A stretch of DNA of 58,544 nucleotides, filler included, from Dugesia japonica (lineage: Eukaryota): NCBI GenBank assembly GCA_001938525.1. It is 5 parts of 5 records of this genome, joined end to end, with 100 filler letters (N's around TTAATTAATTAA, not from the genome) between each part and the next. Parts side by side here need not be neighbours in the genome. Positions count along the whole stretch, not along the records: positions 20,438 to 38,638 come from MQRL01602112.1; 4 more parts are not named here. One strand, given 5' to 3'. The notes under the pieces are model-generated. The model did not search any database. It was not told the origin of the DNA and saw only the letters and a program-made list of their open reading frames with translations. Numbering within the stretch: the stretch's first letter is position 1; every line of letters starts with the position of its first letter. This document shows, one piece after another, positions 1-58,544 of the stretch. Both the position numbers and the translations under genes were made by a program.

Positions 1-1501
1 TGATAAATTTGTGTCAGAACTTATAACTGAAAAATACTGAAATAATCATGAAAAGAAATTGGCAGTTTGATAAAAGGTAACAAGAAACTAAATATTCAAG
101 ATAAATTAGAGTATTATAAAAAAATCCAAAATTTCAAAAAAGTAATTTTCAAATGCAATTATTGATTTTAAATTGAATATAAAACAGTTTCAGTTTAGTA
201 AATGCAATATTGTTTACAAAATAATCCATAAAATTTTATTAATTAAAAAGAATTAATACTTGAAAATTTGTTCCAAAACTTAAAAATTGTTGTTATTATG
301 ACCTCATCGTTATTTTTAACGACATCACTACAATATTACGACTAATACCTTTATATTGTGCGAATAGTGTACTGTTATAAAGTGCTGGTAACATCCTCCC
401 CATTTTATTTTCATCTGTCCAAAGTTAGCATAGCCTTAACACCGGTCATTTTATTATTGTTTTGTCTCTTCAGATTATACACATATTTTTGTACTTGAGA
501 TTAAATCATAGTAGTTTCAGTAAATATCTAAAAAATTCAGTTTCGAAAACGTTAAGAGAGCTCTTCAACCCTGAGGCTATTCTTCAAGACATCACCAAAC
601 AACAGGCCACTACTCTACGATTCGTGATATGGTTTTGGGGCAGATCAAAATCCATGGTTGATTGTCGCGAACCACAGTCGTAGGAAGAACCAACAAATCC
701 GAGCATTGTAAGTAGATCTACGAGATAAACTGGATCAGAATAAGGACCTGCAGAATTAGATACAATAGAAAGATTGACAGCTAAATGAATTAGGAGACCA
801 ACTTCATCAACTCGTGGATAACTATCATAAGATTCTATAACAAATAGATATCCATCAAGTTCAATAAAACGCGAAAATAACAAGTATAATTCAGAAAATG
901 AAGCGAAAATTGGAAGTAGCTATCGCCGGCACAAGCGGAAGACCTAATTGAAAAATAAAAAGAATATTGTCTTGAACCCCAGCCAAGGAATGAAGCAGAA
1001 TTTGGATGGCGTTTGACGAAACCAAAGTTGAAGCTGACAGTTAATTCTTAACTGTGTGTATAAATATCATAATGCTTTGTTTTATGTTTGCTTCTAGCTG
1101 ATGTATATATTGTATGTGTTTCACTAAATCATTTAATATATGATGCTAACGGGGGTTTATTGCGTTTGAGTGATCGTTGCTCAAGAGAATATTTCTGTGG
1201 CGACATAAAATCTTTCTAATCACCGTGTAATCATTTACACCATCGTTTAAATAACTTAAACTCTACTAGTACCAACCCTTATTAGTGTTGATTTACCTGT
1301 TTAACCGTACATTGAAATTAATCACTAGAATAAAAACATACATTGTTCGTTTTTCATGAAAACAATTAATGTATTTTTATATTTAGATCATGTCCATCAA
1401 AGAAGTACACCTAATGCGAAATTAATTGCTGGAGAGACAGGCAAAGTGGAGTGTGGAGCAACGCAAGACTAAACATGAGCTGAAAGAAGCAAAAAAATGA
1501 A

Positions 1502-2938
1502 GTGATACAATTAAATATTGCGGGAGCGAGTGAGTTGCACAACCTTCAAAAGAGTGCTGAGGAATCTGAAGGCTGTTCCGAGCACAATTTTTTGCTTCGT
1601 TGTCTCCTTGATGAACAGAATCGATATGCCAAGTTCAACTTGCATATCGCGTTTTTAGACATTGCTGATGCCTTTGGAAGTATCCCAGTTGAGCATATTC
1701 TTGTTCTTCTTTCGAGAATGGGGGTCACCGAAAAGGCTACTGGATTAATCAGAGCCCTATATTCTGAATGCTCCAGCTATTACATCTGCAATAAGGTTTC
1801 TACTAACCCTATCGCTAACAAAAGAGGGGTTAGACAAGGCTGCCCTCTTTCAATGTTGTTGTTTAACATTGGCATCAATCCTATTATTAATGAGATTTCT
1901 AAAACTGAAGGTGCCGGTGTTAAATGTGCTGGACATCCCATATCTTGTTTGGCATATGCANACGATCTGGCACTTGTAGCCTCTTCCAAGGCTAGCCTAC
2001 AGGATATGGTTGATGCCGCTGTCAAATTTGCAGATTGGTCTCATCTTAATTTTCGGCCAAGCAAGTGCGCATATTTGTCTTGTCCAAAAAATAATGAACT
2101 TGCTCAAATTGTCGTTAGGGATGAAGCTATACCAAAACTGTTGAATAATGACTCTTATCGGTATCTTGGGGTCGATTTTAATCGTGTACACTTTCAAACA
2201 CCAACGGACATGTTTGCTAAAGCTGCAAAGGATGACAAGAAAATTTCTAACTCCGTACTGTATCCTTGGCAGAAAATCCACGCATATCGAACCTTTATTC
2301 ATTCTAGGTTCACTTTTGCTTTCAGAAACTTTAACATTCCGTTGGGAAAGTTTGACTGCAGTGAACATTATGAAAATGGAATTCTTCTTCGACTACGAGG
2401 TATCGATAAGCGCATTTGCACTAGCATTAGGCAAATCTTGTCTGTTCCAGCCACTGCTACATGTGACTATATGCATAGTTCTCGTAAACTTGGCGGGGTT
2501 GGGTTAACTTCTGCGAGGAACGAATATTCCGTACAATCTTTGGTTCAAGCTTTTAAAATGCTTACTTGTTTTGACAAGACTGTACGGGATGTCACCAGCA
2601 ATGATCTTGTTCATGCTGCGACTAAGCATCTTAAACGTTTTGATTTGCGTTCCTTAGATGAATCTCTTGATTGGCTCTTCATAGATACCACCAATTCGAA
2701 TCTGACGTGTTGGTGGTCTAAAGTCCATGAAGCAATTGCTTATCTGTACAGATTGTATTACATACAAATTAAGCTCAAAAGGAACGAACATGACATTTGT
2801 ATGCAGATAATTGATTGCTTCTCTGAAGGAAATTACTTAATTTCTTTCAAGGACCGGAGAGGTTATATGTTAAGGTTATATGTTAACATGAAAATAATGA
2901 ATAGAAAAGTTAATGAGCAAAATCGAAGAATCGATTGA
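1502..2938 (+). mobile_element. 5'-truncated non-LTR retrotransposon reverse transcriptase, R2 group (NeSL/Utopia-like); homology runs about 1560-2860
   Basis: RT motifs EGCSEHNFLL, FLDIADAFGSIP, GVRQGCPLSMLLFN, LAYAxDLAL, FRPSKC and YRYLGV. The LYPWQKIHAYRTF and RKLGGVGL thumb motifs are typical of NeSL/Utopia. No C-terminal CCHC or REL endonuclease is present. Confidence 0.85.
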
Positions 2939-3854
2939 GATTCATAAGACTGAATATCACGTAGGCCACCGAATTCTGGAAAGAGAAGTTGATGTTCACA
3001 AAAACATTACAAATTCTTGCGGTTCTAAGGTATCATCCCACAGATCAGAAAATGGACGAAAAAAGACAGGGAATCTTAAAACATGGAAAATATAAATAGC
3101 AATGCTAAAAACTTCGGAGCCCAACATAACACTTATTCATGACATTTATCAAATTATAGACGTTAGTTCACGGACCACTAAATAGTTAACCAAGGAGACC
3201 AATTTAAGAACTGCTTTGTTGGGTATTTTTCAATTTTTTTTAGATATTTCCAGGGTTTTTCTAACTTGTAGGGTTTTTTCAGTAGGACATTAATTTTTAA
3301 TTTTAAGGTATATTCAATTAACTTTACTTGTCATACGATTATATAATTTATTCCATTTACTTAAGAATTTAATTTAATTACTTTTAAATTTATTTATATT
3401 TTAAATTTCCTCATAATGTGTATTATCATTTAATAGCACATTTTCCTTTTTTAAAAAAATCTCTCGTTTGTAATTTCTAAAAATACTTCAAAATTTATTA
3501 ATTAGACTTGTCGTGAAATATTTATAAATATAACATATTTTTTGTTTTAATAACAAATTTGGAATAATTTTGGTATATATTGAATGTAAGTTAAATTTTA
3601 AATCTAATTCGTTTTAAAATATTATAAATAGAAAATATCATTTTTCATGTTTTTCAAAAATATCCAATCAGACAAATTTGCTTTTTATTGTAATATATTT
3701 TCAATTGTGAACTTTTAAGAAATTTTACAACTGTTAGTTCAATAAGAATATTGTCTAATAAATTTTTCTATCATCATGTTCCTAAAAAAAGTTCATGATT
3801 GTTTCTATGATATAAAAAGTAACAACTGATATCAGCTTACCTTAATGTTATTAA

Positions 3855-4066
3855 CCCTTCCACTGCACCAGCCATATATACCTGCTCCGAGCGTGTTATT
3901 TAACACCGTGTTTTTTAAATTTATCCCTGCTCAACACAACCTTTTTCGTTCGGTATATGGTACCTATGAACACGTTAAATGCTGGTGTTACGCTTTTGGT
4001 GTAGTAAAATCGGAGTTTTGTGCACAGCGAGCACAAAATCTAAAAACGTATTGCGCAGCGAAAGGA
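3855..4066. mobile_element. piggyBac-type non-autonomous element (MITE), 212 bp
   Basis: Flanked by TTAA (3851-3854 and 4067-4070). Imperfect TIRs CCCTTCCACTGCAC vs revcomp TCCTTTCGCTGCGC match 10/14, and all mismatches are transitions. Confidence 0.65.
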
Positions 4067-4879
4067 TTAAAGTTCTTTTTTAGTCAAAATGTATTTTATA
4101 AAATTTTCAAATGTTTTACTCGATGAAAACTAAATTTAAAACAATGATATGATTAGCATGAAGTAAAAATATTTTCTCAAGAATTTATATTTTCAATGGT
4201 TGGAGAATTTCAATTACCAATCAAATCGATAGCATATTTTAAAATTAATTTCAAACTTAAGTTAAATTTCCCATTAAGAACGAGAACATAAAATCCGAAT
4301 TATAAATCATTAATTACTGCTTATTCTTTTATGTAAATTGTAAGAATCATTCATAGATTTAAATATCTGAGAGATTTTTTTAAAAATATTTTATTGAAAA
4401 ATTTCGCAGATTATTTGTATGAATACTGTGAATTATCATCATTATTTTATTTTAATCAAAAACACTTGTAATAATAAATACAAATTTATGGAGAGTTGTG
4501 AGGTTTTGAATTTAAGTAATATTAATAAAACTAAAAAATTATTTATTAATATTAAATCTCAAACCAATGTAGAAATCAATGTTACACTTATTGTAAACTA
4601 GAAAACAATTTCGTTTTTCTATAAAAATAAAAACTATGAAAAATAAGTTCGCAATTGACCTTAAAGAAACAAAAGAAATATATGAACAAATCCTTTTTGT
4701 TTAATAAATTGATTACAGTGAATGTTTCATTGTCGAGATAAACAGAACACCTACGGTTAAAAACGTGATTTAAGTTGTTCATACACGTATAAAAGTAATA
4801 TTTCGTAGTTCAAATTTACCACGCTTTTAAAGCCTAATAATTACAATCCAGAAGAAGTTTCAAACATTTCAATTTCAAA

Positions 4880-6550
4880 ATATATCAATATATATATGTA
4901 TATGAATTATATACAAAATTTACAAGAAATTTATCAATTTTTTAAAATTATTTCAAGTTTTTATTTAGCAAAAAAAGTTTTTGAAATGTATTTTTATATT
5001 AATTGTAATAAAAAAGAATAATTTGTTTAAATTAATTATTAATGACAGAAAAATTGCAAAAAATTTTAATGTAAGCGTGAAGATGTAGGTCAGAAGATGA
5101 AATGTAAGTCAGAAGATATTGATAGAAACAAATTGTTTGCATTCGATAAATATTTAATTTGAAATAATTTATTTAATAAAATGACGAAATTTTCAATAAC
5201 TAATTTATGAAACGGTTTTACATTTGCAACATTTTACGACGTATAAATGCGACTTACAAGAAATAATTAGAAAAACTTTCAACCAATAGAATTTAGGAAA
5301 AATTATTTTTTTTAATGATTAGTTTCTATTTCAAACTGTTTTATTAAATAAATTTAAAGTTCTAAATTGAAAATACAAATATGTGTGAAATTAATTGTGA
5401 TTTGGAAAATCAATTATCTTAAGAAGTTTTATTTAGCTTGGATGCAGTAAATACCGATGTAATAACAGATATGTTATTACCAAATGTGTTCTGCAGAGGA
5501 GATGATATTGTGAATAGTATTTTGATGCTAAAACATTACCCAGATGAAACAACAGGAGATATTAGTCTCTTGTTTGATAGATGATGATTTGGTGGAAGTA
5601 TGTGCGAATACGTTGAAAAAAATTGAAGGGTTTCAGGTTTGTTTACGTTTGGCATTCCAAGGATTTTGTTAGTTTTTTATCTGGGCAAACTTGACTTATA
5701 AGTCCAACACCTCACCTCTTTTGTATTACATTTATTAAAAAAGTACATTTCAAAAACTTTTTTTGATAAATAAAAACATGAAATAATTTTTAAAAATTGA
5801 TTAATTTCTTCTAAATTTTGTATATAATTCATACAGATATATATATTTTTTGATATATTGATATATCTGCAAAAATATGATTTACAGATTTCTGATAATT
5901 TCCGCTTGTAACTTTGGCGTAACTTCTAGCTGCATCAACTATATCTCTTCTTTTCTCTTTTTTCGATCTACTATCGTCATTTTTCTTCAATTTCTTCCAT
6001 ACTCTTTCCTATCTATGATATCATTTTTTTCTCAGTAAAAAATTTTTTGTAAAAAATCTTTTCATAAAGTATTTTACAATCTTAAAATAAACTTAAATAT
6101 CTTCATTTCTGCGCCTGTAATTAATCTACCTTTGAAAATCTTTGATAACATATTTCTCTTTCTCAAATGCCAAACGTAAACGAACCTGAAACCCTTCAAC
6201 TTTTTTCAACGTATCACACATTCTTCCACCAAATCATCATCTAACAAACAAGGGACTTGTTTCTCTCTTGTTTTTTCATCTGGGTAATGTTTCTAACCTC
6301 AAAATACAATTCACAATTTTTCGATATCATCTCCTCTGTAGATACGAGCCTATATATGATAGAATCGATATTTACCGGTACTACCAAGTTAGATAAATTT
6401 TCAAATGATAATTTATTTTCGAAATAAGAACAATTATTTGTAGATATATTTATTTCACAATTAACACAGATTACGGATTAAAATTTTTATAGGTAAATAG
6501 AAATAATTAATATTAATAATCGTTTTAATAGCTTTCTATTGGCTGAAATT
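4880..6550. repeat. Two diverged, oppositely oriented copies of a dispersed repeat (interleaved inverted repeats)
   Basis: ~5490-5656 is the reverse complement of ~6166-6342 and extends loosely to 5270/6550. ~4880-4995 is the reverse complement of ~5738-5866. 5335-5425 recurs at ~49500-49590. Confidence 0.75.
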
Positions 6551-6979
6551 ATTAATTATTTCCTTATAAATATCATAGAATTTCATTTTTAGATTTTAAA
6601 ATTCTAAATTTTTTAAAATTCTCATTATAATTATTTAATATTCAATATAATTACTTAAATAATCTCATTTTGTCTGCTGAATGTTAATCCATCGAAATAG
6701 TTAACAATAAAGTTTTATTTTAAATGGAGTTATTTAGTTTATACTAAAAATTTGCCATTGTTGTTCACATATTTATTAATTTAAATTAAGTATCCGTAAC
6801 TTTAAAATTTTAAAATTGCTCTTACAGGATTTCTCATATATATATAAATTCAGTTTCTCAAAATATAACTACATTTTCTAAAATAATAATTTTAATTTTA
6901 ATGTAACTACATTTTTTAACAGAAATATATAGAAAAAAATAGTAGAACTAATTCAAGAATTTTTAAAGAAAATTTTATA

Positions 6980-7075
6980 ATTACAATTATTGTGAGAATA
7001 ATTGTTGGAATTAACCATTGATCGCATTTGAGATTTCATTAAAATAAAGATAAAGCTTCGATCAAAATAAAATGA
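6980..7075. repeat. Partial copy of the dispersed hammerhead-carrying repeat family (also at ~20062-20190, 35991-36322, 37626-37889, ~48150-48255)
   Basis: Shares CAATTATTG(T/C)GAGAATAA..TAACCA(T/C)TGATCG with the 20062 and 37626 copies, and the AAAGCTTCGATCAAAA motif with the other copies. Confidence 0.7.
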
Positions 7076-7859
7076 TCAAGCAGGTTTAACAGATGAAGAA
7101 ATATTAGCTACTAAAAACCATGGAATTAGATGGCATGTCTACATTGACTAGAGATTTATCACATACGTAAAAATATATAATTGTCGATTAAAAAGATGAA
7201 TTATTTGTATTTACCTGCTATGCTCAATCTAATAAAGCAATATTTTTCGTATTTTAAAGATATATATATATATATATACTTAAATTTGAAACCACTATCA
7301 AGAAAAAGAGACGAAATAATTCAATGTGCATATTAATAGATAATAAAACAATATCATTTGAAGGATGGTTTAGAGAGATGAGAAAAATTGCAGAAACGAG
7401 GAATTGTATGACATAAATTTGAATAAATTTTACTGTTTTTAATTTGATTATACTACTCTAAAAATTTTTTTATACTTCGAAAAAATGTATTTATTTTTAC
7501 AAGAAACTCTGTAAAATTAGTCTACTCTTGAAATTTTTTTTCAGTGTATTACATCAATATTTTTTATTACATTTGATTAATTGCTTTGTTTATTGAAGGA
7601 ATGCATTTCTACAAAAGAGCTAAGTAGTTTATAGAGAGTCATAATTTGCATCATATTAGAAATATTTGACGTAAATTACATTTCCAAAATGCGTTAATTT
7701 ATGTAATTGAAGGGTTGCCAACTTAACAGAAATTACCAGAGTCTGGAAAAATGTTAATTAACTTTGGGACGCTAGTGCTTTCGCTTAATTTGATTTAATT
7801 CAAGCTGTGAAATAAATAAAATATTTTTATTTAACAATTTATTTATATTATGCCATATA

Positions 7860-8350
7860 ATTTTCCAAACAAAGGACATAGAAACATCATTTACATAAGT
7901 ACAAGCGTTTTTTAAAATACATGTCTATGCGCGTCCTTCAATGGTCAAGAAAACGTATAAACATATCTTGAGTTATGCTTACAATGACATTGATGATATG
8001 TTTCTTAAATGATTTATATTTATCTTTTCTTGATACCCATGACCATTAAATTCTCTCTAAGATAAAAATCAAGTAGATGACATCTGGGAATTTTAGAGAC
8101 CACCACAAAGTATTTTGGAACTTTATAATAAATTTTACAAGTATTGTTTGTGATTTTCATCTAATAATTACATTCAAATTCGATTACAGCCTTATGACTG
8201 CTTCCTGAATCGACTCTCAGTATGATATCAATTCGTTGCTCTTAATTCAAACGCATTTCTTAGGATATCTAAAATATACAAATTAAAATAGATAAAAATA
8301 ATTTTCATTAAAAATTGTTTCTTTTCGCTGTGTATGGAACTTTATGAGAC
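7860..8350 (-). mobile_element. Highly decayed Tc1/mariner-superfamily transposase remnant
   Basis: The minus strand near 8050-8105 reads WWSLKFPDV.., resembling the WPPxSPDLxPxDF motif. Many stops. Confidence 0.3.
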
Positions 8351-8953
8351 ATCTCGTATTTATTTCATGAATCATACGCTAAAAATTATTAAAATATAAA
8401 TAAAATCACAATACACAAAATATAGTACAACTAGACATTGAAGAACACCAATATACTTAAAGAAAAAGGTTAATTCATTCTAATGAGAAGGTTGAGATTG
8501 ATTTTTCTTTACAACACACCGTGGTATAAAAATGCAATTTTTCGGCCAAAAAATCTTAAATGATAGTAAATGCTGAAAACTGACTAAGCTTTTAATTTTA
8601 AAGAAAATATAAAATTAGTTTGGCATACACACATTTTCAAATTAAAAATATGATGCTCCTATGAGGTATAAGAAAAATAGACAACTGGAATGAGTTTAAA
8701 ACTTCACTTAATTTTTTGTAAAAATTCTTTAAAAAATAATAAAATATTTTATTATTAATTAAGTGTTTGATGATTCACTCAACAAATTCATTTAAATATT
8801 CTTTGGAAAACATTTAAGAACCTTAATTCAAAACATACAAATGAGAATCCTATTCTCTTTGAAATGCTATTTGAGTTAAAAATAAAACAAACCAAATTAA
8901 GTAACTTTTCTACTAAAATATAAATTCAAGATATTCCAATTGTTATAGAAATA

Positions 8954-10053
8954 CAGTAAACTTCGGTTAATTTGAATCCGCTTAATCCGGATAAAATTTG
9001 GGATATAGTAACCTGAGATTGTTTAATGAAATACGCGATTAATCCAATACGGAAAGAAATATAAAGTTGCAATTATGAAATAAAGTCATATAGAAATCAC
9101 CGCACTGTTTTCGAACTACCACGCATAATCTTGTGATGTGGCGTTACATATGAAAAGGCTTATATAACGTCATTATTCCAAGAATTCGTGCAAAAACACA
9201 AGAACAGACAACCGGAAAGTGCACCCTTCATTGACAACTGCTCTGCGCATGCGAAGGTGGAAGAGTTGTTGCAAGGAACAATTTTCTTTCTCCTCAAAAA
9301 CAACATTGCACATACAGCCTCTAGGTGCCGATGTGATTCATAATCTAAAAAATCCTCACTTTATGCTCTTCATATGATTAAGAGCAGCTGAGACGATATG
9401 TCCACAAATGCCACTTTGCAATGGTTTTCATTATTCCGGATTCAGTGAAGAAATTCAACCATTGTCTACTGGCTACGAACAAAATTTCAATACCAATGAT
9501 GGGACCATATAGGACATCCATCGTGACAACGGATTAATTTCCATTAAAGTTATATGTAATGATTATGTCATGGCGGATAACGATCTCCTAGTTACAAATA
9601 TTCTATCTACTCATGACATTTTAGAGCAACTACGAGCACCAGATTCAAACGATGTAAGTGATGATGACAATAATGCTGACAGTTTTACTGTACCTACTAT
9701 TTGTCACGCTGAGAATGTTGTGACATCCAAAGTCCTTTGATAACAATTAATGAAGGCCCACACAATTGCCAATTTTCAAGTGCTAACTAACATCGGAAAT
9801 ATATTAGAAGAGTCTGTATTGAAAAAGTTCCACCAAAGGATGATTATTGATTATTTCCGTCGTGAATAAATCGTAGTAACTTGTTATGGATACATGCTCA
9901 CATTTTTATTTCGTTATGCATTTTATCATAGTGAAAATGATATTCTTTGATCTTGTTTAATGTAGAAAAATGATAAAACGTTTAACACAGATACAGGTTA
10001 ATTTGTCCTAAATTTCTTGGCAACAGACGATTCTGATTAACCGGAGTTTACTG
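8954..10053 (+). mobile_element. pogo/Tigger-family DNA transposon, internally deleted (1.1 kb)
   Basis: TIRs CAGTAAACTTCGGTTAAT / ATTAACCGGAGTTTACTG with TA on both sides. Internal remnant FIDNCSAH ... PLGADVIHNLK matches the pogo DDE motifs (LDNCSAH, QPLDQGVI). Confidence 0.85.
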
Positions 10054-10627
10054 TAATTGTAACTATTGGTTTTCAATTTTATTTAATTTAGAAAACAAAT
10101 TAACTATTGAAATAAATTTCATAATTTTTAAATTTTTTTTTATTTTAAATATTTTATAATTTTTTTTATTGTCAGTAATTGATAATTGATTTAAAGTTTA
10201 ATGTTTTCTATGAAAAATTTTCAACATAAATTTTTCACGAATAATTTATAGATTTTTAACAACCATCAAATCAGATTTTATTTTTGTGAATGAGATCGGT
10301 TAGGGAAAATTTAAAATATTTAAATTTAGAAAAATTTATATGAAAATTATTTAAAAATCTATTCCAACCATATCTGATATTAAGAAAAAAATTTTAGAAA
10401 TCGACCAATAAAATGCTAAACTTTTATAGATTTTTGATTAGTATGTTTTGTACTAATAATACTAAGAAAAAAGCAAAAAAATATTTGATGCTTTCTATTA
10501 AAAAATTATTTTGAGTCAGTAACTCAAGAAATTAATGATGAATTTAAATATATGTTTAACATTTATTTATATTTTCTACTGTTTGTTTTGATAACGATAT
10601 TGCATTATTCAAGATATTTGTCGTTCA

Positions 10628-10930
10628 AAATAATATGAATCAAAATATTATGAATCAAAATAATGAATCAAAATAATATGAATCAAAATATTATGAATCA
10701 AAATAATNNNNNNNNNNNNNNNNNNNNNNNNNNNNNNNNNNNNNNNNNNNNNNNNNNNNNNNNNNNNNNNNNNNNNNNNNNNNNNNNNNNNNNNNNNNNN
10801 NNNNNNNNNNNNNNNNNNNNNNNNNNNNNNNNNNNNNNNNNTATGAATCAAAATATTATGAATCAAAATAATATGAATCAAAATAATATGAATCAAAATA
10901 ATATGAATCAAAATAATATGAATCAAAATA
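10628..10930. repeat. 15-bp minisatellite (ATGAATCAAAATA[A/T]T)n, partly N-masked
   Basis: Tandem units are visible on both sides of the gap. Confidence 0.9.
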
Positions 10931-11030
10931 NNNNNNNNNNNNNNNNNNNNNNNNNNNNNNNNNNNNNNNNNNNNTTAATTAATTAANNNNNNNNNNNNNN
11001 NNNNNNNNNNNNNNNNNNNNNNNNNNNNNN
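10931..11030. other. Artificial scaffold linker 44N-TTAATTAATTAA-44N
   Basis: Exactly 100 bp, with an identical layout at four places. The core puts stop codons in all six frames. Confidence 0.9.
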
Positions 11031-13120
11031 TTTTATAATCCAGCAGTCTTGTGGAAATCTATGAAATAATAATCCGGGACTAAAACAAATAAATCAACAT
11101 ACCTGACATACACATACAATTGTGTTATCATCTCACATACCCCTCGTTTTAAATAGCTTTAGCCATTCTATATTTTGAACTATCTCTTTACTTTCAGAAT
11201 TTCTTAATTTAAAGCTATTATTGTGTATTTCATTTATAATTTCACAAGGTCCTCCGTATCTATTATCCTGTTTATCTCTTATGTCTATTTTTACCAGCAC
11301 ATTATCACCAATTTTGTAATGTCTAAGAATTTTTTTATCATTATTGTAATCATTAATCATATTAGTACTATGAATAACTTCCTTTCTTTTGCACCGAACA
11401 TCTTTCATCAATTTAATATATTCTAATGAATCTTCGCAAGATGGGATTTCATGGATAAACATTTCTTTGTTTATAATTTGGCCAAAAACAATTTCTACTG
11501 GGCTACATTTTAACTTTTTTTGNGTTGTCGCATTCAAAGCAAATTCTTTTGTAGTGCATCTTCCCAATTTTTATGTGATTGGTCCTTAAACTACAAGATA
11601 GCCAATCTCTTATTGTACTAAATTGTCTTTTTCCATTGGCTTGGTGATAGGGACTTGAATAAATAATATCAAAATTAAATTTTTCTGACAAATTTCGTAA
11701 TAAATTTGATTTGAAACCTTTGCCTCTATCTACATAAATTGTTTAAGTGGCACCATATTGAAAAATACATACATTTCGTGATGGTTTTATCATCTTGTGA
11801 TGTAACAGCCTTTAATCTTATATTCACTAAATTTATCAATTATAGCAAAAATATATTTCTTTCTGAAACGGTCCTCAAAAATCAATAAAAATGCTTTGAA
11901 ATATTTCATGTACATTACTTTTAACCATCATTTCTTTAATTTTGCATGTCAATGTTTTGCGTTTTTGACAAAAGTCACAATTTGTTATAATGTCTGTGAT
12001 AGTTTTATTTATATTTGTATAATCATATGATGCCGAAATATAATTTACGAGTTTATTAGTCCCAGCATGACACAGCTCTTTGTGTATTTCTAAAAAAGAC
12101 TCCTGCTTTCTTTCTTCGGGGATATATATTTTATTTTTCTGACTAAAAACTATGTTTTTATCCATATAAAATTTACTTTCTTGTTTGTCATTGATTCTTG
12201 ATATACATTTGCTTTGCCATTTATTTTCATTTTTTATTTCTTCAATTGCCAAAATTTTTGTCTTTATTCATTCTGTTTTTACATTTTGATGGGCCATCTG
12301 GCATTGTTTGCAATCTTCTATATTTAACCTTGATAGGGCATCAGCCTTATTGTGTGATTCACCTTTACGATATTCTAGAATCATATCCAAATTACTTAAA
12401 AAATTTATCCAGTTTTNAAATTGAGCTGCTATTGGTTTTTTTGTTGTCATCATAAAAGTAATTGCCTTATGGTCTGTCCTAAAAATGAATTTCTTTCCAT
12501 ATAAGTAATGTTTAAAATGTTGTACAAAGTAAAAAATTGATAAAAATTCCTTCTAAGTTATGCAGTATCCAATTTCATGTTTATTCATGCTTTTCGATCT
12601 ATATGCGATGATGACTTCTTTTAAATATTCATCTTTTTGTGATAAAACTGCGCCCTCTTAATCAAAACTTGCATTTGTATCTAAAATAAAAGTTTTCTAA
12701 AAGTTTGGATGTCTTAATATTAGTGTCTTTGTGAGACTTTCTTTTAGACTTTTAAACGCTTCTTCACATTTTTCAGTCAAACCTTATTTTACCTCTTTAT
12801 TCCCAATTAAACCTTCCAAAGTCTTGCAATTAATAATCTTTTATGAATTTGCGATAATAATTTGTTAGACCTTAAAAGCTACGAAGATATTTAATGTATC
12901 GAGGTTTTCTAAATTCTTTTAATCCCTTCCTTATTTTTAAGAACTTTAATTCGGATACTAAAAAATTGCATTTTTCTGGATTTATTTTTAGACCAGATTT
13001 CTTAATTCGTAAAATTATTTATTCAATCTTTTCTTTATGTTCATTGAAATTTTTTGAAAATATTAATATATCATCGAGATAAACCAGGGCTTCTTTCCAC
13101 ATTATGTCTAAAAATTGAAC
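11031..13120 (-). mobile_element. Ty3/Gypsy LTR retrotransposon 3' part (RT C-term, RNase H, integrase, PPT, start of 3' LTR), degenerate
   Basis: ALVYLDDILIFS (~13090), YRKGESHNKADALSR, IHKELCHAG..CDFCQ, SSPYHQANG and YKIGDNVLV..RYGGPCEI. Purine tract AAAACGAGGGGTA is followed by TG at 11137. Confidence 0.9.
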
Positions 13121-14274
13121 ACTTTTCATTCTAAGATTTATTTAAGACAACAACAAAAACACAACAATATCAATTTGTTTTTAAGTAAATTTAAAAGTTT
13201 TATAGATGAGACTTGAACAAAAAATATTATTCATCGAAATATTTTTTAAATAAAATTTCAAAATTCCATATAAAAATGTTTTAAAGAAAATTAAAAAAAT
13301 AATATATTTAATTAATTTTTATTTAATATATTTAAAATTTACAGCAAATTAAAAATTTAATGTTCAGATTTTCATAACATTTAAATACGTAAAATTTTAT
13401 GTTCACAAATTTCTTTTAGGATTTAATAAAATATATTTTAAAAAGTTTAGTTTTTTAAACAGTTAAATACGTAAACTTTTTATGATTATTTAACAAATTT
13501 ATTTTATGATTTAAGTAAAAATATGTAATAAATAATTTAATAATTTCGTCTCATTATACAAAAACTTTGAAATTGCTATNNNNNNNNNNNNNNNNNNNNN
13601 NNNNNNNNNNNNNNNNNNNNNNNNNNNNNNNNNNNNNNNNNNNNNNNNNNNNNNNNNNNNNNNNNNNNNNNNNNNNNNNNNNNNNNNNNNNNNNNNNNNN
13701 NNNNNNNNNNNNNNNNNNNNNNNNNNNNNNNNNNNNNNNNNNNNNNNNNNNNNNNNNNNNNNNNNNNNNNNNNNNNNNNNNNNNNNNNNNNNNNNNNNNN
13801 NNNNNNNNNNNNAAAACCATGTTAAGCATAATAATTGTTTTATATAATTAAATCAATATTAAATATAATCAATATTTCAATTAAATTAAAATCAATACAC
13901 ACAATTTATGAATAAAATTCATCGATACATTATTGATATTTCAAATCAATATATATAAATCAATTTTGAATTATTTTAATTATACTGAAATATTTAAATA
14001 TAATTTCTCTATTTCTTTGATTAACTGATATTAAGATAATGGACATGAATTTTAATTGCTCAATATCATTTAATGGAAATTCTAATGCCATTTTTTAAAT
14101 ATTATTATTCATAATAATAACAATTATAATTAATTCTAATGATAATTAATTAATAATAATAAAATTCATAATTTTATTTTGCGTAAAATTTTTTTAATAA
14201 TTATTTTTTTTCGCCTGAAAAATTATAAATTTCTAATATTTAATAAGTAGAAATTAATTGAGAAACCAACCAAC

Positions 14275-14429
14275 CATATCGATCACCATTCGTCGCATCG
14301 ATTGCCGATGCCGTTTGTTAAGAATAACTAGAAAATCGCATTCCTCCTTAGCCAATAATGAAAATGCCATAGCTAAGTGGTGATTTTCCAAAACTGAATT
14401 ATCGTTATACATAGTTGCCAATTCAGTAT
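14275..14429 (-). CDS. PDE4: Internal exon (155 bp) of a cAMP phosphodiesterase catalytic domain, PDE4/dunce-like
   Basis: tttcag|AT ACT GAA... translates to [51 protein letters not shown]|gt. This closely matches PDE4 [22 protein letters not shown]...RQSLRKMVID. Not in the ORF track. Confidence 0.85.
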
Positions 14430-15269
14430 CTGAAATTATAATTCAAAGTGTCAGAATTTACAGAATCTCAATTTACTAATCAGTTAATATTTTCACATCA
14501 TTGAACCTAGGCAAACTGCAGCAAAATTAAATCATCAGTTTATTTTCAAATAACTAATTTGTTATTATAAGCTTTGTTTTTATTTATCAGTAACATTTCA
14601 ATTTAATGTAAATTAATTGGAATATATTTTCATAGAACTTCAAACAAGGCATCATAAAATAGTAGAAAATTTAATCATGTTAAACACTGCATTTAGTCTG
14701 GTAGATTTTGTTGGGGATTTATCATTTNNNNNNNNNNNNNNNNNNNNNNNNNNNNNNNNNNNNNAAATGCCTGATGTTTACAGAGATAATTTATGTAATT
14801 TCAATTTCTAGATTAAAATTAATTATTGGTGCTTTACAATAAAAATACAAATATTCTTTGATTATTTATCGATTAATTTTAAATTGTAATTTTTTTTTAT
14901 CTGAAAAATTACTTTTTAAATTGATAATAAATTTGATATTTTCTTTAAAGGCATTCCTTTCCTGTTTTTATATTTTCTATCATTTTTACCATGTAATGTT
15001 TTACATAGAAAACAAAATTTCGACTTTGATTTTTTTGGAGAATTTAGAATTAAGTTAATTTCCACAAAGTTAATTTTAACTTTAAAATATATTTTATAGA
15101 ATTTTGAGAATGAAATTTATGAAAGTTAAATTTAAAAGAATAAAAAAGGGTTAACTTAAAAAATTGATAACTTTGCACATGAAATACACGTAATTATGTT
15201 TATACGCAATAGATACGTTCCGCGGAAACTCGCGTAAAAACAGAATTAGTTATATATATATATATATAT

Positions 15270-15460
15270 ATTAAATCTTAAAATTAATGTTCAGTTGACG
15301 AATTCAACACCGCTCTTAAAATTATTTTATTGACTATTTATTGAGATTACACAATTGAAATTTTATAGTCATTTAAACTTTGCGAATAGTTAGCTTTAAT
15401 ATTCTTTCGTTTGCTTGATGATGACGGTAATTCCGTCGTAATTGATTGCAACTAATAAAT
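15270..15460 (+). mobile_element. Penelope-like element 3' end with degenerate hammerhead (15411-15451)
   Basis: LKINVQLTNSTPLLKLFY* resembles the PKINVQ GIY-YIG terminus at ~43150. It is followed by TTGC TTGATGA T GACGG-taatt-CCGTC GTAA ... GCAA. Confidence 0.55.
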
Positions 15461-15906
15461 ATTTTTAAAAAATGGCGTTCTTAAATTTTTAAAAAGAAAT
15501 ACAAAAGTTATGCAGAATAAATTTCCTGAAAGACTTTTCTATAATATTTTAATTTTAAGTAATTATTTATTCAATATAAATATTGGAAATCCCTTGTATA
15601 AGAGTGTCGTAGATTTTTCGTATCCTACGATTTGGTGTTTACTTCTAGAAACGCGTTAAAACAAGCATCTACATATATTTTCTCATGATTTAAAATAGAA
15701 AAATGTAAACCATGTGAAAATAGAATTGGAATCTCGTAAAATATAATTTGCTTGAAAACCGAGTAACGTGTATGTATTTTAAAAATATTTGATCATTTCC
15801 AACCACAAAAGAAAATAATTAAATCAATTTATCATTTAAAATTCATCAAAGTTTCTTGATAATTATTAAAATAATTTTTTTCTTATAAATTTCATTTGTG
15901 ATTATA

Positions 15907-17274
15907 CAAAGTGGTCATTCGAAAACCGGAAAAATTCGATAAATTTAATCATTTGTATTATATGACATTTATAACGAATTTCCAGTAAATCCACACGGTC
16001 AAAATAGCTTACCTGCACTGCATGGCATCGTGTTAACTGCAGAATCCATTTTTTGTTGAAGTTCGAAGTGTAGCTAGGTAAATGTTATTCCAAGTCTCTT
16101 CTAAGATGAGTTTCATTTCATCAATTGTTTTTATATTGGGAATTTCTTTGTTTTTCTGACAGCAACAAACTCCAGATGCAGTAATCCATCACATTCAAAC
16201 TTAGATTTTTTGATGGCCCATGTTTTGGTTCAATAAAATAATCTGGAGTAGCATTTCGAAGAAATGGAACATTAGCCTTTACAGTGTGTGCTCTTGCTCC
16301 ATATTGTTGCCATGTCCATGTTTCACCTTTCATCATATTCTTCACATCTTAAACCATTTGATAACACATTTGCTAGCAAAAATCTTTTGATTTATAGTTT
16401 TCATTTTACTTCTGTACCGAATAAGATCCTCTAGATCCAAAACATAGCCTTCAATAAATTTTAGTTCTGTTTCTCAATCAAATAACACTGCAGCATATCA
16501 AATTACAGAAGGTTTTAAATTGTCATATTCAGTTAGTAGATCTTTATTAGGAAGTACAGTTTTTCCAGTTACCTAACGGTAAATTTTGCATTTTGAGAAT
16601 TTAAAGAAGCTCATAATGAAAACTCTATCTTGTTCAAAAGCCATACTTTCTTTCAAGCCTCTATTTGACCAAAACGATCAGTCAATGCAACGGACTTATT
16701 CGTACGTTTATTTGATGAAGTGGAATGAGAAAATTACTCTTTACTATTCGAGAGCAAGGATATTTCCATTCTCCTGGCAATGTTCCGTTGGCTCAAGCGC
16801 TTTCTCTTAAAATCTCTTAAATNNNNNNNNNNNNNNNNNNNNNNNNNNNNNNNNNNNNNNNNNNNNNNNNNNNNNNNNNNNNNNNNNNNNNNNNNNNNNN
16901 NNNNNNNNNNNNNNNNNNNNNNNNNNNNNNNNNNNNNNNNNNNNTCAAATTGATGTTTCATAATGTTTAACAAAAATAAGGTAATACCTTTGAACACTTC
17001 GGTATTCCCCATGAAGGATTTTCATTTTTTAAGAGTATTATAACTTGTCTCTCAAAGTCAGATAATTTTCTTTGTTCTGTCGTAAAGTTAGCAATAACTC
17101 AGAATAACAAAGGCTTGGATTAAAGAATGCAATAATGTTTAAATAATAAATGATTACTTATTCTGTGTTTTAATCAACCAATCAGAAGCTTGTCTATTAC
17201 GTGTTTAAAATATAATGGTACAATTTGCATGAATAAATTTAATTAAATTTCCCAGTTTTCTAATGACTACCCTG
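15907..17274 (-). mobile_element. Tc1/mariner transposon, maT (DD37D)-like, degenerate
   Basis: TA-flanked TIRs CAAAGTGGTCATTCGAAAACCGG vs revcomp CAGGGTAGTCATTAGAAAACTGG. Transposase fragment WTWQQYGARAHT...LNVMDYCIWS. Confidence 0.85.
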
Positions 17275-18029
17275 TATTTGTAAAATTGATGAAGAAATCA
17301 ATTGAATGAAACAAAACAGTACTGGTAAATCATTCCAAATATAATATGGGTATATTATACTTATTTTTATTAATGAATTTTTAAAATAAATTCAATAATG
17401 ATAATTATTTTTTAAAATAAATTTTTTGTATTGTTTTTGTAGTATTTTGTATATTTTTGTACTATTTTCAAATGATATTTTACATGTAACATTTCAAGTA
17501 GACAATATGTATCCAGTTAAAACTTTAAATAACAATATTTCTCTTTTTATATTTTTAAATTTTATTTATATTTCAAAAATAAAATAGTCAAAAATACCTC
17601 GCAAAATTATGATTTATTTCAATTTAAAATTATTAATTTTTTTAATATTTATTATCTATAGTTTCTTATTTGAGAAAACGCGTTTTTTTGTAGAATTTTC
17701 TGACATTAAAAATTTACATTGTTTTTGTAAAATACATTGGAGACACAAAGGTCCCCATGCGTAAGAATGTAATTATTTTAATTTTATTGCTCTAGGAGAA
17801 TTCTTAAATGAGAACAAATCTAATTAATTTGTATTAATTAAGGCATTTATCTAGAATAATTTAGAAAAATACAAAAATTTATTATTTACGCAATAAGCTT
17901 AACAGTTTCTAAACAAATATAACTATAAAAATGGATTCAAATCAAATTAAAGTTTTTGTACAAAAATTGTGTAGATTTTTAGAAACTAGAATTTGGTTTT
18001 AAATTTTGGAAAATTAAAAATGATATTTT

Positions 18030-19530
18030 TGTCTTTATATACCGTCGTTCCTCTCAATCTTCCTAATACTTTTGACATTAATTTTTGAAAAGTTCCAAGT
18101 GCTACAGCTATACCGAAAGGCATTCTTGTGAAACAATACTGCCAATTTTTCGTAGAAAATGCTGTTTTCTCTTGTGAATATTTATGTAACGGAACTTGAT
18201 AATATGCATTACTCAAATCAAAAGTACTAAAATATCTTGCACCACTCAAATTGTCTAGTATTTCCTCTACATTGGACATNNNNNNNNNNNNNNTTTCTGT
18301 GATTGCATTCAGTTTTCTAAAATCTAGATATAATCTAACGTCTTTCATTTCTTTTTTTCCAAACAGATATTAACGGAGTGTTCCATTGCAAATTGCACTT
18401 TCTAATAATGCCATTATCAAACAAATTCTTGATAGTTTCATCGATCTTATTCTCTAAATGCATTGGTTGTCTCCATGGTTTCGTATTTATTGGTTCTCTA
18501 TTTGTGATTATTTGATGTTCTGCTATTGTTGTTCTGTCGATATCCCAGTTGTCTGCCATGAATATTCCTTTATAAATCATTACAACTTTCTCCAAATTCT
18601 CGTTTGGCTTGCTAATCAATAATTTTATTTCTCTCTGTACTCTCTCTTCTTCCGTTGTATTGCTTTTTATTATTACAAATTATGTCTATTTCTTCTTATG
18701 TAATTATTCGTATTGTTCGAATAATATCTTTGTTTGCCATTTCCGAAATATTTTGTGGCCTGTTCACTTTTATTCTGATAACTAAACTATTTGTTCATAT
18801 TTGTGTAACAGTCCTCTGTGTGGTGTCTTTCTTTTTGCATCTTGAGCAATTAACTTTGGCACAGTCTCTTCTTAAGTGTTGTTCAGATCCAAAAGCATAA
18901 CATTTGTTTTTCTTTCTTGAAAATTTCTGCTTACATTTTGTTTCTGTTCTGCTATATTTCTTCATTACGACTTTTGTTGAAATGTGTTTGTACTGGACTT
19001 CGGTGAACTGCATCTCTGTAGTTACGAAATACATTTATTTCTTCAGTTTTTTATGTCTTCCCACTCTTTTATTCCTTTAAATACATCTTCTACTTTTATG
19101 ATTTTTCCTTATTTGACTTTATTTTTAATCTCTCTATCATTGCAACTATTCATTATTAGCTCTTTTGTTAAGTCATTTTTGTTCCATTTATGAGCCATTA
19201 GCTTTACTACTATTTTTTCTATCTTTTTCTTATAGATCCTCACATGATTTACATTCCTTTGATAAATTAGAGCTTCCTCCATATCTTTAAGCATTGTCAA
19301 TGGCCTAAAAAAGCCTTTCTAAATTTTTCTTCAAATCCTAATGCTTCGTCTTTATTTTCATAGATTTCACGTAGTTCTTTATCTATGAAAGCAACTATAA
19401 ACAAACTCCTATGGCCTTTCTTTGTCCCGGCTATATCAAAATATTACGTTGTCCTCAGAATAAATTTTCAGGAAATTCAAGGATGCATTGCTTCTTTTAG
19501 AAAATCCAATGTTGCATTGGTAGCCATATT
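18030..19530 (-). mobile_element. Ty3/Gypsy gag plus RT N-terminal fragment; protease apparently deleted
   Basis: Zinc knuckles CYAFGSEQHLRRDC and CSRCKK.., then HQIITNREPINTKPWRQP, RLYLDFRKLNAIT, FSTFDLSNAYYQVP and RMPFGI. Confidence 0.85.
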
Positions 19531-20337
19531 ACTTAAATTCAAAATCTCACAACTCTCCATAAGTTTTTATTTATTATTACAACTTTTTGATCAAAGTAAA
19601 AAAAGAAAAAGAATATTCCATGGTACTCAAACAAATAATCTGAAAATTTTTTTAAAAATATTTTAAAAAAATCGATTTTAATTCTACAAAATATTTATAC
19701 TTTACATATATTTTTAATTATTTTTCTACATAATTTCTTTACAATAGTTTATATTTTTAAAATTTTGCTTTTTATAATATATTCAAATTATTTAAATTAA
19801 TTTCGTTTTAAAAAATGTTTTATATTTTAAAAATCTCTTAAGNACATTTTTTACAATAATATTTGAAAGTAAATTTTAATATAATATATTATATAAAAAT
19901 TAAGAAATCTCCCAGATATTTAAAATCCATGAATCATTCTTACAAAAATAATTAATAATTTTTTTGCTTTAAAAATTTAATAGGATTTCGGTGGTTAAAT
20001 AAAATTTTTTAGATATAATTCAGAAATTCTATGAGTATTTAAGAATTTTGTGGTTTTAAAGTTACAATTATTGTGAGAATAATTGTTTAACTTAACCACT
20101 GATCGTGTTTAAGATTTTATTAAGTTAAAAACTTCGATAANAATAGTTTTTATTATATTTATTGTTTTTAGTTCGTCAGGAATTGACTTGAAGAAAGAGT
20201 CTAAAACTCGAAATACTACCAAGAACTAAAAAAATAAATAAGAAAATCAATGCATTATGCCATTTTAATCAATTTTCTATTTTAAGATTATTTTTAAGAC
20301 TTTGCCAAATTTTTAAAATTATTTTGGATTTCAATTA

Positions 20338-20437
20338 NNNNNNNNNNNNNNNNNNNNNNNNNNNNNNNNNNNNNNNNNNNNTTAATTAATTAANNNNNNN
20401 NNNNNNNNNNNNNNNNNNNNNNNNNNNNNNNNNNNNN
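20338..20437. other. Artificial scaffold linker 44N-TTAATTAATTAA-44N
   Basis: Same layout as the other three linkers. It truncates the 3' end of the large Gypsy element. Confidence 0.9.
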
Positions 20438-21340
20438 TAATTTACACTAATCGATCAATGGACACATTTAATAGATTGTTATCTGTCTTATCTACTGATT
20501 ATGTGAGTAACGCGCCATCCTGTTCCATCGCCACTTTATTAAATAGCGTATTTTCTATTATGAACTTTAATTTCTTGTTCCCATCTTCTTCTGCTTTTGT
20601 TAGATGAACTCTTTTTTTGCCATATTTTAAATAGATATCTGTTTATGGTGGTGTTAAGAATCTGAATTCTCCTCTCTTCTTATTTCTCTTATTTGATGTT
20701 TCTAACCAACTAAACTCTGGTTCGGTTAGAAATATATCTGTTTCTCGTCCCATTGAATCATCGCTTTAACTATCTGTATAATACGGCATATAAACACAAT
20801 CCTCTCTAACTTGTTCTACCGTAAGATCTTTCAACTGTTCGTCTCCATTATCTGATTCAGTGAGGTCTACAACACGTTTTGGTTCCATAATATCTTCTAT
20901 CTGTTCATCTCCCACGTCAGACCAGTATTCAGTACTGCTATTTATCTGTCCTTCGTCTAAATCACAAGTTTCTTCATGTAAGGGAACTGGGATTTTCTTT
21001 CACTGTTTGACTACCCACTGTTCGTCCTTCTTGCCTTGGATCTCCAGCTGTCTGTTCTCCTCAACCATTTGTCTTCTTATTTCTTCGTCATCTGACTCAG
21101 GACTATATTCGTCACTGCTGCATTCGTCTTTAATTTCATCTTTGACCGACTTGTTGTCGTCATCTCTAGTTCGGCTCGACTTTTGTATCCAGGTCATCTT
21201 CGGATTCAGAATCTAATATCCATCGAATACTTATTGGCTTAACAACTTCTCTAATTGCAATGCCATGCGTCGTGTTCTGATCTTCTTTGATTAATGTCAT
21301 GTTATCAGTTGTCTTTGGTTGTATGGAATCCCTCCATTTC
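20438..21340 (-). pseudogene. Acidic accessory ORF remnant in the 3' region of the Gypsy element
   Basis: The frame of ORF 21000-21197 continues through isolated stops (ECSSDEYSPESDDEE...TEYWSDVGDEQIEDIMEPKRVVDLTESD...) to the gap. No family recognised. Confidence 0.5.
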
Positions 21341-21635
21341 TGCTGATTACATATTTGTTTTTATTGACCTTTGACTGATTATTGCAGATGCAAATTGTTT
21401 GAGTGCTTTTTCTAAAAAAAATAAATAATTAATAATTGATTTTAAGGACTGATTAGTCCTAAATAATGCTACAGGTACTAGTAGCGTACTATATAAATAA
21501 AAATATATATAAATAATAATATAAATTTTTAATATTTTTTGAAAGTTTGACAAAGGGTGTTCAGACCAATGTCCATTGGACATAGTTTGAAATATGTGAG
21601 GTATTGCGACGCTGATAACGCTGCCTCTTCCACCT

Positions 21636-22384
21636 TTATCGCTTATGCATTTGAATTAAGATGACTATGAAAGCGAGGAGGAAGAGTGATGCAATCATTC
21701 CCAGTATTGAAAAAGGGTGATGTAATATTTTTATGTCAAATGGTTTTATTGTTGTCGTAACCCACATCTGTAGAGTTTTCTATCGTAATTGTTGGTAATT
21801 TAATTTCGTGTTATCTTTCAAATTCTCTTTAAATCCTTTAAAGTTTCTGTCTGTATTCACATTTGTCGTCGTTTTTATTGTAGTACTAGTATATACTAGT
21901 GTACTATGATGAATAGTTGTTTCTATTTGTGATTTGGTTGTATGCAACTTTTTATGTTTTGTGGGAGTAGTTATTAATCTTATTTGTGGTAGAACTTGTT
22001 TGTTTGGTAGTGTAGTAAACATATGTTGTTCTAATGACCTGGTTCCGTTTATCCAATAATTTATCCAAGTTCTATATTTTGTGCTGGCCTCTAGTCTTTT
22101 TATCTCTATCTGGCCTATCCCCTTGTTAAATTTCATTGGTATTGGTATGAAGACCTATTTTTTCCGGTGTATGCAATCGATATATCTCTGACGTATGCGA
22201 TTGGTCTATCCTTTATCGTTGCAGCGATCATTATATTATCAGGTGCTCTGAGTATAATTCTATCTGAATAAGTTATTCTTGTTATGTAACTAGAACCTTT
22301 ACTCTTCTCTAGTTGAGCTATACTTACTGTCAACAATGTCAATAAAGTTAGTGCAAAAAGTGGTACTGTGCTTTTTGACCCTGA
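21636..22384 (-). pseudogene. Putative type I membrane protein: signal peptide, FN3-like beta domain, Thr-rich stalk, TM helix; starts in frame after the integrase
   Basis: HKYNL*SGSKSTVPLFALTLLTLLTVSIAQ; after a frameshift, IEIKRLEASTKYRTWINYW, TSTTIKTTT and FSILGMIASLFLLAFIVILI-QMHKR. Confidence 0.6.
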
Positions 22385-23543
22385 TCAAAGATTGTATTTA
22401 TGTTGCTTTTGAGATTCAATTTCCACTTCTGCTACTTTACATCTGTTGACGGCAACAATTATTGGATCATTTTGTTTATTTTTTATCACATGCAGATTTG
22501 TAGGATTTACTTTTATTACCTCATATAGGCCTTTGTAAGGTCTTGCTAATTTATTTGTTAATCCCTTCTGTGTAACTGGCGTTTTTATTCTCACTTTGTC
22601 TCCAACTTTAAAACTAGATTCTTTGGTTATTTTGATCATAATAATCTTTGCATTGTTTCTGTTTAAACTTTACTTTTAGATTTGCCTGTTTATATACCTG
22701 TTGTAATCTTTCCTGCATTTTTGTAGCGTAATTTGGATTGTCCATATACTGCGACACAATTGGTTCAAATGTTATATCTATTGGCATATGAGTTTTTCTG
22801 AGATACATAAGGTAAAATGGTGAATATCCCGTAGCTTCGTTCTCAGTTGTATTATGTATGAACAATGTTGGTTTAATAAATAGATCCCAATCATTTTGAT
22901 GTTTATTCATGGAGACTGCCAATCTATTATTACCNTCAGTTTGTGGGTGATAAGCCGTTGTATTTATTTTCTTAATATCAAACATATTTGTTACTCTTTG
23001 TATGACTTTGTTGAAGAAATTCTTTCTTCTATCTGATAACAGCGTTCTTGGCGCTCCATATTTGTAGATTATTTTCTCAACTAATAACCTTGCTACTGTA
23101 TCTGCTGTTTCATCTTTTTTTGGAAATGCTTCTGCCCATTTTGTAAAATAATCATTGAATACTAATATGTGTTTGTTACCCTTTATAATTGTTGGTGATT
23201 TGCATAGGAAATCCATTGCATATGTTTCCATTGATGACCTGGGTATTGGAATTGGTTGTGATGGAACTTTGGTTTTTGTTCCTGTTTTTTCTTTTAGCAC
23301 AAATGCTACATGCTTGGCACCTTTTTTTATATTTTCTTTAATATTATCCCAAAAATATTTTTGTAGTAATCTTGATGTGGTTTTTCTTCTTGATAAATGN
23401 CCTTCAAGCGCTCCATCATGATATTGTAGCAGTAATAATTGTTTTAAAGAATCTGGTACAATCATTAGATTTTTCCCTAAATTATTGTACATGAGCAAAT
23501 TCTTAACCATTTTATATTTAGTATTCTTTTCTTGAATCATCAT
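22385..23543 (-). pseudogene. Integrase (HHCC, DDE core, GPY/F), frameshifted
   Basis: QYHDGALEGHLS, YAMDF, DYFTKWAEAFP, LLSDR, TTAYHPQT and FKVGDKVRI..RPYKGLYEV. Confidence 0.95.
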
Positions 23544-23689
23544 CTTTTTAATGTCTTTTGTTTTTTATCTTTATTTTACTCTTCTAGAAACGTTTTCGAG
23601 TTTGTTTCAGTCATAACGATTGACATCATTTCCATTATATTTATTTCAGGAATTCTTGATAATGAATCAGCATTTTTATTTGCTTTACC

Positions 23690-25012
23690 TGGCTTGTATA
23701 TTATACGAATACTCATATCCTGAATTTTCATTGCCCATTTCAATATCCTACTGGATACATCTTTTTTTTTCCATAAACTCTCTAATGGTTTATGATCAGT
23801 TCGGATAACTATCTCTGTTCCATTTATATATATGGTCTAAATTGTTTCAACGCAAATATGATAGGTAAACATTCTTTTTCGATTGTTGAATATCTTTTTT
23901 CTGCTTCTTTTAACATTCTACTGGCATATGCAATGACATAATCTTTATTCTTTTCGTCCACCTGACCATGGTACTGCTCCCATAGCATATCCACTTGCAT
24001 CTGTCATCACTATGAATTGCTTTGTAAAGTCAGGATATCTTAATATCGGAGCTGTTAGCAATCGTTGTTTTAATGTGTCGAAAGCTTCCGGTTGTTTTGT
24101 ATCCCATTGTTTTTGAGGTTTCTTTGGTTTTTCATCTAATGGCTCTACAATCATGACGTTTTTACGTTCGTCTTTAGTCTTCATACCCTTTGTTAATTCT
24201 ACCAATGGTGATGATATTTTTTGCGAAATCTTGTATGAATCTTCGATAATATCCCACTAGACCATTAAATCCTTGTAATTGTTGTACGCTTTTTGGCACA
24301 TTAAAATCTTGGAACGCTTTAGCCTTCTTTGGATTTGGCTCTAATCTCTTTGATGACACAATATGTCTGAGAAATAAAATACTTTCCTCTGCCCATTTGC
24401 AGTTTGTGTGTTTTAACTTGATTTGTGCTTTTCTAATTATGAACAGTACATTTTCTATGTTAACTAAATGTTTTTCAAATGTTTCAGATGCTATGAGTAT
24501 ATCATCTATATATACAACTACATGTTCAACACCTGTTAAAACTGTGTTCATTTATCTTTGGAATGTAGCTGGTGCATTACATAATCCAAATGGTAGTCTA
24601 ACAAATTTATATAATACATCATCAGTACAAAATGCTGTTTTCTCTCGATCTTCTTCCTGTACTAGGATTACATTTTAACCTTTATTAGCATCCAAACTTG
24701 CAAAGTATTTTGCATTCATTAACTTGTTGAACTGTTCATGTATTTTTGGAAATGAGTGTGTATCCTTTTTGTAACTTTATTAAGTTTTCTGTAATCAATA
24801 CAAATTCTAATCTCGCCGTCTTTCTTTTTGACTGGTACCATTGGTGATGCCCATTGGGAAAAACTATCTTGTATGATTCCATTCGCTTTCAGTTTTGCTA
24901 CATGTCTTTTTATTTCTGGTCTTAACGCATATGGTGCTACATATGGTCGCTGTTTTATCGTTCTTGCGTCACCTGTATCAATTATATGTTTTATAATATT
25001 TGTTCCTCCCAT
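23690..25012 (-). pseudogene. Reverse transcriptase plus RNase H of the Gypsy element
   Basis: [86 protein letters not shown] and YKPGKANKNADSLSR. Confidence 0.95.
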
Positions 25013-25639
25013 ATCAAATTCATGTTTAGCGAATGCATCTTCATATTTGTCTAGTAATTTCTGTAATTGCTGTTGCTAATTTATTGTGAGATTTTTATTG
25101 GTTATCTTTGTTTCCTCATAATACTTTGTTTGCTTTTGTTTTATTAGTTCTTTGTCAGTTAGTTTTCCAGTTTTTTCCTGTTTCTCCAGAATAAGTTCAG
25201 CTAATTCAAGATTATTTAATTTACATCTCTTTTTTCCTGATTTCATATTTGGAAATTGTTTATTTTATCTCTGTACATTTACTCTCTTTTGTTGCTCCTC
25301 CGCTACAGTTTCATATATTTCATATTCATTCCCATTCTCAAATAATTTTCCTAATTTTGTGTTTTTCTGGAGAAATACATCATAGTTGTTATAGTTGGCT
25401 ATTCTCATTGGTATTATCCCTTTTTTTGGTTGTACACATACAGGCATTATTGATAAGTTGTGTTTTTTTATTAATTTATCATTTGGTTCAAAAATATATG
25501 ACTTGTTATTTTGTACTTCTGTATTTATAGGCATTACACATTCACTACAGCGTTCTACTGTTATTAAGTCTGTTGCACATTTCACATTACATTCATCTTA
25601 CACTGGTAATGGTGTTACCATTTTTAGTGTGCCATCTTG

Positions 25640-25940
25640 TAAATCAATAACATAATCTTTTAACCTTGCCAGAAAATCTTTACCCAAAATGCAATTATGT
25701 GTTCTTCTTTCCATATGTGTAACAATTTCTTGTCCAATTGTAACCTTACACTCCATTATGCCTTTCGTTGTTATTATATGCCCTGTAAATGATTTTATAC
25801 CTTCCTGTTTATAATTCTTTATTTTCTGTCTTTGGGATTTACTTAAACATGATTCTTTTATTATTGAACATACTGCTCCTGTATCTATTAATGAAGTTAT
25901 ACTTATTCTATTTATTATGATGTCTGTTGTTGGTCTATTA
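25640..25940 (-). pseudogene. Retropepsin (aspartic protease), in the same ORF (25598-26680) as the glycoprotein C-terminus
   Basis: ITSLIDTGAVCSII ... CILGKDFLARL. Confidence 0.95.
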
Positions 25941-26159
25941 TTGTCTGAATCTATAACTGATATTGAATAGTTGTTTTGATATTTATATTGTGTTGAATCA
26001 TCTATTTTTATATGTTTTAATTCGATGTGTTCTTGTTTATATGGTTTATATTCTGTATCTGATGGTTTATCATTACTTAATTTGGTCAATTCTTGCTCAT
26101 CATCCATGTTTACTGTATATATACCTCGATCCTTTTCTAGATTCTTTATTTTTTCACTA

Positions 26160-27660
26160 TGATTTTGCACAATCATGTGTTTCGCAATAAATGGACAAAA
26201 ACATGCTCCTAGTTTCCATGTGTAACCGAAAATTGCATGATGACCTGCTAATTTTAAAAATGTTAAGACATACCACCCAAATAAAATACATAAGAATATA
26301 TTGCCAAACCATTGCATTCCCTCCAAAAATCTATCTAAAAAATTACGCATTGCCTTTTTAAAATGATCTGCGTGTAATAGTGATTCAAAATTTACATCGT
26401 CTCCATTACTCCCTTTCGCTACTTTATCAACCATTATTGATATTATTTTTTCTCTTTGTATTGGAAAAGGCATATGTTTTCTTGCTTTCTCAATATCGTT
26501 AATTGTATAAATACCACGGTTTTCCATATTATCAATCCTTTCCATTTCTGTTTTTCTACTGAGTTCTATCATTTCCATCATCAGTGGAGTTGGTGCTGTC
26601 TTTCTGTCCGACACTGTTATCCATACCTCTTCAGTTAGTTTGTACATAGGATCAAGAATATTACTACACTTTTCAATCACTTTTGGTTAAAAATTTTATC
26701 TGTTAGAATTCTTGTTATTGGAAGCAAAAATACTTTCTCTACCTTATAAATTACTGGTAATTCATTAGTACATTTTTCATGATCTGTAAGCATAACTGCT
26801 ACTGGTTTACATTTAAAACTCACTCAAGTTTCTCCCACTATTCTTCCAAATCTTCCTCTTTCTTCAAACAAGAATGGTGTTATTAAATCCGGATTTGTGA
26901 CTACCATTGCCATTTTTGCTCTTAACAATTCTCGATTAGTTTTGCAAATTTTTATCATTGTTTCTTGATATATTCTATCTACTTGTCTTATAATTTCATG
27001 ATAGAGAAAATCAATTTTGTTGTTGAAATATGTAGCTATTTGTACGTCCAATTTATCTACCTTTGGTCTGACATCTTTAATTTCTATTGTTTATAGATAC
27101 AGCCCATTATAATTTGTAACTGTCACTGCCACTCCACACTTTGTACCTACTCATTTTTCAATAAGTCTTAATGCCTCTTGTGTTGAATTTGATATATATA
27201 CTGTTGGTGTTGCCTTTTCACCAATCAGGGTTGCTTTCCTTTTTGCATCTTGTATGTTAGGTGGCTTATCCGTTGGTAAAGTTCCACTAACTTTTCTCAT
27301 TACCACTGCCCTTAATTTCGTACGTGTACATTCAAATGGATTTACTTTATACAGGATCATAGACTCTCCAGTGTCACAACTTATATCTTTTGAGCTACAA
27401 AATGGATATGTCATCATCTTCTTCTTCAAATTTTACGCTACATTCATGCGTCTACATGTGCGAAATCAGATTCTTGATATAAATGTATGATTTTTGGATT
27501 TGATATTTTTATTTTCGTCGGATGCGCCTCCGGACATTCTCAACATCTAATAATGAGTACTTTTACCCCATTTTGGAGTATTACAATCATATGCTACCAT
27601 CGCATTTGCTCCTCTTGCTAACTCTAATAGCATTATTATAATTGTTATTATTGTACCCAT
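26160..27660 (-). pseudogene. Envelope glycoprotein, chuvirus-like class III fusion family, fragmented
   Basis: Signal peptide MGTIITIIIMLLELARGANA, then MVAYDC..YSLLDVEEC..IHLYQE. Core DVQIATYFNNKIDFL..KICKTNRELL..GRIVGE..FKCKPVAV..CTNELPV..FLLPITRIL..CSNILDPMY. TM WFGNIFLCILFGWYVLTFLKL. The motif order matches chuvirus-type glycoproteins. Confidence 0.85.
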
Positions 27661-27762
27661 TAGTGGTCGATTTGATTTTTTGGTCTCTTTGTTAATGAGT
27701 TTCTTTATTTCATCCTCCTGCTCTGTTGGCTGAATTTTTTGTTTACGATTACTTGTTGGATA

Positions 27763-28122
27763 TAACGTTTCCAAACCTCCTTCTTGCGTGATCCACGCGT
27801 TAATTCCTCTGTTCAAAAACTGATTAACTATTCGTTCTACAACTTCAATGTTTTTTTCAGGTCTCTAAACTAATTCTTCCCGATTCTTGAGTATTAGATA
27901 CAAAATAGCTGTAACTACCTTATTTTTGTTTATTCCTTCATTCATCATTGTTTTTAATACTTTATAATCATCAATTTCTAGATCTGTTATTATCAATTTG
28001 CTCACTTCTTTTAATATGAGTTTCATTTCCTCGAATATCATTAGTGCTCTATTCTGAGTTATTATACAATCATATAGATCAGCGTGTACCAATTTAATTA
28101 GGCTTCTTATAAGTCCTTGATC
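27763..28122 (-). pseudogene. Bcl-2-like helical domain (one in-frame stop at 27865-27867)
   Basis: BH1-like MMNEGINKNKVVTAILYL (cf. LFRDGVNWGRIVAFF) and BH2-like FLNRGINAWITQEGGLETL (cf. YLNRHLHTWIQDNGGWDAF), at plausible spacing in one frame. Confidence 0.65.
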
Positions 28123-28469
28123 TGATCCTGCTGATGCTTGCTCATCACATCTTTATGATATATTATTCAAATGTTAAGCCTGCAATTTTTCTGGTATTAT
28201 ATCCTATGATTTTGGTCTACCTCTTGATCTCTTGTAGTCTGATACTTTGTCTTTAAATATTTTCTGTCTTAGTATTTCACTTCTTGCATTATCTGATGTT
28301 GATGATTTTCCAACTCTTGTGCTTGATGTTGGTAGCTATTTTGTCTTTTTTTTGTCTTTTTTTCTTGCTGGCTTGCTCTTTCTTCCTAGACTCTATCTGC
28401 TTGTGCCATCATACTCAAAATTTCCTACATAGATGGTTGTTGATTATTTTTTATGCTTGTGATGTATGT

Positions 28470-28714
28470 TTCATTATCGTTGCTTTTATGATGGTAACAT
28501 TACCTGGAATAATTCCATATTCCATCAAAGTATTATTCTCATTTAACTCTGTATTATAAAAAGATAATTGTATCACATTTTCATTTTGTAACACTATTGG
28601 CCAATCTCTTTTCAACGTTTTATATAATTTATTCGTTTTTGTACACGCATGCATCGTCAGTTCTAATGCTGTTAAAGAACAATCGTTTTGTTCTGCTATT
28701 ACTTTGACATTTAA
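28470..28714 (-). pseudogene. Ubiquitin-like (beta-grasp) domain
   Basis: LNVKVIA..ALELTM..TKTNKLYKTLK..IQLSFYNTELNENNTLMEYGI (cf. [21 protein letters not shown]). Confidence 0.65.
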
Positions 28715-29099
28715 CGACTCCTGTCAGGTTTCATTTCTTTTCACATGTTCACTATATTTTTGAAATATCTCATCTATTGCTTCCAAATTCTCTGATATCT
28801 CTATTTTACTTCGAATTTTTGCTAAAATGATTATTATTAGTTTAATTTTCTGAAGGTTGATAGGATATTCATTAATATCTTTCAAATATTGCAAGAATCT
28901 AAGTTTATTAGTTCTTTCTTTTGTTATCTCTAATCGGACATTCTCTATCAATATTTCTTGCTTCCTTTCATCAATTGCATCTAAATCCACTTCTCTTGGC
29001 TCACACATATTGATTTCATATTTCTCTCTCTTGCTGTCTCTCCATCATAAGCTGATAATGTATTTTCATATCTTCTAACTCACTTCTCATATTTTCATA

Positions 29100-30269
29100 A
29101 GCTTCATTATCGATTACTTCAATAGCATTAGCTTCTCTTGTATCTGGACTGAATGATACATCTTCTTTTAGAATACTTCTAAATTCATTTGGTTTATTTC
29201 TACTTACTCTTGCTATATATTCATATTTATTACAATTATAACACTTTATTTGCTCACTGTTGTTTAATTTATCTCTACTTTCATTTGAAAAATACGGGCT
29301 TGGACTTTTTATATTATCATATTTCTTTGGACTATATCTCGATTATCTCGATTATATCCTCTTGCAGGACTTGCGTTCCTGTCATAATTTCTACCTGGGT
29401 TGAAATTTTTATTATAATTGTTATAATTTCTTCCAGGACTCGAATTTCGATTTTAATTGTTATAGCTCTTTCCGGGGCTTGAATTTCTATTGTAGTTATT
29501 GTAATTTCTCCCAGGACTTGAGTTTCTGCTGTAATTGCTATCATTTCTTTGATAATATTCCGTTTTAAATATCACATCTTGATGTTTTCTACTATCTTGA
29601 CGATTTTGATATGCTTTCCTCATCTCATTCCATGACGATTCCTCGTTACTCGCTTCAATTGTATATATTTATCTGGTTTTCTCTTTATGCTTAGTATTCG
29701 CCTCAATTTGCTTTGCTTTTGTTGTTAGTTCCTCTAAATCTTTATATTCTGCTGCAATTAGACCATCTCGAATATGTTTATGTGTCCCATTCAGAAATTG
29801 AAATTCTATGATATGACCAGTATTATCTCCTTTTCCAAAAGCTTGTTCTGCTAACCTTGTTAATTCGTATATATATATTCGCTCACGGTTACATTTGATG
29901 ACTGTGTTCTATATCTGAACTTTTGCATGCAGACTCTTTCTGATTCACTTGGGACTATTATATTTTTATCAACTTTTTTATTAACTCATCCGATTTATCA
30001 GGTTTAACATCCATATTTTTGTAACATTTTAATGCATATTCCTTCAAATAAAGTGGTAATCGTTTAACTAATTCTGCTTCTGTCCATCCACAAGCTGTGG
30101 CACAAACATGCATATGCTCAAAGTATTAGTCCAATTCTCCAGGTTTCTTTGCATAAAACTGTATGAGTAATACATTCAATGTACCGCGGTATCCAAATCC
30201 ATCACCTATTTGATCATTAATCGGTAAATTTTTAAGTGGCATATTTTCATTATTATTTGCCGCCGCCAT
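29100..30269 (-). pseudogene. gag: gag (capsid, 13-aa repeats, degenerate zinc knuckle)
   Basis: ATG at 30269 (MAAANNNE). CATACGWTEAELVKRLPLYLKEYAL is a Ty3-capsid-like motif. Knuckle remnant CYNCNKYEYIARVS at ~29215-29256. Confidence 0.85.
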
Positions 30270-30646
30270 TTTTTGGATATTTCTGTTTCGCAACTTGTAT
30301 ACTATATTCTCTTCAATGATTATTCCTTCAGTTTCGTTTCAACTGATACACTAATCAAAAAAATTCTTCGGTTTCGTTTCAACTGATAAACTTTGAATGA
30401 CTGTTAACTTTATTATTTTAAGGGAACTGATTTTATATTATCAAAACTTTGGTAAGAGATTGCGGCAGGAATTCAATCCGATTCTAATACCAAACTTAAG
30501 ATAATCAAATTTATCAACTTTGATAAGAGATCGTAGTATAATTTTCTCTTATATCTGATATCAAACTGATCAATACACGGTATATTTTAATAAAGGTCTG
30601 AACATCCGCTTGATTTTAGATTAATTTTAATAATTTTTATTATTTT

Positions 30647-30667
30647 GATTCCTTGTTCGCGGCACCA
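30647..30667 (-). promoter_or_regulatory. Primer binding site, tRNA-His-like
   Basis: The minus strand TGGTGCCGCGAACAAGGAATC lies 4 nt downstream of the LTR end. It is complementary to a tRNA 3' end ...TCGCGGCACCA, resembling the His acceptor ...CACGGCA-CCA. Confidence 0.8.
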
Positions 30668-30671
30668 ATTT

Positions 30672-31540
30672 TGTTGGGTATTTCTACTCAACAAGTTATT
30701 TTATGGTTCGTTTGTTTTATAACTATTGTTCGATAGTATGTCAATGAATTTAAGGGTGTTTGAATTTACCCTGTATATGTTAATACGATATTATATAATA
30801 TATACCTTTAACTGAAAATTATAAATAATGTAATATGTGTAAGTACCCTATATATATAAACCAAAGATATACCTTTTACAATAATATATTTGGATGTATA
30901 AAATAATATAGGTACAAGCTTAAGACCTCATTAAGCAGTATTCTAAATCAGGTTGACGATGCCGCCCAGAGAGGTTGGATGTCAACTGACTAAAAGTTAC
31001 TGAACCACCACTGAAACAGATTAGTATTTATACTAATTCTGACCAGTAGATTTTCACACACACATAACATTAAAATATATCAATTAATAAAATAAATAAC
31101 ACCTGTATTTGTTTTCACAAAAAAATCAATAAAAATATATTAATTCCCCAATGTAGATTAAATTCCAATAATTTTTTTATACTCAATGCACAAAATTTAT
31201 TATAACAAAATTAATCAATAATTCAAATAAATAAAGTCAATTTTCTATGTACCAAATTTCTTACAACAAAAATCAATTAATAATTTCATTTACAAAATAA
31301 ATAAAGTCAGATAAATAATTTGAAAATCATTTAATTAAATAGCCAATTAAATAGGATGGGGATCCATTATTTTTGATGATTAATGAGTTTGGATTTGGAG
31401 CTGGAGGATATTGATTTGATTTGATTCTTTTTTTTCTTTTCATTGATTTCAAATATATATTTATTTACATGCTATGTATATGTATCTATATGTGTTTATT
31501 ACTTTGTGATATATGTATCTATTGCTTTGTAACCTCAACA
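30672..31540 (-). repeat. 5' LTR (~870 bp)
   Basis: Bounded by inverted TGTTG...CAACA termini and directly adjacent to the PBS. The outer boundary is inferred because no second LTR is available. Confidence 0.65.
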
Positions 31541-31550
31541 ACTATTCAAA

Positions 31551-31557
31551 TAATAAA

Positions 31558-31602
<45 letters not shown>
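31551..31602. repeat. (AAT)n microsatellite
   Basis: Direct reading. Confidence 0.95.
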
Positions 31603-32605
31603 CTTGGAAACTAAAAATATTTATATAACAAATCCTATACAGAAAATGTTTAGTTTTTAATTCTATGACGATCAATACCAATTTCAAAACCATACGATAA
31701 AATTTAACCGAAAATTTAAAAAACAAATTTTTGATATTCGAATTTCACAAGCTAAAATTTGACCGTTCTAGCCCGAATTTAAAACCTTTCTCATGGATTC
31801 GTAACATCCAATCGAAATATTGCATGTTAAAAACAGCAAAACAGTCAAAATGTCAAAAACAGTCAGCGGCGGGGAAGACTATTCACTTGCGCTATTATCT
31901 ACCTACTATTTGAGTTCACATTGAATTTGAAAATAAAACTAAATTATTTTATATTTCTAATATATACTTGAATATAACGCTTGCCTACTTTATTCGGGGA
32001 AGACAGTTGTAATCTCTTAATATCTACTTGTATATATGAATCATTAATTTCAATGAAAATTAAATTATGTAGTATCAATTTATGCCTTTACTCTACTAAC
32101 TTAACTATAATTCTTACATGAATTAAGAAAGTAATTCTCTGCAAAATAATTCATGCCCATCACCTCCCTTTCAAAATTTGAATACTTACTTTTGAGTAAT
32201 TTATACAATGTTTTATTTGTTAATTTTTTTCAATAATAATTATACAATAGTAAATATTTTTTTCTAGTCACCATAAATTCTTGTTAATCATTGCGTTTGC
32301 ATTTTTATTAAGACCAAAAGATCATTTTAGTTTAGTTTAGTCTTAGACTAAATATTTTTAAAAGATCTTTTTAAAAAATATTAGAAGAAATAAAAATATT
32401 GTTTGAAAACTCTAAATAAATTAGCACTTATTTGTATTTGTTGATGACTTCTTATTAAGAAGTTTTAATTAAGTTTTCTAAAAAATAAAATTTATCAAAC
32501 TTATTAAATGTAATACTAATTTTAATTTAGAAATTTTATCAAAGACTTAATTAAAAGATAACTATTTGTGTAAAATAATTTTTAAATAAATTCTCAGTTT
32601 TTCTA

Positions 32606-33210
32606 ATGAGTTCTCAAAATATTCCTCCACCTCCGCAATATCCAAATTATTCTAATAATGATTTAGCAGGTAAAATTGTAAATGGTATTTATATAAATAA
32701 CTTTTTGAAATTTCAGAAGCAAATATTTCCAAGGAAGGGTCAATAATGGAAAATTCAGTTGTAATTTAATAATAAATTTTGTAAACGGTGTAATGATGAA
32801 TTATTGCTAGATTTATATCTCAGACAATGGATCTCCAAATTATAAGTCGACACTATATAATACACCAAATCAGATCTTACCGAATCTTGTAAATTCAATA
32901 AACAGCACATATCAAAATTTACCTCCAAAAAGTCCTAAATCGAACTACAGAAATGTAATAAATAGCAACAATAATAACAGTGGTCTCATGAATAACAACA
33001 ACATTGACAATCACAATAATTTAATGAGTAATAACATAAATAATCTTCAAAAAATACCAACTCAATGGCGACCGCAACCGATAATGGAGAATTCTTTCCC
33101 TAATGACTTCCATGGTATTCCACGCATCTATCAGAACAGCAACAGTAATTTCAATACGAAACCGATCCAACCGCAATATTGGATGATGAAACCGAAAGAA
33201 GAATGGGAAG
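32606..33210 (+). CDS. First three coding exons (32606-32669, 32717-32760, 32811-33210) of an unidentified N/P/Q-rich host protein
   Basis: ATG, then two GT-AG introns of 47 and 50 bp with consistent phases, giving an open frame MSSQNIPPPPQYPNYSNNDLAEANISKEGSIMENSVIYISDNGSP...YWMMKPKEEWE. Donor at 33211. Confidence 0.7.
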
Positions 33211-33299
33211 GTTCGATTTGATTTATTATTTTAATATTTTATTTTACCTGCAAAATTTATCAAATTTAATAATCGATTAAATAATTTTTAATTGATTTT

Positions 33300-34945
33300 A
33301 ATATGAAATATGAATATGTAGTTTATTTAATTAATAATAATAAATGAATTAATCAAATATTAATTAATTAAATAATAAATAATCAAATATTAATTTATCA
33401 AATATTTATTAATTAATCAAAAAATAACTAATTAAATATTAATTAATCATATATTAAGTAATAATTCAAATATTTATTAATTAATCAAATATTAATTAAA
33501 TAAATATTAATTTATTTTATCAAATATTCAAATATTAATCAAGAATTAATTAATCAAATAATAAATAACCCAATATTAATTAATCGTATATAAAGTAATT
33601 AATCAAATATTTAATAATTAATCAAATATTAATTAATTTTCAAATAATTATTAATCAAATATTAATTAATTTATCAATTATTAATAAATTAAATATTAAT
33701 TAATTTATTAAATATTAATTTATCAAAAATAAATTAATTAATCAAATATTTAATAATTAATCCAATATTAATTTATAAAATTTTTTTAAATCAAATATTA
33801 ATTAATCAAATATTAATTAATCGTATATAAATTAATCGTATATTAAGTAATTAATCAAATATTTTTTAATTAATCAAATATTTAATAATTTATCAAATAT
33901 TAATTTATTTTTCAAATAATTATTAATCAAATATTAATTAATTTATCAAATATTAATTTATCAAAAATAAATTAATTAATCCAATATTAATTTATCAAAT
34001 TTTTTTAAATCAAATATTAATTAATCAAATATTAATTAATTTATCAAATATTAATTTATCATAAATAAATTAATTAATCAAATAATAAATAATCAAATTT
34101 TAATTAATTAATAAAATATTAATTAATCAAATATTAATTAATTTATCAAATATTAACCTATCAAATATTAATTTTATCAAAATATAATTTATTAATCAAA
34201 TATTAATTAATTAAATAAATCTTAATTTATCAAATATTCAAATATTAATCAAGAATTAACTAATCAAATAATAAATAATCAAATTTTAATTAATGAATAA
34301 AATATTAATTAATAAATTATTTAATAATTAATACAATATTAATTTATCAAAATATAATTAATTAATCTAATATTTTTTAATCAAATTATTATGTTTTAAA
34401 TATTTATTAACTAAATAAATATTAATTAATCAAATATTAATTAATTAAATAAATATTAATTTTATCAAGTATTCAAATATTAATCAAGAATTAATTAATC
34501 AAATAATAAATAATCCAATATTAATTAATCGTATATTAAGTAATTAATCAAATATTTTTTAATTAATCAAATATTTAATAATTAATCAAATATTAATTAA
34601 TGAAATAATTATTAATTTATCAAATAATAATTTTCTCAAAATATAATTAATTAATCAAATACTAATAAATTTATCAAAAATTTATTAATTAATCATATTA
34701 ATTAATTAATCAAATATTTATTATTTAATCAAATAATTATTAATCAAATATTTATGAATTAATCCAATAATTATTAATCAAATTTTAATTAATTAATTAA
34801 ATATTAATTAATCAAATCATTAATAATTAATCAAATATTAATTAATTAAGTATTAATTAATTAATCAAATATTATTTAATCAAATATTGATTAATAAAAT
34901 ATTAATTAATTAATCAAATAATCAAATTAAATAAATAAATCAAAT
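33300..34945. repeat. Degenerate extremely AT-rich satellite built from AATCAAATATT/AATTAATT units
   Basis: About 1.6 kb of near-continuous variants with almost no G on the + strand. Confidence 0.9.
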
Positions 34946-34949
34946 TTTC

Positions 34950-35480
34950 GACCAATGATATTCTGAACCAATCTGTTGTCATGGAGAGAGTGATGAATGC
35001 ACTATGAGAAAGAAGCATTTTGCAATAGTAATTTATAGGCAGTTTTTAATTCTGTGTCGAATGATACCAAATTCGAAAACATAAACACACACACAGTGAG
35101 AATGGCGTATTCTTCTGTATTTTGATTGTTTCATATTGACCCACAAAGAAACAGACAAATTGAAAGACAGTTGAGAACAATTCGAGATTTAATTAATGCG
35201 ACATTTCAGGAGAGAAAGACAACAGATTTGACAGATCTATTAGCAGGAAATAGAATTCACGATAAACACATGAAAGCAGAAGACGACTGGAAAGAGCCCG
35301 ACTGAGATCGTATTTGGAAAGAAAATTTGCAGGGAAAAAAAGTGGTGCGAGTCAGACTTTTAGAGAGGAAAATAAGAAAAAAAGATAACAAAATTTCTTG
35401 ATTGTTACACTTATTGAGCGGGAGGTTACAGATTTCCACGAGAGGAATAGAGGGCCCAGAGGTAAATGGAGGGGGGCATT
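34950..35480 (+). mobile_element. Ty3/Gypsy integrase fragment with PPT
   Basis: IERQLRTIRDLINATF..EFTINT..TGKSPTEIVFG, related to 11133-11690. PPT GGAGGGGGGC at ~35468-35477. Confidence 0.75.
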
Positions 35481-35990
35481 AGGACAGTCGAGAAGTACGG
35501 TCGAGGCGTATAATATGACAAAGCTTAAATATGGAAATTAAAAATCAAGAATTAACATAAATCAATAATAAATATTTGTGATCGATTAGTAATATAGAAG
35601 TTATTATTGCTATTATTTTTATAATTATCCATAAATCTGTTGAAAAGTTAGTTTATTTCAATTTTAATCTTTGCCTTACCGTGATAAAAAAAAGTTACTC
35701 ACGTTCCTCTGTTGTTACGATTTATAATAATATACGGAGAGCTCTAAAAAAACTGTGCTCAACATCAAATAATGACCAAGATGAAAACGTTAACAATAAT
35801 CAAGAAAAAGTAACTATAAAACACTCATTCTTGGAAGGATCTAAATCATTATAATGCTCCCTCATTTTGATGATGATGATAAATTTAGATTAATTTTCAC
35901 TTCAAAGAAAACCTCAAGTTATTATTNNNNNNNNNNNNNNNNNNNNNNNNNNNNNNNNNNNNNNNNNNNNNNNNNNNNNNNNNNNNNNNN

Positions 35991-36322
35991 AAAATAAAGA
36001 AAAAGCTTCGATCAAAATGAAATGTATTTGTAAAAAAGTTCAAATTTTCGACAATAGTCTTCTTCAGGAACATGACGACTTATTGATTGATTCAAAACAA
36101 TAGATCTTTGTTACTCAATTCTTTAGATTTTATCGGATTTTTATTGGTTTATTTAACAAAAAAATAAAATAAAAATCTGATAAAATCTAAAGAATTGAGT
36201 AACAAAGATCTATTGTTTTGAAGCAATCAAGAAGTTGTCATGTTCCTGAAGAAGACTATTGTCGAAAATTTGAACTTTTATACAAATCCATTTTATTTTG
36301 ATGGAAGCTTTTTCTTTATTTT
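35991..36322. mobile_element. Long palindrome (~155-bp arms) with a minimal hammerhead ribozyme in each arm
   Basis: The arms are near-perfect reverse complements. Hammerheads at 36242-36275 (+) and 36038-36071 (-). Confidence 0.8.
36242..36275 (+). ncRNA. Minimal type I hammerhead ribozyme
   Basis: GTTC-CTGAAGA-A-GAC tatt GTC-GAAA-AT-TT-GAAC: stem I GTTC/GAAC and 3-bp stem II. The cleavage-site base is U, which is non-canonical. Confidence 0.7.
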
Positions 36323-36359
36323 AATGAAATAACAAATCTACAACATCAAAAGCTTTGCT

Positions 36360-36880
36360 CGCTAACCTAGTTTATCAATTTAATTGTAACGGGTGTGATG
36401 CCATGTACATTACAGAGACAAAACTTCATCTCCGCCCACACGAGTTAGCGAGCATATATATATTGAGTAGGAAAAGTGCGGTTTTAGATGATGTCTGTTG
36501 CTGCAAATATAGAAAAGAAAAATAAGCATTGATGAGTTTACAGTTTTGAACAGCGGTTTTGGTAACTATTCTGAAAGAATTGCATGTGAGGCTTTGAGAA
36601 TTAGGTTGCATAATTCGATTATTCTTAATACTCAGATTGACACACACACACACATATATTCACTTTACAATTTATTTTAATCTTATTTTATTGGATTGAT
36701 TACGTAACAGGTTTTATTGGCCAGTATATAAACAAGTTCCTCTCTTATTTTACAACAGTAACTGATGATGGACAACATAGATTTGTCCGAAACATACCTT
36801 GCAAATAAAAATAAATAAAAATCAGAAACAAACGATTTAAAATCGGTTTAAAAAAAGTATATTTATAGACATTTATAGCG
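36360..36880 (+). mobile_element. Penelope-like element: GIY-YIG endonuclease remnant plus 3' pLTR with degenerate hammerhead (36758-36802)
   Basis: LVYQFNCNGCDAMYITETK..TRVSEH ... CEALRIR..ILNTQ, then CTGATGA T GGACAA-catagat-TTGTCC GAAAC. Confidence 0.75.
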
Positions 36881-37191
36881 TTTAATTAGTCACAGCAACA
36901 TAAAGAATTCAGCAAACCGAATACTTTATCGTCTATAAAATGGGTTTATCAGACTTTTCAAATTTTGTACCAGATAAATATGAAACAAAAGTCTATGTAC
37001 CACGATAAAAGCATTTTGCCATTAAAAATCAATTCATTCTAAATGGAGTGTATATAATCAAAGAATAAAACACTTTAAAATTTAAATAATAACAAAATAG
37101 AAACGACTGCAAATGAAATTTTTTTTTCTGTAAAAATTGTACCACTAAAAATATTGTAATTTACCACAGTTTGAGAACCATTGGTCTATAA

Positions 37192-38236
37192 CAGAGGTCG
37201 GCAACATTAATAAACCAAAGAACCAATAATTGAATTATTTTTTTTTCGAGAGCCAAACTTCAAATTTAAAATGTGAAATTTGTTATTAATAGTAAAAATA
37301 CAAATATTTAAATACATTGAATAACACTGTTGAATACTGTTCAATTTCGTGACTGGGATGAGGTTCTAAATCAGCTGTAATACTGGATACAGCAACTCTT
37401 AAATCGCTTTCTAAATTCCGATTGGTCAAATTTGCTCTCGTTTTACCTTTAACAAAAGTTAACTTGAAAAAAATGCTTCGTATTGATAAATGTACTTTCA
37501 AAGCATGCTCTCTTATTTTTTTATATGCATTTCTTTTAGGAATTTCTTATAAAACTATGTAATATCTTCATTAGCAAAAAATATATTCCTAAGTTCATTG
37601 TTCCATTGTAAAGATATCAGTTCTACAATTGCAATTATTGCGAGAATAACTGTTGGACGTAACCATTGATCGTTTTTCAGAATTCATTTAAAATTAAAGC
37701 TTCGATCAAAAAAAATTTTTTTATTGTTTTTTTTAGATTGATTCGATAATTCGATTTAGTCTTCGTCAGGAATTGACATTTGAAAAAATCAATTCCTGAC
37801 GACTAAATCGAATTATCGAATCAATCTAAAAAAATACAATAAAAAAAAATTTTTTTTTTTTCATCAAAGCTTTTATTTTAAATGAATTCTATCAGTTCTA
37901 GTTGATATTTTTTGTGTACAGAATTTACGACCAGAATATATCAAAATATAACAATGATCCTACTTTATTTATTATTGCAATCTTTACTATCACAACAATT
38001 CTTTTTAATTCTTTTATTAAAAAATAGCCAAGAAATAACAATTTTAAAACAAAATATTAAACAATCATTGTGATTACGGCGTATTTTCATTTATTCAGTA
38101 TATTTTACTATAATAATCATTTCAGCTTGAAACACAATAAAAAAAACAATATTACTATAAAAAATATTAAAAATTAAAATTTTTGAAATATTACTTAAGA
38201 GCCACAAAATATGATTATAGGAGTCATTTGTGGCTC
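37192..38236 (-). mobile_element. hAT (Buster/Charlie-like) deletion derivative
   Basis: Terminus CAGAGGTCGGCAAC. Transposase C-term KLTFVKGKTRANLTNRNLESDLRVAVSSI..HPSH and QLELI.LQ. Subterminal GAGCCACA..TGTGGCTC. The right end is approximate. Confidence 0.75.
37626..37889. mobile_element. 264-bp palindromic hammerhead-bearing insertion with 11-bp TSD
   Basis: TATCAGTTCTA at 37615-37625 and 37890-37900. Inverted arms at ~37680-37776 and ~37789-37889. CTGACGA-A-GAC..GAA core at 37741-37773 (-). Confidence 0.8.
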
Positions 38237-38638
38237 AATTATAGACTCTGTAACAATTATTTACGTGAGTACTCCTGCTTAAAATGACTATCAGTTGCAA
38301 CACAAAAGCTACTACTGAAGGCACTTGATTGTATTCAGTCACGCGCTTCTCAGTACATTCATGTAAAAAGAGAGCGAATGAGTGAAGACGACTAGTAGGG
38401 GAATTATCTACACTTCTCACAACGAATGCAATAATATTCAATTAATTGATTTCTTTAATATTTGATAAAAACTTTAATAATTTCAAAATCGATTCACAAC
38501 AAATTTATATTTAATAAATATTTTTATAAATATTTAAAAACACTCCAATTTTTTATTATTAAATATAATATCCGTGAACTTTATGTCTGTTAGCGTTATG
38601 TCGCGGAACCAGTAAACTGTAAAGAATTTCTAAAGTAG

Positions 38639-38738
38639 NNNNNNNNNNNNNNNNNNNNNNNNNNNNNNNNNNNNNNNNNNNNTTAATTAATTAANNNNNN
38701 NNNNNNNNNNNNNNNNNNNNNNNNNNNNNNNNNNNNNN
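38639..38738. other. Artificial scaffold linker 44N-TTAATTAATTAA-44N
   Basis: Same layout as the others. Confidence 0.9.
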
Positions 38739-38794
38739 GTTACTGTTTAGTATTTCTTATACAAGTCTGAACCATTATAACGTCTTGAATACTA

Positions 38795-39090
38795 ATGAAA
38801 AAATATTACGGCAGAAGTGTATTGTCATAAAATCGATAAATTGAGCCAGAAATTGAAGCTGAGGTATTCGGCCATTATCAGCCGAAATAACTCACTACTT
38901 CTTTACAACGCCTGTCCAAAAGTCGAACAATATACGCTACAAAACTTAAAGCAGTTAGGTTACAATATTCTGCTCCACCGTGCATATTCACCAAACAAAT
39001 CTCGCTTACAAATTACCATTTTTTCAAGCATTTGGAGAAGTAAATTGAAGATTAAAAACTACCATTTATTTCTTTACAATCCAATTTACA
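38795..39090 (+). mobile_element. mariner transposase fragment
   Basis: ITAEVYCHKIDKL..LLLYNACP..LKQLGYNILLHRAYSP. Confidence 0.8.
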
Positions 39091-39785
39091 AAATGAAACT
39101 TACTTTTCACTTTGATTTATGTATAAAAAATTATTCGTTATTTTTCGAAAATAATTTTAATAGATTGACTGAAAATTTACGATTAAAAATATATTTTTCG
39201 TGAATAAAATATTGAAAAAATTAATTAAATTATAATGAAGACACTTTTAAATTGAAATTGAACATGCGAAAATAATTTTGAAAATTAATCCATTGTTTAA
39301 ATTCATCAATTTAAATCAAGATGAACATATAAATAAATTTCAAGTTATTTGTGTTTGTTAAGTNNNNNNNNNNNNNNNNNNNNNNNNNNNNNNNNNNNNN
39401 NNNNNNNNNNNNNNNNNNNNNNNNNNNNNNNNNNNNNNNAAAAAATTTATTAAAATGAAATTTCACGTTTGAATTTTAAACATATTATAAAGGTTAATAA
39501 ATATATAAAAATTATATCAAACGTAAACCTCGAATTTATCAATTTTTTTTACTTTTGGTTTCATTTAATTAGTCCATATTTTTAATTATTAATAAATTAT
39601 ATATTTTTTATAGATTAAAATTAAAAATAATTAACTTAATAATTTTAACAAAACTTACTTCAAATTTTATTACTGTTTAATTTGAATTTTTATAATTAAC
39701 CNTAAAATAGCTGATAAAGCTTAAATCTCAATATGCAGATATAAATTAATTCAAATGACGAAATTATTATACAAGTATTTTAATA

Positions 39786-40515
39786 CAGCTATTTTCATCC
39801 TAATTAATACTTTATACAGGCAATTAAATTTTTATTCTACCAATTTAATATTTTTCTCATCAAATTCATATATTTTTCAACTAATTTAGTACCCAAGTGA
39901 ATTTTTTGTATTTTTTACAAATTTCAGATTGGAACAAAATTGTTTAGACATCGTTTAATACATTGTAAATACATTATTTATATATGGTGTTATTTTTTTT
40001 AAAAATTAAAAAAAGAGATCCTAATAAAATAGATGCCTAATAAAACNATTAAAGACAGTGGCCGAGAAAGAATTGTCACGATGCATCTTGATGGATATTC
40101 TAAGCCTGAAATTTCCCAAATCATGTATATCCCATTTCCATTTGTCTGTAATGTGATCAAGTTGTACGATGAAACAGGTCGCATAAAAGCAAAACCCCGT
40201 GGCAGTCCAAAAGTTACAAAACTCATACCTGAGACTAGAACAGCAATTCGCTCTTGGATTGACGAAGATTGCGGTATTGCTCTAATGTCTCTTGTTAAGA
40301 AAATTCATTCAGAGTTTAATATCACTGTTTCTATGTCTGCAGTTAACAGGGCCATGTGCAAGTTTAACTACAGTGTTAAGGGCACCAGTCTCATCCCAGA
40401 GAGGCATTTAAAGCATTTTGTAAGTAAATTTTTCAAAATTTTTCTTGACTATTAAAGTGAATGAGAAAAATATTAAATTGATTGAATAAAATATTAATTG
40501 AGATGAAAACAGCTG
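39786..40515 (+). mobile_element. Tc1/IS630-like internally deleted transposon retaining the HTH-coding half (ORF 40033-40455)
   Basis: TA-flanked TIRs CAGCTATTTTCATC / revcomp CAGCTGTTTTCATC. ORF RERIVTMHLDG..YDETGRIKAKPRG..ITVSMSAVNR. Confidence 0.8.
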
Positions 40516-41099
40516 TAAGTCTCTCCCTAATTTATTATTCGTATTACTCCCAATATAAAAGGATTTAGATTATTTAATACACAAATACTAATAATGAAGA
40601 TTTTAATTATTTTAGGGATTTTTGAAAAAATACCTAAAAAAAGAATTTTAATCACAAAATATCTAAAAATATTTATAGAATTTATAAAATACCTAATGAA
40701 ATTTAATAACAAAAATCAAAAATTACTTAATAATATCAATCTTTTGTTTATTCAAATATCATATATTATATATTTATATGATTACCCCTAAAATGGAAAA
40801 TGTAAACGAATAAATTCAAAGATTTCAAAACTCACTTATAGATCAAGAGCTATAAAATGCGATATTTGTAACTTGTCCCAGGCAGATAAACAATTAATTT
40901 ATATTAATTTTTTAAATTGATTTTTGTGTATATTTTAGGTATTCTAAAAATTCCATAAATTTTCTTAGGGTATTTTATAAATTCTATAAATATTTTTAGG
41001 TATTTTAAAAATAAAATTCTTTTATTTATTTCAAAAATACCTTTATTTTAAATCTATCAAATTGCCATTTGTAATAATATTCGAAAAACCAAAATTACA

Positions 41100-41500
41100 A
41101 AATGCTGACAATTGACGAAAGGTCGGAAATTGTATTGTTGATGGCTCGACATCAATCGTGTATCAAAGTTCGTTGAGAATTAAAAAGGAAAAAATTTAAA
41201 AATTTTATAGTTCTGTTACTAAAACAAAAAAAACTGTTACAAAAGAGTTGGTTTAAAGAAGACAGATATTGGTCGGTAGATATTCAGAAATTTCTTAATG
41301 AAAATTTTCCATCACGCTGGATTGGATTCTTACATGGCCTGAATGATCTCCCAGATTTTACTCCACTAGAAAATTTAATTTGGGGTTATCTGAAAAATTA
41401 AGTTTGCAGACAAAAACCATGCAATGAAGAGCCACTAATGGAATTTATTTCAAATAAAGTTTCTAAGATAACCAAACAAGGATAGAGACGGTGTATAATG
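41100..41500 (+). mobile_element. Tc1/mariner-superfamily remnant
   Basis: MLTIDERSEIVLL (HTH start) and ...FPSRWIG..PDFTPLENLIWGYLK. Confidence 0.65.
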
Positions 41501-42099
41501 GAAAAGACTTTGTTTATGACTCCTTTCTGTACAAAATGATCAATTTTAGAACTTTGAATCCTCACATTTGGGTTTTGAACAGCATATTGACAACAACATA
41601 TTGTAAATTATATAGGTTATATCGAAAAAATGATAGTTTTTAAATTTTAAATATTTATAAATATTTCAAATTAAAATTGTGTTTAANNNNNNNNNNNNNN
41701 NNNNNNAACTTGCAATCTATGTTTTCAAAATTAATTTCAGGTTATAATAGAATGCAAAAAAGATAAAATATATTTCTTAATTGAAACTCTTAGACGTAAC
41801 AACTTTAAAATTACAAACTTGTTATAAAATAAATATTTAAGCCTTGTGAGGTTTATGAGATCCTTCAGAAAGCATGGCCGCAGGACTATATAAGTGTAAT
41901 TAAATTTAAGAGACAATTTATGAGACGACTTATGAGATAATTTTGTACTGGAGAAAGACAAGCATTTCAGCTCCAGAAAGGAAGAGGAGACAAAAAAGTT
42001 AGGAATGTTTATTTAACATTGATAATGTTAAAACGTATATAGAAGAATATGATAATATGACGAAATATCCGAATAATTGCAAATAATTCGTTCGATGGT

Positions 42100-42810
42100 T
42101 CAGCGTGTAATTCAAGAAGAACTAGAGGTTCTATGGTATCACACAAAATGGGTACTTCATTCTCTTATAAATGCAATAAAACTCTTCTCGTTGATAGATG
42201 TAAAGAATTAATTTGTTTTTTACAAAAAAGGTTGTGTAGGCTAAATCNNNNNNNNNNNNNNNNNNNNNNNNNNNNNNNNNNNNNNNNNNNNNNNNNNNNN
42301 NNNNNNNNNNNNNNNNNNNNNNNNNNNNNNNNNNNNNNNNNNNNNNNNNNNNNNNNNNNNNNNNNNNNNNNNNAAATGAAGTACAGGGTCATTATAGCTA
42401 TTTTACAAAGAGGGTACCATTACTTTGAAATATTTGAACGGAGTGAAACGATCAATGCTGAGAGATATATCCAATTTCTCTAAAATCTTCTAAAAAATAA
42501 TTTTCTTCAAAAAGGACATCAANGTTTTCTCCCACAAAAAATGTATCTTATGCATGACAACACTCGATCACATATTGCTCACGGTACTATTGAATTCTTA
42601 GACTCTAAAACGTAAAACACTTTCGTCAACCTCCCTATTCACCAGATATAATTATTTGTGACAATTATCTTTTTTGAAAACTAGAGAGAAGTCATACAGA
42701 TTTTAAACATATTAATGAAATAAGCAAATTTCTAAATAGTGAGCTACAATATGAGTAATGCATGGATGCAACAATGAAAAAAATTATTGAGGCTGGTGGC
42801 TGCTATGTAT
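42100..42810 (+). mobile_element. mariner transposase remnant
   Basis: ETINAERYIQFL, LMHDNTRSH and QPPYSPDIIICD. Confidence 0.75.
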
Positions 42811-42949
42811 AAAAAACATTTTATATATATTATTCTTTTTATAATTATATTCTTTTTACAGATTTAAAGTTATGTTTATATTTTGAATCAATTAAACAAA
42901 TAAATTTAAAAAGTTAAAGAATAATTGCAATCTATTTATAAATAATTTA

Positions 42950-43560
42950 ACACGCAATTTAATTAAATATTTATTTAACGCAACAAGTTTCGACAGTATA
43001 TCTGTCATCTTCAGGCAAAGTGTTTAAAATGAAGAATAGAGTATATATACTTAAGTTCCGCATTATGCAATCGATTATGTAATAGTACAATAAAACTCCA
43101 ATTAATTAAAGACATTCAATAAATCTTTATTGACACCACTTTGAACATTAATTTTTGGATCATATTATCTAATCATCAATGCTTCGCACATGGTTCTTTC
43201 CCAATAATCTTTAAAATTTCTGCACAGAATTTTGAAATTGTTAATATTTATAAGACATTTACATTGAATATTGTGTTCAGCAATATTACTGCAACTACCT
43301 AACCGACCATCTTCCTGAATCTTTTTACAGAGATGATGGGAAGTCTCTCCAATGTATGTGGCATTANNNNNNNNNNNNNNNNNNNNNNNNNNNNNNNNNN
43401 NNNNNNNNNNNNNNNNNNNNNNNNNNNNNNNNNNNNNNNNNNNNNNNNNNNNNNNNNNNNNNNNNNNNNNNNNNNNNNNNNNNNNNNNNNNNNNNNNNNN
43501 NNNNNNNNNNNNNNNNNNNNNNTTTTTAAAATCTTTAAAGCCCTCGGAATACGGAATATT
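42950..43560 (-). mobile_element. Penelope-like element 3' end (GIY-YIG C-terminus plus pLTR hammerhead)
   Basis: NNFKILCRNFKDYWERTMCEALMIR*YDPKINVQ, followed by a hammerhead at 42979-43017. Confidence 0.75.
42979..43017 (-). ncRNA. Minimal type I hammerhead ribozyme
   Basis: TGC-CTGAAGA-T-GACAG atata CTGTC-GAAAC-TT-GTT-GCG. Confidence 0.7.
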
Positions 43561-44819
43561 TAAAACATAACAAATTTTATCAATTTTATTAGATTTTTAA
43601 ATTTTTTTATTAAATTTAAATATTTTAAAATTATAAAACGATCACATTTTTTTATATATCCTATATTTGAACATATCAGTATCAATATTAATACCAATAT
43701 CAATATCAATATCAATATCAATATTAATATTAAATTCATACATAGATTGCTCAATATCTATTACGAAAAAGTCACCAAAACTAATTTTTAAATATTTTAT
43801 TGTTTTTCAAAATAATCTCCTTCGTGATTGATACATTTTTTCCGTACGAGAAACCCAATTTTCAAAACATAGTTACCATAGTGAATCAGGTATTTTGGAA
43901 ACAGTGGTGTGTGTGAATTTGCATTGTCATGATGAATGATCCGGCGCCACACGTTGTTTATTCCTTATTCTTTCAATAATCTCTGGAAAAGAAATGATTA
44001 TGTACCATTCAGAGTTAAAATTCTAGTAATCTGATCGGCACACTGTTGATGAAAAAATTCACGTCGGAAATTGTAAAAAATAATACCATGAAAATTAACA
44101 CGAATTAAATTCATTTTTAAGCAGGGATAACNAATTCAAATTTAAAATTTTTAATATTGATTATTCAAATAAAAGTTANAAATTTTNTATGTTGATAATA
44201 ATAGTTACACTTCATTTAGAAAATATCAGATCGCATCTAGCTAAAGTAATGTCGTTAGATCGCGATATATATACATATATCGAGAAAACCACGTATCATA
44301 TCATGTCAATATTGATATCAAAACCAATATCTATATTAATATCACTATAAANNNNNNNNNNNNNNNNNNNNNNNNNNNNNNNNNNNNNNNNNNNNNNNNN
44401 NTTCACGTCGGAAATTGTAAAAAATAATACCATGAAAATTAACACGAATTAAATTCATTTTTAAGCAGGGATAACAAATTCAAATTTAAAATTTTTAATA
44501 TTGATTATTCAAATAAAAGTTAAAAATTTTGTATGTTGATAATAATAGTTACACTTCATTTAGAAAATATCAGATCGCATCTAGCTAAAGTAATGTCGTT
44601 AGATCGCGATATATATACATATATCGAGAAAACCACGTATCATATCATGTCAATATTGATATCAAAACCAATATCTATATTAATATCACTATAAATGCCG
44701 ATATTAATGCTAATATCAATATAATATTCATTTACAATATATATCTATATTTCAAATTATTTTTAAATTACAGATTTGTAATTTTATTATTTTTCTAAAA
44801 TTTAATAAAAAATTAGTAC

Positions 44820-45216
44820 CCATTTAACCCAATATGGTCTATATCCTAAATTCTTTGGATCAACATAAACCATACCACATCTTGAAATTGTTGCTGGAGA
44901 GGCATATTGTAAATCACCAACTTCAAATAATAAAGAACAATGTGGCTGTAATCGAATTCGTTCACCATTAACAAGAGTTAATAATTTATTATCATCCATA
45001 ACGGAATTCATATTCTCAATCCATAATGCATCAACGTCACCATCAAATAATAAAAAACGTCTCTCTTCTTTATCAGTTTGTTGATTTATTTGACGAAATA
45101 TCGATGAAAGTAAACCATCTGTCCAATCTCTACTTGCTGGATCCAATATTCCATATAATTCATTAACTGTTCTTTCTTTGGGATTAATTGTGTACAGCTT
45201 TGTTTGTACTTTCAAA
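44820..45216 (-). CDS. DNAH10: Axonemal dynein heavy chain exon (AAA2), DNAH10-like
   Basis: ELYGILDPASRDWTDGLLS..LFDGDVDALWIENMNSVMDDNKLLTL..ASPATISRCGMVYVDPKNL. AG/GT boundaries; phase matches the upstream exon. Confidence 0.9.
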
Positions 45217-45999
45217 CTTAAGATTTAAACAAAAATGTTTGTTAATGCAAATAAATATAAATTAAAAATAAAAAATCAATAATAATTTCAATTAAACAAT
45301 ATTAAAAACAACAAATCAATAAATGTTTTTAAAGATTTAAATTTGTATGTTTTTCTCTCAGTTTCTCGTGAATTTTACTAGGTTCTCTGGAAAATTCATT
45401 CGGTTTTTCACTAATAAATAAAAGCAATTTTTAAACACAGAAAATCTTTATTTTAAAACCTTTTATGCACTATTATCAACAATTTTTTACTATCATTCTG
45501 TCAATATCGTAATTTCTTTTTCAAAAAATTTCTGATTTTTTCAACAAAAAATGCATCCCAGTTACGTTTTGATACTGTCACCTGGAGTAAAGATTTTTCC
45601 AGCCAATGAATAAATTCATTTATTTTATTTTNNNNNNNNNNNNNNNNNNNNNNNNNNNNNNNNNNNNNNNNNNNNNNNNNNNNNNNNNNNNNNNNNNNNN
45701 NNNNNNNNNNNNNNNNNNNNNNNNNNNNNNNNNNNNNNNNNNNNNNNNNNNNNNNNNNNNNNNNNNNNNNNNNNNNNNNNNNNNNNNNNNNNNNNNNNNN
45801 AGCAAGAATTTTCTGTTCAGCCTGATATAATATGGTTTGAATAATATTATTTGAAATGTTAGGTTAGTGTAAATATTATGATTTCTTGACTTTTTTAATC
45901 ATTCGAAGATCACAGTAGACATATGGTAACAGTAAACATCAATATCTGCTACTTAAAGAAATAAATCAAGAGTTTAAAAAAATATCGTCACATCAAAAA

Positions 46000-47030
46000 A
46001 TAGTTCTTACTGCAGCACAAAAATTGACTCCCAATTGAGATCAGGAAGACGTATACTAGCTGAAAACTCGAATATGCTCTAGAAACAATAAGGAGCAGAC
46101 TTCTAAAATGAAGAAACTCCTAAATGAAAGTAGGAAAAGAAAAACTCTGTGAGAGATTCAAAGTTACTGCGAAGACTGGGAAGATAAAGAGAGAACCCGG
46201 CAATTTTCTGCTATTGATGACGATGTTTTAAAATAAATAGTCAGAAAGACCCAAGAAAAGTGTGTCAGACATAGCAGCAAAGATGCATGTTTTGCAATCA
46301 AATGCCTTCAAACATCTGAANNNNNNNNNNNNNNNNNNNNNNNNNNNNNNNNNNNNNNNNNNNNNNNNNNATGCCGCATGATCTTACGGAAATCCGAATG
46401 AAAAGAAAATTAGAGGTAGCAAAATTTCTCGTCTGAAGTTATTCCATGGATTCCTCCTTATATTGCCTTATTACTTGTCATGAGAAGTGGATTATTTATG
46501 ATAAACTCAAACGTTCTGCACTATGGTTATTAGTTGATGAGCCCCTTAAACAGTTCTCAAAAATGAAGCTCCATCTGAAAAAGCTTATGCTTACTGTATG
46601 GTGGTAAACAGCGGGAAAAATTCACTTTTCTTATACCCAGCCTGGCAAAACAATCATTGCGACATCGTACTGTGAGCAGTTGGATAAAATTCACAAAGAA
46701 TTTATGCAAAATGGCCAGTATTAGTCAATCGAAATGATCCAATACTCCTTTACGACAACAAACGTCCCCATGTTTCACAAATGGTCGTACAAAAACTACG
46801 TAAGTTAGGATATGAAACTCTATGTTACCCACCATATTAACCGGGTCTGGATCCTACAGATTTCTATTTCTTTAAACATTTTGATCCCTTTCTGAATGAT
46901 TTAAAAAATCAAAGAAATATGAAAACAGCATTCAAACGTTTCTTTGACTCCAGAAATCCCGATTTATTAAAATGTTAATCGATAAACTTTTACCTCGTTG
47001 CATAGATTCCAATGGTGCTTATCTTTTAAA
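46000..47030 (+). mobile_element. mariner element within the dynein intron, degenerate
   Basis: PHDLTE, ITCHEKWIIYD, KLMLTVWW, LLYDNKRPH and YPPY*PGLDPTDF. Confidence 0.9.
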
Positions 47031-47312
47031 AAACTTGTGTAATGGACTTAGCTATTACAGTTTAAAGTTTGGTTTCAAAATCAAAAAATTTTCAAAAAAT
47101 TAAGAAAATGAATTAATAATTTTAGAAATTATCAACAAATTTCGGTAGATTGACTGATATTTTTATACAAATTTTGTAAACTGTGAAAAATTGACAAATT
47201 GAATGTATATATTTATGAAATCAATGAAGTAAATACTTCAAAAAAAATTTAAATGAAAATATAATTTAAAAATCTTTAGTTTTGTTTTATAATTTCAATA
47301 TTTAAAACACAC

Positions 47313-47431
47313 TTTTTCAATGATTGACACAAGGATTTTATGACTGTCGATTTTCCACCACAGGTCGGACCAACAACCATGACACAGTGTCTTGTTAGAA
47401 GAATTTCATATAATTGAACTACTTTATCAAC
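47313..47431 (-). CDS. DNAH10: Dynein heavy chain exon carrying the AAA2 Walker A
   Basis: cag|VDKVVQLYEILLTRHCVMVVGPTCGGKSTVIKSLCQSLK|gt. 119 bp, phase 2, joins in frame to 45216. Confidence 0.9.
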
Positions 47432-47909
47432 CTGATTTATAATAAATAAATTATTTAAGATNAAAAAATCTGTTTTTAAAATTTTGTTTTTAATGAAAAA
47501 AAATTTTAAAATTAAATTAATAATAATATTATAAAAATTTTCAAAAAGTATTATCTGATTTCCAAGAGCAATAAAAATCTAAAATTAACTTTTGTTGAAA
47601 GAAATATGTAAACATCTTTTGTAAAAAATATTAATTTAACTTCTTTAATGTTAAATTACTGCTATGTTCGGGTATATTTTCGGCCAGTTCAATATTTTTT
47701 TCTATAATTTTGTCGTGTTCAATCAAACGATCTGTCAATTCCACAATACATTTTGTTAAGTTTATTCTTGTCGTTTTTTTGAAAATGCCATGATGATTTC
47801 TTGCCAACTTCAAATTTTACAATTATAATTGTAAATTCCATTTCATACCAAATTTAAAAAATTGAAATGTTTATATTATATATTATATTAAATATATTAT
47901 ATTATATTA

Positions 47910-48009
47910 NNNNNNNNNNNNNNNNNNNNNNNNNNNNNNNNNNNNNNNNNNNNTTAATTAATTAANNNNNNNNNNNNNNNNNNNNNNNNNNNNNNNNNNN
48001 NNNNNNNNN
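47910..48009. other. Artificial scaffold linker 44N-TTAATTAATTAA-44N
   Basis: Same layout as the others. Confidence 0.9.
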
Positions 48010-48160
48010 TCGAAAAAAACGAAATTTATAAAAAATTAAAAAGTTGTCTGTCGGATTAGTTATCAATGTGTTCTTGGAAAGGTAGAAAACCAAGAAGATT
48101 TATTATATTTATCAAATTTAAATAATAAAAATATATTTTAACAAGAAGCTTTTAAAAAGT

Positions 48161-48197
48161 CAATTCCTGACGAAGACAAGGTCGAAATATCGAATTG
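48161..48197 (+). ncRNA. Minimal type I hammerhead ribozyme (best-conserved copy)
   Basis: CAATTC-CTGACGA-A-GAC aag GTC-GAAA-TA-TC-GAATTG: 6-bp stem I, intact core, AUC cleavage triplet. Confidence 0.8.
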
Positions 48198-48760
48198 TTA
48201 TCCAATATCAATAAATAAAACCTAAATTTTGATCAAAGCTTTTATATTAAATGAATAACTGTTTTTATTTTACTTAATTTGTTATAATTTTAGAAATTAT
48301 TAGGACGATAATATTTGTTACAACTAACTATCATTAAATCATTAAAAATTAGTATGTTTCCGTCTAAAAAGACTTAAGTTGTTTATTTATTGTTTGTAAT
48401 ATTTTCTCCATGTTTGATTTTACTATCCATTAGGTATCCATTTTTCGTGTCAAACTAATTATTTTTTTTAAATAGATAAGAGAATAAATCAGAATTTGTT
48501 TCTATATTTTAAACGGTGTGTCATTAATCCTAATCTTCAATCTCAAATTGATTTCTTGTGTGTGCGTGTGGGTGTGTAATTTTTATTGATCGATATAATT
48601 GAATAAAAAGTATTATGCTCTATTAAGTTATTATAAATCATTTTACAATCTCTGTAACATTTATTTTGATTATCTTTCATTAATATACACATGGTGAACA
48701 CATACAAATATTTAAATTGAAAATACAACATAATGAAATATATTATTTAAAACATTATAT

Positions 48761-49216
48761 TACGTGTACCGGAAAGTGATGCGAAAAATTTAAAAGATAC
48801 ATAAAAATATTTTATTCAAAGAAATGTCCATTACTAATTAAGCATTTNTCCAATCTTTCGGGTAAGTTGTGGATGCCGTCCCAAAAGAATTTTTCTTCTT
48901 TCGAGCCGAACCATTCAGATATCCATTTTTGGAGATCTTCGTAGGTTTTGAAGTGCTGCTCAGCAACTCCATGTGCCATTGATTGGAACAGATAAAAATC
49001 TGAAAGAGCAAGATCTGGTGAGTATGGCGGGTGAGTGAGTACTTCCCAGTCTAGATCTTTTAACATGTTTTTTACTTCTTTTGAAGTGTGACGATCCATT
49101 GTCATGGAGCAAAATTACTTTACCATGTCTTTTGGCCCATTCTGGACGTTTCGTAATCAAACATTGGTTCAGCTCCATTATTTGTTTTTGATAGCGATCA
49201 GCATTAATAGTTTCAC
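48761..49216 (-). mobile_element. mariner element 3' part
   Basis: KVILLHDNG, WEVLTHPPYSPDLALSDFYLF and FFWDGIHNLPER. Probable TIR starts near 48761. Confidence 0.9.
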
Positions 49217-49951
49217 NNNNNNNNNNNNNNNNNNNNNNNNNNNNNNNNNNNNNNNNNNNNNNNNNNNNNNNNNNNNNNNNNNNNNNNNNNNNNNNNNNNN
49301 NNNNNNNNNNNNNNNNNNNNTTTATGAAAATTATTATGATTCGAGTAAATTATGAATTTTTCAATTATTGTGCTGTAATATATTTTGTCATATTAACTTG
49401 TTCATTAAACAAAATATATAAACATCAAATACACAATAAATTAGGAGTGGGCAAACTGTAAACCACCAGAAAATCTTTAATAATTTCAATTATATTATAC
49501 TGTTTTATTGAAGAAATTTATAGTTTTAAATTGAACATACAAATATGTGTGAAATGAATAGTTGTGATTTAGAAAATAAGTTATCTTTAGAAGATGCACC
49601 TAACAATTATTATTATTAGACTCAGAGTAGACATACTCGTGCATAAAAGATTCGGACATAATTTTACAATATTTATTCCAAAATACAAATTAAGAAATCT
49701 TCTGTATATTTCCAATAAAAATATAATAATTATAATAATATAAAATCTACGTATTCCAATAAAATTCGATAATTAATCAATTGCGAAATCTTTCACAAAA
49801 TAACTAATTTTAATTTACACGCTTCTTAATTTATTTTCGTTTCGTAAAATTCTAAATATTTAATCAAACTACTTGTTATTTTAAAATCATTAATTTCTTA
49901 TTAATCTCTAAAAGATTCAAACTTAAAAATATTCATTTACTTATTCTGATA

Positions 49952-49954
<3 letters not shown>

Positions 49955-50020
<66 letters not shown>

Positions 50021-50070
50021 NNNNNNNNNNNNNNNNNNNNNNNNNNNNNNNNNNNNNNNNNNNNNNNNNN

Positions 50071-50136
<66 letters not shown>
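49955..50136. repeat. (ATT)n microsatellite, partly masked
   Basis: Direct reading. Confidence 0.95.
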
Positions 50137-50193
50137 TATTAGGTAATTAAAAATTTGTACATTAAATTATGAATAATGATTCTAAATTTCCAG

Positions 50194-51415
50194 ATCTCAA
50201 TCCCACAGATAATTTTAAAGATATTGATATTATTTTCACGGTAAATCTCAGCGACATTTCTGCAATGCAGAAAATTAAAAACACAGTATTTTCATTGATG
50301 ATAGACTTGTTGAAGAAGCATATTAACAATAAAGCAGAATGCCTTAAACAGAACTTCATCATAAATGAAGAATTAATCAAAGATAATTATATTCCTAAAA
50401 TGACTCGTATTATAAGCAATCAAGAATCAAATGCAGATTGCTGGTCGTTAATTTCTCTTGGAATGTCAGAAATTGGAAGTGAAACTATAGAGTTAAAATT
50501 TATTGATAAAATGAAAAGACAATACGAATTCACAATTGATTCATTTCAAATAGTTTTAGATACAATGTTAGCCTTTTATACTGTCAGTAAATGTTCCTCA
50601 ATCACACCGAATCTTTTTCCTACTGTAGTTGCAGAATCAGTGTCTGGTAGTTTTCAGGAGGCTTTTAAACACTTGAAAGATAATATAATCTCAACCAAAA
50701 ATCCAGAAGAAATTCATGGAGGAGGACTTCTTAAATATTGTCAACTAATAGCAGCTGGATATCATCAAAATTCATTGATGGATGTTAGAGCAACAGAAAA
50801 ATATATGTGTTCTCGATTTTTTATTGATTATCCCGATATAAACTGCCAAAAACAAAAACTAGAATCGTTCTTAGAATCATTAAATGATTGTAATTATGAA
50901 GTGAAAATCAATTTGCTAAATGTAAATTTTATTGTTTTCTAGAAAATAGATATAAATTTTAAATTTCATAGATACTTTATGAAGTGGTATCACATTCTAC
51001 AGTTTGTCTTATGACCCACGAGAGACGTCAAACTCTGCAAATGATCAATAATTCTGTACAGAATATCTTATCAGAAATCGAAATTAAAAAATCTACAGTT
51101 CAATTGGATGATTTAAGTAGCCAAAACTGGGTTCTCGATCAAGTGTTCTATGGAACATTTTATTTCCCACAACAAGTTTATGTTACTGGGCCCATGAATA
51201 CAACTCAGCCGAACAATTTAAATCTTGGGAATATATCAGGTAACCAAATTTTAATTTGTACTGGAGACAATACTGATTTCATGACAACCACTAATCAAAT
51301 CGTATCTGTAAATCATACGACATCTACCGCCATCGATAGTAATTCATGGTTAAACGGTTATCAAAACCAGAATAATCAAATCTATTGTTGTAACGGCCCA
51401 TTAATGTGTGCATAA
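50194..51415 (+). CDS. TENT5: TENT5/FAM46 terminal nucleotidyltransferase, last two exons (50194-50921, 50972-51415); 5' exon(s) not located
   Basis: FKDIDIIF, DCWSLISL, IELKFIDKMKRQYEFTIDSFQI, PTVVAESVSG, GGGLLKYC, YMCSRFFIDYPD and STVCLMTHERRQTL. The 50-bp GT-AG intron 50922-50971 joins the two ORFs in frame. Confidence 0.9.
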
Positions 51416-53747
51416 TCAACATGATTAATTAAAATTTGTTTCTATTCGGTGTTTTGGTTTTAATACTTTTGTTGTTATTGTTAATGTTGTTTTAATACAT
51501 TTAGAAATTAAAGATAAACATTTTAAAATACCCACTTGTATGGTAGTATATCTTTATGGTGCTGCTTTTTGTGATTTCATGTACAAATTTTGTGATAAAA
51601 ATAATATTGAAGGGTCTTTCATTGAAATAGTATATTGAAATTTTTATAGTATTTATTTAATATTGTTTTGTTTAAATGTTGTGCTATTATATACGGTTTT
51701 AATGCATGTTTATCATGTTGTCATAGCAATACATATAACATTTACCTTCGATATATCAATATTTATGTTGTATTTGTAAATTTTATCCAAGCCTATTTCA
51801 TAAAATATACATTTATTGTCATTTTTTAATTAATTATTATTTTGTTTAAATTCTTCAATTAATATTATTAAATTGTGTAAGTTGAAAAAAATTATTTTGC
51901 AAAAATAATCAATTATCTTTATTAAAAATCATGAAATAAAAATATTGCTCAGTAAAAAAATGCATAATATTTTGTTATTCGCTTTTCATAATTTAATTTC
52001 ATAAATACGAAAAATAATGTTTTTCCTATTTATATTTACATTGTATTCAAAAAATTCCGGTACAACACTGCAGAATATAGTTTAAAAGTTTTTATGTGAA
52101 ATACAACATTAGAAATGGTTAATATATACTTTCATCTACTTGCCCTATAAATTTAATGCCATTCAGTTAAGTGATTGATTGACAGAATCAATTTAAATTT
52201 ATAATTTATTTTATTATACTTAGAATTGTTGAAATGGAGAAAAGACCAGCAATAAAATTTCATTTTAAATGTGAAAAAATGTGTATAATATCATCTTAAG
52301 ATCTTTAAATTGGGAAATGTCGATTATAAATGAACTAAAATCGTTGAATTATTATTGAACAAAAAATTTCCCATGTGAGATTTAAAAGTTGGCTAGACGA
52401 ATATTTCAAAAGGTAACCAATTTTAAGCAATCTGGAGTCGAAAAAACTTGCATTTTCATCATGAAATCAAAATACACAGTCATTAACATTTCCTTATTAT
52501 GAGAATAATTATTTATCATTAAGTTTTATTAATCTTTCATGAAAGGAGATTGTATTTCATTAGCTATACGTTTCATTTGTTTTGTAATGGCAAGTTGATC
52601 GTTATTGTAATTTTGTGGTAGTTTATTATTACAAAAATATCAAAGTTTTAGACGAAAAATACCTTCAGATTATGTTAAATTTAGACAAAGTACAATATTG
52701 ATTTATTCGTGAACTAAATCTTATACCAATGACATTTAATTTATACGTGTATTTATGGAGATTATATTTCTATTAATAATTAAAATAAATAACTAATGGC
52801 TACATATATTTCTTAACCACAAAATAATCTTCGTTGGATTTGTACAATGAACATAATTATTAAAACAAAAATTAGTTGAACTTGATAACGATTGATAACT
52901 TGACTTAGATTAAATTTACTTATTAATAGGAATAAATGTTACATTTTGTTTTATATTGAGTCATGGAGTATTCAATATTTTTTACAATAGTCCTGTGAGG
53001 AAAGATTAATAATAAGAACATTAGTAAGGAATTGTTTTAATATTCAAAAAATAAGATTAATAAATTACCGTAGATTATTAAAGTTATAATTACTAATTAG
53101 CAAATTATTATCGTTATCTTACCAGAGTTCATTACATTTGATTTAAGAAGGTAACATTTAGACGACAACCTTTGTGATTCACTGTTACAATTTATTCTAT
53201 GAGTAATATTTTGTTGTATTATTTATATATATATATTTTTTTAATAAAGTAGATAGATGGTGGTACACGGGAACACCCCCCTCCCGAGGGGAAACATTTT
53301 TTTGATTGATTTTTTTCTCACTTTTTTTAAACGTTTTTTTTTTGAAGAATTTAAAATTTTGCGCGTGGGCAGATGACGTCATTATTTTTGAAATATAGTG
53401 CCATTTATTATTTTTGTTTAAATTAAGTAAAAATAATTACTTTTGTTAAAATTAGTTGATTTTTATGATTTCTCGTCTAAATTAAACAAAATTTTCAAAT
53501 TTTTAAGTAGTGAAACGGTCATCTCTGGGAAATTTTAATATTAGTAAGTCGCGGACAATATTAATAACAACGATCATAATAATGAGAAAATCAAAAGACA
53601 TCAAAACACCAAATGTATTGGTGATAACACACAAATAATCATAGTCATTACATTAGTTAAAATCGTTTCATAGTCATTTTAATCGAGATGTTTATTGCAA
53701 ATTGGATCTTAATAATAAAAATTAATAATTTCAAATAACAAAATGAT

Positions 53748-56700
53748 TTACCTGTAGATGCGTTTTTTCATCCCAGTCTTATTTATTAAGAGATAGAATA
53801 ATGCCCGCATGGTATGCTTATGTTTATGCAAGTCCACTCTTTTGTCATCATTATTGATTAATGCGACTTTTGGTTCTAAGAAACTATACAACTGGTGGTT
53901 TTTTGTTCCTATTCTAAATTGTCTTACTGAGACAGATTGACTGTTATTGTAACAATTAAGGTACGGATGATGATTTATGTCGGTACCTTTTAATGTTATG
54001 CCCTTCGCTTTCAGCGATTCCTTCTCGCTAAGTAGGCTATAACACTTCGGTCTCAGGAACACCCATTCTTTATATTTCCTTCCTTTATTTTCGTCTTTAA
54101 ACTTTCCTACCACCGAATTGAGTTCCATATTGTAAAGAGTGTGGTCTGGTGAGTAATTTAAAGTATCTAATAATCGGTCTTTTACCATCAGTGGCAATAA
54201 CTTTTCCAACTTAATGTTCTTAACTTCTAAGAAAAAGTTATCGGTATCCCCAGCTACTATTCCTATCTCACAATTTTCTTGTTTCCTATACTTCCCTAGC
54301 TCAATGTATTGAAGTCGATACATTCGTAATTAGCTTAAATCGAAAACTGTCTGTCCTATGGAACTCGGCCTTTTGTGAAACACAATGTCTTTATTTAATT
54401 GTACCGCTATTAAATCTTTATCGATCTTAATGGTTCTCCTAAACCCTGGTTTTGAGGTATAGGTCACTAACTTCTTTGCTGAATTACATATTCTCAAGTT
54501 TATTCGTTTCTTTAGATTTTCAACTGATTTACAATACAAACTGTTGTTCATGAGCTTATAGTAATTTTTATCCAATTCATCCACACTTTCAGCCCTTAAC
54601 TTGATGTTTTCATCGATATATTGCTTGAAAATATGATCGTCTTAAATTCTAACTGCCCTGAGAACATTTGTAACTTGCAAACCTAATTGCGAATACATTT
54701 GCAGTAATCTCCAGTGCACTAGGTAATTGAACTTTGAATAAAGAGACAACTTTATTTTCTTGACTTTGCTTCATGGAGCACATTGATGTTCAGCTGCAAT
54801 GGGTAAGTCATTTAGATAATCATGAAGGTCATTGGGAATCTCAATGTCAACTTCTAGAGTGTATCCATATTGTAATGACTCGAGATCTGCATGTTTACAT
54901 TCTTCTACAACTAATTGTAATCCACAATATACGCATTCCAAGTCTTTGTACGGCTCAAAGCCCAATCATACAGGTTATTCATATCGATATATAACAACTC
55001 TGTGTTTCCATCTGATATAACATGGTGTTGGTTGACAAAGGTGATCCCACTTCTAATTCTACCTTCGAATAAGGTGTACATGTCGTTATCAGTCAAAAGC
55101 TCGATGGGTTCGTTTAAAGTTATCAGAGCAGATGCCCAGCTCATACCTGGAGGCCAAAGAAATTTAAGGGTTTCAGTTGGTTGTGAGCTAATGACTTGGC
55201 TCGGAATTGCTGAAAACAGTCAGCTAGGAGAAAGACGTCCAACTTCATGTACACCAACATATAGTCCAGTAAGTTTTAGCATTTAAAGATTTTCCACATC
55301 TCTACCGCTTTTTCATGTTCTTCATCACTAACTCCATCCCACTTTGGTAGCATTTCCTTTGTATTAACCAGTACTTGTAAACTGGTAGCGTGATTGTATG
55401 GGAAAATCCCCTTTGTCCTTATAATTCTGCTGTCGATAAATTCCTGTTTNNTNTTAAAATTAGGAGTTTTTTTTGTAAGTTTTAACAGCTGAATCCAGAT
55501 ATAAATTGATAAATTTATATGAATCAATAAATCGAATGGTAGGTAATTTCGTTTGATGTGCAATAAGACACAAGAACTTTTCGTTTGTAGTTGGAATATA
55601 ACTGAGGTTCCAATGTGGAAATTGACAGATTCCATGCTTAAGAATATGGTGCATGACATATTCTCTTAAATTATGGAATACAGCAAATAATTGTATATTC
55701 ATTCTTCTGCTTAGATTGCAACTGTTGCATGCTGCATCCATATATTCACCTGTAAAAATGATCCTAGTCTCTAACAGGATTTATTAATGATTTCTCACAT
55801 AAATGACATGTTTTGGTAGCAACAAAGAAAATTTCTTGATCCAGAGTTATATTTATCTTCTTTCTTTCCATTATTCATATAATATGAATACACAGTATTC
55901 TTGTTGATTTTCTCAATCTCTTTCAAAAACTTAAAAACACAGTCGTTTCCGATAAATTCTTGATATTTTGTTTCTTTAGTCTAATTATTAACTAGCAAAA
56001 GTCCGGCTGTTATAGGTAAATGTTTTTGATGATAATCCTCATCCGGTGATAATACTGATTCACAATCAGCGTATTTGACGAATAGAGGACTTAAAGTTTT
56101 TGAATAGTCAGTAAATTCTAAGTAAGCATCAATCGGCATGGTATATAACGTGGTACCTGTCTGGATTTTACTACAAAGAGGCTCATGTTCTTTTAAAGTT
56201 GCATTATCTCGGAATCCATTCAGACAATTAGGGTGCCATGTTTACTGTATTCGGACACCTTTCTTCTTAATATGTCTATTCATAAGCCTATCTAGATTTA
56301 TTATGGCTGTGTAATGACACCTTTGCTTATCTTCTAATAGTAAAAAATTTATTTTTCTTCACTCGGTTATTTTCGATCTATGAATTGTGTCAAAATTCGG
56401 ATGTTTCATTACAACGTCATCGTATTCAACTGTTTGCAAGTTCCAAGTTAAAATATTGATGGAAAGTCCTGGGTTTTGTTTTTCAAATTTTGATATATTT
56501 ATTAACTTTATTGGCATATTTTTTTCGTCGAATATAAGTTCCTTTATATATTCTTTATATTTCACTGCTCGATGTTTATTACTATCTTCAACTACATTGC
56601 GTTTAAGGACAAAAATAACACTGTAGATGAAACATAAATTATCCGTGTTCTGAACATTGATTATGGCTTGTTTTCTTACCAGATTATTAGGTGTGGGAAT

Positions 56701-57557
56701 ATAACTGCTTCCAGTAAGCCGACTTATCTGGTTAGTTTTTGTTATCTTAAAACTAATTTCCAGGATACGTGCTAGTGTCAAACTGCTTTCTAAATCGGAC
56801 CTGATAATTATATTTTCATTCAATGAATTGATACTTTCCTCAAAAAACTTATCGATTAAAGGTACTGCTCTATTAAATAATCTTCATGTTTTAACTTCAT
56901 CATTCTTAACAAATTCTGTGTGTATTCCAAATTTTATTTTTATACTCTTCATTTCTTTGATTATTTGGAATAATTTTTGTACTAATACTTCTGGTAAAAT
57001 TATTTGTTTCATATTTAATTCGGACACGTCAAGTTTCAATATTTGATGACACTTATATAGATCACTTTCAATAGTAGGTTCATTAAGAGAACCGCTAACT
57101 TGTATATCCTCCTCATTCATTTCTTCGATTATTTTAATATTACTCGAATCTTCTTTTGATTCATTAATTACATCCGTATTTTCTGCATCAGTTTCTTCAA
57201 TTATTTTAATATTACTCGAATCCTCTTCTGATTCATCAATCACCTTTGGTTCCTCGATAACAATCACTCCTGGATCTAATTTTATTTTCTTACACAGAGT
57301 TTCTTCTAATATTTTCAATAATAATTGTTTCTTACTAACAGTGAACCGTGTCAAGTGATGTACATGCATCATATAAACTCGCTATATGTACTTAAACCTA
57401 GTGTGGTGCATGCAGGACATATTAAGTATTTTTTCTCGTAATAAATAAGACTATAATATTTCTGCATTATTTTGTGGCAACCATCATTATGTCTTGTGTT
57501 TGTACAGTAATTTTTGTATAATACACAATTAACTAAATGCATATTGATCTTAAACAA
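53748..57557 (-). pseudogene. Protein-primed DNA polymerase B (pPolB) with endonuclease VII-like insert, fragmented
   Basis: GSSYIPTP..AIINVQNTDNLCF, YADCES, AACNSCNL, FHNL, RFIDSYKF, KGIFPY, YIDMNNLY, KLMNNSLY, GDTDNFF, GKFKDE, LRPKCYS, KAKGI and DDKR. Confidence 0.92.
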
Positions 57558-57774
57558 TTTGAAACATAATAATTAATAAAAAGCATCAAAACAATTCATA
57601 AAAAAGTATTATCTAAACTTGAAAAATAATATACATTATCGAAATAAATTTAACTTATTAATTATTCTTAAAAATGTAAATCTATAAAAAAATTCATATA
57701 TGTATTAACCAAAAATGTAAATTATCGAAATAAATTCAACAATCTTTTAAAAAAATTAAAGTTAAATCGTTAAT

Positions 57775-58125
57775 TCAAAATTTGATAATTTTATGTTAAG
57801 TTTTATTCATTAACAACAAGAATTATAATGATAATTAACTTAACAAGACAAATAAAATAATTACAATAAAATGTTATTGAAAGTTTCTTAATCATACACT
57901 ACATATTTGATAATTTTATGTTACGTTTTAATCATTACAACAAGAATTATAATGATACTTAACTTAACAAAATAAATAAAATCATTACAATAAAAGTTGC
58001 AATGAATTTAACTTAATAATACACTAAAATTTGATAATTTTATGTTACGTTTCAATCATTACAATAAAACTCATAATGATAATTGACTTAACAATTTAAA
58101 TAAAATCATTACAATAAAAATTGAA
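57775..58125. repeat. ~125-bp tandem repeat, three copies
   Basis: TTTGATAATTTTATGTTA..CATTAC/AACAA..TAATGATA..ACTTAACAA recurs at ~57781, ~57906 and ~58030. Confidence 0.8.
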
Positions 58126-58544
58126 GTAAAATTATAGTCATTAACTTATAAATCAATAATACAAAATCTAATTATTAAATTAAAATGAAATCTTTATCTT
58201 AAAATCATTAAATAAAATCATTAAAAGAAAATCATTCACTTAAAATTTAACTTATAAAATCAAATATAATTTTACTCGTTTTCTTAAATTCCTTCGGCAT
58301 ATAAAATCCACTTGTTCTATTTTCATCAAATGCAACAGACATATTATTTTCAGATAATTGCATATTCATTCTTCTGCTTAGATTGCAACTGTTGCATGCT
58401 GCATCCATATATACACATGTAAAATGATCCTGGTCTCTAACAGGATTTATTAATAATTTCTCACGTAAATTATAAAATCCACTTGTCCTATTTTCATCAA
58501 ATGCAACAGACATATTATTTTCATCAATCTAAAATTCAAATAAA

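Follow-up and report, generated by a model that had tools for sequence, protein, structure and literature searches.

On its minus strand, the window, a stretch of 58,544 nt of Dugesia japonica DNA, very probably carries a decayed copy, truncated at its 3' end, of a Ty3/gypsy LTR retrotransposon that is abundant and likely a compact relative of the Burro and Smed_errantivirus elements of planarians (Table 1). Its domains follow the order Gag, four-helix bundle plus ubiquitin-like domain, likely Bcl-2-like domain, envelope glycoprotein (Env), protease (PR), reverse transcriptase (RT), RNase H (RH), integrase (IN) and a second membrane protein. The identities of these domains, their order, the open junction between Env and protease, and natural relatives with a single open reading frame (ORF) were all observed directly. 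Comparison with those relatives further supports an intact ancestor that would have been a single polyprotein of ~3,000 aa ending in the membrane protein, because L002 (3,703 aa), L004 (2,693 aa), P0010 (2,627 aa) and P0066 (3,003 aa) are single ORFs. A first-pass annotation of this DNA had placed env between gag and pol in frame with the protease, which is borne out by Pfam and the stop-free frame at 25598-26686 (-). The domain order that it proposed (Gag-UBL-Bcl2-Env-PR-RT-RH-IN-membrane protein) is supported by Pfam, fold comparison, hydropathy and the collinear L002, and its single polyprotein of up to ~3000 aa agrees with the single-ORF relatives.

Table 1. Features of the element and its surroundings, listed from the 5' end of the element.
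Feature	Position	Strand	Evidence and remarks
Candidate 5' LTR, 869 bp	30672..31540	(-)	starts TGTTG, ends CAACA; termini located; no partner LTR in the window
PBS-like motif	30655..30667	(-)	begins TGG; motif position
Gag remnant	29016..30269	(-)	spread over several frames; capsid-like part, N/R/S-rich repeats, one degenerate zinc knuckle (29243)
Four-helix bundle, then ubiquitin/SUMO-like domain	28451..29008	(-)	fold model pLDDT 77.8
Divergent Bcl-2-like domain	27721..28158	(-)	one internal stop; PF00452 E 0.044 with window sequence alone
Env internal signal peptide	27595..27663	(-)	hydropathy peak 1.84 right before AYDC; same place in relatives
Env ectodomain, N-terminal two thirds	26683..27594	(-)	PF24664 E 4.6e-28; tblastn of P0001, P0066
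Stop-free frame	25598..26686	(-)	runs from the C-terminal part of the Env ectodomain through the membrane anchor (~26299) and a cytoplasmic linker to the retropepsin (DTG at 25888)
PR-RT spacer	25265..25597	(-)	position of Burro's dUTPase-like motif; same spacer in P0063, P0010, P0011 (E 7e-11 to 3e-10)
Reverse transcriptase remnant	24174..25075	(-)	YIDD at 24515; PF00078 E 2.2e-18
Connection and RNase H remnant	23576..24256	(-)	PF17919 E 9.1e-15, PF17917 E 4.3e-07
Integrase remnant with GPY/F-type tail	22388..23564	(-)	PF17921 E 1.2e-09, PF00665 E 3.7e-09
Post-integrase type I membrane protein remnant	21603..22384	(-)	signal, T-rich stalk, membrane anchor ~21710, basic tail
Acidic reading-frame remnant, 3' region	20502..21197	(-)	contigs from each of the 4 runs cover it
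Gap at which the element is cut off on its 3' side	20338..20437	(.)	two runs of 44 N

An envelope glycoprotein fused to the protease

Read from stop to stop, the frame that joins Env to the protease encodes 362 aa and includes both the membrane segment and the LIDTGA motif. An ORF running from the glycoprotein ectodomain and transmembrane segment into the retropepsin had been annotated before, and it stands with its 5' limit at 26686 in place of 26680. Within this single frame Pfam identified a viral fusion glycoprotein (PF24664, residues 6-209, E 9.4e-20) and a retroviral aspartyl protease (residues 249-343, E 2.5e-06). At the local base composition, 362 stop-free codons would arise by chance with p ~5e-15. 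A word-index search for longer proteins with this ORF as query returned 0 of 1,824 candidates.

The N-terminus of the glycoprotein lies upstream on the same strand, as the first-pass annotation had it: hydropathy places a hydrophobic signal at ~27663-27607, and AYDC follows at 27594. The N-terminal two thirds of the ectodomain contain stops and frame changes and lack ~110 codons near 27440. By sequence, Env is classed as a chuvirus/gB-type fusion glycoprotein, its class III fold being taken from PF24664 and from the parts of PMC13524379 covered; a sequence search against solved structures gave no match. In the env tree, which carries long-branch warnings, the window env falls among retroelement-borne envs and apart from five stand-alone glycoproteins (support 100/99). 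Counted by eye against Smed_errantivirus_3, the only Smed row counted, 54 of 110 residues are identical, a higher share than the 32-38% that a published table gives between the env of that element and those of Smed_1 and Smed_2 (PMC13524379, seen in part). This by-eye count places the window env within the Platyhelminthes group of HSV/gB-type errantiviruses.

The 5' end and the modules between Gag and Env

The candidate 5' LTR sits 4 nt upstream of the PBS-like motif. Neither blastn of 30400-33300 nor blastn of the entire element found an LTR pair in the window, where no target-site duplication or tRNA gene was seen either. A joint from 31298 to 21420, present in one run, was considered as a marker of the 3' LTR and set aside; it coincides with a short inverted match. 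The Gag remnant matches the Gag of P0009 in BLASTP (E 3e-04 and 1e-05) and those of L002 and L003 in tblastx, and a Pfam scan of the region found no Gag family match.

Foldseek confirmed the ubiquitin fold that had been annotated upstream of env, matching this part to SUMO/ubiquitin; VIA-align superposed 75 residues on ubiquitin-like chains (Z 11.5, rmsd 1.7 A), and Pfam gave PF11976 at E 0.02. The preceding four-helix bundle, which may resemble TFIIS-N/LEDGF-IBD, is not spanned by the fold-search rows and shows no Pfam family common to 6 members. The annotated Bcl-2-like region is also present, with weaker support: besides the Pfam match (Table 1), a four-sequence profile retrieved Bcl-xL (E 0.0009) in a match list consisting mostly of Bcl-2 family chains. 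Its fold model was unusable (pLDDT 44), and the BH1 motif of Bcl-xL is not kept in the window copy or its relatives. We regard the Bcl-2-like assignment, made from sequence similarity, as moderately secure.

Pol and the post-integrase protein

The pol region has the Ty3/gypsy order PR-RT-RH-IN, shares 40-47% identity with gypsy-type polyproteins and matches gypsy-type RNase H and H2C2 integrase profiles. The zinc-finger CxxC of the integrase lies in a different frame from the long stop-free stretch. The RT phylogeny left 7 of 11 inner branches open and drew the window sequences as long branches; the integrase tree groups the window element with env-bearing polyproteins (support 99/98). The PR-RT spacer, at the position where Burro has a dUTPase-like motif, is conserved and gave no Pfam match.

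The protein encoded after the integrase has hydropathy peaks of 1.99 and 2.88, and the same two-peak layout follows IN in P0003, P0010, P0032, P0063, P0066, L001 and L002; its best sequence match is not significant (E 0.19). Taken along the whole element, four hydrophobic peaks recur at the same places in relatives. The acidic frame in the 3' region, for which neither Pfam nor the fetched proteins gave a match, is probably an accessory ORF.

Natural relatives and the decay of the window copy

The window copy is dead: it contains stops and frameshifts and has lost ~110 env codons, which excludes the description "potentially infectious" for this copy. Against P0066 it shows 11 stops and 6 frame changes over 8 collinear blocks. 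Env-PR is its only junction still open, the others being broken by stops and frame changes; among these is the Gag-Env junction, which is open in L002, P0002 and P0010. From the start codon at 30269 to the post-integrase anchor at ~21600 the coding span measures ~2,900 codons, plus ~110 missing. The gap on the 3' side cuts the total element length, and the ~3,000 codons estimated refer to this coding span.

L002 contains the full domain order in one unbroken frame collinear with the window element. PF24664 and protease share one chain in 11 of the 17 relatives scanned, with RT as well in 4 of 17, and they also do so in P0063, P0066, L002 and L004. When metagenome and viral contigs were scanned with single proteins, none of 117 and none of 9 stretches matched; with an alignment as query, 4 of 598 and 1 of 150 did. 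P0043 and P0046 were rejected as unrelated low-complexity matches. Contigs from all four sequencing runs cover 30 of 30 bins of the element, mostly at 90-95% likeness (3,282 to 23,791 pieces).

An ordinary gypsy element into which a chuvirus-like glycoprotein had inserted separately, or an assembly error joining foreign pieces near 26000 or 27700, could in principle mimic this layout. The assembly has many N runs, no single contig among those listed for the 4 runs bridges the whole stretch, and the chuvirus-like genome L005 has a related G (24% identity). However, the natural protein P0004 crosses the Env-PR junction in one gap-poor block (ORF residues 7-346, 28% identity, E 8e-40), P0001 and P0005 align across the Bcl2-Env junction, L002 and L003 are collinear with the window from Gag to Env, and the window env groups with retroelement envs rather than stand-alone glycoproteins. 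Since natural relatives carry the order in one unbroken frame (L002), the layout is not that of a chimera; such an origin is already largely refuted and seems extremely improbable.

Comparison with Burro and other env-bearing elements

The layout itself is in print. Arkhipova and Yushenova 2019 (PMC6431247, seen in part, citing Jurka 2007 and Grohme 2018) reported Ubi/SUMO, BCL2 and an in-frame env in planarian Burro/GYPSM1, and gB-type GAG-ENV-POL errantiviruses were described from flatworms, nematodes and bryozoans (eLife 2026, PMC13524379, seen in part). The pointer to Burro in the first-pass annotation thus proved apt, and its "possibly undescribed lineage" does not hold. Our likening of the element to Burro1-4 is drawn from the published description of their layout. 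According to the sections covered, both have Gag, Ubi2/SUMO-like (PF11976) and BCL2-like domains, in-frame env, PR, spacer, RT, RH and IN, with an env related to mononegavirus-type fusion glycoproteins; in the window the Ubi2/SUMO-like domain precedes the BCL2-like one, which precedes env. The same sections give Burro/GYPSM1 an ORF of 4,873-5,140 aa (in an element of >30 kb for Burro), against ~3,000 codons here, and Burro 2-3 zinc knuckles, against one degenerate knuckle. The window copy further differs in its single protease, its 0.87-kb candidate LTR, its dead state, its post-integrase membrane protein (none is mentioned for Burro in section 7 of PMC6431247) and the absence of MATH, BIR, ankyrin and SMC matches from a Pfam scan of 23 window pieces; there is also little unassigned room.

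The Platyhelminthes gB-type errantiviruses share the GAG-ENV-POL order and a gB/chuvirus-type env with signal and anchor ahead of a gypsy pol (PMC13524379, parts covered). Its six Schmidtea errantiviruses are intact and 14.5-18 kb long, and its listing of elements with intact ORFs between LTRs would omit the window copy, which has stops, frame changes and one LTR candidate. The words Bcl and ubiquitin are absent from its main text. In nematode GAG-ENV-POL metaviruses (Sacco et al. 2022, via the same source), env from the same glycoprotein superfamily also lies ahead of pol; GAG-ENV-POL elements are there said not to form one clade. Glycoproteins of this superfamily were captured by Anakin as well (PMC7642597, seen in part), which has a BEL/Pao pol, unlike the gypsy-type pol of the window, where no BEL-type family matched. 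The covered parts of PMC6431247 and PMC13524379 do not mention the four-helix partner or the post-integrase protein. No compact Burro-like family is described in the literature searched, which did not extend to most subscription papers, to Repbase reports or to the PMC13524379 figure supplements. As far as these sources go, what is new is the compact variant (~3,000 versus ~4,900 codons), with one protease and no MATH/BIR/ankyrin matches.

Compactness could also be secondary, the copy being an internally deleted remnant of a giant Burro (~4,900 aa) whose MATH/BIR/ankyrin and further blocks disappeared once it had inserted. The missing ~110 env codons, the 14.5-kb length of Smed_errantivirus_3 (by eye the most similar published element; PMC13524379, in part) and decaying Burro fragments in a third planarian (PMC6431247, in part) are compatible with this. 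Yet the spacing agrees with that of compact polyproteins found in nature, P0010 and L004 among them: Env to RT spans ~1,026 codons plus ~110 missing, against 1,107 in P0010 and 1,093 in P0041. The contigs at at least 80% likeness over 30 of 30 bins, with no pile-up of molecule ends among those listed, argue weakly in the same direction. We consider such a deletion unlikely.

Possible biology of the intact family

In the intact family, one polyprotein may thread the ER membrane four times, like those of flavi- and alphaviruses. Gag, the ubiquitin-like module and the Bcl-2-like fold would remain cytosolic, and the internal signal peptide would direct the class III fusogen to the lumen and, after cleavage, stay behind to anchor the Bcl-2-like part by its tail. 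Through its own anchor, Env would bring the chain back to the cytosol, leaving PR-RT-RH-IN initially attached to the Env tail; there, trimers of Env could concentrate and activate protease at the budding site. The second signal and anchor after integrase would display another surface protein, and the outcome would be enveloped particles moving between host cells, with the ubiquitin-like and Bcl-2-like parts perhaps dampening cell death or silencing by SUMO/ubiquitin. In all eight sequences profiled, the Env anchor is followed by another, weaker hydrophobic stretch; should this stretch cross the membrane, the four-pass topology would be wrong.

Alternatively, the family may be purely intracellular, with Env, ubiquitin-like and Bcl-2-like parts as passengers or membrane tethers. 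The covered parts of PMC6431247 and PMC13524379 show no infectivity, the BH1 motif is lost, and the Bcl-2-like part of L003 is closely followed by a stop. Against this, the Env signal and anchor are kept, and 35 env columns, 6 of them cysteines, are invariant across eight sequences at 34-45% identity, which points to selection on the fusogen. An exclusively intracellular life appears improbable to us.

Spread by enveloped particles remains our preferred reading for the intact family; the window copy is capable of none of the proposed functions and, being dead and truncated, is a poor object for studying them. Tentatively, and with somewhat more doubt than confidence, we suggest that the element represents a distinct, very abundant compact (~3,000-aa) Burro-like lineage in which the core that these elements conserve is visible. 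That core would comprise a four-helix plus ubiquitin module that can be repeated, a Bcl-2-like fold to which the Env signal peptide serves as tail anchor, and, fused to the end of integrase, a second surface protein; together they would make a flavivirus-like polyprotein that crosses the membrane four times and bears two surface proteins. Intact copies exist elsewhere, and the window copy adds a compact variant that helps to define the core modules. In general, such a layout would yield Gag, fusogen and enzymes in equal amounts and tether pol to the Env tail, a different way of building an enveloped retroelement that is already known from Burro.

Env and protease share an open frame

Retroelement remnants follow one another on the minus strand of the window. 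Within them, a stop-to-stop frame of 362 aa contains both motifs quoted in the first-pass annotation, which had claimed that Env runs uninterrupted into the protease. Residues 6-209 of the frame match the C-terminal third of the Monjiviricetes fusion glycoprotein (PF24664, E = 9.4e-20) and residues 249-343 a retroviral protease (E = 2.5e-06) in Pfam, and the natural related protein P0004 aligns to residues 7-346 in one block, bearing out this claim. Under the local base composition, the chance of so long a stop-free run is approximately 5e-15. In a copy that no longer functions, a long run without stops may mask compensating frameshifts, and the integrase (IN) of this copy does hide such frameshifts, as its CxxC sits in a different frame; for the Env-protease frame, however, hidden frameshifts are argued against by the single-frame alignment of P0004 and two further relatives, P0009 and P0010.

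The window Gag matches P0009 Gag (E = 3e-04 and 1e-05), as well as those of metagenome loci L002 and L003, and has one, degenerate, zinc knuckle. Structure alignment of the model gave Z 11.5 and an rmsd of 1.7 Å over 75 residues for the ubiquitin fold, with SUMO and ubiquitin matches in Foldseek. A four-sequence profile of the Bcl-2-like domain retrieved Bcl-xL (E = 0.0009); its predicted fold model failed, and the window domain has no BH1 motif. No second LTR was detected within the window.

Features of the element and of the remaining window
Feature	Position	Strand	Remarks
Retroelement remnants	20438-31540	-
Candidate LTR, 869 bp	31540-30672	-	ends TGTTG and CAACA
PBS-like motif	4 nt after candidate LTR	-
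Gag	start codon 30269	-	similar to Gag of P0009, L002, L003
Four-helix bundle, ubiquitin fold	after Gag	-	predicted model, pLDDT 77.8
Bcl-2-like domain	between ubiquitin fold and Env signal	-	E 0.044 as single sequence
Env signal, ectodomain, anchor	after Bcl-2-like domain	-	Pfam, hydropathy
Open Env-protease frame	25598-26686	-
Protease, then conserved spacer	after Env	-
RT, RNase H, integrase	after spacer	-
Second signal, T-rich stalk, anchor	3' of integrase	-
Acidic frame	3' of post-integrase anchor	-	without match
Assembly gap	20437		cuts off 3' end of element
More distant gypsy remnants	11136-13177, 17986-18679	-	RT, RNase H, integrase
484-codon frame	1484-2935	+	resembles non-LTR or Penelope-type reverse transcriptase, labelled by eye
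Two adjoining frames	50166-51412	+	resemble a TENT5/FAM46 nucleotidyltransferase gene
Probable dynein heavy chain exon	44805-45224	-	host gene
Coding fragments	53751-57381	-	resemble a Polinton/Maverick-type protein-primed DNA polymerase B
Transposase fragments	38799-39200, 40033-40452	+	taken to be Tc1/mariner-like
Very AT-rich 15/19-bp satellite and hairpin	33323-34937, 35991-36322		hairpin (second interval) with 164-nt arms, 93% complementarity, adjoining N run

Natural relatives carry the domains in a single chain

A representative protein search returned 61 proteins at E <= 0.001. Domains were scanned in 17 (16 of these and P0001): PF24664 and protease share one chain in 11, four of which also carry RT, while three have env without protease, one has pol only and two are unrelated. 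The cluster members P0063 (4,844 aa) and P0066 (3,003 aa) extend from Env through IN to a terminal membrane protein. Among the four metagenome loci fetched (L001-L004), L002 is collinear with the window and encodes a single 3,703-aa frame ordered Gag (two zinc knuckles), two helix plus ubiquitin-like (UBL) modules (assigned by visual inspection, one of them matching Pfam ubiquitin at E = 0.018), Bcl-2-like segment, Env, a pair of protease-like domains, RT, RNase H, IN and membrane protein. The 2,693-aa frame of L004 runs from Gag to past IN and had no UBL or Bcl-2 matches. The domain architecture had thus been inferred correctly, as judged from Pfam, the fold model and these single-chain relatives.

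The four-helix bundle precedes the UBL domain at window 28724-29008 and likewise in P0066, P0039, P0002, P0010 and L002, the pair being duplicated in P0066 and L002. The Env-to-RT spacing of the window agrees with the compact, one-protease type. Several protease-like domains per chain occur in P0002, P0003, P0063 (up to 6 motif matches), P0066, L001 and L002, compared with one in the window; L001 has an additional signal-plus-anchor module between them (by eye). A DEDD exonuclease domain (PF00929) lies in a separate ORF 3' of the polyprotein in L001 (10617-12107, E = 1.4e-05) and L002 (12085-13473, E = 0.0011), and no counterpart was seen in the window. In L003, which is otherwise open, a lone stop (3058-3060) separates the Bcl-2-like domain from the signal of Env and may reflect decay or read-through.

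Phylogeny and glycoprotein origin

The window integrase clusters with env-bearing polyproteins (99/98); the RT tree gave no resolved placement of the window RT. In the env tree (seven near-duplicate ids set aside), the window env groups with 16 other rows (15 retroelement-type chains and one long-branched stand-alone protein), apart from five stand-alone glycoproteins (100/99, with long-branch warnings). The viral contig L005 is from a chuvirus-like negative-strand RNA virus with a polymerase (L), a PF24664 glycoprotein (G) and a third ORF. Its G is only 24% identical to P0001, and the glycoprotein capture is therefore old.

A dead copy of an abundant family

From Env to IN, alignment to P0066 comprises 8 collinear blocks with 11 stops and 6 frame changes; the window copy is dead. 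Only 14 bases near 27440 face P0001 residues 131-242, therefore ~110 env codons are absent. This deletion falls inside the domain I-II region, as aligned in the supplement of PMC13524379, and that paper locates the fusion loops of such env there, so those of the window env were probably lost.

Contigs from all four sequencing runs cover all 30 bins of the element, with 3,282 to 23,791 pieces per run, mostly 90-95% alike and differing predominantly by transitions; the family is abundant and diverged, these contig counts not being a copy number. None of the pieces listed for the four runs spans the whole element.

Proposed mechanism and relationship to published elements

The element has a conserved domain order and four conserved hydrophobic segments. 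By membrane-protein rules, four segments would carry the chain across the ER membrane, namely the Env signal, Env anchor, post-IN signal and post-IN anchor, leaving Gag, UBL, Bcl-2-like and pol parts in the cytosol. A weaker hydrophobic stretch behind the Env anchor, present in 8/8 sequences profiled, may be membrane-associated rather than spanning. Signal peptidase cleavage would release Env, and the Bcl-2-like part would stay anchored through the signal peptide. The protease may be switched on at Env clusters, coupling maturation to budding, and particles may travel from cell to cell.

The suggestion of an undescribed lineage did not hold, as the GAG-ENV-POL layout is in print: PMC13524379 describes such elements of the gB type from nematodes, bryozoans and flatworms, among them six from Schmidtea that are 14.5-18 kb long and have between 1 and 215 intact copies. 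The window env is identical to the Smed_errantivirus_3 row of that paper at 54 of 110 residues, counted by eye. The planarian element BURRO1 is transcribed upon PIWI loss, according to PMC8532177. From these comparisons, a planarian is the probable host. The window element differs from Burro in size and accessory domains and is therefore classed as Burro-like, not Burro. In its mode of action it would resemble Burro, and it is a member of the GAG-ENV-POL group of flatworms; the kind of element was already known, and what is new here is its compact form.

What the first reader, a model, noticed from the sequence alone, without database searches (positions are those of the whole stretch)
21636..22384. 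Second surface protein at the canonical env position, apparently fused to integrase
The integrase ends KYNL*SG, where TGA is plausibly a mutated CGA of a YNLRS motif. The same frame continues into a signal-peptide-like stretch, and after one frameshift come an FN3-like strand motif (IEIKRLEASTKY, cf. ITGLxPxTxY), an NGT sequon, a Thr-rich stalk, a 20-aa TM and a basic stop-transfer. Inference: the element may split entry functions into a fusion protein and an attachment or immune-decoy protein, as many enveloped viruses do.
Basis: partly seen in the sequence, partly recalled or inferred. Interest (0 to 1): 0.75.

Follow-up and report, generated by a model that had tools for sequence, protein, structure and literature searches.

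The report
Fibronectin-type surface protein behind retroelement integrase
A decayed virus-like jumping gene carries, directly behind its integrase, the remains of a second predicted membrane protein with a fibronectin-type domain, a layout that three distant relatives share and that likely helps its particles attach to cells alongside the known fusion protein.

Summary
The segment is the 3' end of a decayed gag-env-pol Ty3/gypsy element with a gB-type env. Behind the integrase come a signal-peptide-like stretch, an FN3-like unit, an S/T-rich stalk and a 19-residue hydrophobic helix. Other copies differ at all three stops. At 22387 only about half to two-thirds of the depth is sense. All 3 relatives with over 40% integrase identity run without a stop from integrase into a hydrophobic stretch and FN3-like units. 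One (L003) is a single open frame through helix and cytoplasmic tail. None of 18 more distant integrases has such a tail. A model of one unit (pLDDT 77.5) matches FN3 structures best, though no E-value reaches 0.001. Likely mechanism: an internal signal peptide in the polyprotein releases a type I surface protein that partners the fusogen. Attachment is inferred, not shown. My literature searches found no description. The scan noted the same architecture earlier on another piece of this genome (e1-9041064).

The parts
30650..30669 (-). primer-binding-site-like stretch (TGGTGCCG...) upstream of gag
   Evidence: seen; likeness to a tRNA 3' end is recalled; no LTR pair found
28727..30338 (-). broken gag-like region with a degenerate zinc-knuckle-like stretch
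   Evidence: by eye; two pieces scanned gave no gag family, a third was scanned in the wrong frame
27770..27965 (-). BCL2-like stretch ahead of the env signal peptide
   Evidence: Pfam Bcl-2 E 0.04, below the curated cut-off
26060..27660 (-). broken gB-type (class III) env with its own signal-peptide-like stretch and membrane helix
   Evidence: PF24664 E 8e-28 and 9e-20
25601..26686 (-). one open frame joining the env C-terminal part to the aspartic protease
   Evidence: PF24664 at residues 6-209 and RVP at 249-343 of the same 362-residue frame
23579..25075 (-). broken reverse transcriptase and RNase H
   Evidence: RVT_1 E 1.8e-05, RT_RNaseH_2 E 9.8e-15
22388..23564 (-). integrase, in two frames (break near 22626-22628)
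   Evidence: Integrase_H2C2 and rve; C-terminal part 49% identical to P0002; length differences in other copies
22385..22387 (-). stop codon at the integrase end, shared by part of the family
   Evidence: another letter, giving a sense codon, in 306.5 of 631.7 depth (X1), 502.2 of 752.5 (X6), 14.6 of 16.6 (X8, second organism), 9.69 of 9.69 (X10, one contig)
22310..22366 (-). signal-peptide-like hydrophobic stretch, no methionine ahead of it
   Evidence: hydropathy 1.99 over 19 residues; counterparts in L001, L002, L003
21999..22309 (-). one FN3-like unit, split by a frameshift near 22155-22160; NGT sequon at 22049-22041
   Evidence: profile match of the second half, 22130-22038; frame-keeping length differences in 4 contigs of X1 and 6 of X6, about 30% of depth; fold shown for the homologous unit of L003
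21711..21998 (-). S/T-rich stalk with an in-frame stop at 21780-21782
   Evidence: 47% S/T in best 30 residues; 98% (X1) and 97% (X6) of depth differ at 21782
21654..21710 (-). predicted transmembrane helix
   Evidence: hydropathy 2.88 over 19 residues
21561..21653 (-). basic cytoplasmic tail, cut in this copy by the stop at 21636-21638
   Evidence: other copies part from the window at about 21554

Best explanation
The segment is the broken remnant of a conserved extension of the pol frame that is predicted to encode a type I membrane protein (internal signal peptide, FN3-like unit, S/T stalk, helix, basic tail), likely cut free from the integrase and likely serving as an attachment partner of the element's gB-type fusogen. 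Shown: the order of parts; the open integrase-to-tail frame in 3 of 3 close relatives; the FN3-like fold of a homologous unit, as a model. Inferred: the element makes one membrane-spanning polyprotein in which env and the tail face the ER lumen while protease, RT, RNase H and integrase stay cytosolic. Inferred: signal peptidase frees the tail, as it would free env behind its own internal signal peptide, so fusogen and tail are made one-to-one and reach the same membrane. Inferred and untested: the FN3 unit on its stalk binds a host surface molecule and so positions the fusogen.
For: L003 is one open frame of 1187 residues from RT through integrase, hydrophobic stretch, two FN3-like units, stalk, helix and tail. 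L001/P0002 and L002 also pass from integrase into a hydrophobic stretch and such units without a stop. All three were found through pol or integrase similarity, not through the tail. They form one clade with the window (98/98), and none of the other 18 rows has a comparable hydrophobic stretch after the integrase match (at most 1.73 against 2.28-3.19). Leave-one-out profiles recover 3 of 8 units at E 3e-08 to 7e-07. The 8-row profile's best PDB match is Dscam (E 0.0088), and 7 of 12 matches at E up to 1 are Dscam, NCAM2, contactin-1 or NagJ chains. The AlphaFold model has seven strands at pLDDT 77.5, and 8 of its 10 best Foldseek rows name FN3 in the title (probability 1.00). Env already lies in frame with protease in this element, as in Burro (PMC6431247, section 7 read), so internal signal peptides are part of the design. 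PMC13524379 (discussion read) states that the entry mechanism of gB-type errantiviruses is unknown, since herpesviruses need partner glycoproteins.
Against: No binding, cleavage, topology or expression evidence. Signal peptide and helix rest on hydropathy alone. A third to a half of the family's depth shares the stop at 22385-22387. No Foldseek row reaches E 0.001 and no unit passes Pfam's fn3 cut-off (best E 0.0064). Five of 8 units are recovered only weakly (E 0.04-6.9). The first half of the window's own unit does not score, and pairwise BLASTP of the window's tail against P0002 and L002 is not significant. None of the three relatives' contigs reaches upstream to env, so gB-type env and tail are seen together only in the window. 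L001 has a stop inside its second unit and L002 ends at the contig edge.
Confidence: 0.55

Rival explanations
1. The tail is a real surface protein but acts on the host cell, as a receptor decoy, a block to reinfection or an adhesion or signalling mimic, and plays no part in particle entry.
For: FN3 units on a stalk are the build of adhesion and cytokine receptors (best matches). L003 has a cytoplasmic tail of about 75 residues. Burro-type polyproteins carry host-modulating domains such as BCL2 and BIR (PMC6431247, section 7), and the window has a BCL2-like stretch.
Against: One-to-one synthesis with env in a single polyprotein suits a particle component (inference). No particular host receptor stands out as the source: identities to the best structures are at most 22%.
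Confidence: 0.25
2. The tail is made from its own spliced or internally started message; the shared frame with integrase is a relic of how it was captured, and a stop at the junction is tolerated.
For: The stop is carried by 51% (X1) and 33% (X6) of depth, and the neighbouring base shows no variant at 4% or more, which fits inheritance in a sub-lineage. An acceptor-like AG with 62% pyrimidines upstream lies at 22382-22381. L001 and L003 have a methionine right ahead of the hydrophobic stretch. Third frames of LTR elements are typically spliced (PMC5408684, passage read).
Against: 3 of 3 relatives keep the junction open across 55-60% integrase divergence. The window and L002 have no methionine ahead of the stretch. 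The relatives show no acceptor above 46% pyrimidines there. No RNA read showed a joint, but only 46 and 1 reads were laid. Defective sub-lineages can be copied in trans.
Confidence: 0.12
3. The extension mainly tethers the Pol enzymes to the membrane where particles bud; the FN3 units are a luminal spacer.
For: An uncut internal hydrophobic stretch would anchor the integrase end (inference). Contig depth is far higher over the helix and the integrase end than over the ectodomain, and one contig in each of two runs skips 21741-22475.
Against: A folded FN3 unit with sequons is kept in every relative, in one to three copies, which an anchor does not need. Contig depth is no copy number.
Confidence: 0.05
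4. The features are chance patterns in decayed AT-rich DNA.
For: This copy has three stops and a frameshift in 750 bases; Pfam finds nothing in the window's pieces.
Against: The same order of parts in three independent relatives; other copies open at the stops; shuffle control 0 of 2000.
Confidence: 0.03

Closest known systems
GAG-ENV-POL HSV/gB-type errantiviruses of Platyhelminthes, esp. Smed_errantivirus_3 (Chary and Hayashi, PMC13524379; abstract, first parts of sections 5, 6 and 9, passages, and searches of the 7 text supplements seen)
   Same: Gene order gag-env-pol and gB-type env. By eye, the window's env resembles the Smed_errantivirus_3 row of supplement 2 most; not computed.
   Different: The paper describes no protein behind the integrase: 'fibronectin' 0 times in the main text, 'fibronectin' and 'FN3' 0 times in the 7 supplements. 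Its figures could not be seen. The listed Smed elements span 14.5-18 kb; this copy spans about 8.8 kb and is broken.
Burro / GYPSM1 giant planarian retroelements (PMC6431247, section 7 read; the original genome paper is not held)
   Same: BCL2-like stretch, then a mononegavirus-like env in frame ahead of protease, RT, RNase H and integrase.
   Different: Much shorter; MATH, BIR and ankyrin domains not seen in the parts scanned. The review names no FN3 or membrane domain after the integrase. Whether Burro's 4,873-residue frame holds such a tail could not be checked.
sORF2/FAST-like proteins of env-less Drosophila retrotransposons (10.1101/2025.03.14.642691, three passages read)
   Same: An extra single-pass membrane protein in a gypsy element, with a basic patch behind the helix.
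   Different: sORF2 has an ectodomain of about 30 residues, usually a myristoylation motif, and replaces env. The tail here has an ectodomain of 200-350 residues with FN3-like units and sits beside an env.
Extra third frames of bdelloid rotifer LTR elements (PMC5408684, 12 passages read)
   Same: Captured membrane or enzyme frames behind pol; L003 also has a DEDD-like frame downstream (RNase_T E 0.003).
   Different: Separate frames, not fused to integrase; 'fibronectin' does not occur in that text.

Membership tests
Ty3/gypsy LTR retroelement | protease-RT-RNase H-integrase order | tested here: met
Ty3/gypsy LTR retroelement | pair of LTRs, primer-binding site, polypurine tract | tested here: inconclusive
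   PBS-like stretch near 30667, purine tract at 20681, no LTR pair; runs of N lie at the 3' side
GAG-ENV-POL gB-type errantivirus | gB-type env between gag and pol | tested here: met
   PF24664 upstream of and in frame with protease
GAG-ENV-POL gB-type errantivirus | gag frame upstream of env | tested here: inconclusive
   gag-like by eye only; no Pfam gag match in the pieces scanned
Burro / GYPSM1 | BCL2-like domain ahead of env | tested here: inconclusive
   E 0.04, 14.9 bits against a cut-off of 31.4
Burro / GYPSM1 | giant size (frame of about 4,900 residues; over 30 kb in all) | tested here: not met
   gag start to tail end about 8.8 kb; filed as Burro-like, not as Burro
Burro / GYPSM1 | MATH, BIR, ankyrin and SUMO-like domains | tested here: inconclusive
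   none in the pieces scanned; 28150-29900 was scanned only in part
FN3 domain | seven-strand sandwich matching FN3 structures | tested here: met
   for the homologous unit of L003: seven strands, pLDDT 77.5; FN3 rows lead Foldseek, E 0.006-0.024. The window's own unit was not folded
FN3 domain | Pfam fn3 gathering score | tested here: not met
   best 17.1 bits against 25, in L001; no match in the window
type I membrane glycoprotein | cleaved signal peptide and one helix, N-terminus outside | tested here: inconclusive
   hydropathy and sequons only; no topology predictor available
fusogenic env (F-type or gB-type) at the canonical position | homology to a viral fusion protein | tested here: not met
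   no fusion-protein family for any tail piece; FN3-like fold instead
sORF2/FAST-like protein | ectodomain of 10-50 residues with N-terminal myristoylation motif | tested here: not met
   ectodomain of about 200 residues or more behind an internal signal-like stretch

The most novel reading that the evidence does not exclude
A clade of gypsy elements has a two-protein entry system cut from one membrane-spanning polyprotein, in the manner of flaviviruses and bunyaviruses: a class III fusogen ahead of pol and an FN3 attachment protein behind the integrase. This supplies the partner that gB-type errantiviruses were thought to lack.
Probability: 0.3. Interest if true: 0.82.

Novelty: new variant of a known kind. 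Interest (0 to 1): 0.62.

Why it matters
How gB-type errantiviruses enter cells without herpes-like partner glycoproteins is stated as open in PMC13524379. A conserved FN3 surface protein behind the integrase is a concrete candidate partner and makes that question testable. It would also mean that a retroelement polyprotein crosses the membrane several times with the integrase between two luminal proteins, and that the 3' ends of pol frames in this clade hold an unannotated gene.

Tried and rejected
No whole genome is held, so copies were seen only as contigs of public runs. Word-based homologue searches with the window's tail (longer proteins only) and with a three-row integrase-end-plus-tail alignment found nothing. 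The viral contig scan found no relative. The exhaustive HMMER search with the L002 tail gave 2 proteins: P0020, a true homologue with two units whose contig context is unknown, and P0021, a repeat artefact that I dropped. A single-sequence model of the two L003 units was poor (pLDDT 46) and its Foldseek result meaningless. A single-sequence PDB search gave only chance rows. The ESM Atlas and the wide structural search gave no answer. Alignment A1 misplaces the tail pieces and was not used. L004 and L005 are unrelated distant integrases; L005 was left out of the tree. No RNA holder was listed. RNA runs X12 and X15 gave 46 and 1 reads, mostly under 90% alike, so they say nothing about expression or splicing of this copy. 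Codon positions of the listed differences were too few, and mostly private to this copy, for a test of selection. The acidic frame at 21260-20601 does not match L003's downstream frame; two earlier Pfam scans of it used the wrong frame. Literature searches that found no description of an FN3 protein in such elements: (listings only; subscription papers, Repbase and the Burro genome paper are not covered, and bioRxiv supplements are closed). Host: probably a planarian, inferred from env likeness and AT-richness only.

Full report
Setting. The window is AT-rich animal-type DNA with a decayed retroelement on the minus strand from about 30,670 to 21,550. Pfam places a gB-type fusion glycoprotein (PF24664, E 8e-28 and 9e-20), then protease in the same open frame as the env C-terminus, then RT, RNase H and integrase. 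A weak Bcl-2 match (E 0.04, below cut-off) lies just ahead of the env signal peptide. Gag is recognised by eye only. This is the order of the GAG-ENV-POL errantiviruses (PMC13524379) and of the planarian Burro elements (PMC6431247). The copy is much shorter than Burro and no LTR pair was found, so I call it Burro-like.

Observation. The stop at 21636-21638 that ends the finding is followed by a basic stretch in the same frame.

Other copies in the same organism. Contigs of two runs from different studies show that the breaks are mostly damage. At 21782, 98% and 97% of depth differ from the window. At 21636, 44% and 69% differ, as do 14 of 14 RNA reads in one run. Frame-keeping length differences appear at 22156-22160 in 4 and 6 contigs, about 30% of depth. 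The junction codon behaves differently: it is sense in 49% and 67% of depth, in 14.6 of 16.6 in a second organism and in the one contig of a possible RNA run. Letters private to this copy beside it (22370, 22375, 22394) differ in about 95% of depth, so the junction stop is shared by a sub-lineage. Contig depth is not a copy count, so these are rough shares.

Relatives. The integrase search gave 18 long proteins, one of them (P0002) at 43% identity. Scans with pol queries fetched its locus L001 and two further loci, L002 and L003, at 42-44% integrase identity to the window. All three pass from the integrase end, without a stop, into a hydrophobic stretch and beta-rich units. L003 is open from RT to the end of a cytoplasmic tail. 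L001 has one stop inside its second unit and then goes on in frame to a stalk and helix. L002 ends at the contig edge. The window and these three form one clade (98/98) among 22 integrases, and none of the other 18 has a hydrophobic stretch above 1.73 after the integrase match, against 2.28-3.19. None of the three contigs reaches env.

Fold. An exhaustive search with the L002 tail added P0020 (E 1.7e-15). Eight units from the relatives align; leave-one-out profiles recover 3 of them strongly and 5 weakly. That profile scores the second half of the window's unit above all 2000 shuffles, but not its first half. An 8-row alignment that includes the window's half-unit finds Dscam first in the PDB (E 0.0088) and folds to seven strands at pLDDT 77.5. 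Eight of the 10 best Foldseek rows name FN3 in their titles, at probability 1.00 and E 0.006-0.010; none reaches E 0.001. No unit passes Pfam's fn3 cut-off. The FN3 call is thus firm for the family as a model and carried to the window by a modest profile match and by position. The window has one unit, L003 two, L001 probably three.

Mechanism. Env sits behind an internal signal-like stretch and runs in frame into protease, so the polyprotein must already cross the membrane (inference). A second internal signal behind the integrase would send the FN3 unit into the lumen and the last helix would anchor it, giving a type I glycoprotein made one-to-one with the fusogen once signal peptidase cuts (inference from established polyprotein processing in flaviviruses and bunyaviruses, recalled). 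A binding fold on a glycosylated stalk is what an attachment protein looks like, and gB-type fusogens in herpesviruses need partners (PMC13524379). I put this at 0.55, a host-acting role at 0.25, separate expression at 0.12, a mere anchor at 0.05 and chance at 0.03. Separate expression has some footing: the shared stop, an acceptor-like AG at 22382-22381 and a methionine ahead of the hydrophobic stretch in 2 of 3 relatives. The RNA data were too thin to test it.

Novelty. Neither the errantivirus survey (main-text word search and 7 supplements) nor the Burro review mentions fibronectin. Six further searches gave no relevant paper. Figures, subscription papers and repeat databases were not seen, and the tail may lie unannotated inside published Burro frames. 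After I had reached this reading, the scan's notes showed the same architecture with two FN3-like units on another piece of this genome (e1-9041064); no look-alike stretch was found by sequence. Verdict: a real, conserved and apparently undescribed second surface protein of a known kind of element; function inferred; interest 0.62.

Noticed in passing
window 27770-27965, minus: BCL2-like stretch ahead of the env signal peptide (Pfam E 0.04, below cut-off), as described for Burro elements.
   Followed up: partly
window 20601-21260, minus: Broken acidic frame downstream of the tail, with a purine tract at 20681; no match to L003's downstream frame. It may be an accessory frame of the element.
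   Followed up: partly
window 21741-22475: One contig in each of two runs joins the integrase end to the helix region and skips the ectodomain (72 other letters between): a deleted copy. Contig depth is also far higher over helix and integrase end than over the ectodomain, a hint of a variable ectodomain or of short derivatives.
   Followed up: no
L003 3778-5559, plus: Separate 593-residue frame behind the tail with a weak DEDD-type exonuclease match (RNase_T E 0.003), recalling the rotifer third frames.
   Followed up: partly
L001 and L002: Both look like eukaryotic retroelement fragments filed inside bacterial genome bins, probably contamination.
   Followed up: no
window 50166-51412, plus: Nucleotidyltransferase gene (NTP_transf_7, E 3e-73), likely a host TENT5/FAM46-type gene (family name recalled).
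   Followed up: no
window 1484-2935, plus: A 484-codon frame with a reverse transcriptase match (E 4.9e-21), a second, unrelated retroelement, probably non-LTR.
   Followed up: no
model of L003 2757-3020: Foldseek's viral library lists the walleye epidermal hyperplasia virus envelope polyprotein at rank 31 (E 0.065), a possible parallel use of FN3-like units in a retroviral envelope; two paper searches found nothing on it.
   Followed up: partly
window 35991-36322: Near-perfect inverted repeat of 164 bases (93%) with 4 bases between the arms, next to a run of N.
   Followed up: no

Follow-up and report, generated by a model that had tools for sequence, protein, structure and literature searches.

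A segment of about 120 residues with likeness to Bcl-2 proteins, situated inside a retroelement polyprotein of the planarian Dugesia japonica, raises the question whether this likeness reflects common descent and, if so, what a mobile element might gain from such a domain. The window examined here is a stretch of 58,544 nucleotides in which five parts of the D. japonica assembly GCA_001938525.1 are joined by filler; all positions refer to it. In the reading that we prefer, with a probability of roughly 0.6, the segment represents an accessory domain of Bcl-2 origin, carried by a decayed copy of a Burro-type Ty3/Gypsy element that has an env and occurs in high copy number; in working copies the domain was likely held at a membrane on the cytosolic side and likely delayed the death of the host cell. 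Since the Bcl-2-like domain, the place where it lies and the proposed link with apoptosis have been published for Burro (PMC6431247), the finding as such is already known. The additions from the window are modest, namely the presence of the module also in a compact family, purifying selection, a family-wide altered BH1 and, in four distant elements, the location of the Bcl-2-like domain beside the env signal peptide.

The element lies on the minus strand, where a steady strand skew from about 30300 to 20550 corresponds to its span. It begins with a region full of stops and frameshifts (29100..30299), delimited by eye in a three-frame translation, that contains a zinc-knuckle remnant near 29243 and has no Pfam match; its position and the shape of the motif lead us to call this region gag-like. 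There follow an ORF for a helical, charged stretch without informative Pfam match (28724..29044), labelled by position because it occupies the place of the Smc-like region of Burro, a ubiquitin/SUMO-like domain (28451..28723; PF11976, E 0.02, below the cut-off) and a basic low-complexity linker (28153..28450), in which translation and tblastn reveal six stops when it is read in frame with the Bcl-2-like domain. Beyond the Bcl-2-like domain (27763..28122) and a hydrophobic segment (27601..27663) comes the frameshifted env, a gB-type/Monjiviricetes-like fusion glycoprotein (26081..27600; PF24664, E 9.4e-20 and 3.3e-08), which precedes pol and whose C-terminus shares one ORF with the aspartic protease (25658..25942; RVP, E 2.5e-06). 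A tblastn search with P0006, one of the homologs introduced below, reveals a gap in env near 27447-27420, where about 115 residues of this protein are without counterpart. Reverse transcriptase and RNase H are present in pieces (23576..25075; RVT_1 E 1.8e-05, RT_RNaseH_2 E 9.8e-15, RT_RNaseH E 4.3e-07) and are followed by an integrase with zinc-binding, core and C-terminal parts (22385..23564; Integrase_H2C2 E 1.2e-09, rve E 3.7e-09). The post-integrase region (20550..22384), recognised by eye, keeps the strand skew of the element and comprises two broken minus-strand ORFs with no informative Pfam match: one of them (21650-22384) begins in the manner of a signal peptide and has a hydrophobic stretch near its C-terminus, as a second membrane protein, the other (20550-21360) is acidic and itself retains the skew. 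No flanking direct repeat indicative of LTRs was found around the element, and a gap is located at 20338-20437. With its stops, its frameshifts and the internal env gap the copy in the window is dead.

Dugesiid planarians harbour giant LTR elements of a Gypsy-like kind, Burro and GYPSM1 (Jurka 2007; Grohme et al. 2018; both according to PMC6431247). Arkhipova and Yushenova (2019; PMC6431247), who name Grohme et al. 2018 as the source of the BCL2-like motif, describe for planarian Burro/GYPSM1 the order SUMO-like (PF11976), BCL2, in-frame mononegavirus-like env, protease, RT, RNase H and integrase and propose that Burro meddles with apoptosis and ubiquitination. The element in the window shares this order, with env between gag and pol, as well as the very high copy number, and there is little doubt that it is a Burro-type relative within Ty3/Gypsy. 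It differs from Burro in being a decayed copy around which no LTR was found and in its dimensions, as the distance from gag start to integrase end amounts to about 7.9 kb compared with an ORF1 of 4,873 residues in Burro. Moreover, MATH, BIR and ankyrin domains, which belong to the cargo of Burro, gave no Pfam match among the 51 window sequences scanned. The coding span together with these missing matches defines a compact relative and not Burro1 itself. A fragment of AAA_5 (dynein-related, midasin-like; E 0.00043) was seen at 44802-45224 on the minus strand, and a midasin-like region is reported for a Burro of Dugesia tigrina (PMC6431247).

Excerpts of a further study describe six GAG-ENV-POL elements of Schmidtea mediterranea of the HSV/gB type, Smed_errantivirus_1-6 (Chary and Hayashi, eLife, PMC13524379), which resemble the element analysed here in the location of env before pol, in the gB-type env and in similar size. 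When a 38-residue stretch of env was compared by hand, 23/38 residues were identical to Smed_errantivirus_3 and 11-15/38 to the other five; with about 60% identity in this conserved stretch the window element does not belong to the same family as Smed_errantivirus_3. The string “Bcl” is absent from the main text of PMC13524379, and the available portions of PMC11410931, PMC8532177 and PMC13238120 add nothing on the Bcl-2-like domain. A literature search made without the two most relevant papers yielded neither a test of the Bcl-2-like domain nor a discussion of its signal-anchor topology.

Minus-strand translation of 27763-28122 gives the protein quoted in an earlier note on this DNA, apart from seven residues that the quotation had omitted, whereas numerous stops interrupt the plus strand. 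As described there, a single in-frame TAG (27867-27865, minus strand) splits two ORFs of the same frame (28152-27865 and 27864-27547); it was read as X in searches and folds. Downstream of the domain the frame continues through a charged linker and the hydrophobic stretch into the first env residues with no further stop. The BH1-like segment is located at 27910..27939, and in the alignment of four sequences (the window segment and three homologs, see below) as well as in the profile alignment with Bfl-1/A1 the tryptophan and glycine of the NWGR motif are missing. This agrees with the alteration noted previously, and it extends to 4/4 aligned sequences, all of which keep a basic residue at the place of the arginine. 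In the BH2-like motif W-I-x-x-x-G-G (27772..27795) the four named residues are invariant in all four sequences, while the final tryptophan of W-I-x-x-x-G-G-W occurs in two of them; at this last place the codon in the window differs from that of nearly all sister copies. With residue 65 as the first of the BH1-like stretch and residue 110 as the BH2-like tryptophan, the spacing is 45 residues, compared with 48 in Bfl-1/A1 as counted by hand from the profile alignment.

Taken on its own the segment is only suggestive of Bcl-2 likeness: it scores 15.5 bits (E 0.027) against Pfam Bcl-2 (PF00452), under the gathering cut-off of 31.4 bits, and phmmer of this single segment against the PDB gave no Bcl-2 match. 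A scan of 1.84 billion representative sequences with the segment produced 4 matches, one of which was a repetitive protein and was dropped. The remaining three are distant homologs (21-27% identity to the window domain in the four-sequence alignment) that carry Bcl-2-like region, signal peptide and env in one frame. Against Pfam Bcl-2 they reach 23.6, 20.2 and 12.7 bits (E 7.7e-05, 8.9e-04 and 0.2), all below the same cut-off. One of them, P0006, starts with a methionine shortly before the Bcl-2-like domain and has RVP matches in 2 stretches; perhaps this relative has Bcl-2, env and protease in an ORF separate from gag, or perhaps its gene call is partial. A profile built from the four sequences and searched against the PDB at E up to 10 matched 119 sequences, and the best 60 of these 119 all belong to the Bcl-2 family. 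Its top match, Bfl-1/A1 (E 0.0027), covers profile positions 10-103, and BH1 and BH2 are aligned in register; with Bcl-xL the alignment is limited to the BH2 stretch. Homologs and profile thus make the Bcl-2 relationship clear beyond the weak score of the single sequence, in line with the original proposal, and by sequence comparison the segment is very probably of Bcl-2 ancestry.

That the likeness arose by chance, the segment being just a domain of amphipathic helices that happens to have a W-I-x-x-x-G-G motif, could be argued from those weak single-sequence scores and from shape-only searches, among whose listed matches there is no Bcl-2 protein; structure prediction itself gave low confidence (pLDDT under 50 for residues 1-58). 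However, the three homologs were picked without any Bcl-2 filter and each matches Pfam Bcl-2 at the same place, the best 60 of the 119 profile matches include Bcl-2 proteins alone, with BH1 and BH2 in register, and the published Burro annotation (PMC6431247) agrees; chance is therefore scarcely credible. One fold search listed at rank 31, with a non-significant E of 1.7, an entry named “Bcl2” from an adintovirus of a lancelet, a further mobile element with a Bcl-2 relative in its annotation.

The position of the domain inside the polyprotein, directly before the env signal peptide, was also proposed earlier and is borne out by Pfam layout, alignment and tblastn. In the window the hydrophobic stretch follows 37 residues after the Gly-Gly of BH2, has a Kyte-Doolittle value of 2.76 over 13 residues and leads into the beginning of the env domain (Pfam Monjiviricetes_fusion). 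With the same span of 13 residues, 4/4 sequences show such a stretch shortly ahead of env, at a distance of 28-42 residues downstream of BH2. From hydropathy, from its match to the opening positions of Pfam's env model and from a helix in the low-confidence model, the segment 27601..27663 is a predicted internal env signal peptide that would likely serve also as membrane anchor of the upstream domain. Such internal signal peptides stay on the upstream chain after cleavage, as in the anchored capsid of flaviviruses. Cytosolic synthesis of the polyprotein would accordingly proceed as far as the internal signal peptide, and cleavage by signal peptidase would leave this peptide on the upstream chain, where it would hold the Bcl-2-like domain in a tail-anchor topology, facing the cytosol and probably at the ER. 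The protease of the element would release the domain from Gag.

Sister copies of the family provide further information on the segment. The family is very abundant, with 2507 and 2222 contig pieces from two DNA runs on 1401 bases. Variation was collected from three DNA runs over 27750-27975, which covers residues 61-109, and comprises 34 variable places (35 rows, two of them at one place). By the shares in run X1, 24 of these places vary among the sister copies, and their distribution on codon positions 1/2/3 is 8/0/16 (third-position share 16/24, p 0.0009; chi-square p 0.0003), a count that serves as proxy of dN/dS and is built on depth-weighted shares over short contigs and on places with shared copy ancestry. 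Two of the 24 lie under 10% in X1 and entered via the other runs, and at the 8 first-position places the window has a Leu codon twice and a Val codon 4 times. The TAG is private to the window copy, as sister contigs differ from it at a depth of 1459/1459 (X1), 1239/1241 (X4) and 66/68 (X9). At 5 places the window copy is the odd one out, and here the distribution is 2/1/2, at 5 in-between places it is 0/2/3, and the 10 private window places listed for the domain are spread 3/3/4. Because the sisters vary at 8/0/16 and the private places are spread flatly, the family is under purifying selection in the frame of the domain and the window copy decays neutrally; the segment is conserved at protein level across copies. 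At codons 66-67, the places of W and G in NWGR, no variable place is listed in the three DNA runs, so that the NWGR change is family-wide.

These counts bear on the idea that an old Bcl-2 capture persists as a mere folded spacer before the signal peptide and has no host target. The low identity among the homologs, the weak similarity of the N-terminal half and the poor pLDDT of residues 1-58 would fit a spacer. Second codon positions, in contrast, vary at 0/24 polymorphic places, and the BH2 motif is invariant across distant elements while the linker after BH2 is not conserved, which makes this explanation very improbable. Run X9 is labelled as a second organism, yet the family occurs in it too and varies at almost identical places, which may point to a sister species or to a matter of labelling. 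In run X12 (27729-28386) few RNA reads lie over the domain; their first mates are all on one strand, and the reads may be sense or antisense.

We put an anti-death function of the domain at about even odds. This estimate follows from the presence of BAK and a few Bcl-2 genes in platyhelminths (according to an excerpt of PMC11463336), from other death-pathway cargo on Burro elements (PMC6431247) and from the reported protection of stem cells from caspase-mediated apoptosis by Burro1 via an IAP-like region (Lee et al. 2026, cited in a section of PMC13465017). Mechanistically, the remodelled groove would bind host BAK or BH3-only proteins. According to parts of PMC9027176, the Gly and Arg of NWGR matter for BH3 binding, and ORFV125, a viral Bcl-2 with altered NWGR, still bound Puma, about 250-fold more weakly. 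Compared with its nearest cellular relatives by profile, Bfl-1/A1 and Bcl-xL, the window domain is alike in the BH2 core, in the BH1-BH2 spacing, in helical make-up and in the hydrophobic C-terminal segment. It differs from cellular Bcl-2 proteins by the NWGR without W and G, by a score below the Pfam cut-off, by being embedded in a polyprotein and by a hydrophobic segment that resembles also an env signal peptide. With ORFV125 and with A49 and N1 of vaccinia it shares the occurrence of a Bcl-2 relative with altered BH1 on a virus-like element. It differs from them in that they are encoded as free proteins by large DNA viruses and have had their structures solved and their functions tested.

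The main rival to the anti-death role accepts Bcl-2 ancestry and assumes a retired groove, with the domain acting either as a non-apoptotic scaffold of the A49 type, in signalling of the innate, ER-stress or autophagy pathways, or in a matrix-like role that tethers Gag to Env at the membrane during assembly. It is in accordance with the absence of W and G of NWGR from 4/4 divergent elements, invariably among sister copies, and with the fixed position beside the env signal peptide in all four. It also has a precedent in poxviruses, in which, as excerpts of PMC4358236 report, some Bcl-2-fold proteins block apoptosis and others NF-kB or IRF3. Because these folds serve differing roles, function is not readable from the fold. 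On the other hand, the basic residue at the Arg position in 4/4 sequences, the invariant BH2 core and the other death-pathway cargo on Burro elements (PMC6431247; a section of PMC13465017) speak against a groove out of use, and we regard this alternative as rather unlikely. Still more doubtful is the broader proposal that planarian GAG-ENV-POL elements have their ancestral core in the module of SUMO-like domain, Bcl-2-like domain and signal anchor, in which the BH3 groove was dropped and an ER-tethered accessory or matrix-like protein became anchored by the env signal peptide. If true, the module would have been kept even in compact planarian families without IAP or MATH cargo, and a Bcl-2 protein would have turned into part of a retrovirus-like particle. 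Under the preferred anti-death reading a retrovirus-like element would possess its own Bcl-2 relative, so genome-resident elements would manage host cell death as large DNA viruses do, and in planarians such element-borne control would touch stem-cell survival and regeneration.

The remaining parts of the window contain several other features. A host-type nucleotidyltransferase gene, presumably FAM46/TENT5, is located at 50166-51415 on the plus strand (Pfam NTP_transf_7, E 3.1e-73). Several minus-strand ORFs at 53748-57381 include a DNA polymerase B fragment (54330-54641, E 3.5e-05) and likely constitute a Maverick/Polinton remnant. Reverse transcriptase remnants were seen at 1484-2938 (plus strand, E 4.9e-21) and 17986-18369 (minus strand), an integrase zinc finger remnant at 11875-12267 (minus strand), a paired-type HTH remnant at 40033-40455 (plus strand) and a partial DDE transposase at 48960-49349 (minus strand). 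Finally, a satellite array of 15/19-base units extends over 33204-34500, and 35991-36322 forms a near-perfect inverted repeat of 164 bases.

Follow-up and report, generated by a model that had tools for sequence, protein, structure and literature searches.

What is encoded between the Gag and the Bcl-2-like part of a decayed retroelement in the genome of the planarian Dugesia japonica, and what would it do in copies that are still intact? The locus lies in a stretch of 58,544 nucleotides from assembly GCA_001938525.1, made of five parts joined with filler and analysed as a whole (hereafter the window). On its minus strand, positions 28454..28723 hold a segment that is likely an integral SUMO/ubiquitin-like domain (UBL), with a core of approximately residues 4-82 (28714-28478) and with Gly-Gly absent. 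The following sections deal with the element that carries this segment, with the segment itself, with its state in other copies and with the role it may have.

The element and its probable accessory block

Read along the minus strand, the order of parts is Gag, a helical segment, the UBL, a basic linker, a Bcl-2-like segment, a gB-type Env and PR-RT-RNase H-IN, which is best explained as a Ty3/gypsy element that has decayed, with a Gag-Env-Pol layout of the Burro type known from planarians. The coding span, counted from the Met of Gag through the post-integrase part, amounts to 8,637 nt (approximately 8.6 kb, or 2,880 codons), and its ORFs are not intact, being interrupted by many stops and frame changes. 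Self-BLAST found no LTR pair. A primer-binding-site-like stretch starting with TGG was read from the sequence at 30650..30667 (minus strand; tRNA not matched), and the region around it, 30300-30800, is densely covered by other copies. The broken Gag (29045..30269, minus strand) comprises a capsid part, Asn/Ser/Arg-rich repeats and a decayed zinc knuckle, and was delimited by translation and by a tblastn match (E 1.7e-4) to residues 45-282 of P0005, the one intact relative among 3516 candidates, which in an ENA assembly presents a single Gag-Env-PR-RT-RH-IN ORF of 2871 aa. Gag is followed by the helical segment (28727..29044, minus strand, 106 codons), which belongs to no assigned family: a low-confidence AlphaFold model gives it four helices, neither Pfam nor the ESM Atlas returned a usable match, and a TFIIS-N-like identity was unsupported by Pfam, Atlas and model alike.

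Downstream of the UBL, translation reveals a Ser-rich linker of basic character, interrupted by stops and changes of frame (28153..28453, minus strand). An AT-hook-like motif, RSRGRPK, is located in it at 28230-28210, in the frame of the Bcl-2-like segment, with a Lys-rich run further upstream. The Bcl-2-like segment itself (27770..28152, minus strand, the lower bound being approximate) contains one internal TAG; it matches PF00452 with an E-value of 0.038, below the cut-off, and phmmer against the PDB gave no Bcl-2 match. A hydrophobic helix at 27607..27663 on the same strand (Kyte-Doolittle 1.84 over 19 residues), where the PF24664 match starts, is likely an internal Env signal peptide. It is in frame with the preceding Bcl-2-like segment, aligns with residues 572-593 of P0005 and could double as a membrane anchor of the Bcl-2-like segment. 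The broken Env, of gB type (Monjiviricetes-like), occupies 26060..27606 (minus strand; PF24664, E 1.5e-26 and 9.4e-20), with a transmembrane helix near 26299-26243, and the likewise broken PR-RT-RNase H-IN region spans 22400..26059 (minus strand), as defined by the Pfam families RVP, RVT_1, Integrase_H2C2 and rve and by tblastn to P0005. Beyond the integrase, 22384-21633 (minus strand) is likely to correspond to a second surface protein, with a second signal-like helix at 22366-22310, beta-rich pieces and a transmembrane helix at 21710-21654. In P0005, too, the integrase is followed by a long extension, which contains hydrophobic stretches and gives a second, weak protease-like match.

In tblastn comparisons P0005 matches the element both before and after the block formed by the helical segment, the UBL and the Bcl-2-like segment, while the block has no counterpart in it; because the intact relative matches both flanks and not the block, the latter is likely to be accessory.

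The remainder of the window, which is AT-rich and contains gaps, holds an assortment of other features. A host nucleotidyltransferase exon lies at 50166-50939 (plus strand; PF07984, E 3e-73). We take this exon to be TENT5/FAM46-like. There is also a dynein-related AAA exon at 44805-45224 (minus strand; PF07728). Other gypsy-type pol gene fragments were found at 11136-13096 and 17989-18679 (minus strand), together with a non-LTR RT-like frame at 1484-2935 (plus strand), a Tc1-like transposase HTH piece at 40033-40452 (plus strand), pieces at 53751-57381 (minus strand) that by eye resemble a Polinton-type DNA polymerase, with no Pfam match at 0.01, and an AT-rich satellite of 15/19-nt units at 33200-34900.

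Reading frame and identity of the segment

From stop to stop, the frame of the UBL runs on the minus strand from 28723 to 28454, that is 90 codons encoding 90 aa, with QESLNVKV at the N-terminus and the first Met only at residue 24 (position 28654). A single TGA (28724..28726, minus strand) marks the boundary with the helical segment, which is in frame with the UBL across it. This stop-to-stop translation bears out the original prediction, in which 28470..28723 was said to be in frame with an ORF at 28724-29008 across one TGA. The motif LSF...L....TL.EYGI quoted there was also located in the 90-aa frame (LSF at residues 53-55, L at 60, TL at 65-66 and EYGI at 68-71), and inspection of the translation confirmed the claimed lack of a C-terminal GG, Gly-Gly being absent throughout the 90 residues. 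The UBL thus placed lies between Gag (approximately 30269-29050) and the Bcl-2-like segment (28152 to approximately 27770), and in this copy it is out of frame with both, with one change of frame near 29050, where Gag gives way to the helical segment, and another past a TAA at 28453-28451.

The evidence on the nature of the segment comes from profiles, structure models and homology searches. Its sole match to a UBL family in Pfam was Rad60-SLD (PF11976), over residues 28-71, with 15.1-15.5 bits and E-values of 0.016-0.02, below the curated gathering cut-off of 23.8 bits. In the remaining five frames of this DNA no UBL family was matched; on the segment itself VPS13_VAB scored slightly above PF11976, and the ubiquitin family PF00240 gave no match at E-values up to 10. 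In the ESM Atlas (recognition 2701), four of the six clusters listed carried ubiquitin or Rad60-SLD families at 0.90-0.91, the two top sets being unnamed; the named clusters share 145-159 features with the segment, fewer than the 170 that true family members typically share. Residues 53-71 align with ubiquitin 43-61, with ubiquitin positions 43, 45, 50, 55, 56, 59 and 61 kept. Similarity to ubiquitin as such was not significant: a profile built from 79 distinct viral ubiquitins (95 usable of 121 loci) scored 1.0 bit, which was equalled by 268 of 2000 shuffled sequences, and the pairwise ubiquitin score was equalled by 1101 of 2000. AlphaFold run without an alignment yielded unusable models in both runs (pLDDT 39 and 30). 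The beta-beta-helix-beta pattern originally proposed for the segment should accordingly be taken as a reading of the sequence, of which the quoted motif is present and for which these models offered no confirmation. As for the profile and structure searches by which the domain was to be recognised, the profile side produced PF11976, below its cut-off, with a non-significant ubiquitin profile, and the structural side nothing usable. Taken by itself, the sequence makes a weak case for a UBL.

Searches for relatives returned a single candidate for a different fold. With phmmer over 1.84 billion proteins no UBL was recovered, and the only match was a sea-urchin hyalin-like protein with HYR repeats (E 4e-4); together with the all-strand topology, devoid of helix, of the low-confidence 90-aa AlphaFold model, this would fit some other small beta-rich fold, such as an HYR/Ig-like sandwich, rather than a beta-grasp. 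The match was nevertheless set aside, since its E-value sums four near-identical repeats, none of which exceeds 14.6 bits. A shuffle control (0 of 2000) is invalid for a match picked from 1.84 billion proteins, and Pfam HYR did not match the segment. Furthermore, the segment precedes the signal helix and would consequently be cytosolic, and the published Burro annotation has PF11976 at this place (PMC6431247). A non-beta-grasp fold is therefore considered improbable. The other searches were negative: phmmer against the PDB gave no UBL and one unrelated match, a word-based homologue search with the 90-aa segment found nothing among proteins of 159-2000 aa (8 candidates) or 49-158 aa (1 candidate), and the viral and metagenome contigs scanned with the helical and UBL stretch contained no relative.

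What changes the weight of the profile match is its context. In Burro elements of planarians a PF11976 domain has been described upstream of BCL-2, followed by Env before the protease (Arkhipova and Yushenova, 2019; PMC6431247). With a match to this Pfam family where related elements are known to carry it, we regard the assignment of the segment as a UBL as likely.

Other copies of the element

The frame was also examined in other copies through contigs from four sequencing runs of the host's DNA. With a minimum identity of 80%, these contigs cover the whole element stretch, and many sites are covered by dozens of different ones, although depth summed over contigs is not a copy number. The junction between the helical segment and the UBL is bridged without gaps by divergent contigs, for example over 28474-28793 (64 differences) and 28621-28904 (49 differences). 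At the TGA (28726-28724) most of the depth differs from this copy at two of the three positions in all four runs, with 249 and 231 of a depth of 299 in run X1. This stop is a lesion in the present copy, not a regulatory feature; programmed read-through was rejected because most copies lack that stop. No indel was listed for 28560-28800, three of the 32 pieces listed were gapped, and in each run one contig jumps over 97 bases.

The variants point to selection on the UBL frame. Thirty-eight of the 40 listed were classed, excluding the two on the stop and without four further ones. Of the 21 segregating variants in the covered part of the UBL (28594-28721), 14 fell at codon position 3 (p 0.002 relative to one third) and 13 were synonymous (p 0.011 against the 0.35 expected for transitions), and none created a stop, in line with the conservation among copies by which the original prediction was to be checked. 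The eight near-fixed differences in the same part comprised five non-synonymous and three synonymous changes, also without a stop, and the helical part, where few sites are covered, showed no codon-position bias (3 of 8). Since variant sites depend on one another and close copies pass the identity filter more readily, the p-values are supporting rather than exact; with this reading, they support purifying selection on the UBL frame among copies. The absence of the TGA from most copies and the preference of variants for third codon positions indicate that the segment was coding. In one RNA run, 194 reads mapped over 3.8 kb, none at 99% identity or above and four at 95-99%, so that expression of this copy is unsupported. 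It is a relic that probably yields no protein.

Possible role and relation to known systems

The function that we predict, and consider on balance the more probable one, is that of an integral SUMO-like domain for non-covalent docking of host proteins of the SUMO/ubiquitin pathways. In intact copies, everything from Gag through the helical segment, the UBL and the basic linker to the Bcl-2-like domain would be translated continuously and stay in the cytosol, a single Gag-to-Bcl-2-like polyprotein that we infer from the anatomy of the element. Env would be directed into the ER by its internal signal helix, which would at the same time hold the Bcl-2-like domain at the membrane in the manner of a tail-anchored Bcl-2 protein, and Gag would be released by the protease that the element encodes. 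In a next step the UBL would bring SUMO or ubiquitin machinery of the host to the accessory block, setting its stability, location or partners, and this recruitment may help the host cell to survive during replication of the element. The domain is probably integral rather than conjugated, as had been proposed for it in opposition to a conjugatable modifier: Rad60-SLD is its best profile, its Atlas neighbours include UBL clusters, it lacks a di-Gly and Burro elements provide a precedent.

Other roles have to be weighed against docking. The segment might be a unit for folding or solubility, a spacer, or a regulator of the element's own protease following a Ddi1-like logic, without any host SUMO/ubiquitin partner, as its distance from ubiquitin and the absence of the block from P0005 would allow; yet the protease is approximately 800 codons and two membrane helices away from it, and the corresponding Burro domain sits among MATH/TRAF, BIR and BCL-2 domains, which points to host ubiquitination and apoptosis (PMC6431247), so that we hold this reading to be rather unlikely. 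Ubiquitin-family clusters among the Atlas neighbours are compatible with a proteasome-docking UBL of the Rad23/BAG1 kind, which would bring about turnover of the Bcl-2-like product or of its partners. A UBL adjoining a Bcl-2-related module would be reminiscent of BAG1. Proteasome docking, which was part of the original prediction, is nonetheless disfavoured in this copy because the position aligned with Ile44 is Ser; the Gly47 equivalent is Asn, both positions belonging to a decayed copy and to the edge of the stretch covered by other copies, and the lack of a PF00240 match argues in the same direction. Altogether, this role seems highly doubtful.

A processing signal of the type found in cytopathic pestiviruses, cut by a host protease and releasing the Bcl-2-like product, would suit a position in the polyprotein just upstream of an accessory domain. 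Ubiquitin C-terminal hydrolases need a C-terminal di-Gly. None of the 90 residues form a Gly-Gly, versus 78 of the 79 fetched ubiquitins that end in it, and the similarity to ubiquitin itself is not significant. In the pestivirus precedent, cellular ubiquitin C-terminal hydrolases cleave the inserts immediately behind the ubiquitin moiety (PMC8310069). The analogy drawn with it in the original prediction loses its support because the di-Gly that these enzymes need is absent from the UBL. We consider such a signal very improbable indeed.

Going further than the docking role, one may speculate that the helical and SUMO-like pair is a mobile accessory cassette shuffled between positions by planarian retroelements, and that it forms, along with the AT-hook-like linker and with a Bcl-2-like domain held in the membrane by the signal helix of Env, the minimal anti-death module of the Burro family, in which a SUMO mimic hijacks the host sumoylation machinery and keeps element-producing stem cells alive. 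This proposal we regard as unlikely as it stands. The IAP module of Burro1 (BIR plus RING) is reported, at second hand, to protect planarian stem cells from apoptosis (PMC13465017), and the literature searched, which did not include the primary Burro papers, contained no functional test of a Burro-type UBL. An established function for the UBL would reveal by what route a retrotransposon draws on the SUMO/ubiquitin pathways of its host.

Among known systems, cytopathic pestiviruses share with this element the presence of a UBL within a viral-type polyprotein, but their inserts are recent captures of near-intact ubiquitin cut by the host, whereas the present domain is far diverged, lacks Gly-Gly and has been kept across many copies (PMC8310069). 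A closer parallel is offered by the Rad60-Esc2-NIP45 family, whose integral SUMO-like domains have been proposed as non-covalent SUMO mimics (PMC549199). PF11976 is the best UBL profile here and the domain is likewise integral; it differs in being a single internal domain of a retroelement polyprotein that scores below the family cut-off, and orthology is not evidenced.

With respect to the element as a whole, GAG-ENV-POL elements of gB type have been described in Nematoda, Bryozoa and Platyhelminthes (Chary and Hayashi, 2026; PMC13524379). The present one resembles the HSV/gB-type errantiviruses of Platyhelminthes in its Gag-Env-Pol order and its gB/Monjiviricetes-type Env, and differs from them in its broken ORFs and in that no paired LTRs were found. 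Over a 47-residue Env stretch from 27423, counted by eye, approximately 25 of 47 residues agree with Smed_errantivirus_3 and 15 of 47 with Smed_errantivirus_1; the former is nearest by this stretch and would be of similar span if its 14.5-kb locus includes 3-kb flanks. Neither ubiquitin nor Bcl is mentioned in the main text and seven supplements of PMC13524379.

The closest correspondence is with Burro1/GYPSM1, giant gypsy-like elements of 4,873 aa with MATH/TRAF, BIR and ankyrin domains and, according to HHpred, a dUTPase-like domain between PR and RT (PMC6431247). The PF11976 domain and its position in this element family are thus already known, having been published in 2019. As described for Burro1/GYPSM1, Gag comes first, the PF11976 Ubi2/SUMO-like domain is located upstream of the BCL-2-like one, and Env lies between BCL2 and PR, followed by Pol; PF11976 was found here at the place expected from Burro, as was a candidate PF00452 match before Env, with the sub-threshold E-values given above and, for the latter, without a PDB match. 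Env is in frame with Pol in both, the Env C-terminus and PR sharing here one open frame at 26686-25601. The differences lie in the span (approximately 8.6 kb, or 2,880 codons, versus 4,873 aa), in the broken state of this copy, in the helical segment that precedes the UBL, and in the accessory domains: MATH_TRAF_C, BIR and ankyrin had no Pfam match among the ORF pieces scanned, and dUTPase had none on 25597-25268, Pfam being less sensitive than the HHpred used for the published call. Because of its compact span and the lack of MATH, BIR and ankyrin matches, the element is a compact relative of Burro1 and not Burro1 itself. This relative and the purifying selection on the UBL frame are what is new here, a small addition that adds little alone. 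Of an accessory block, this relative of approximately 8.6 kb has retained no more than the helical segment with the UBL, together with the Bcl-2-like domain, and this fact, along with the purifying selection on the UBL frame, suggests that this pair constitutes the core of the block.
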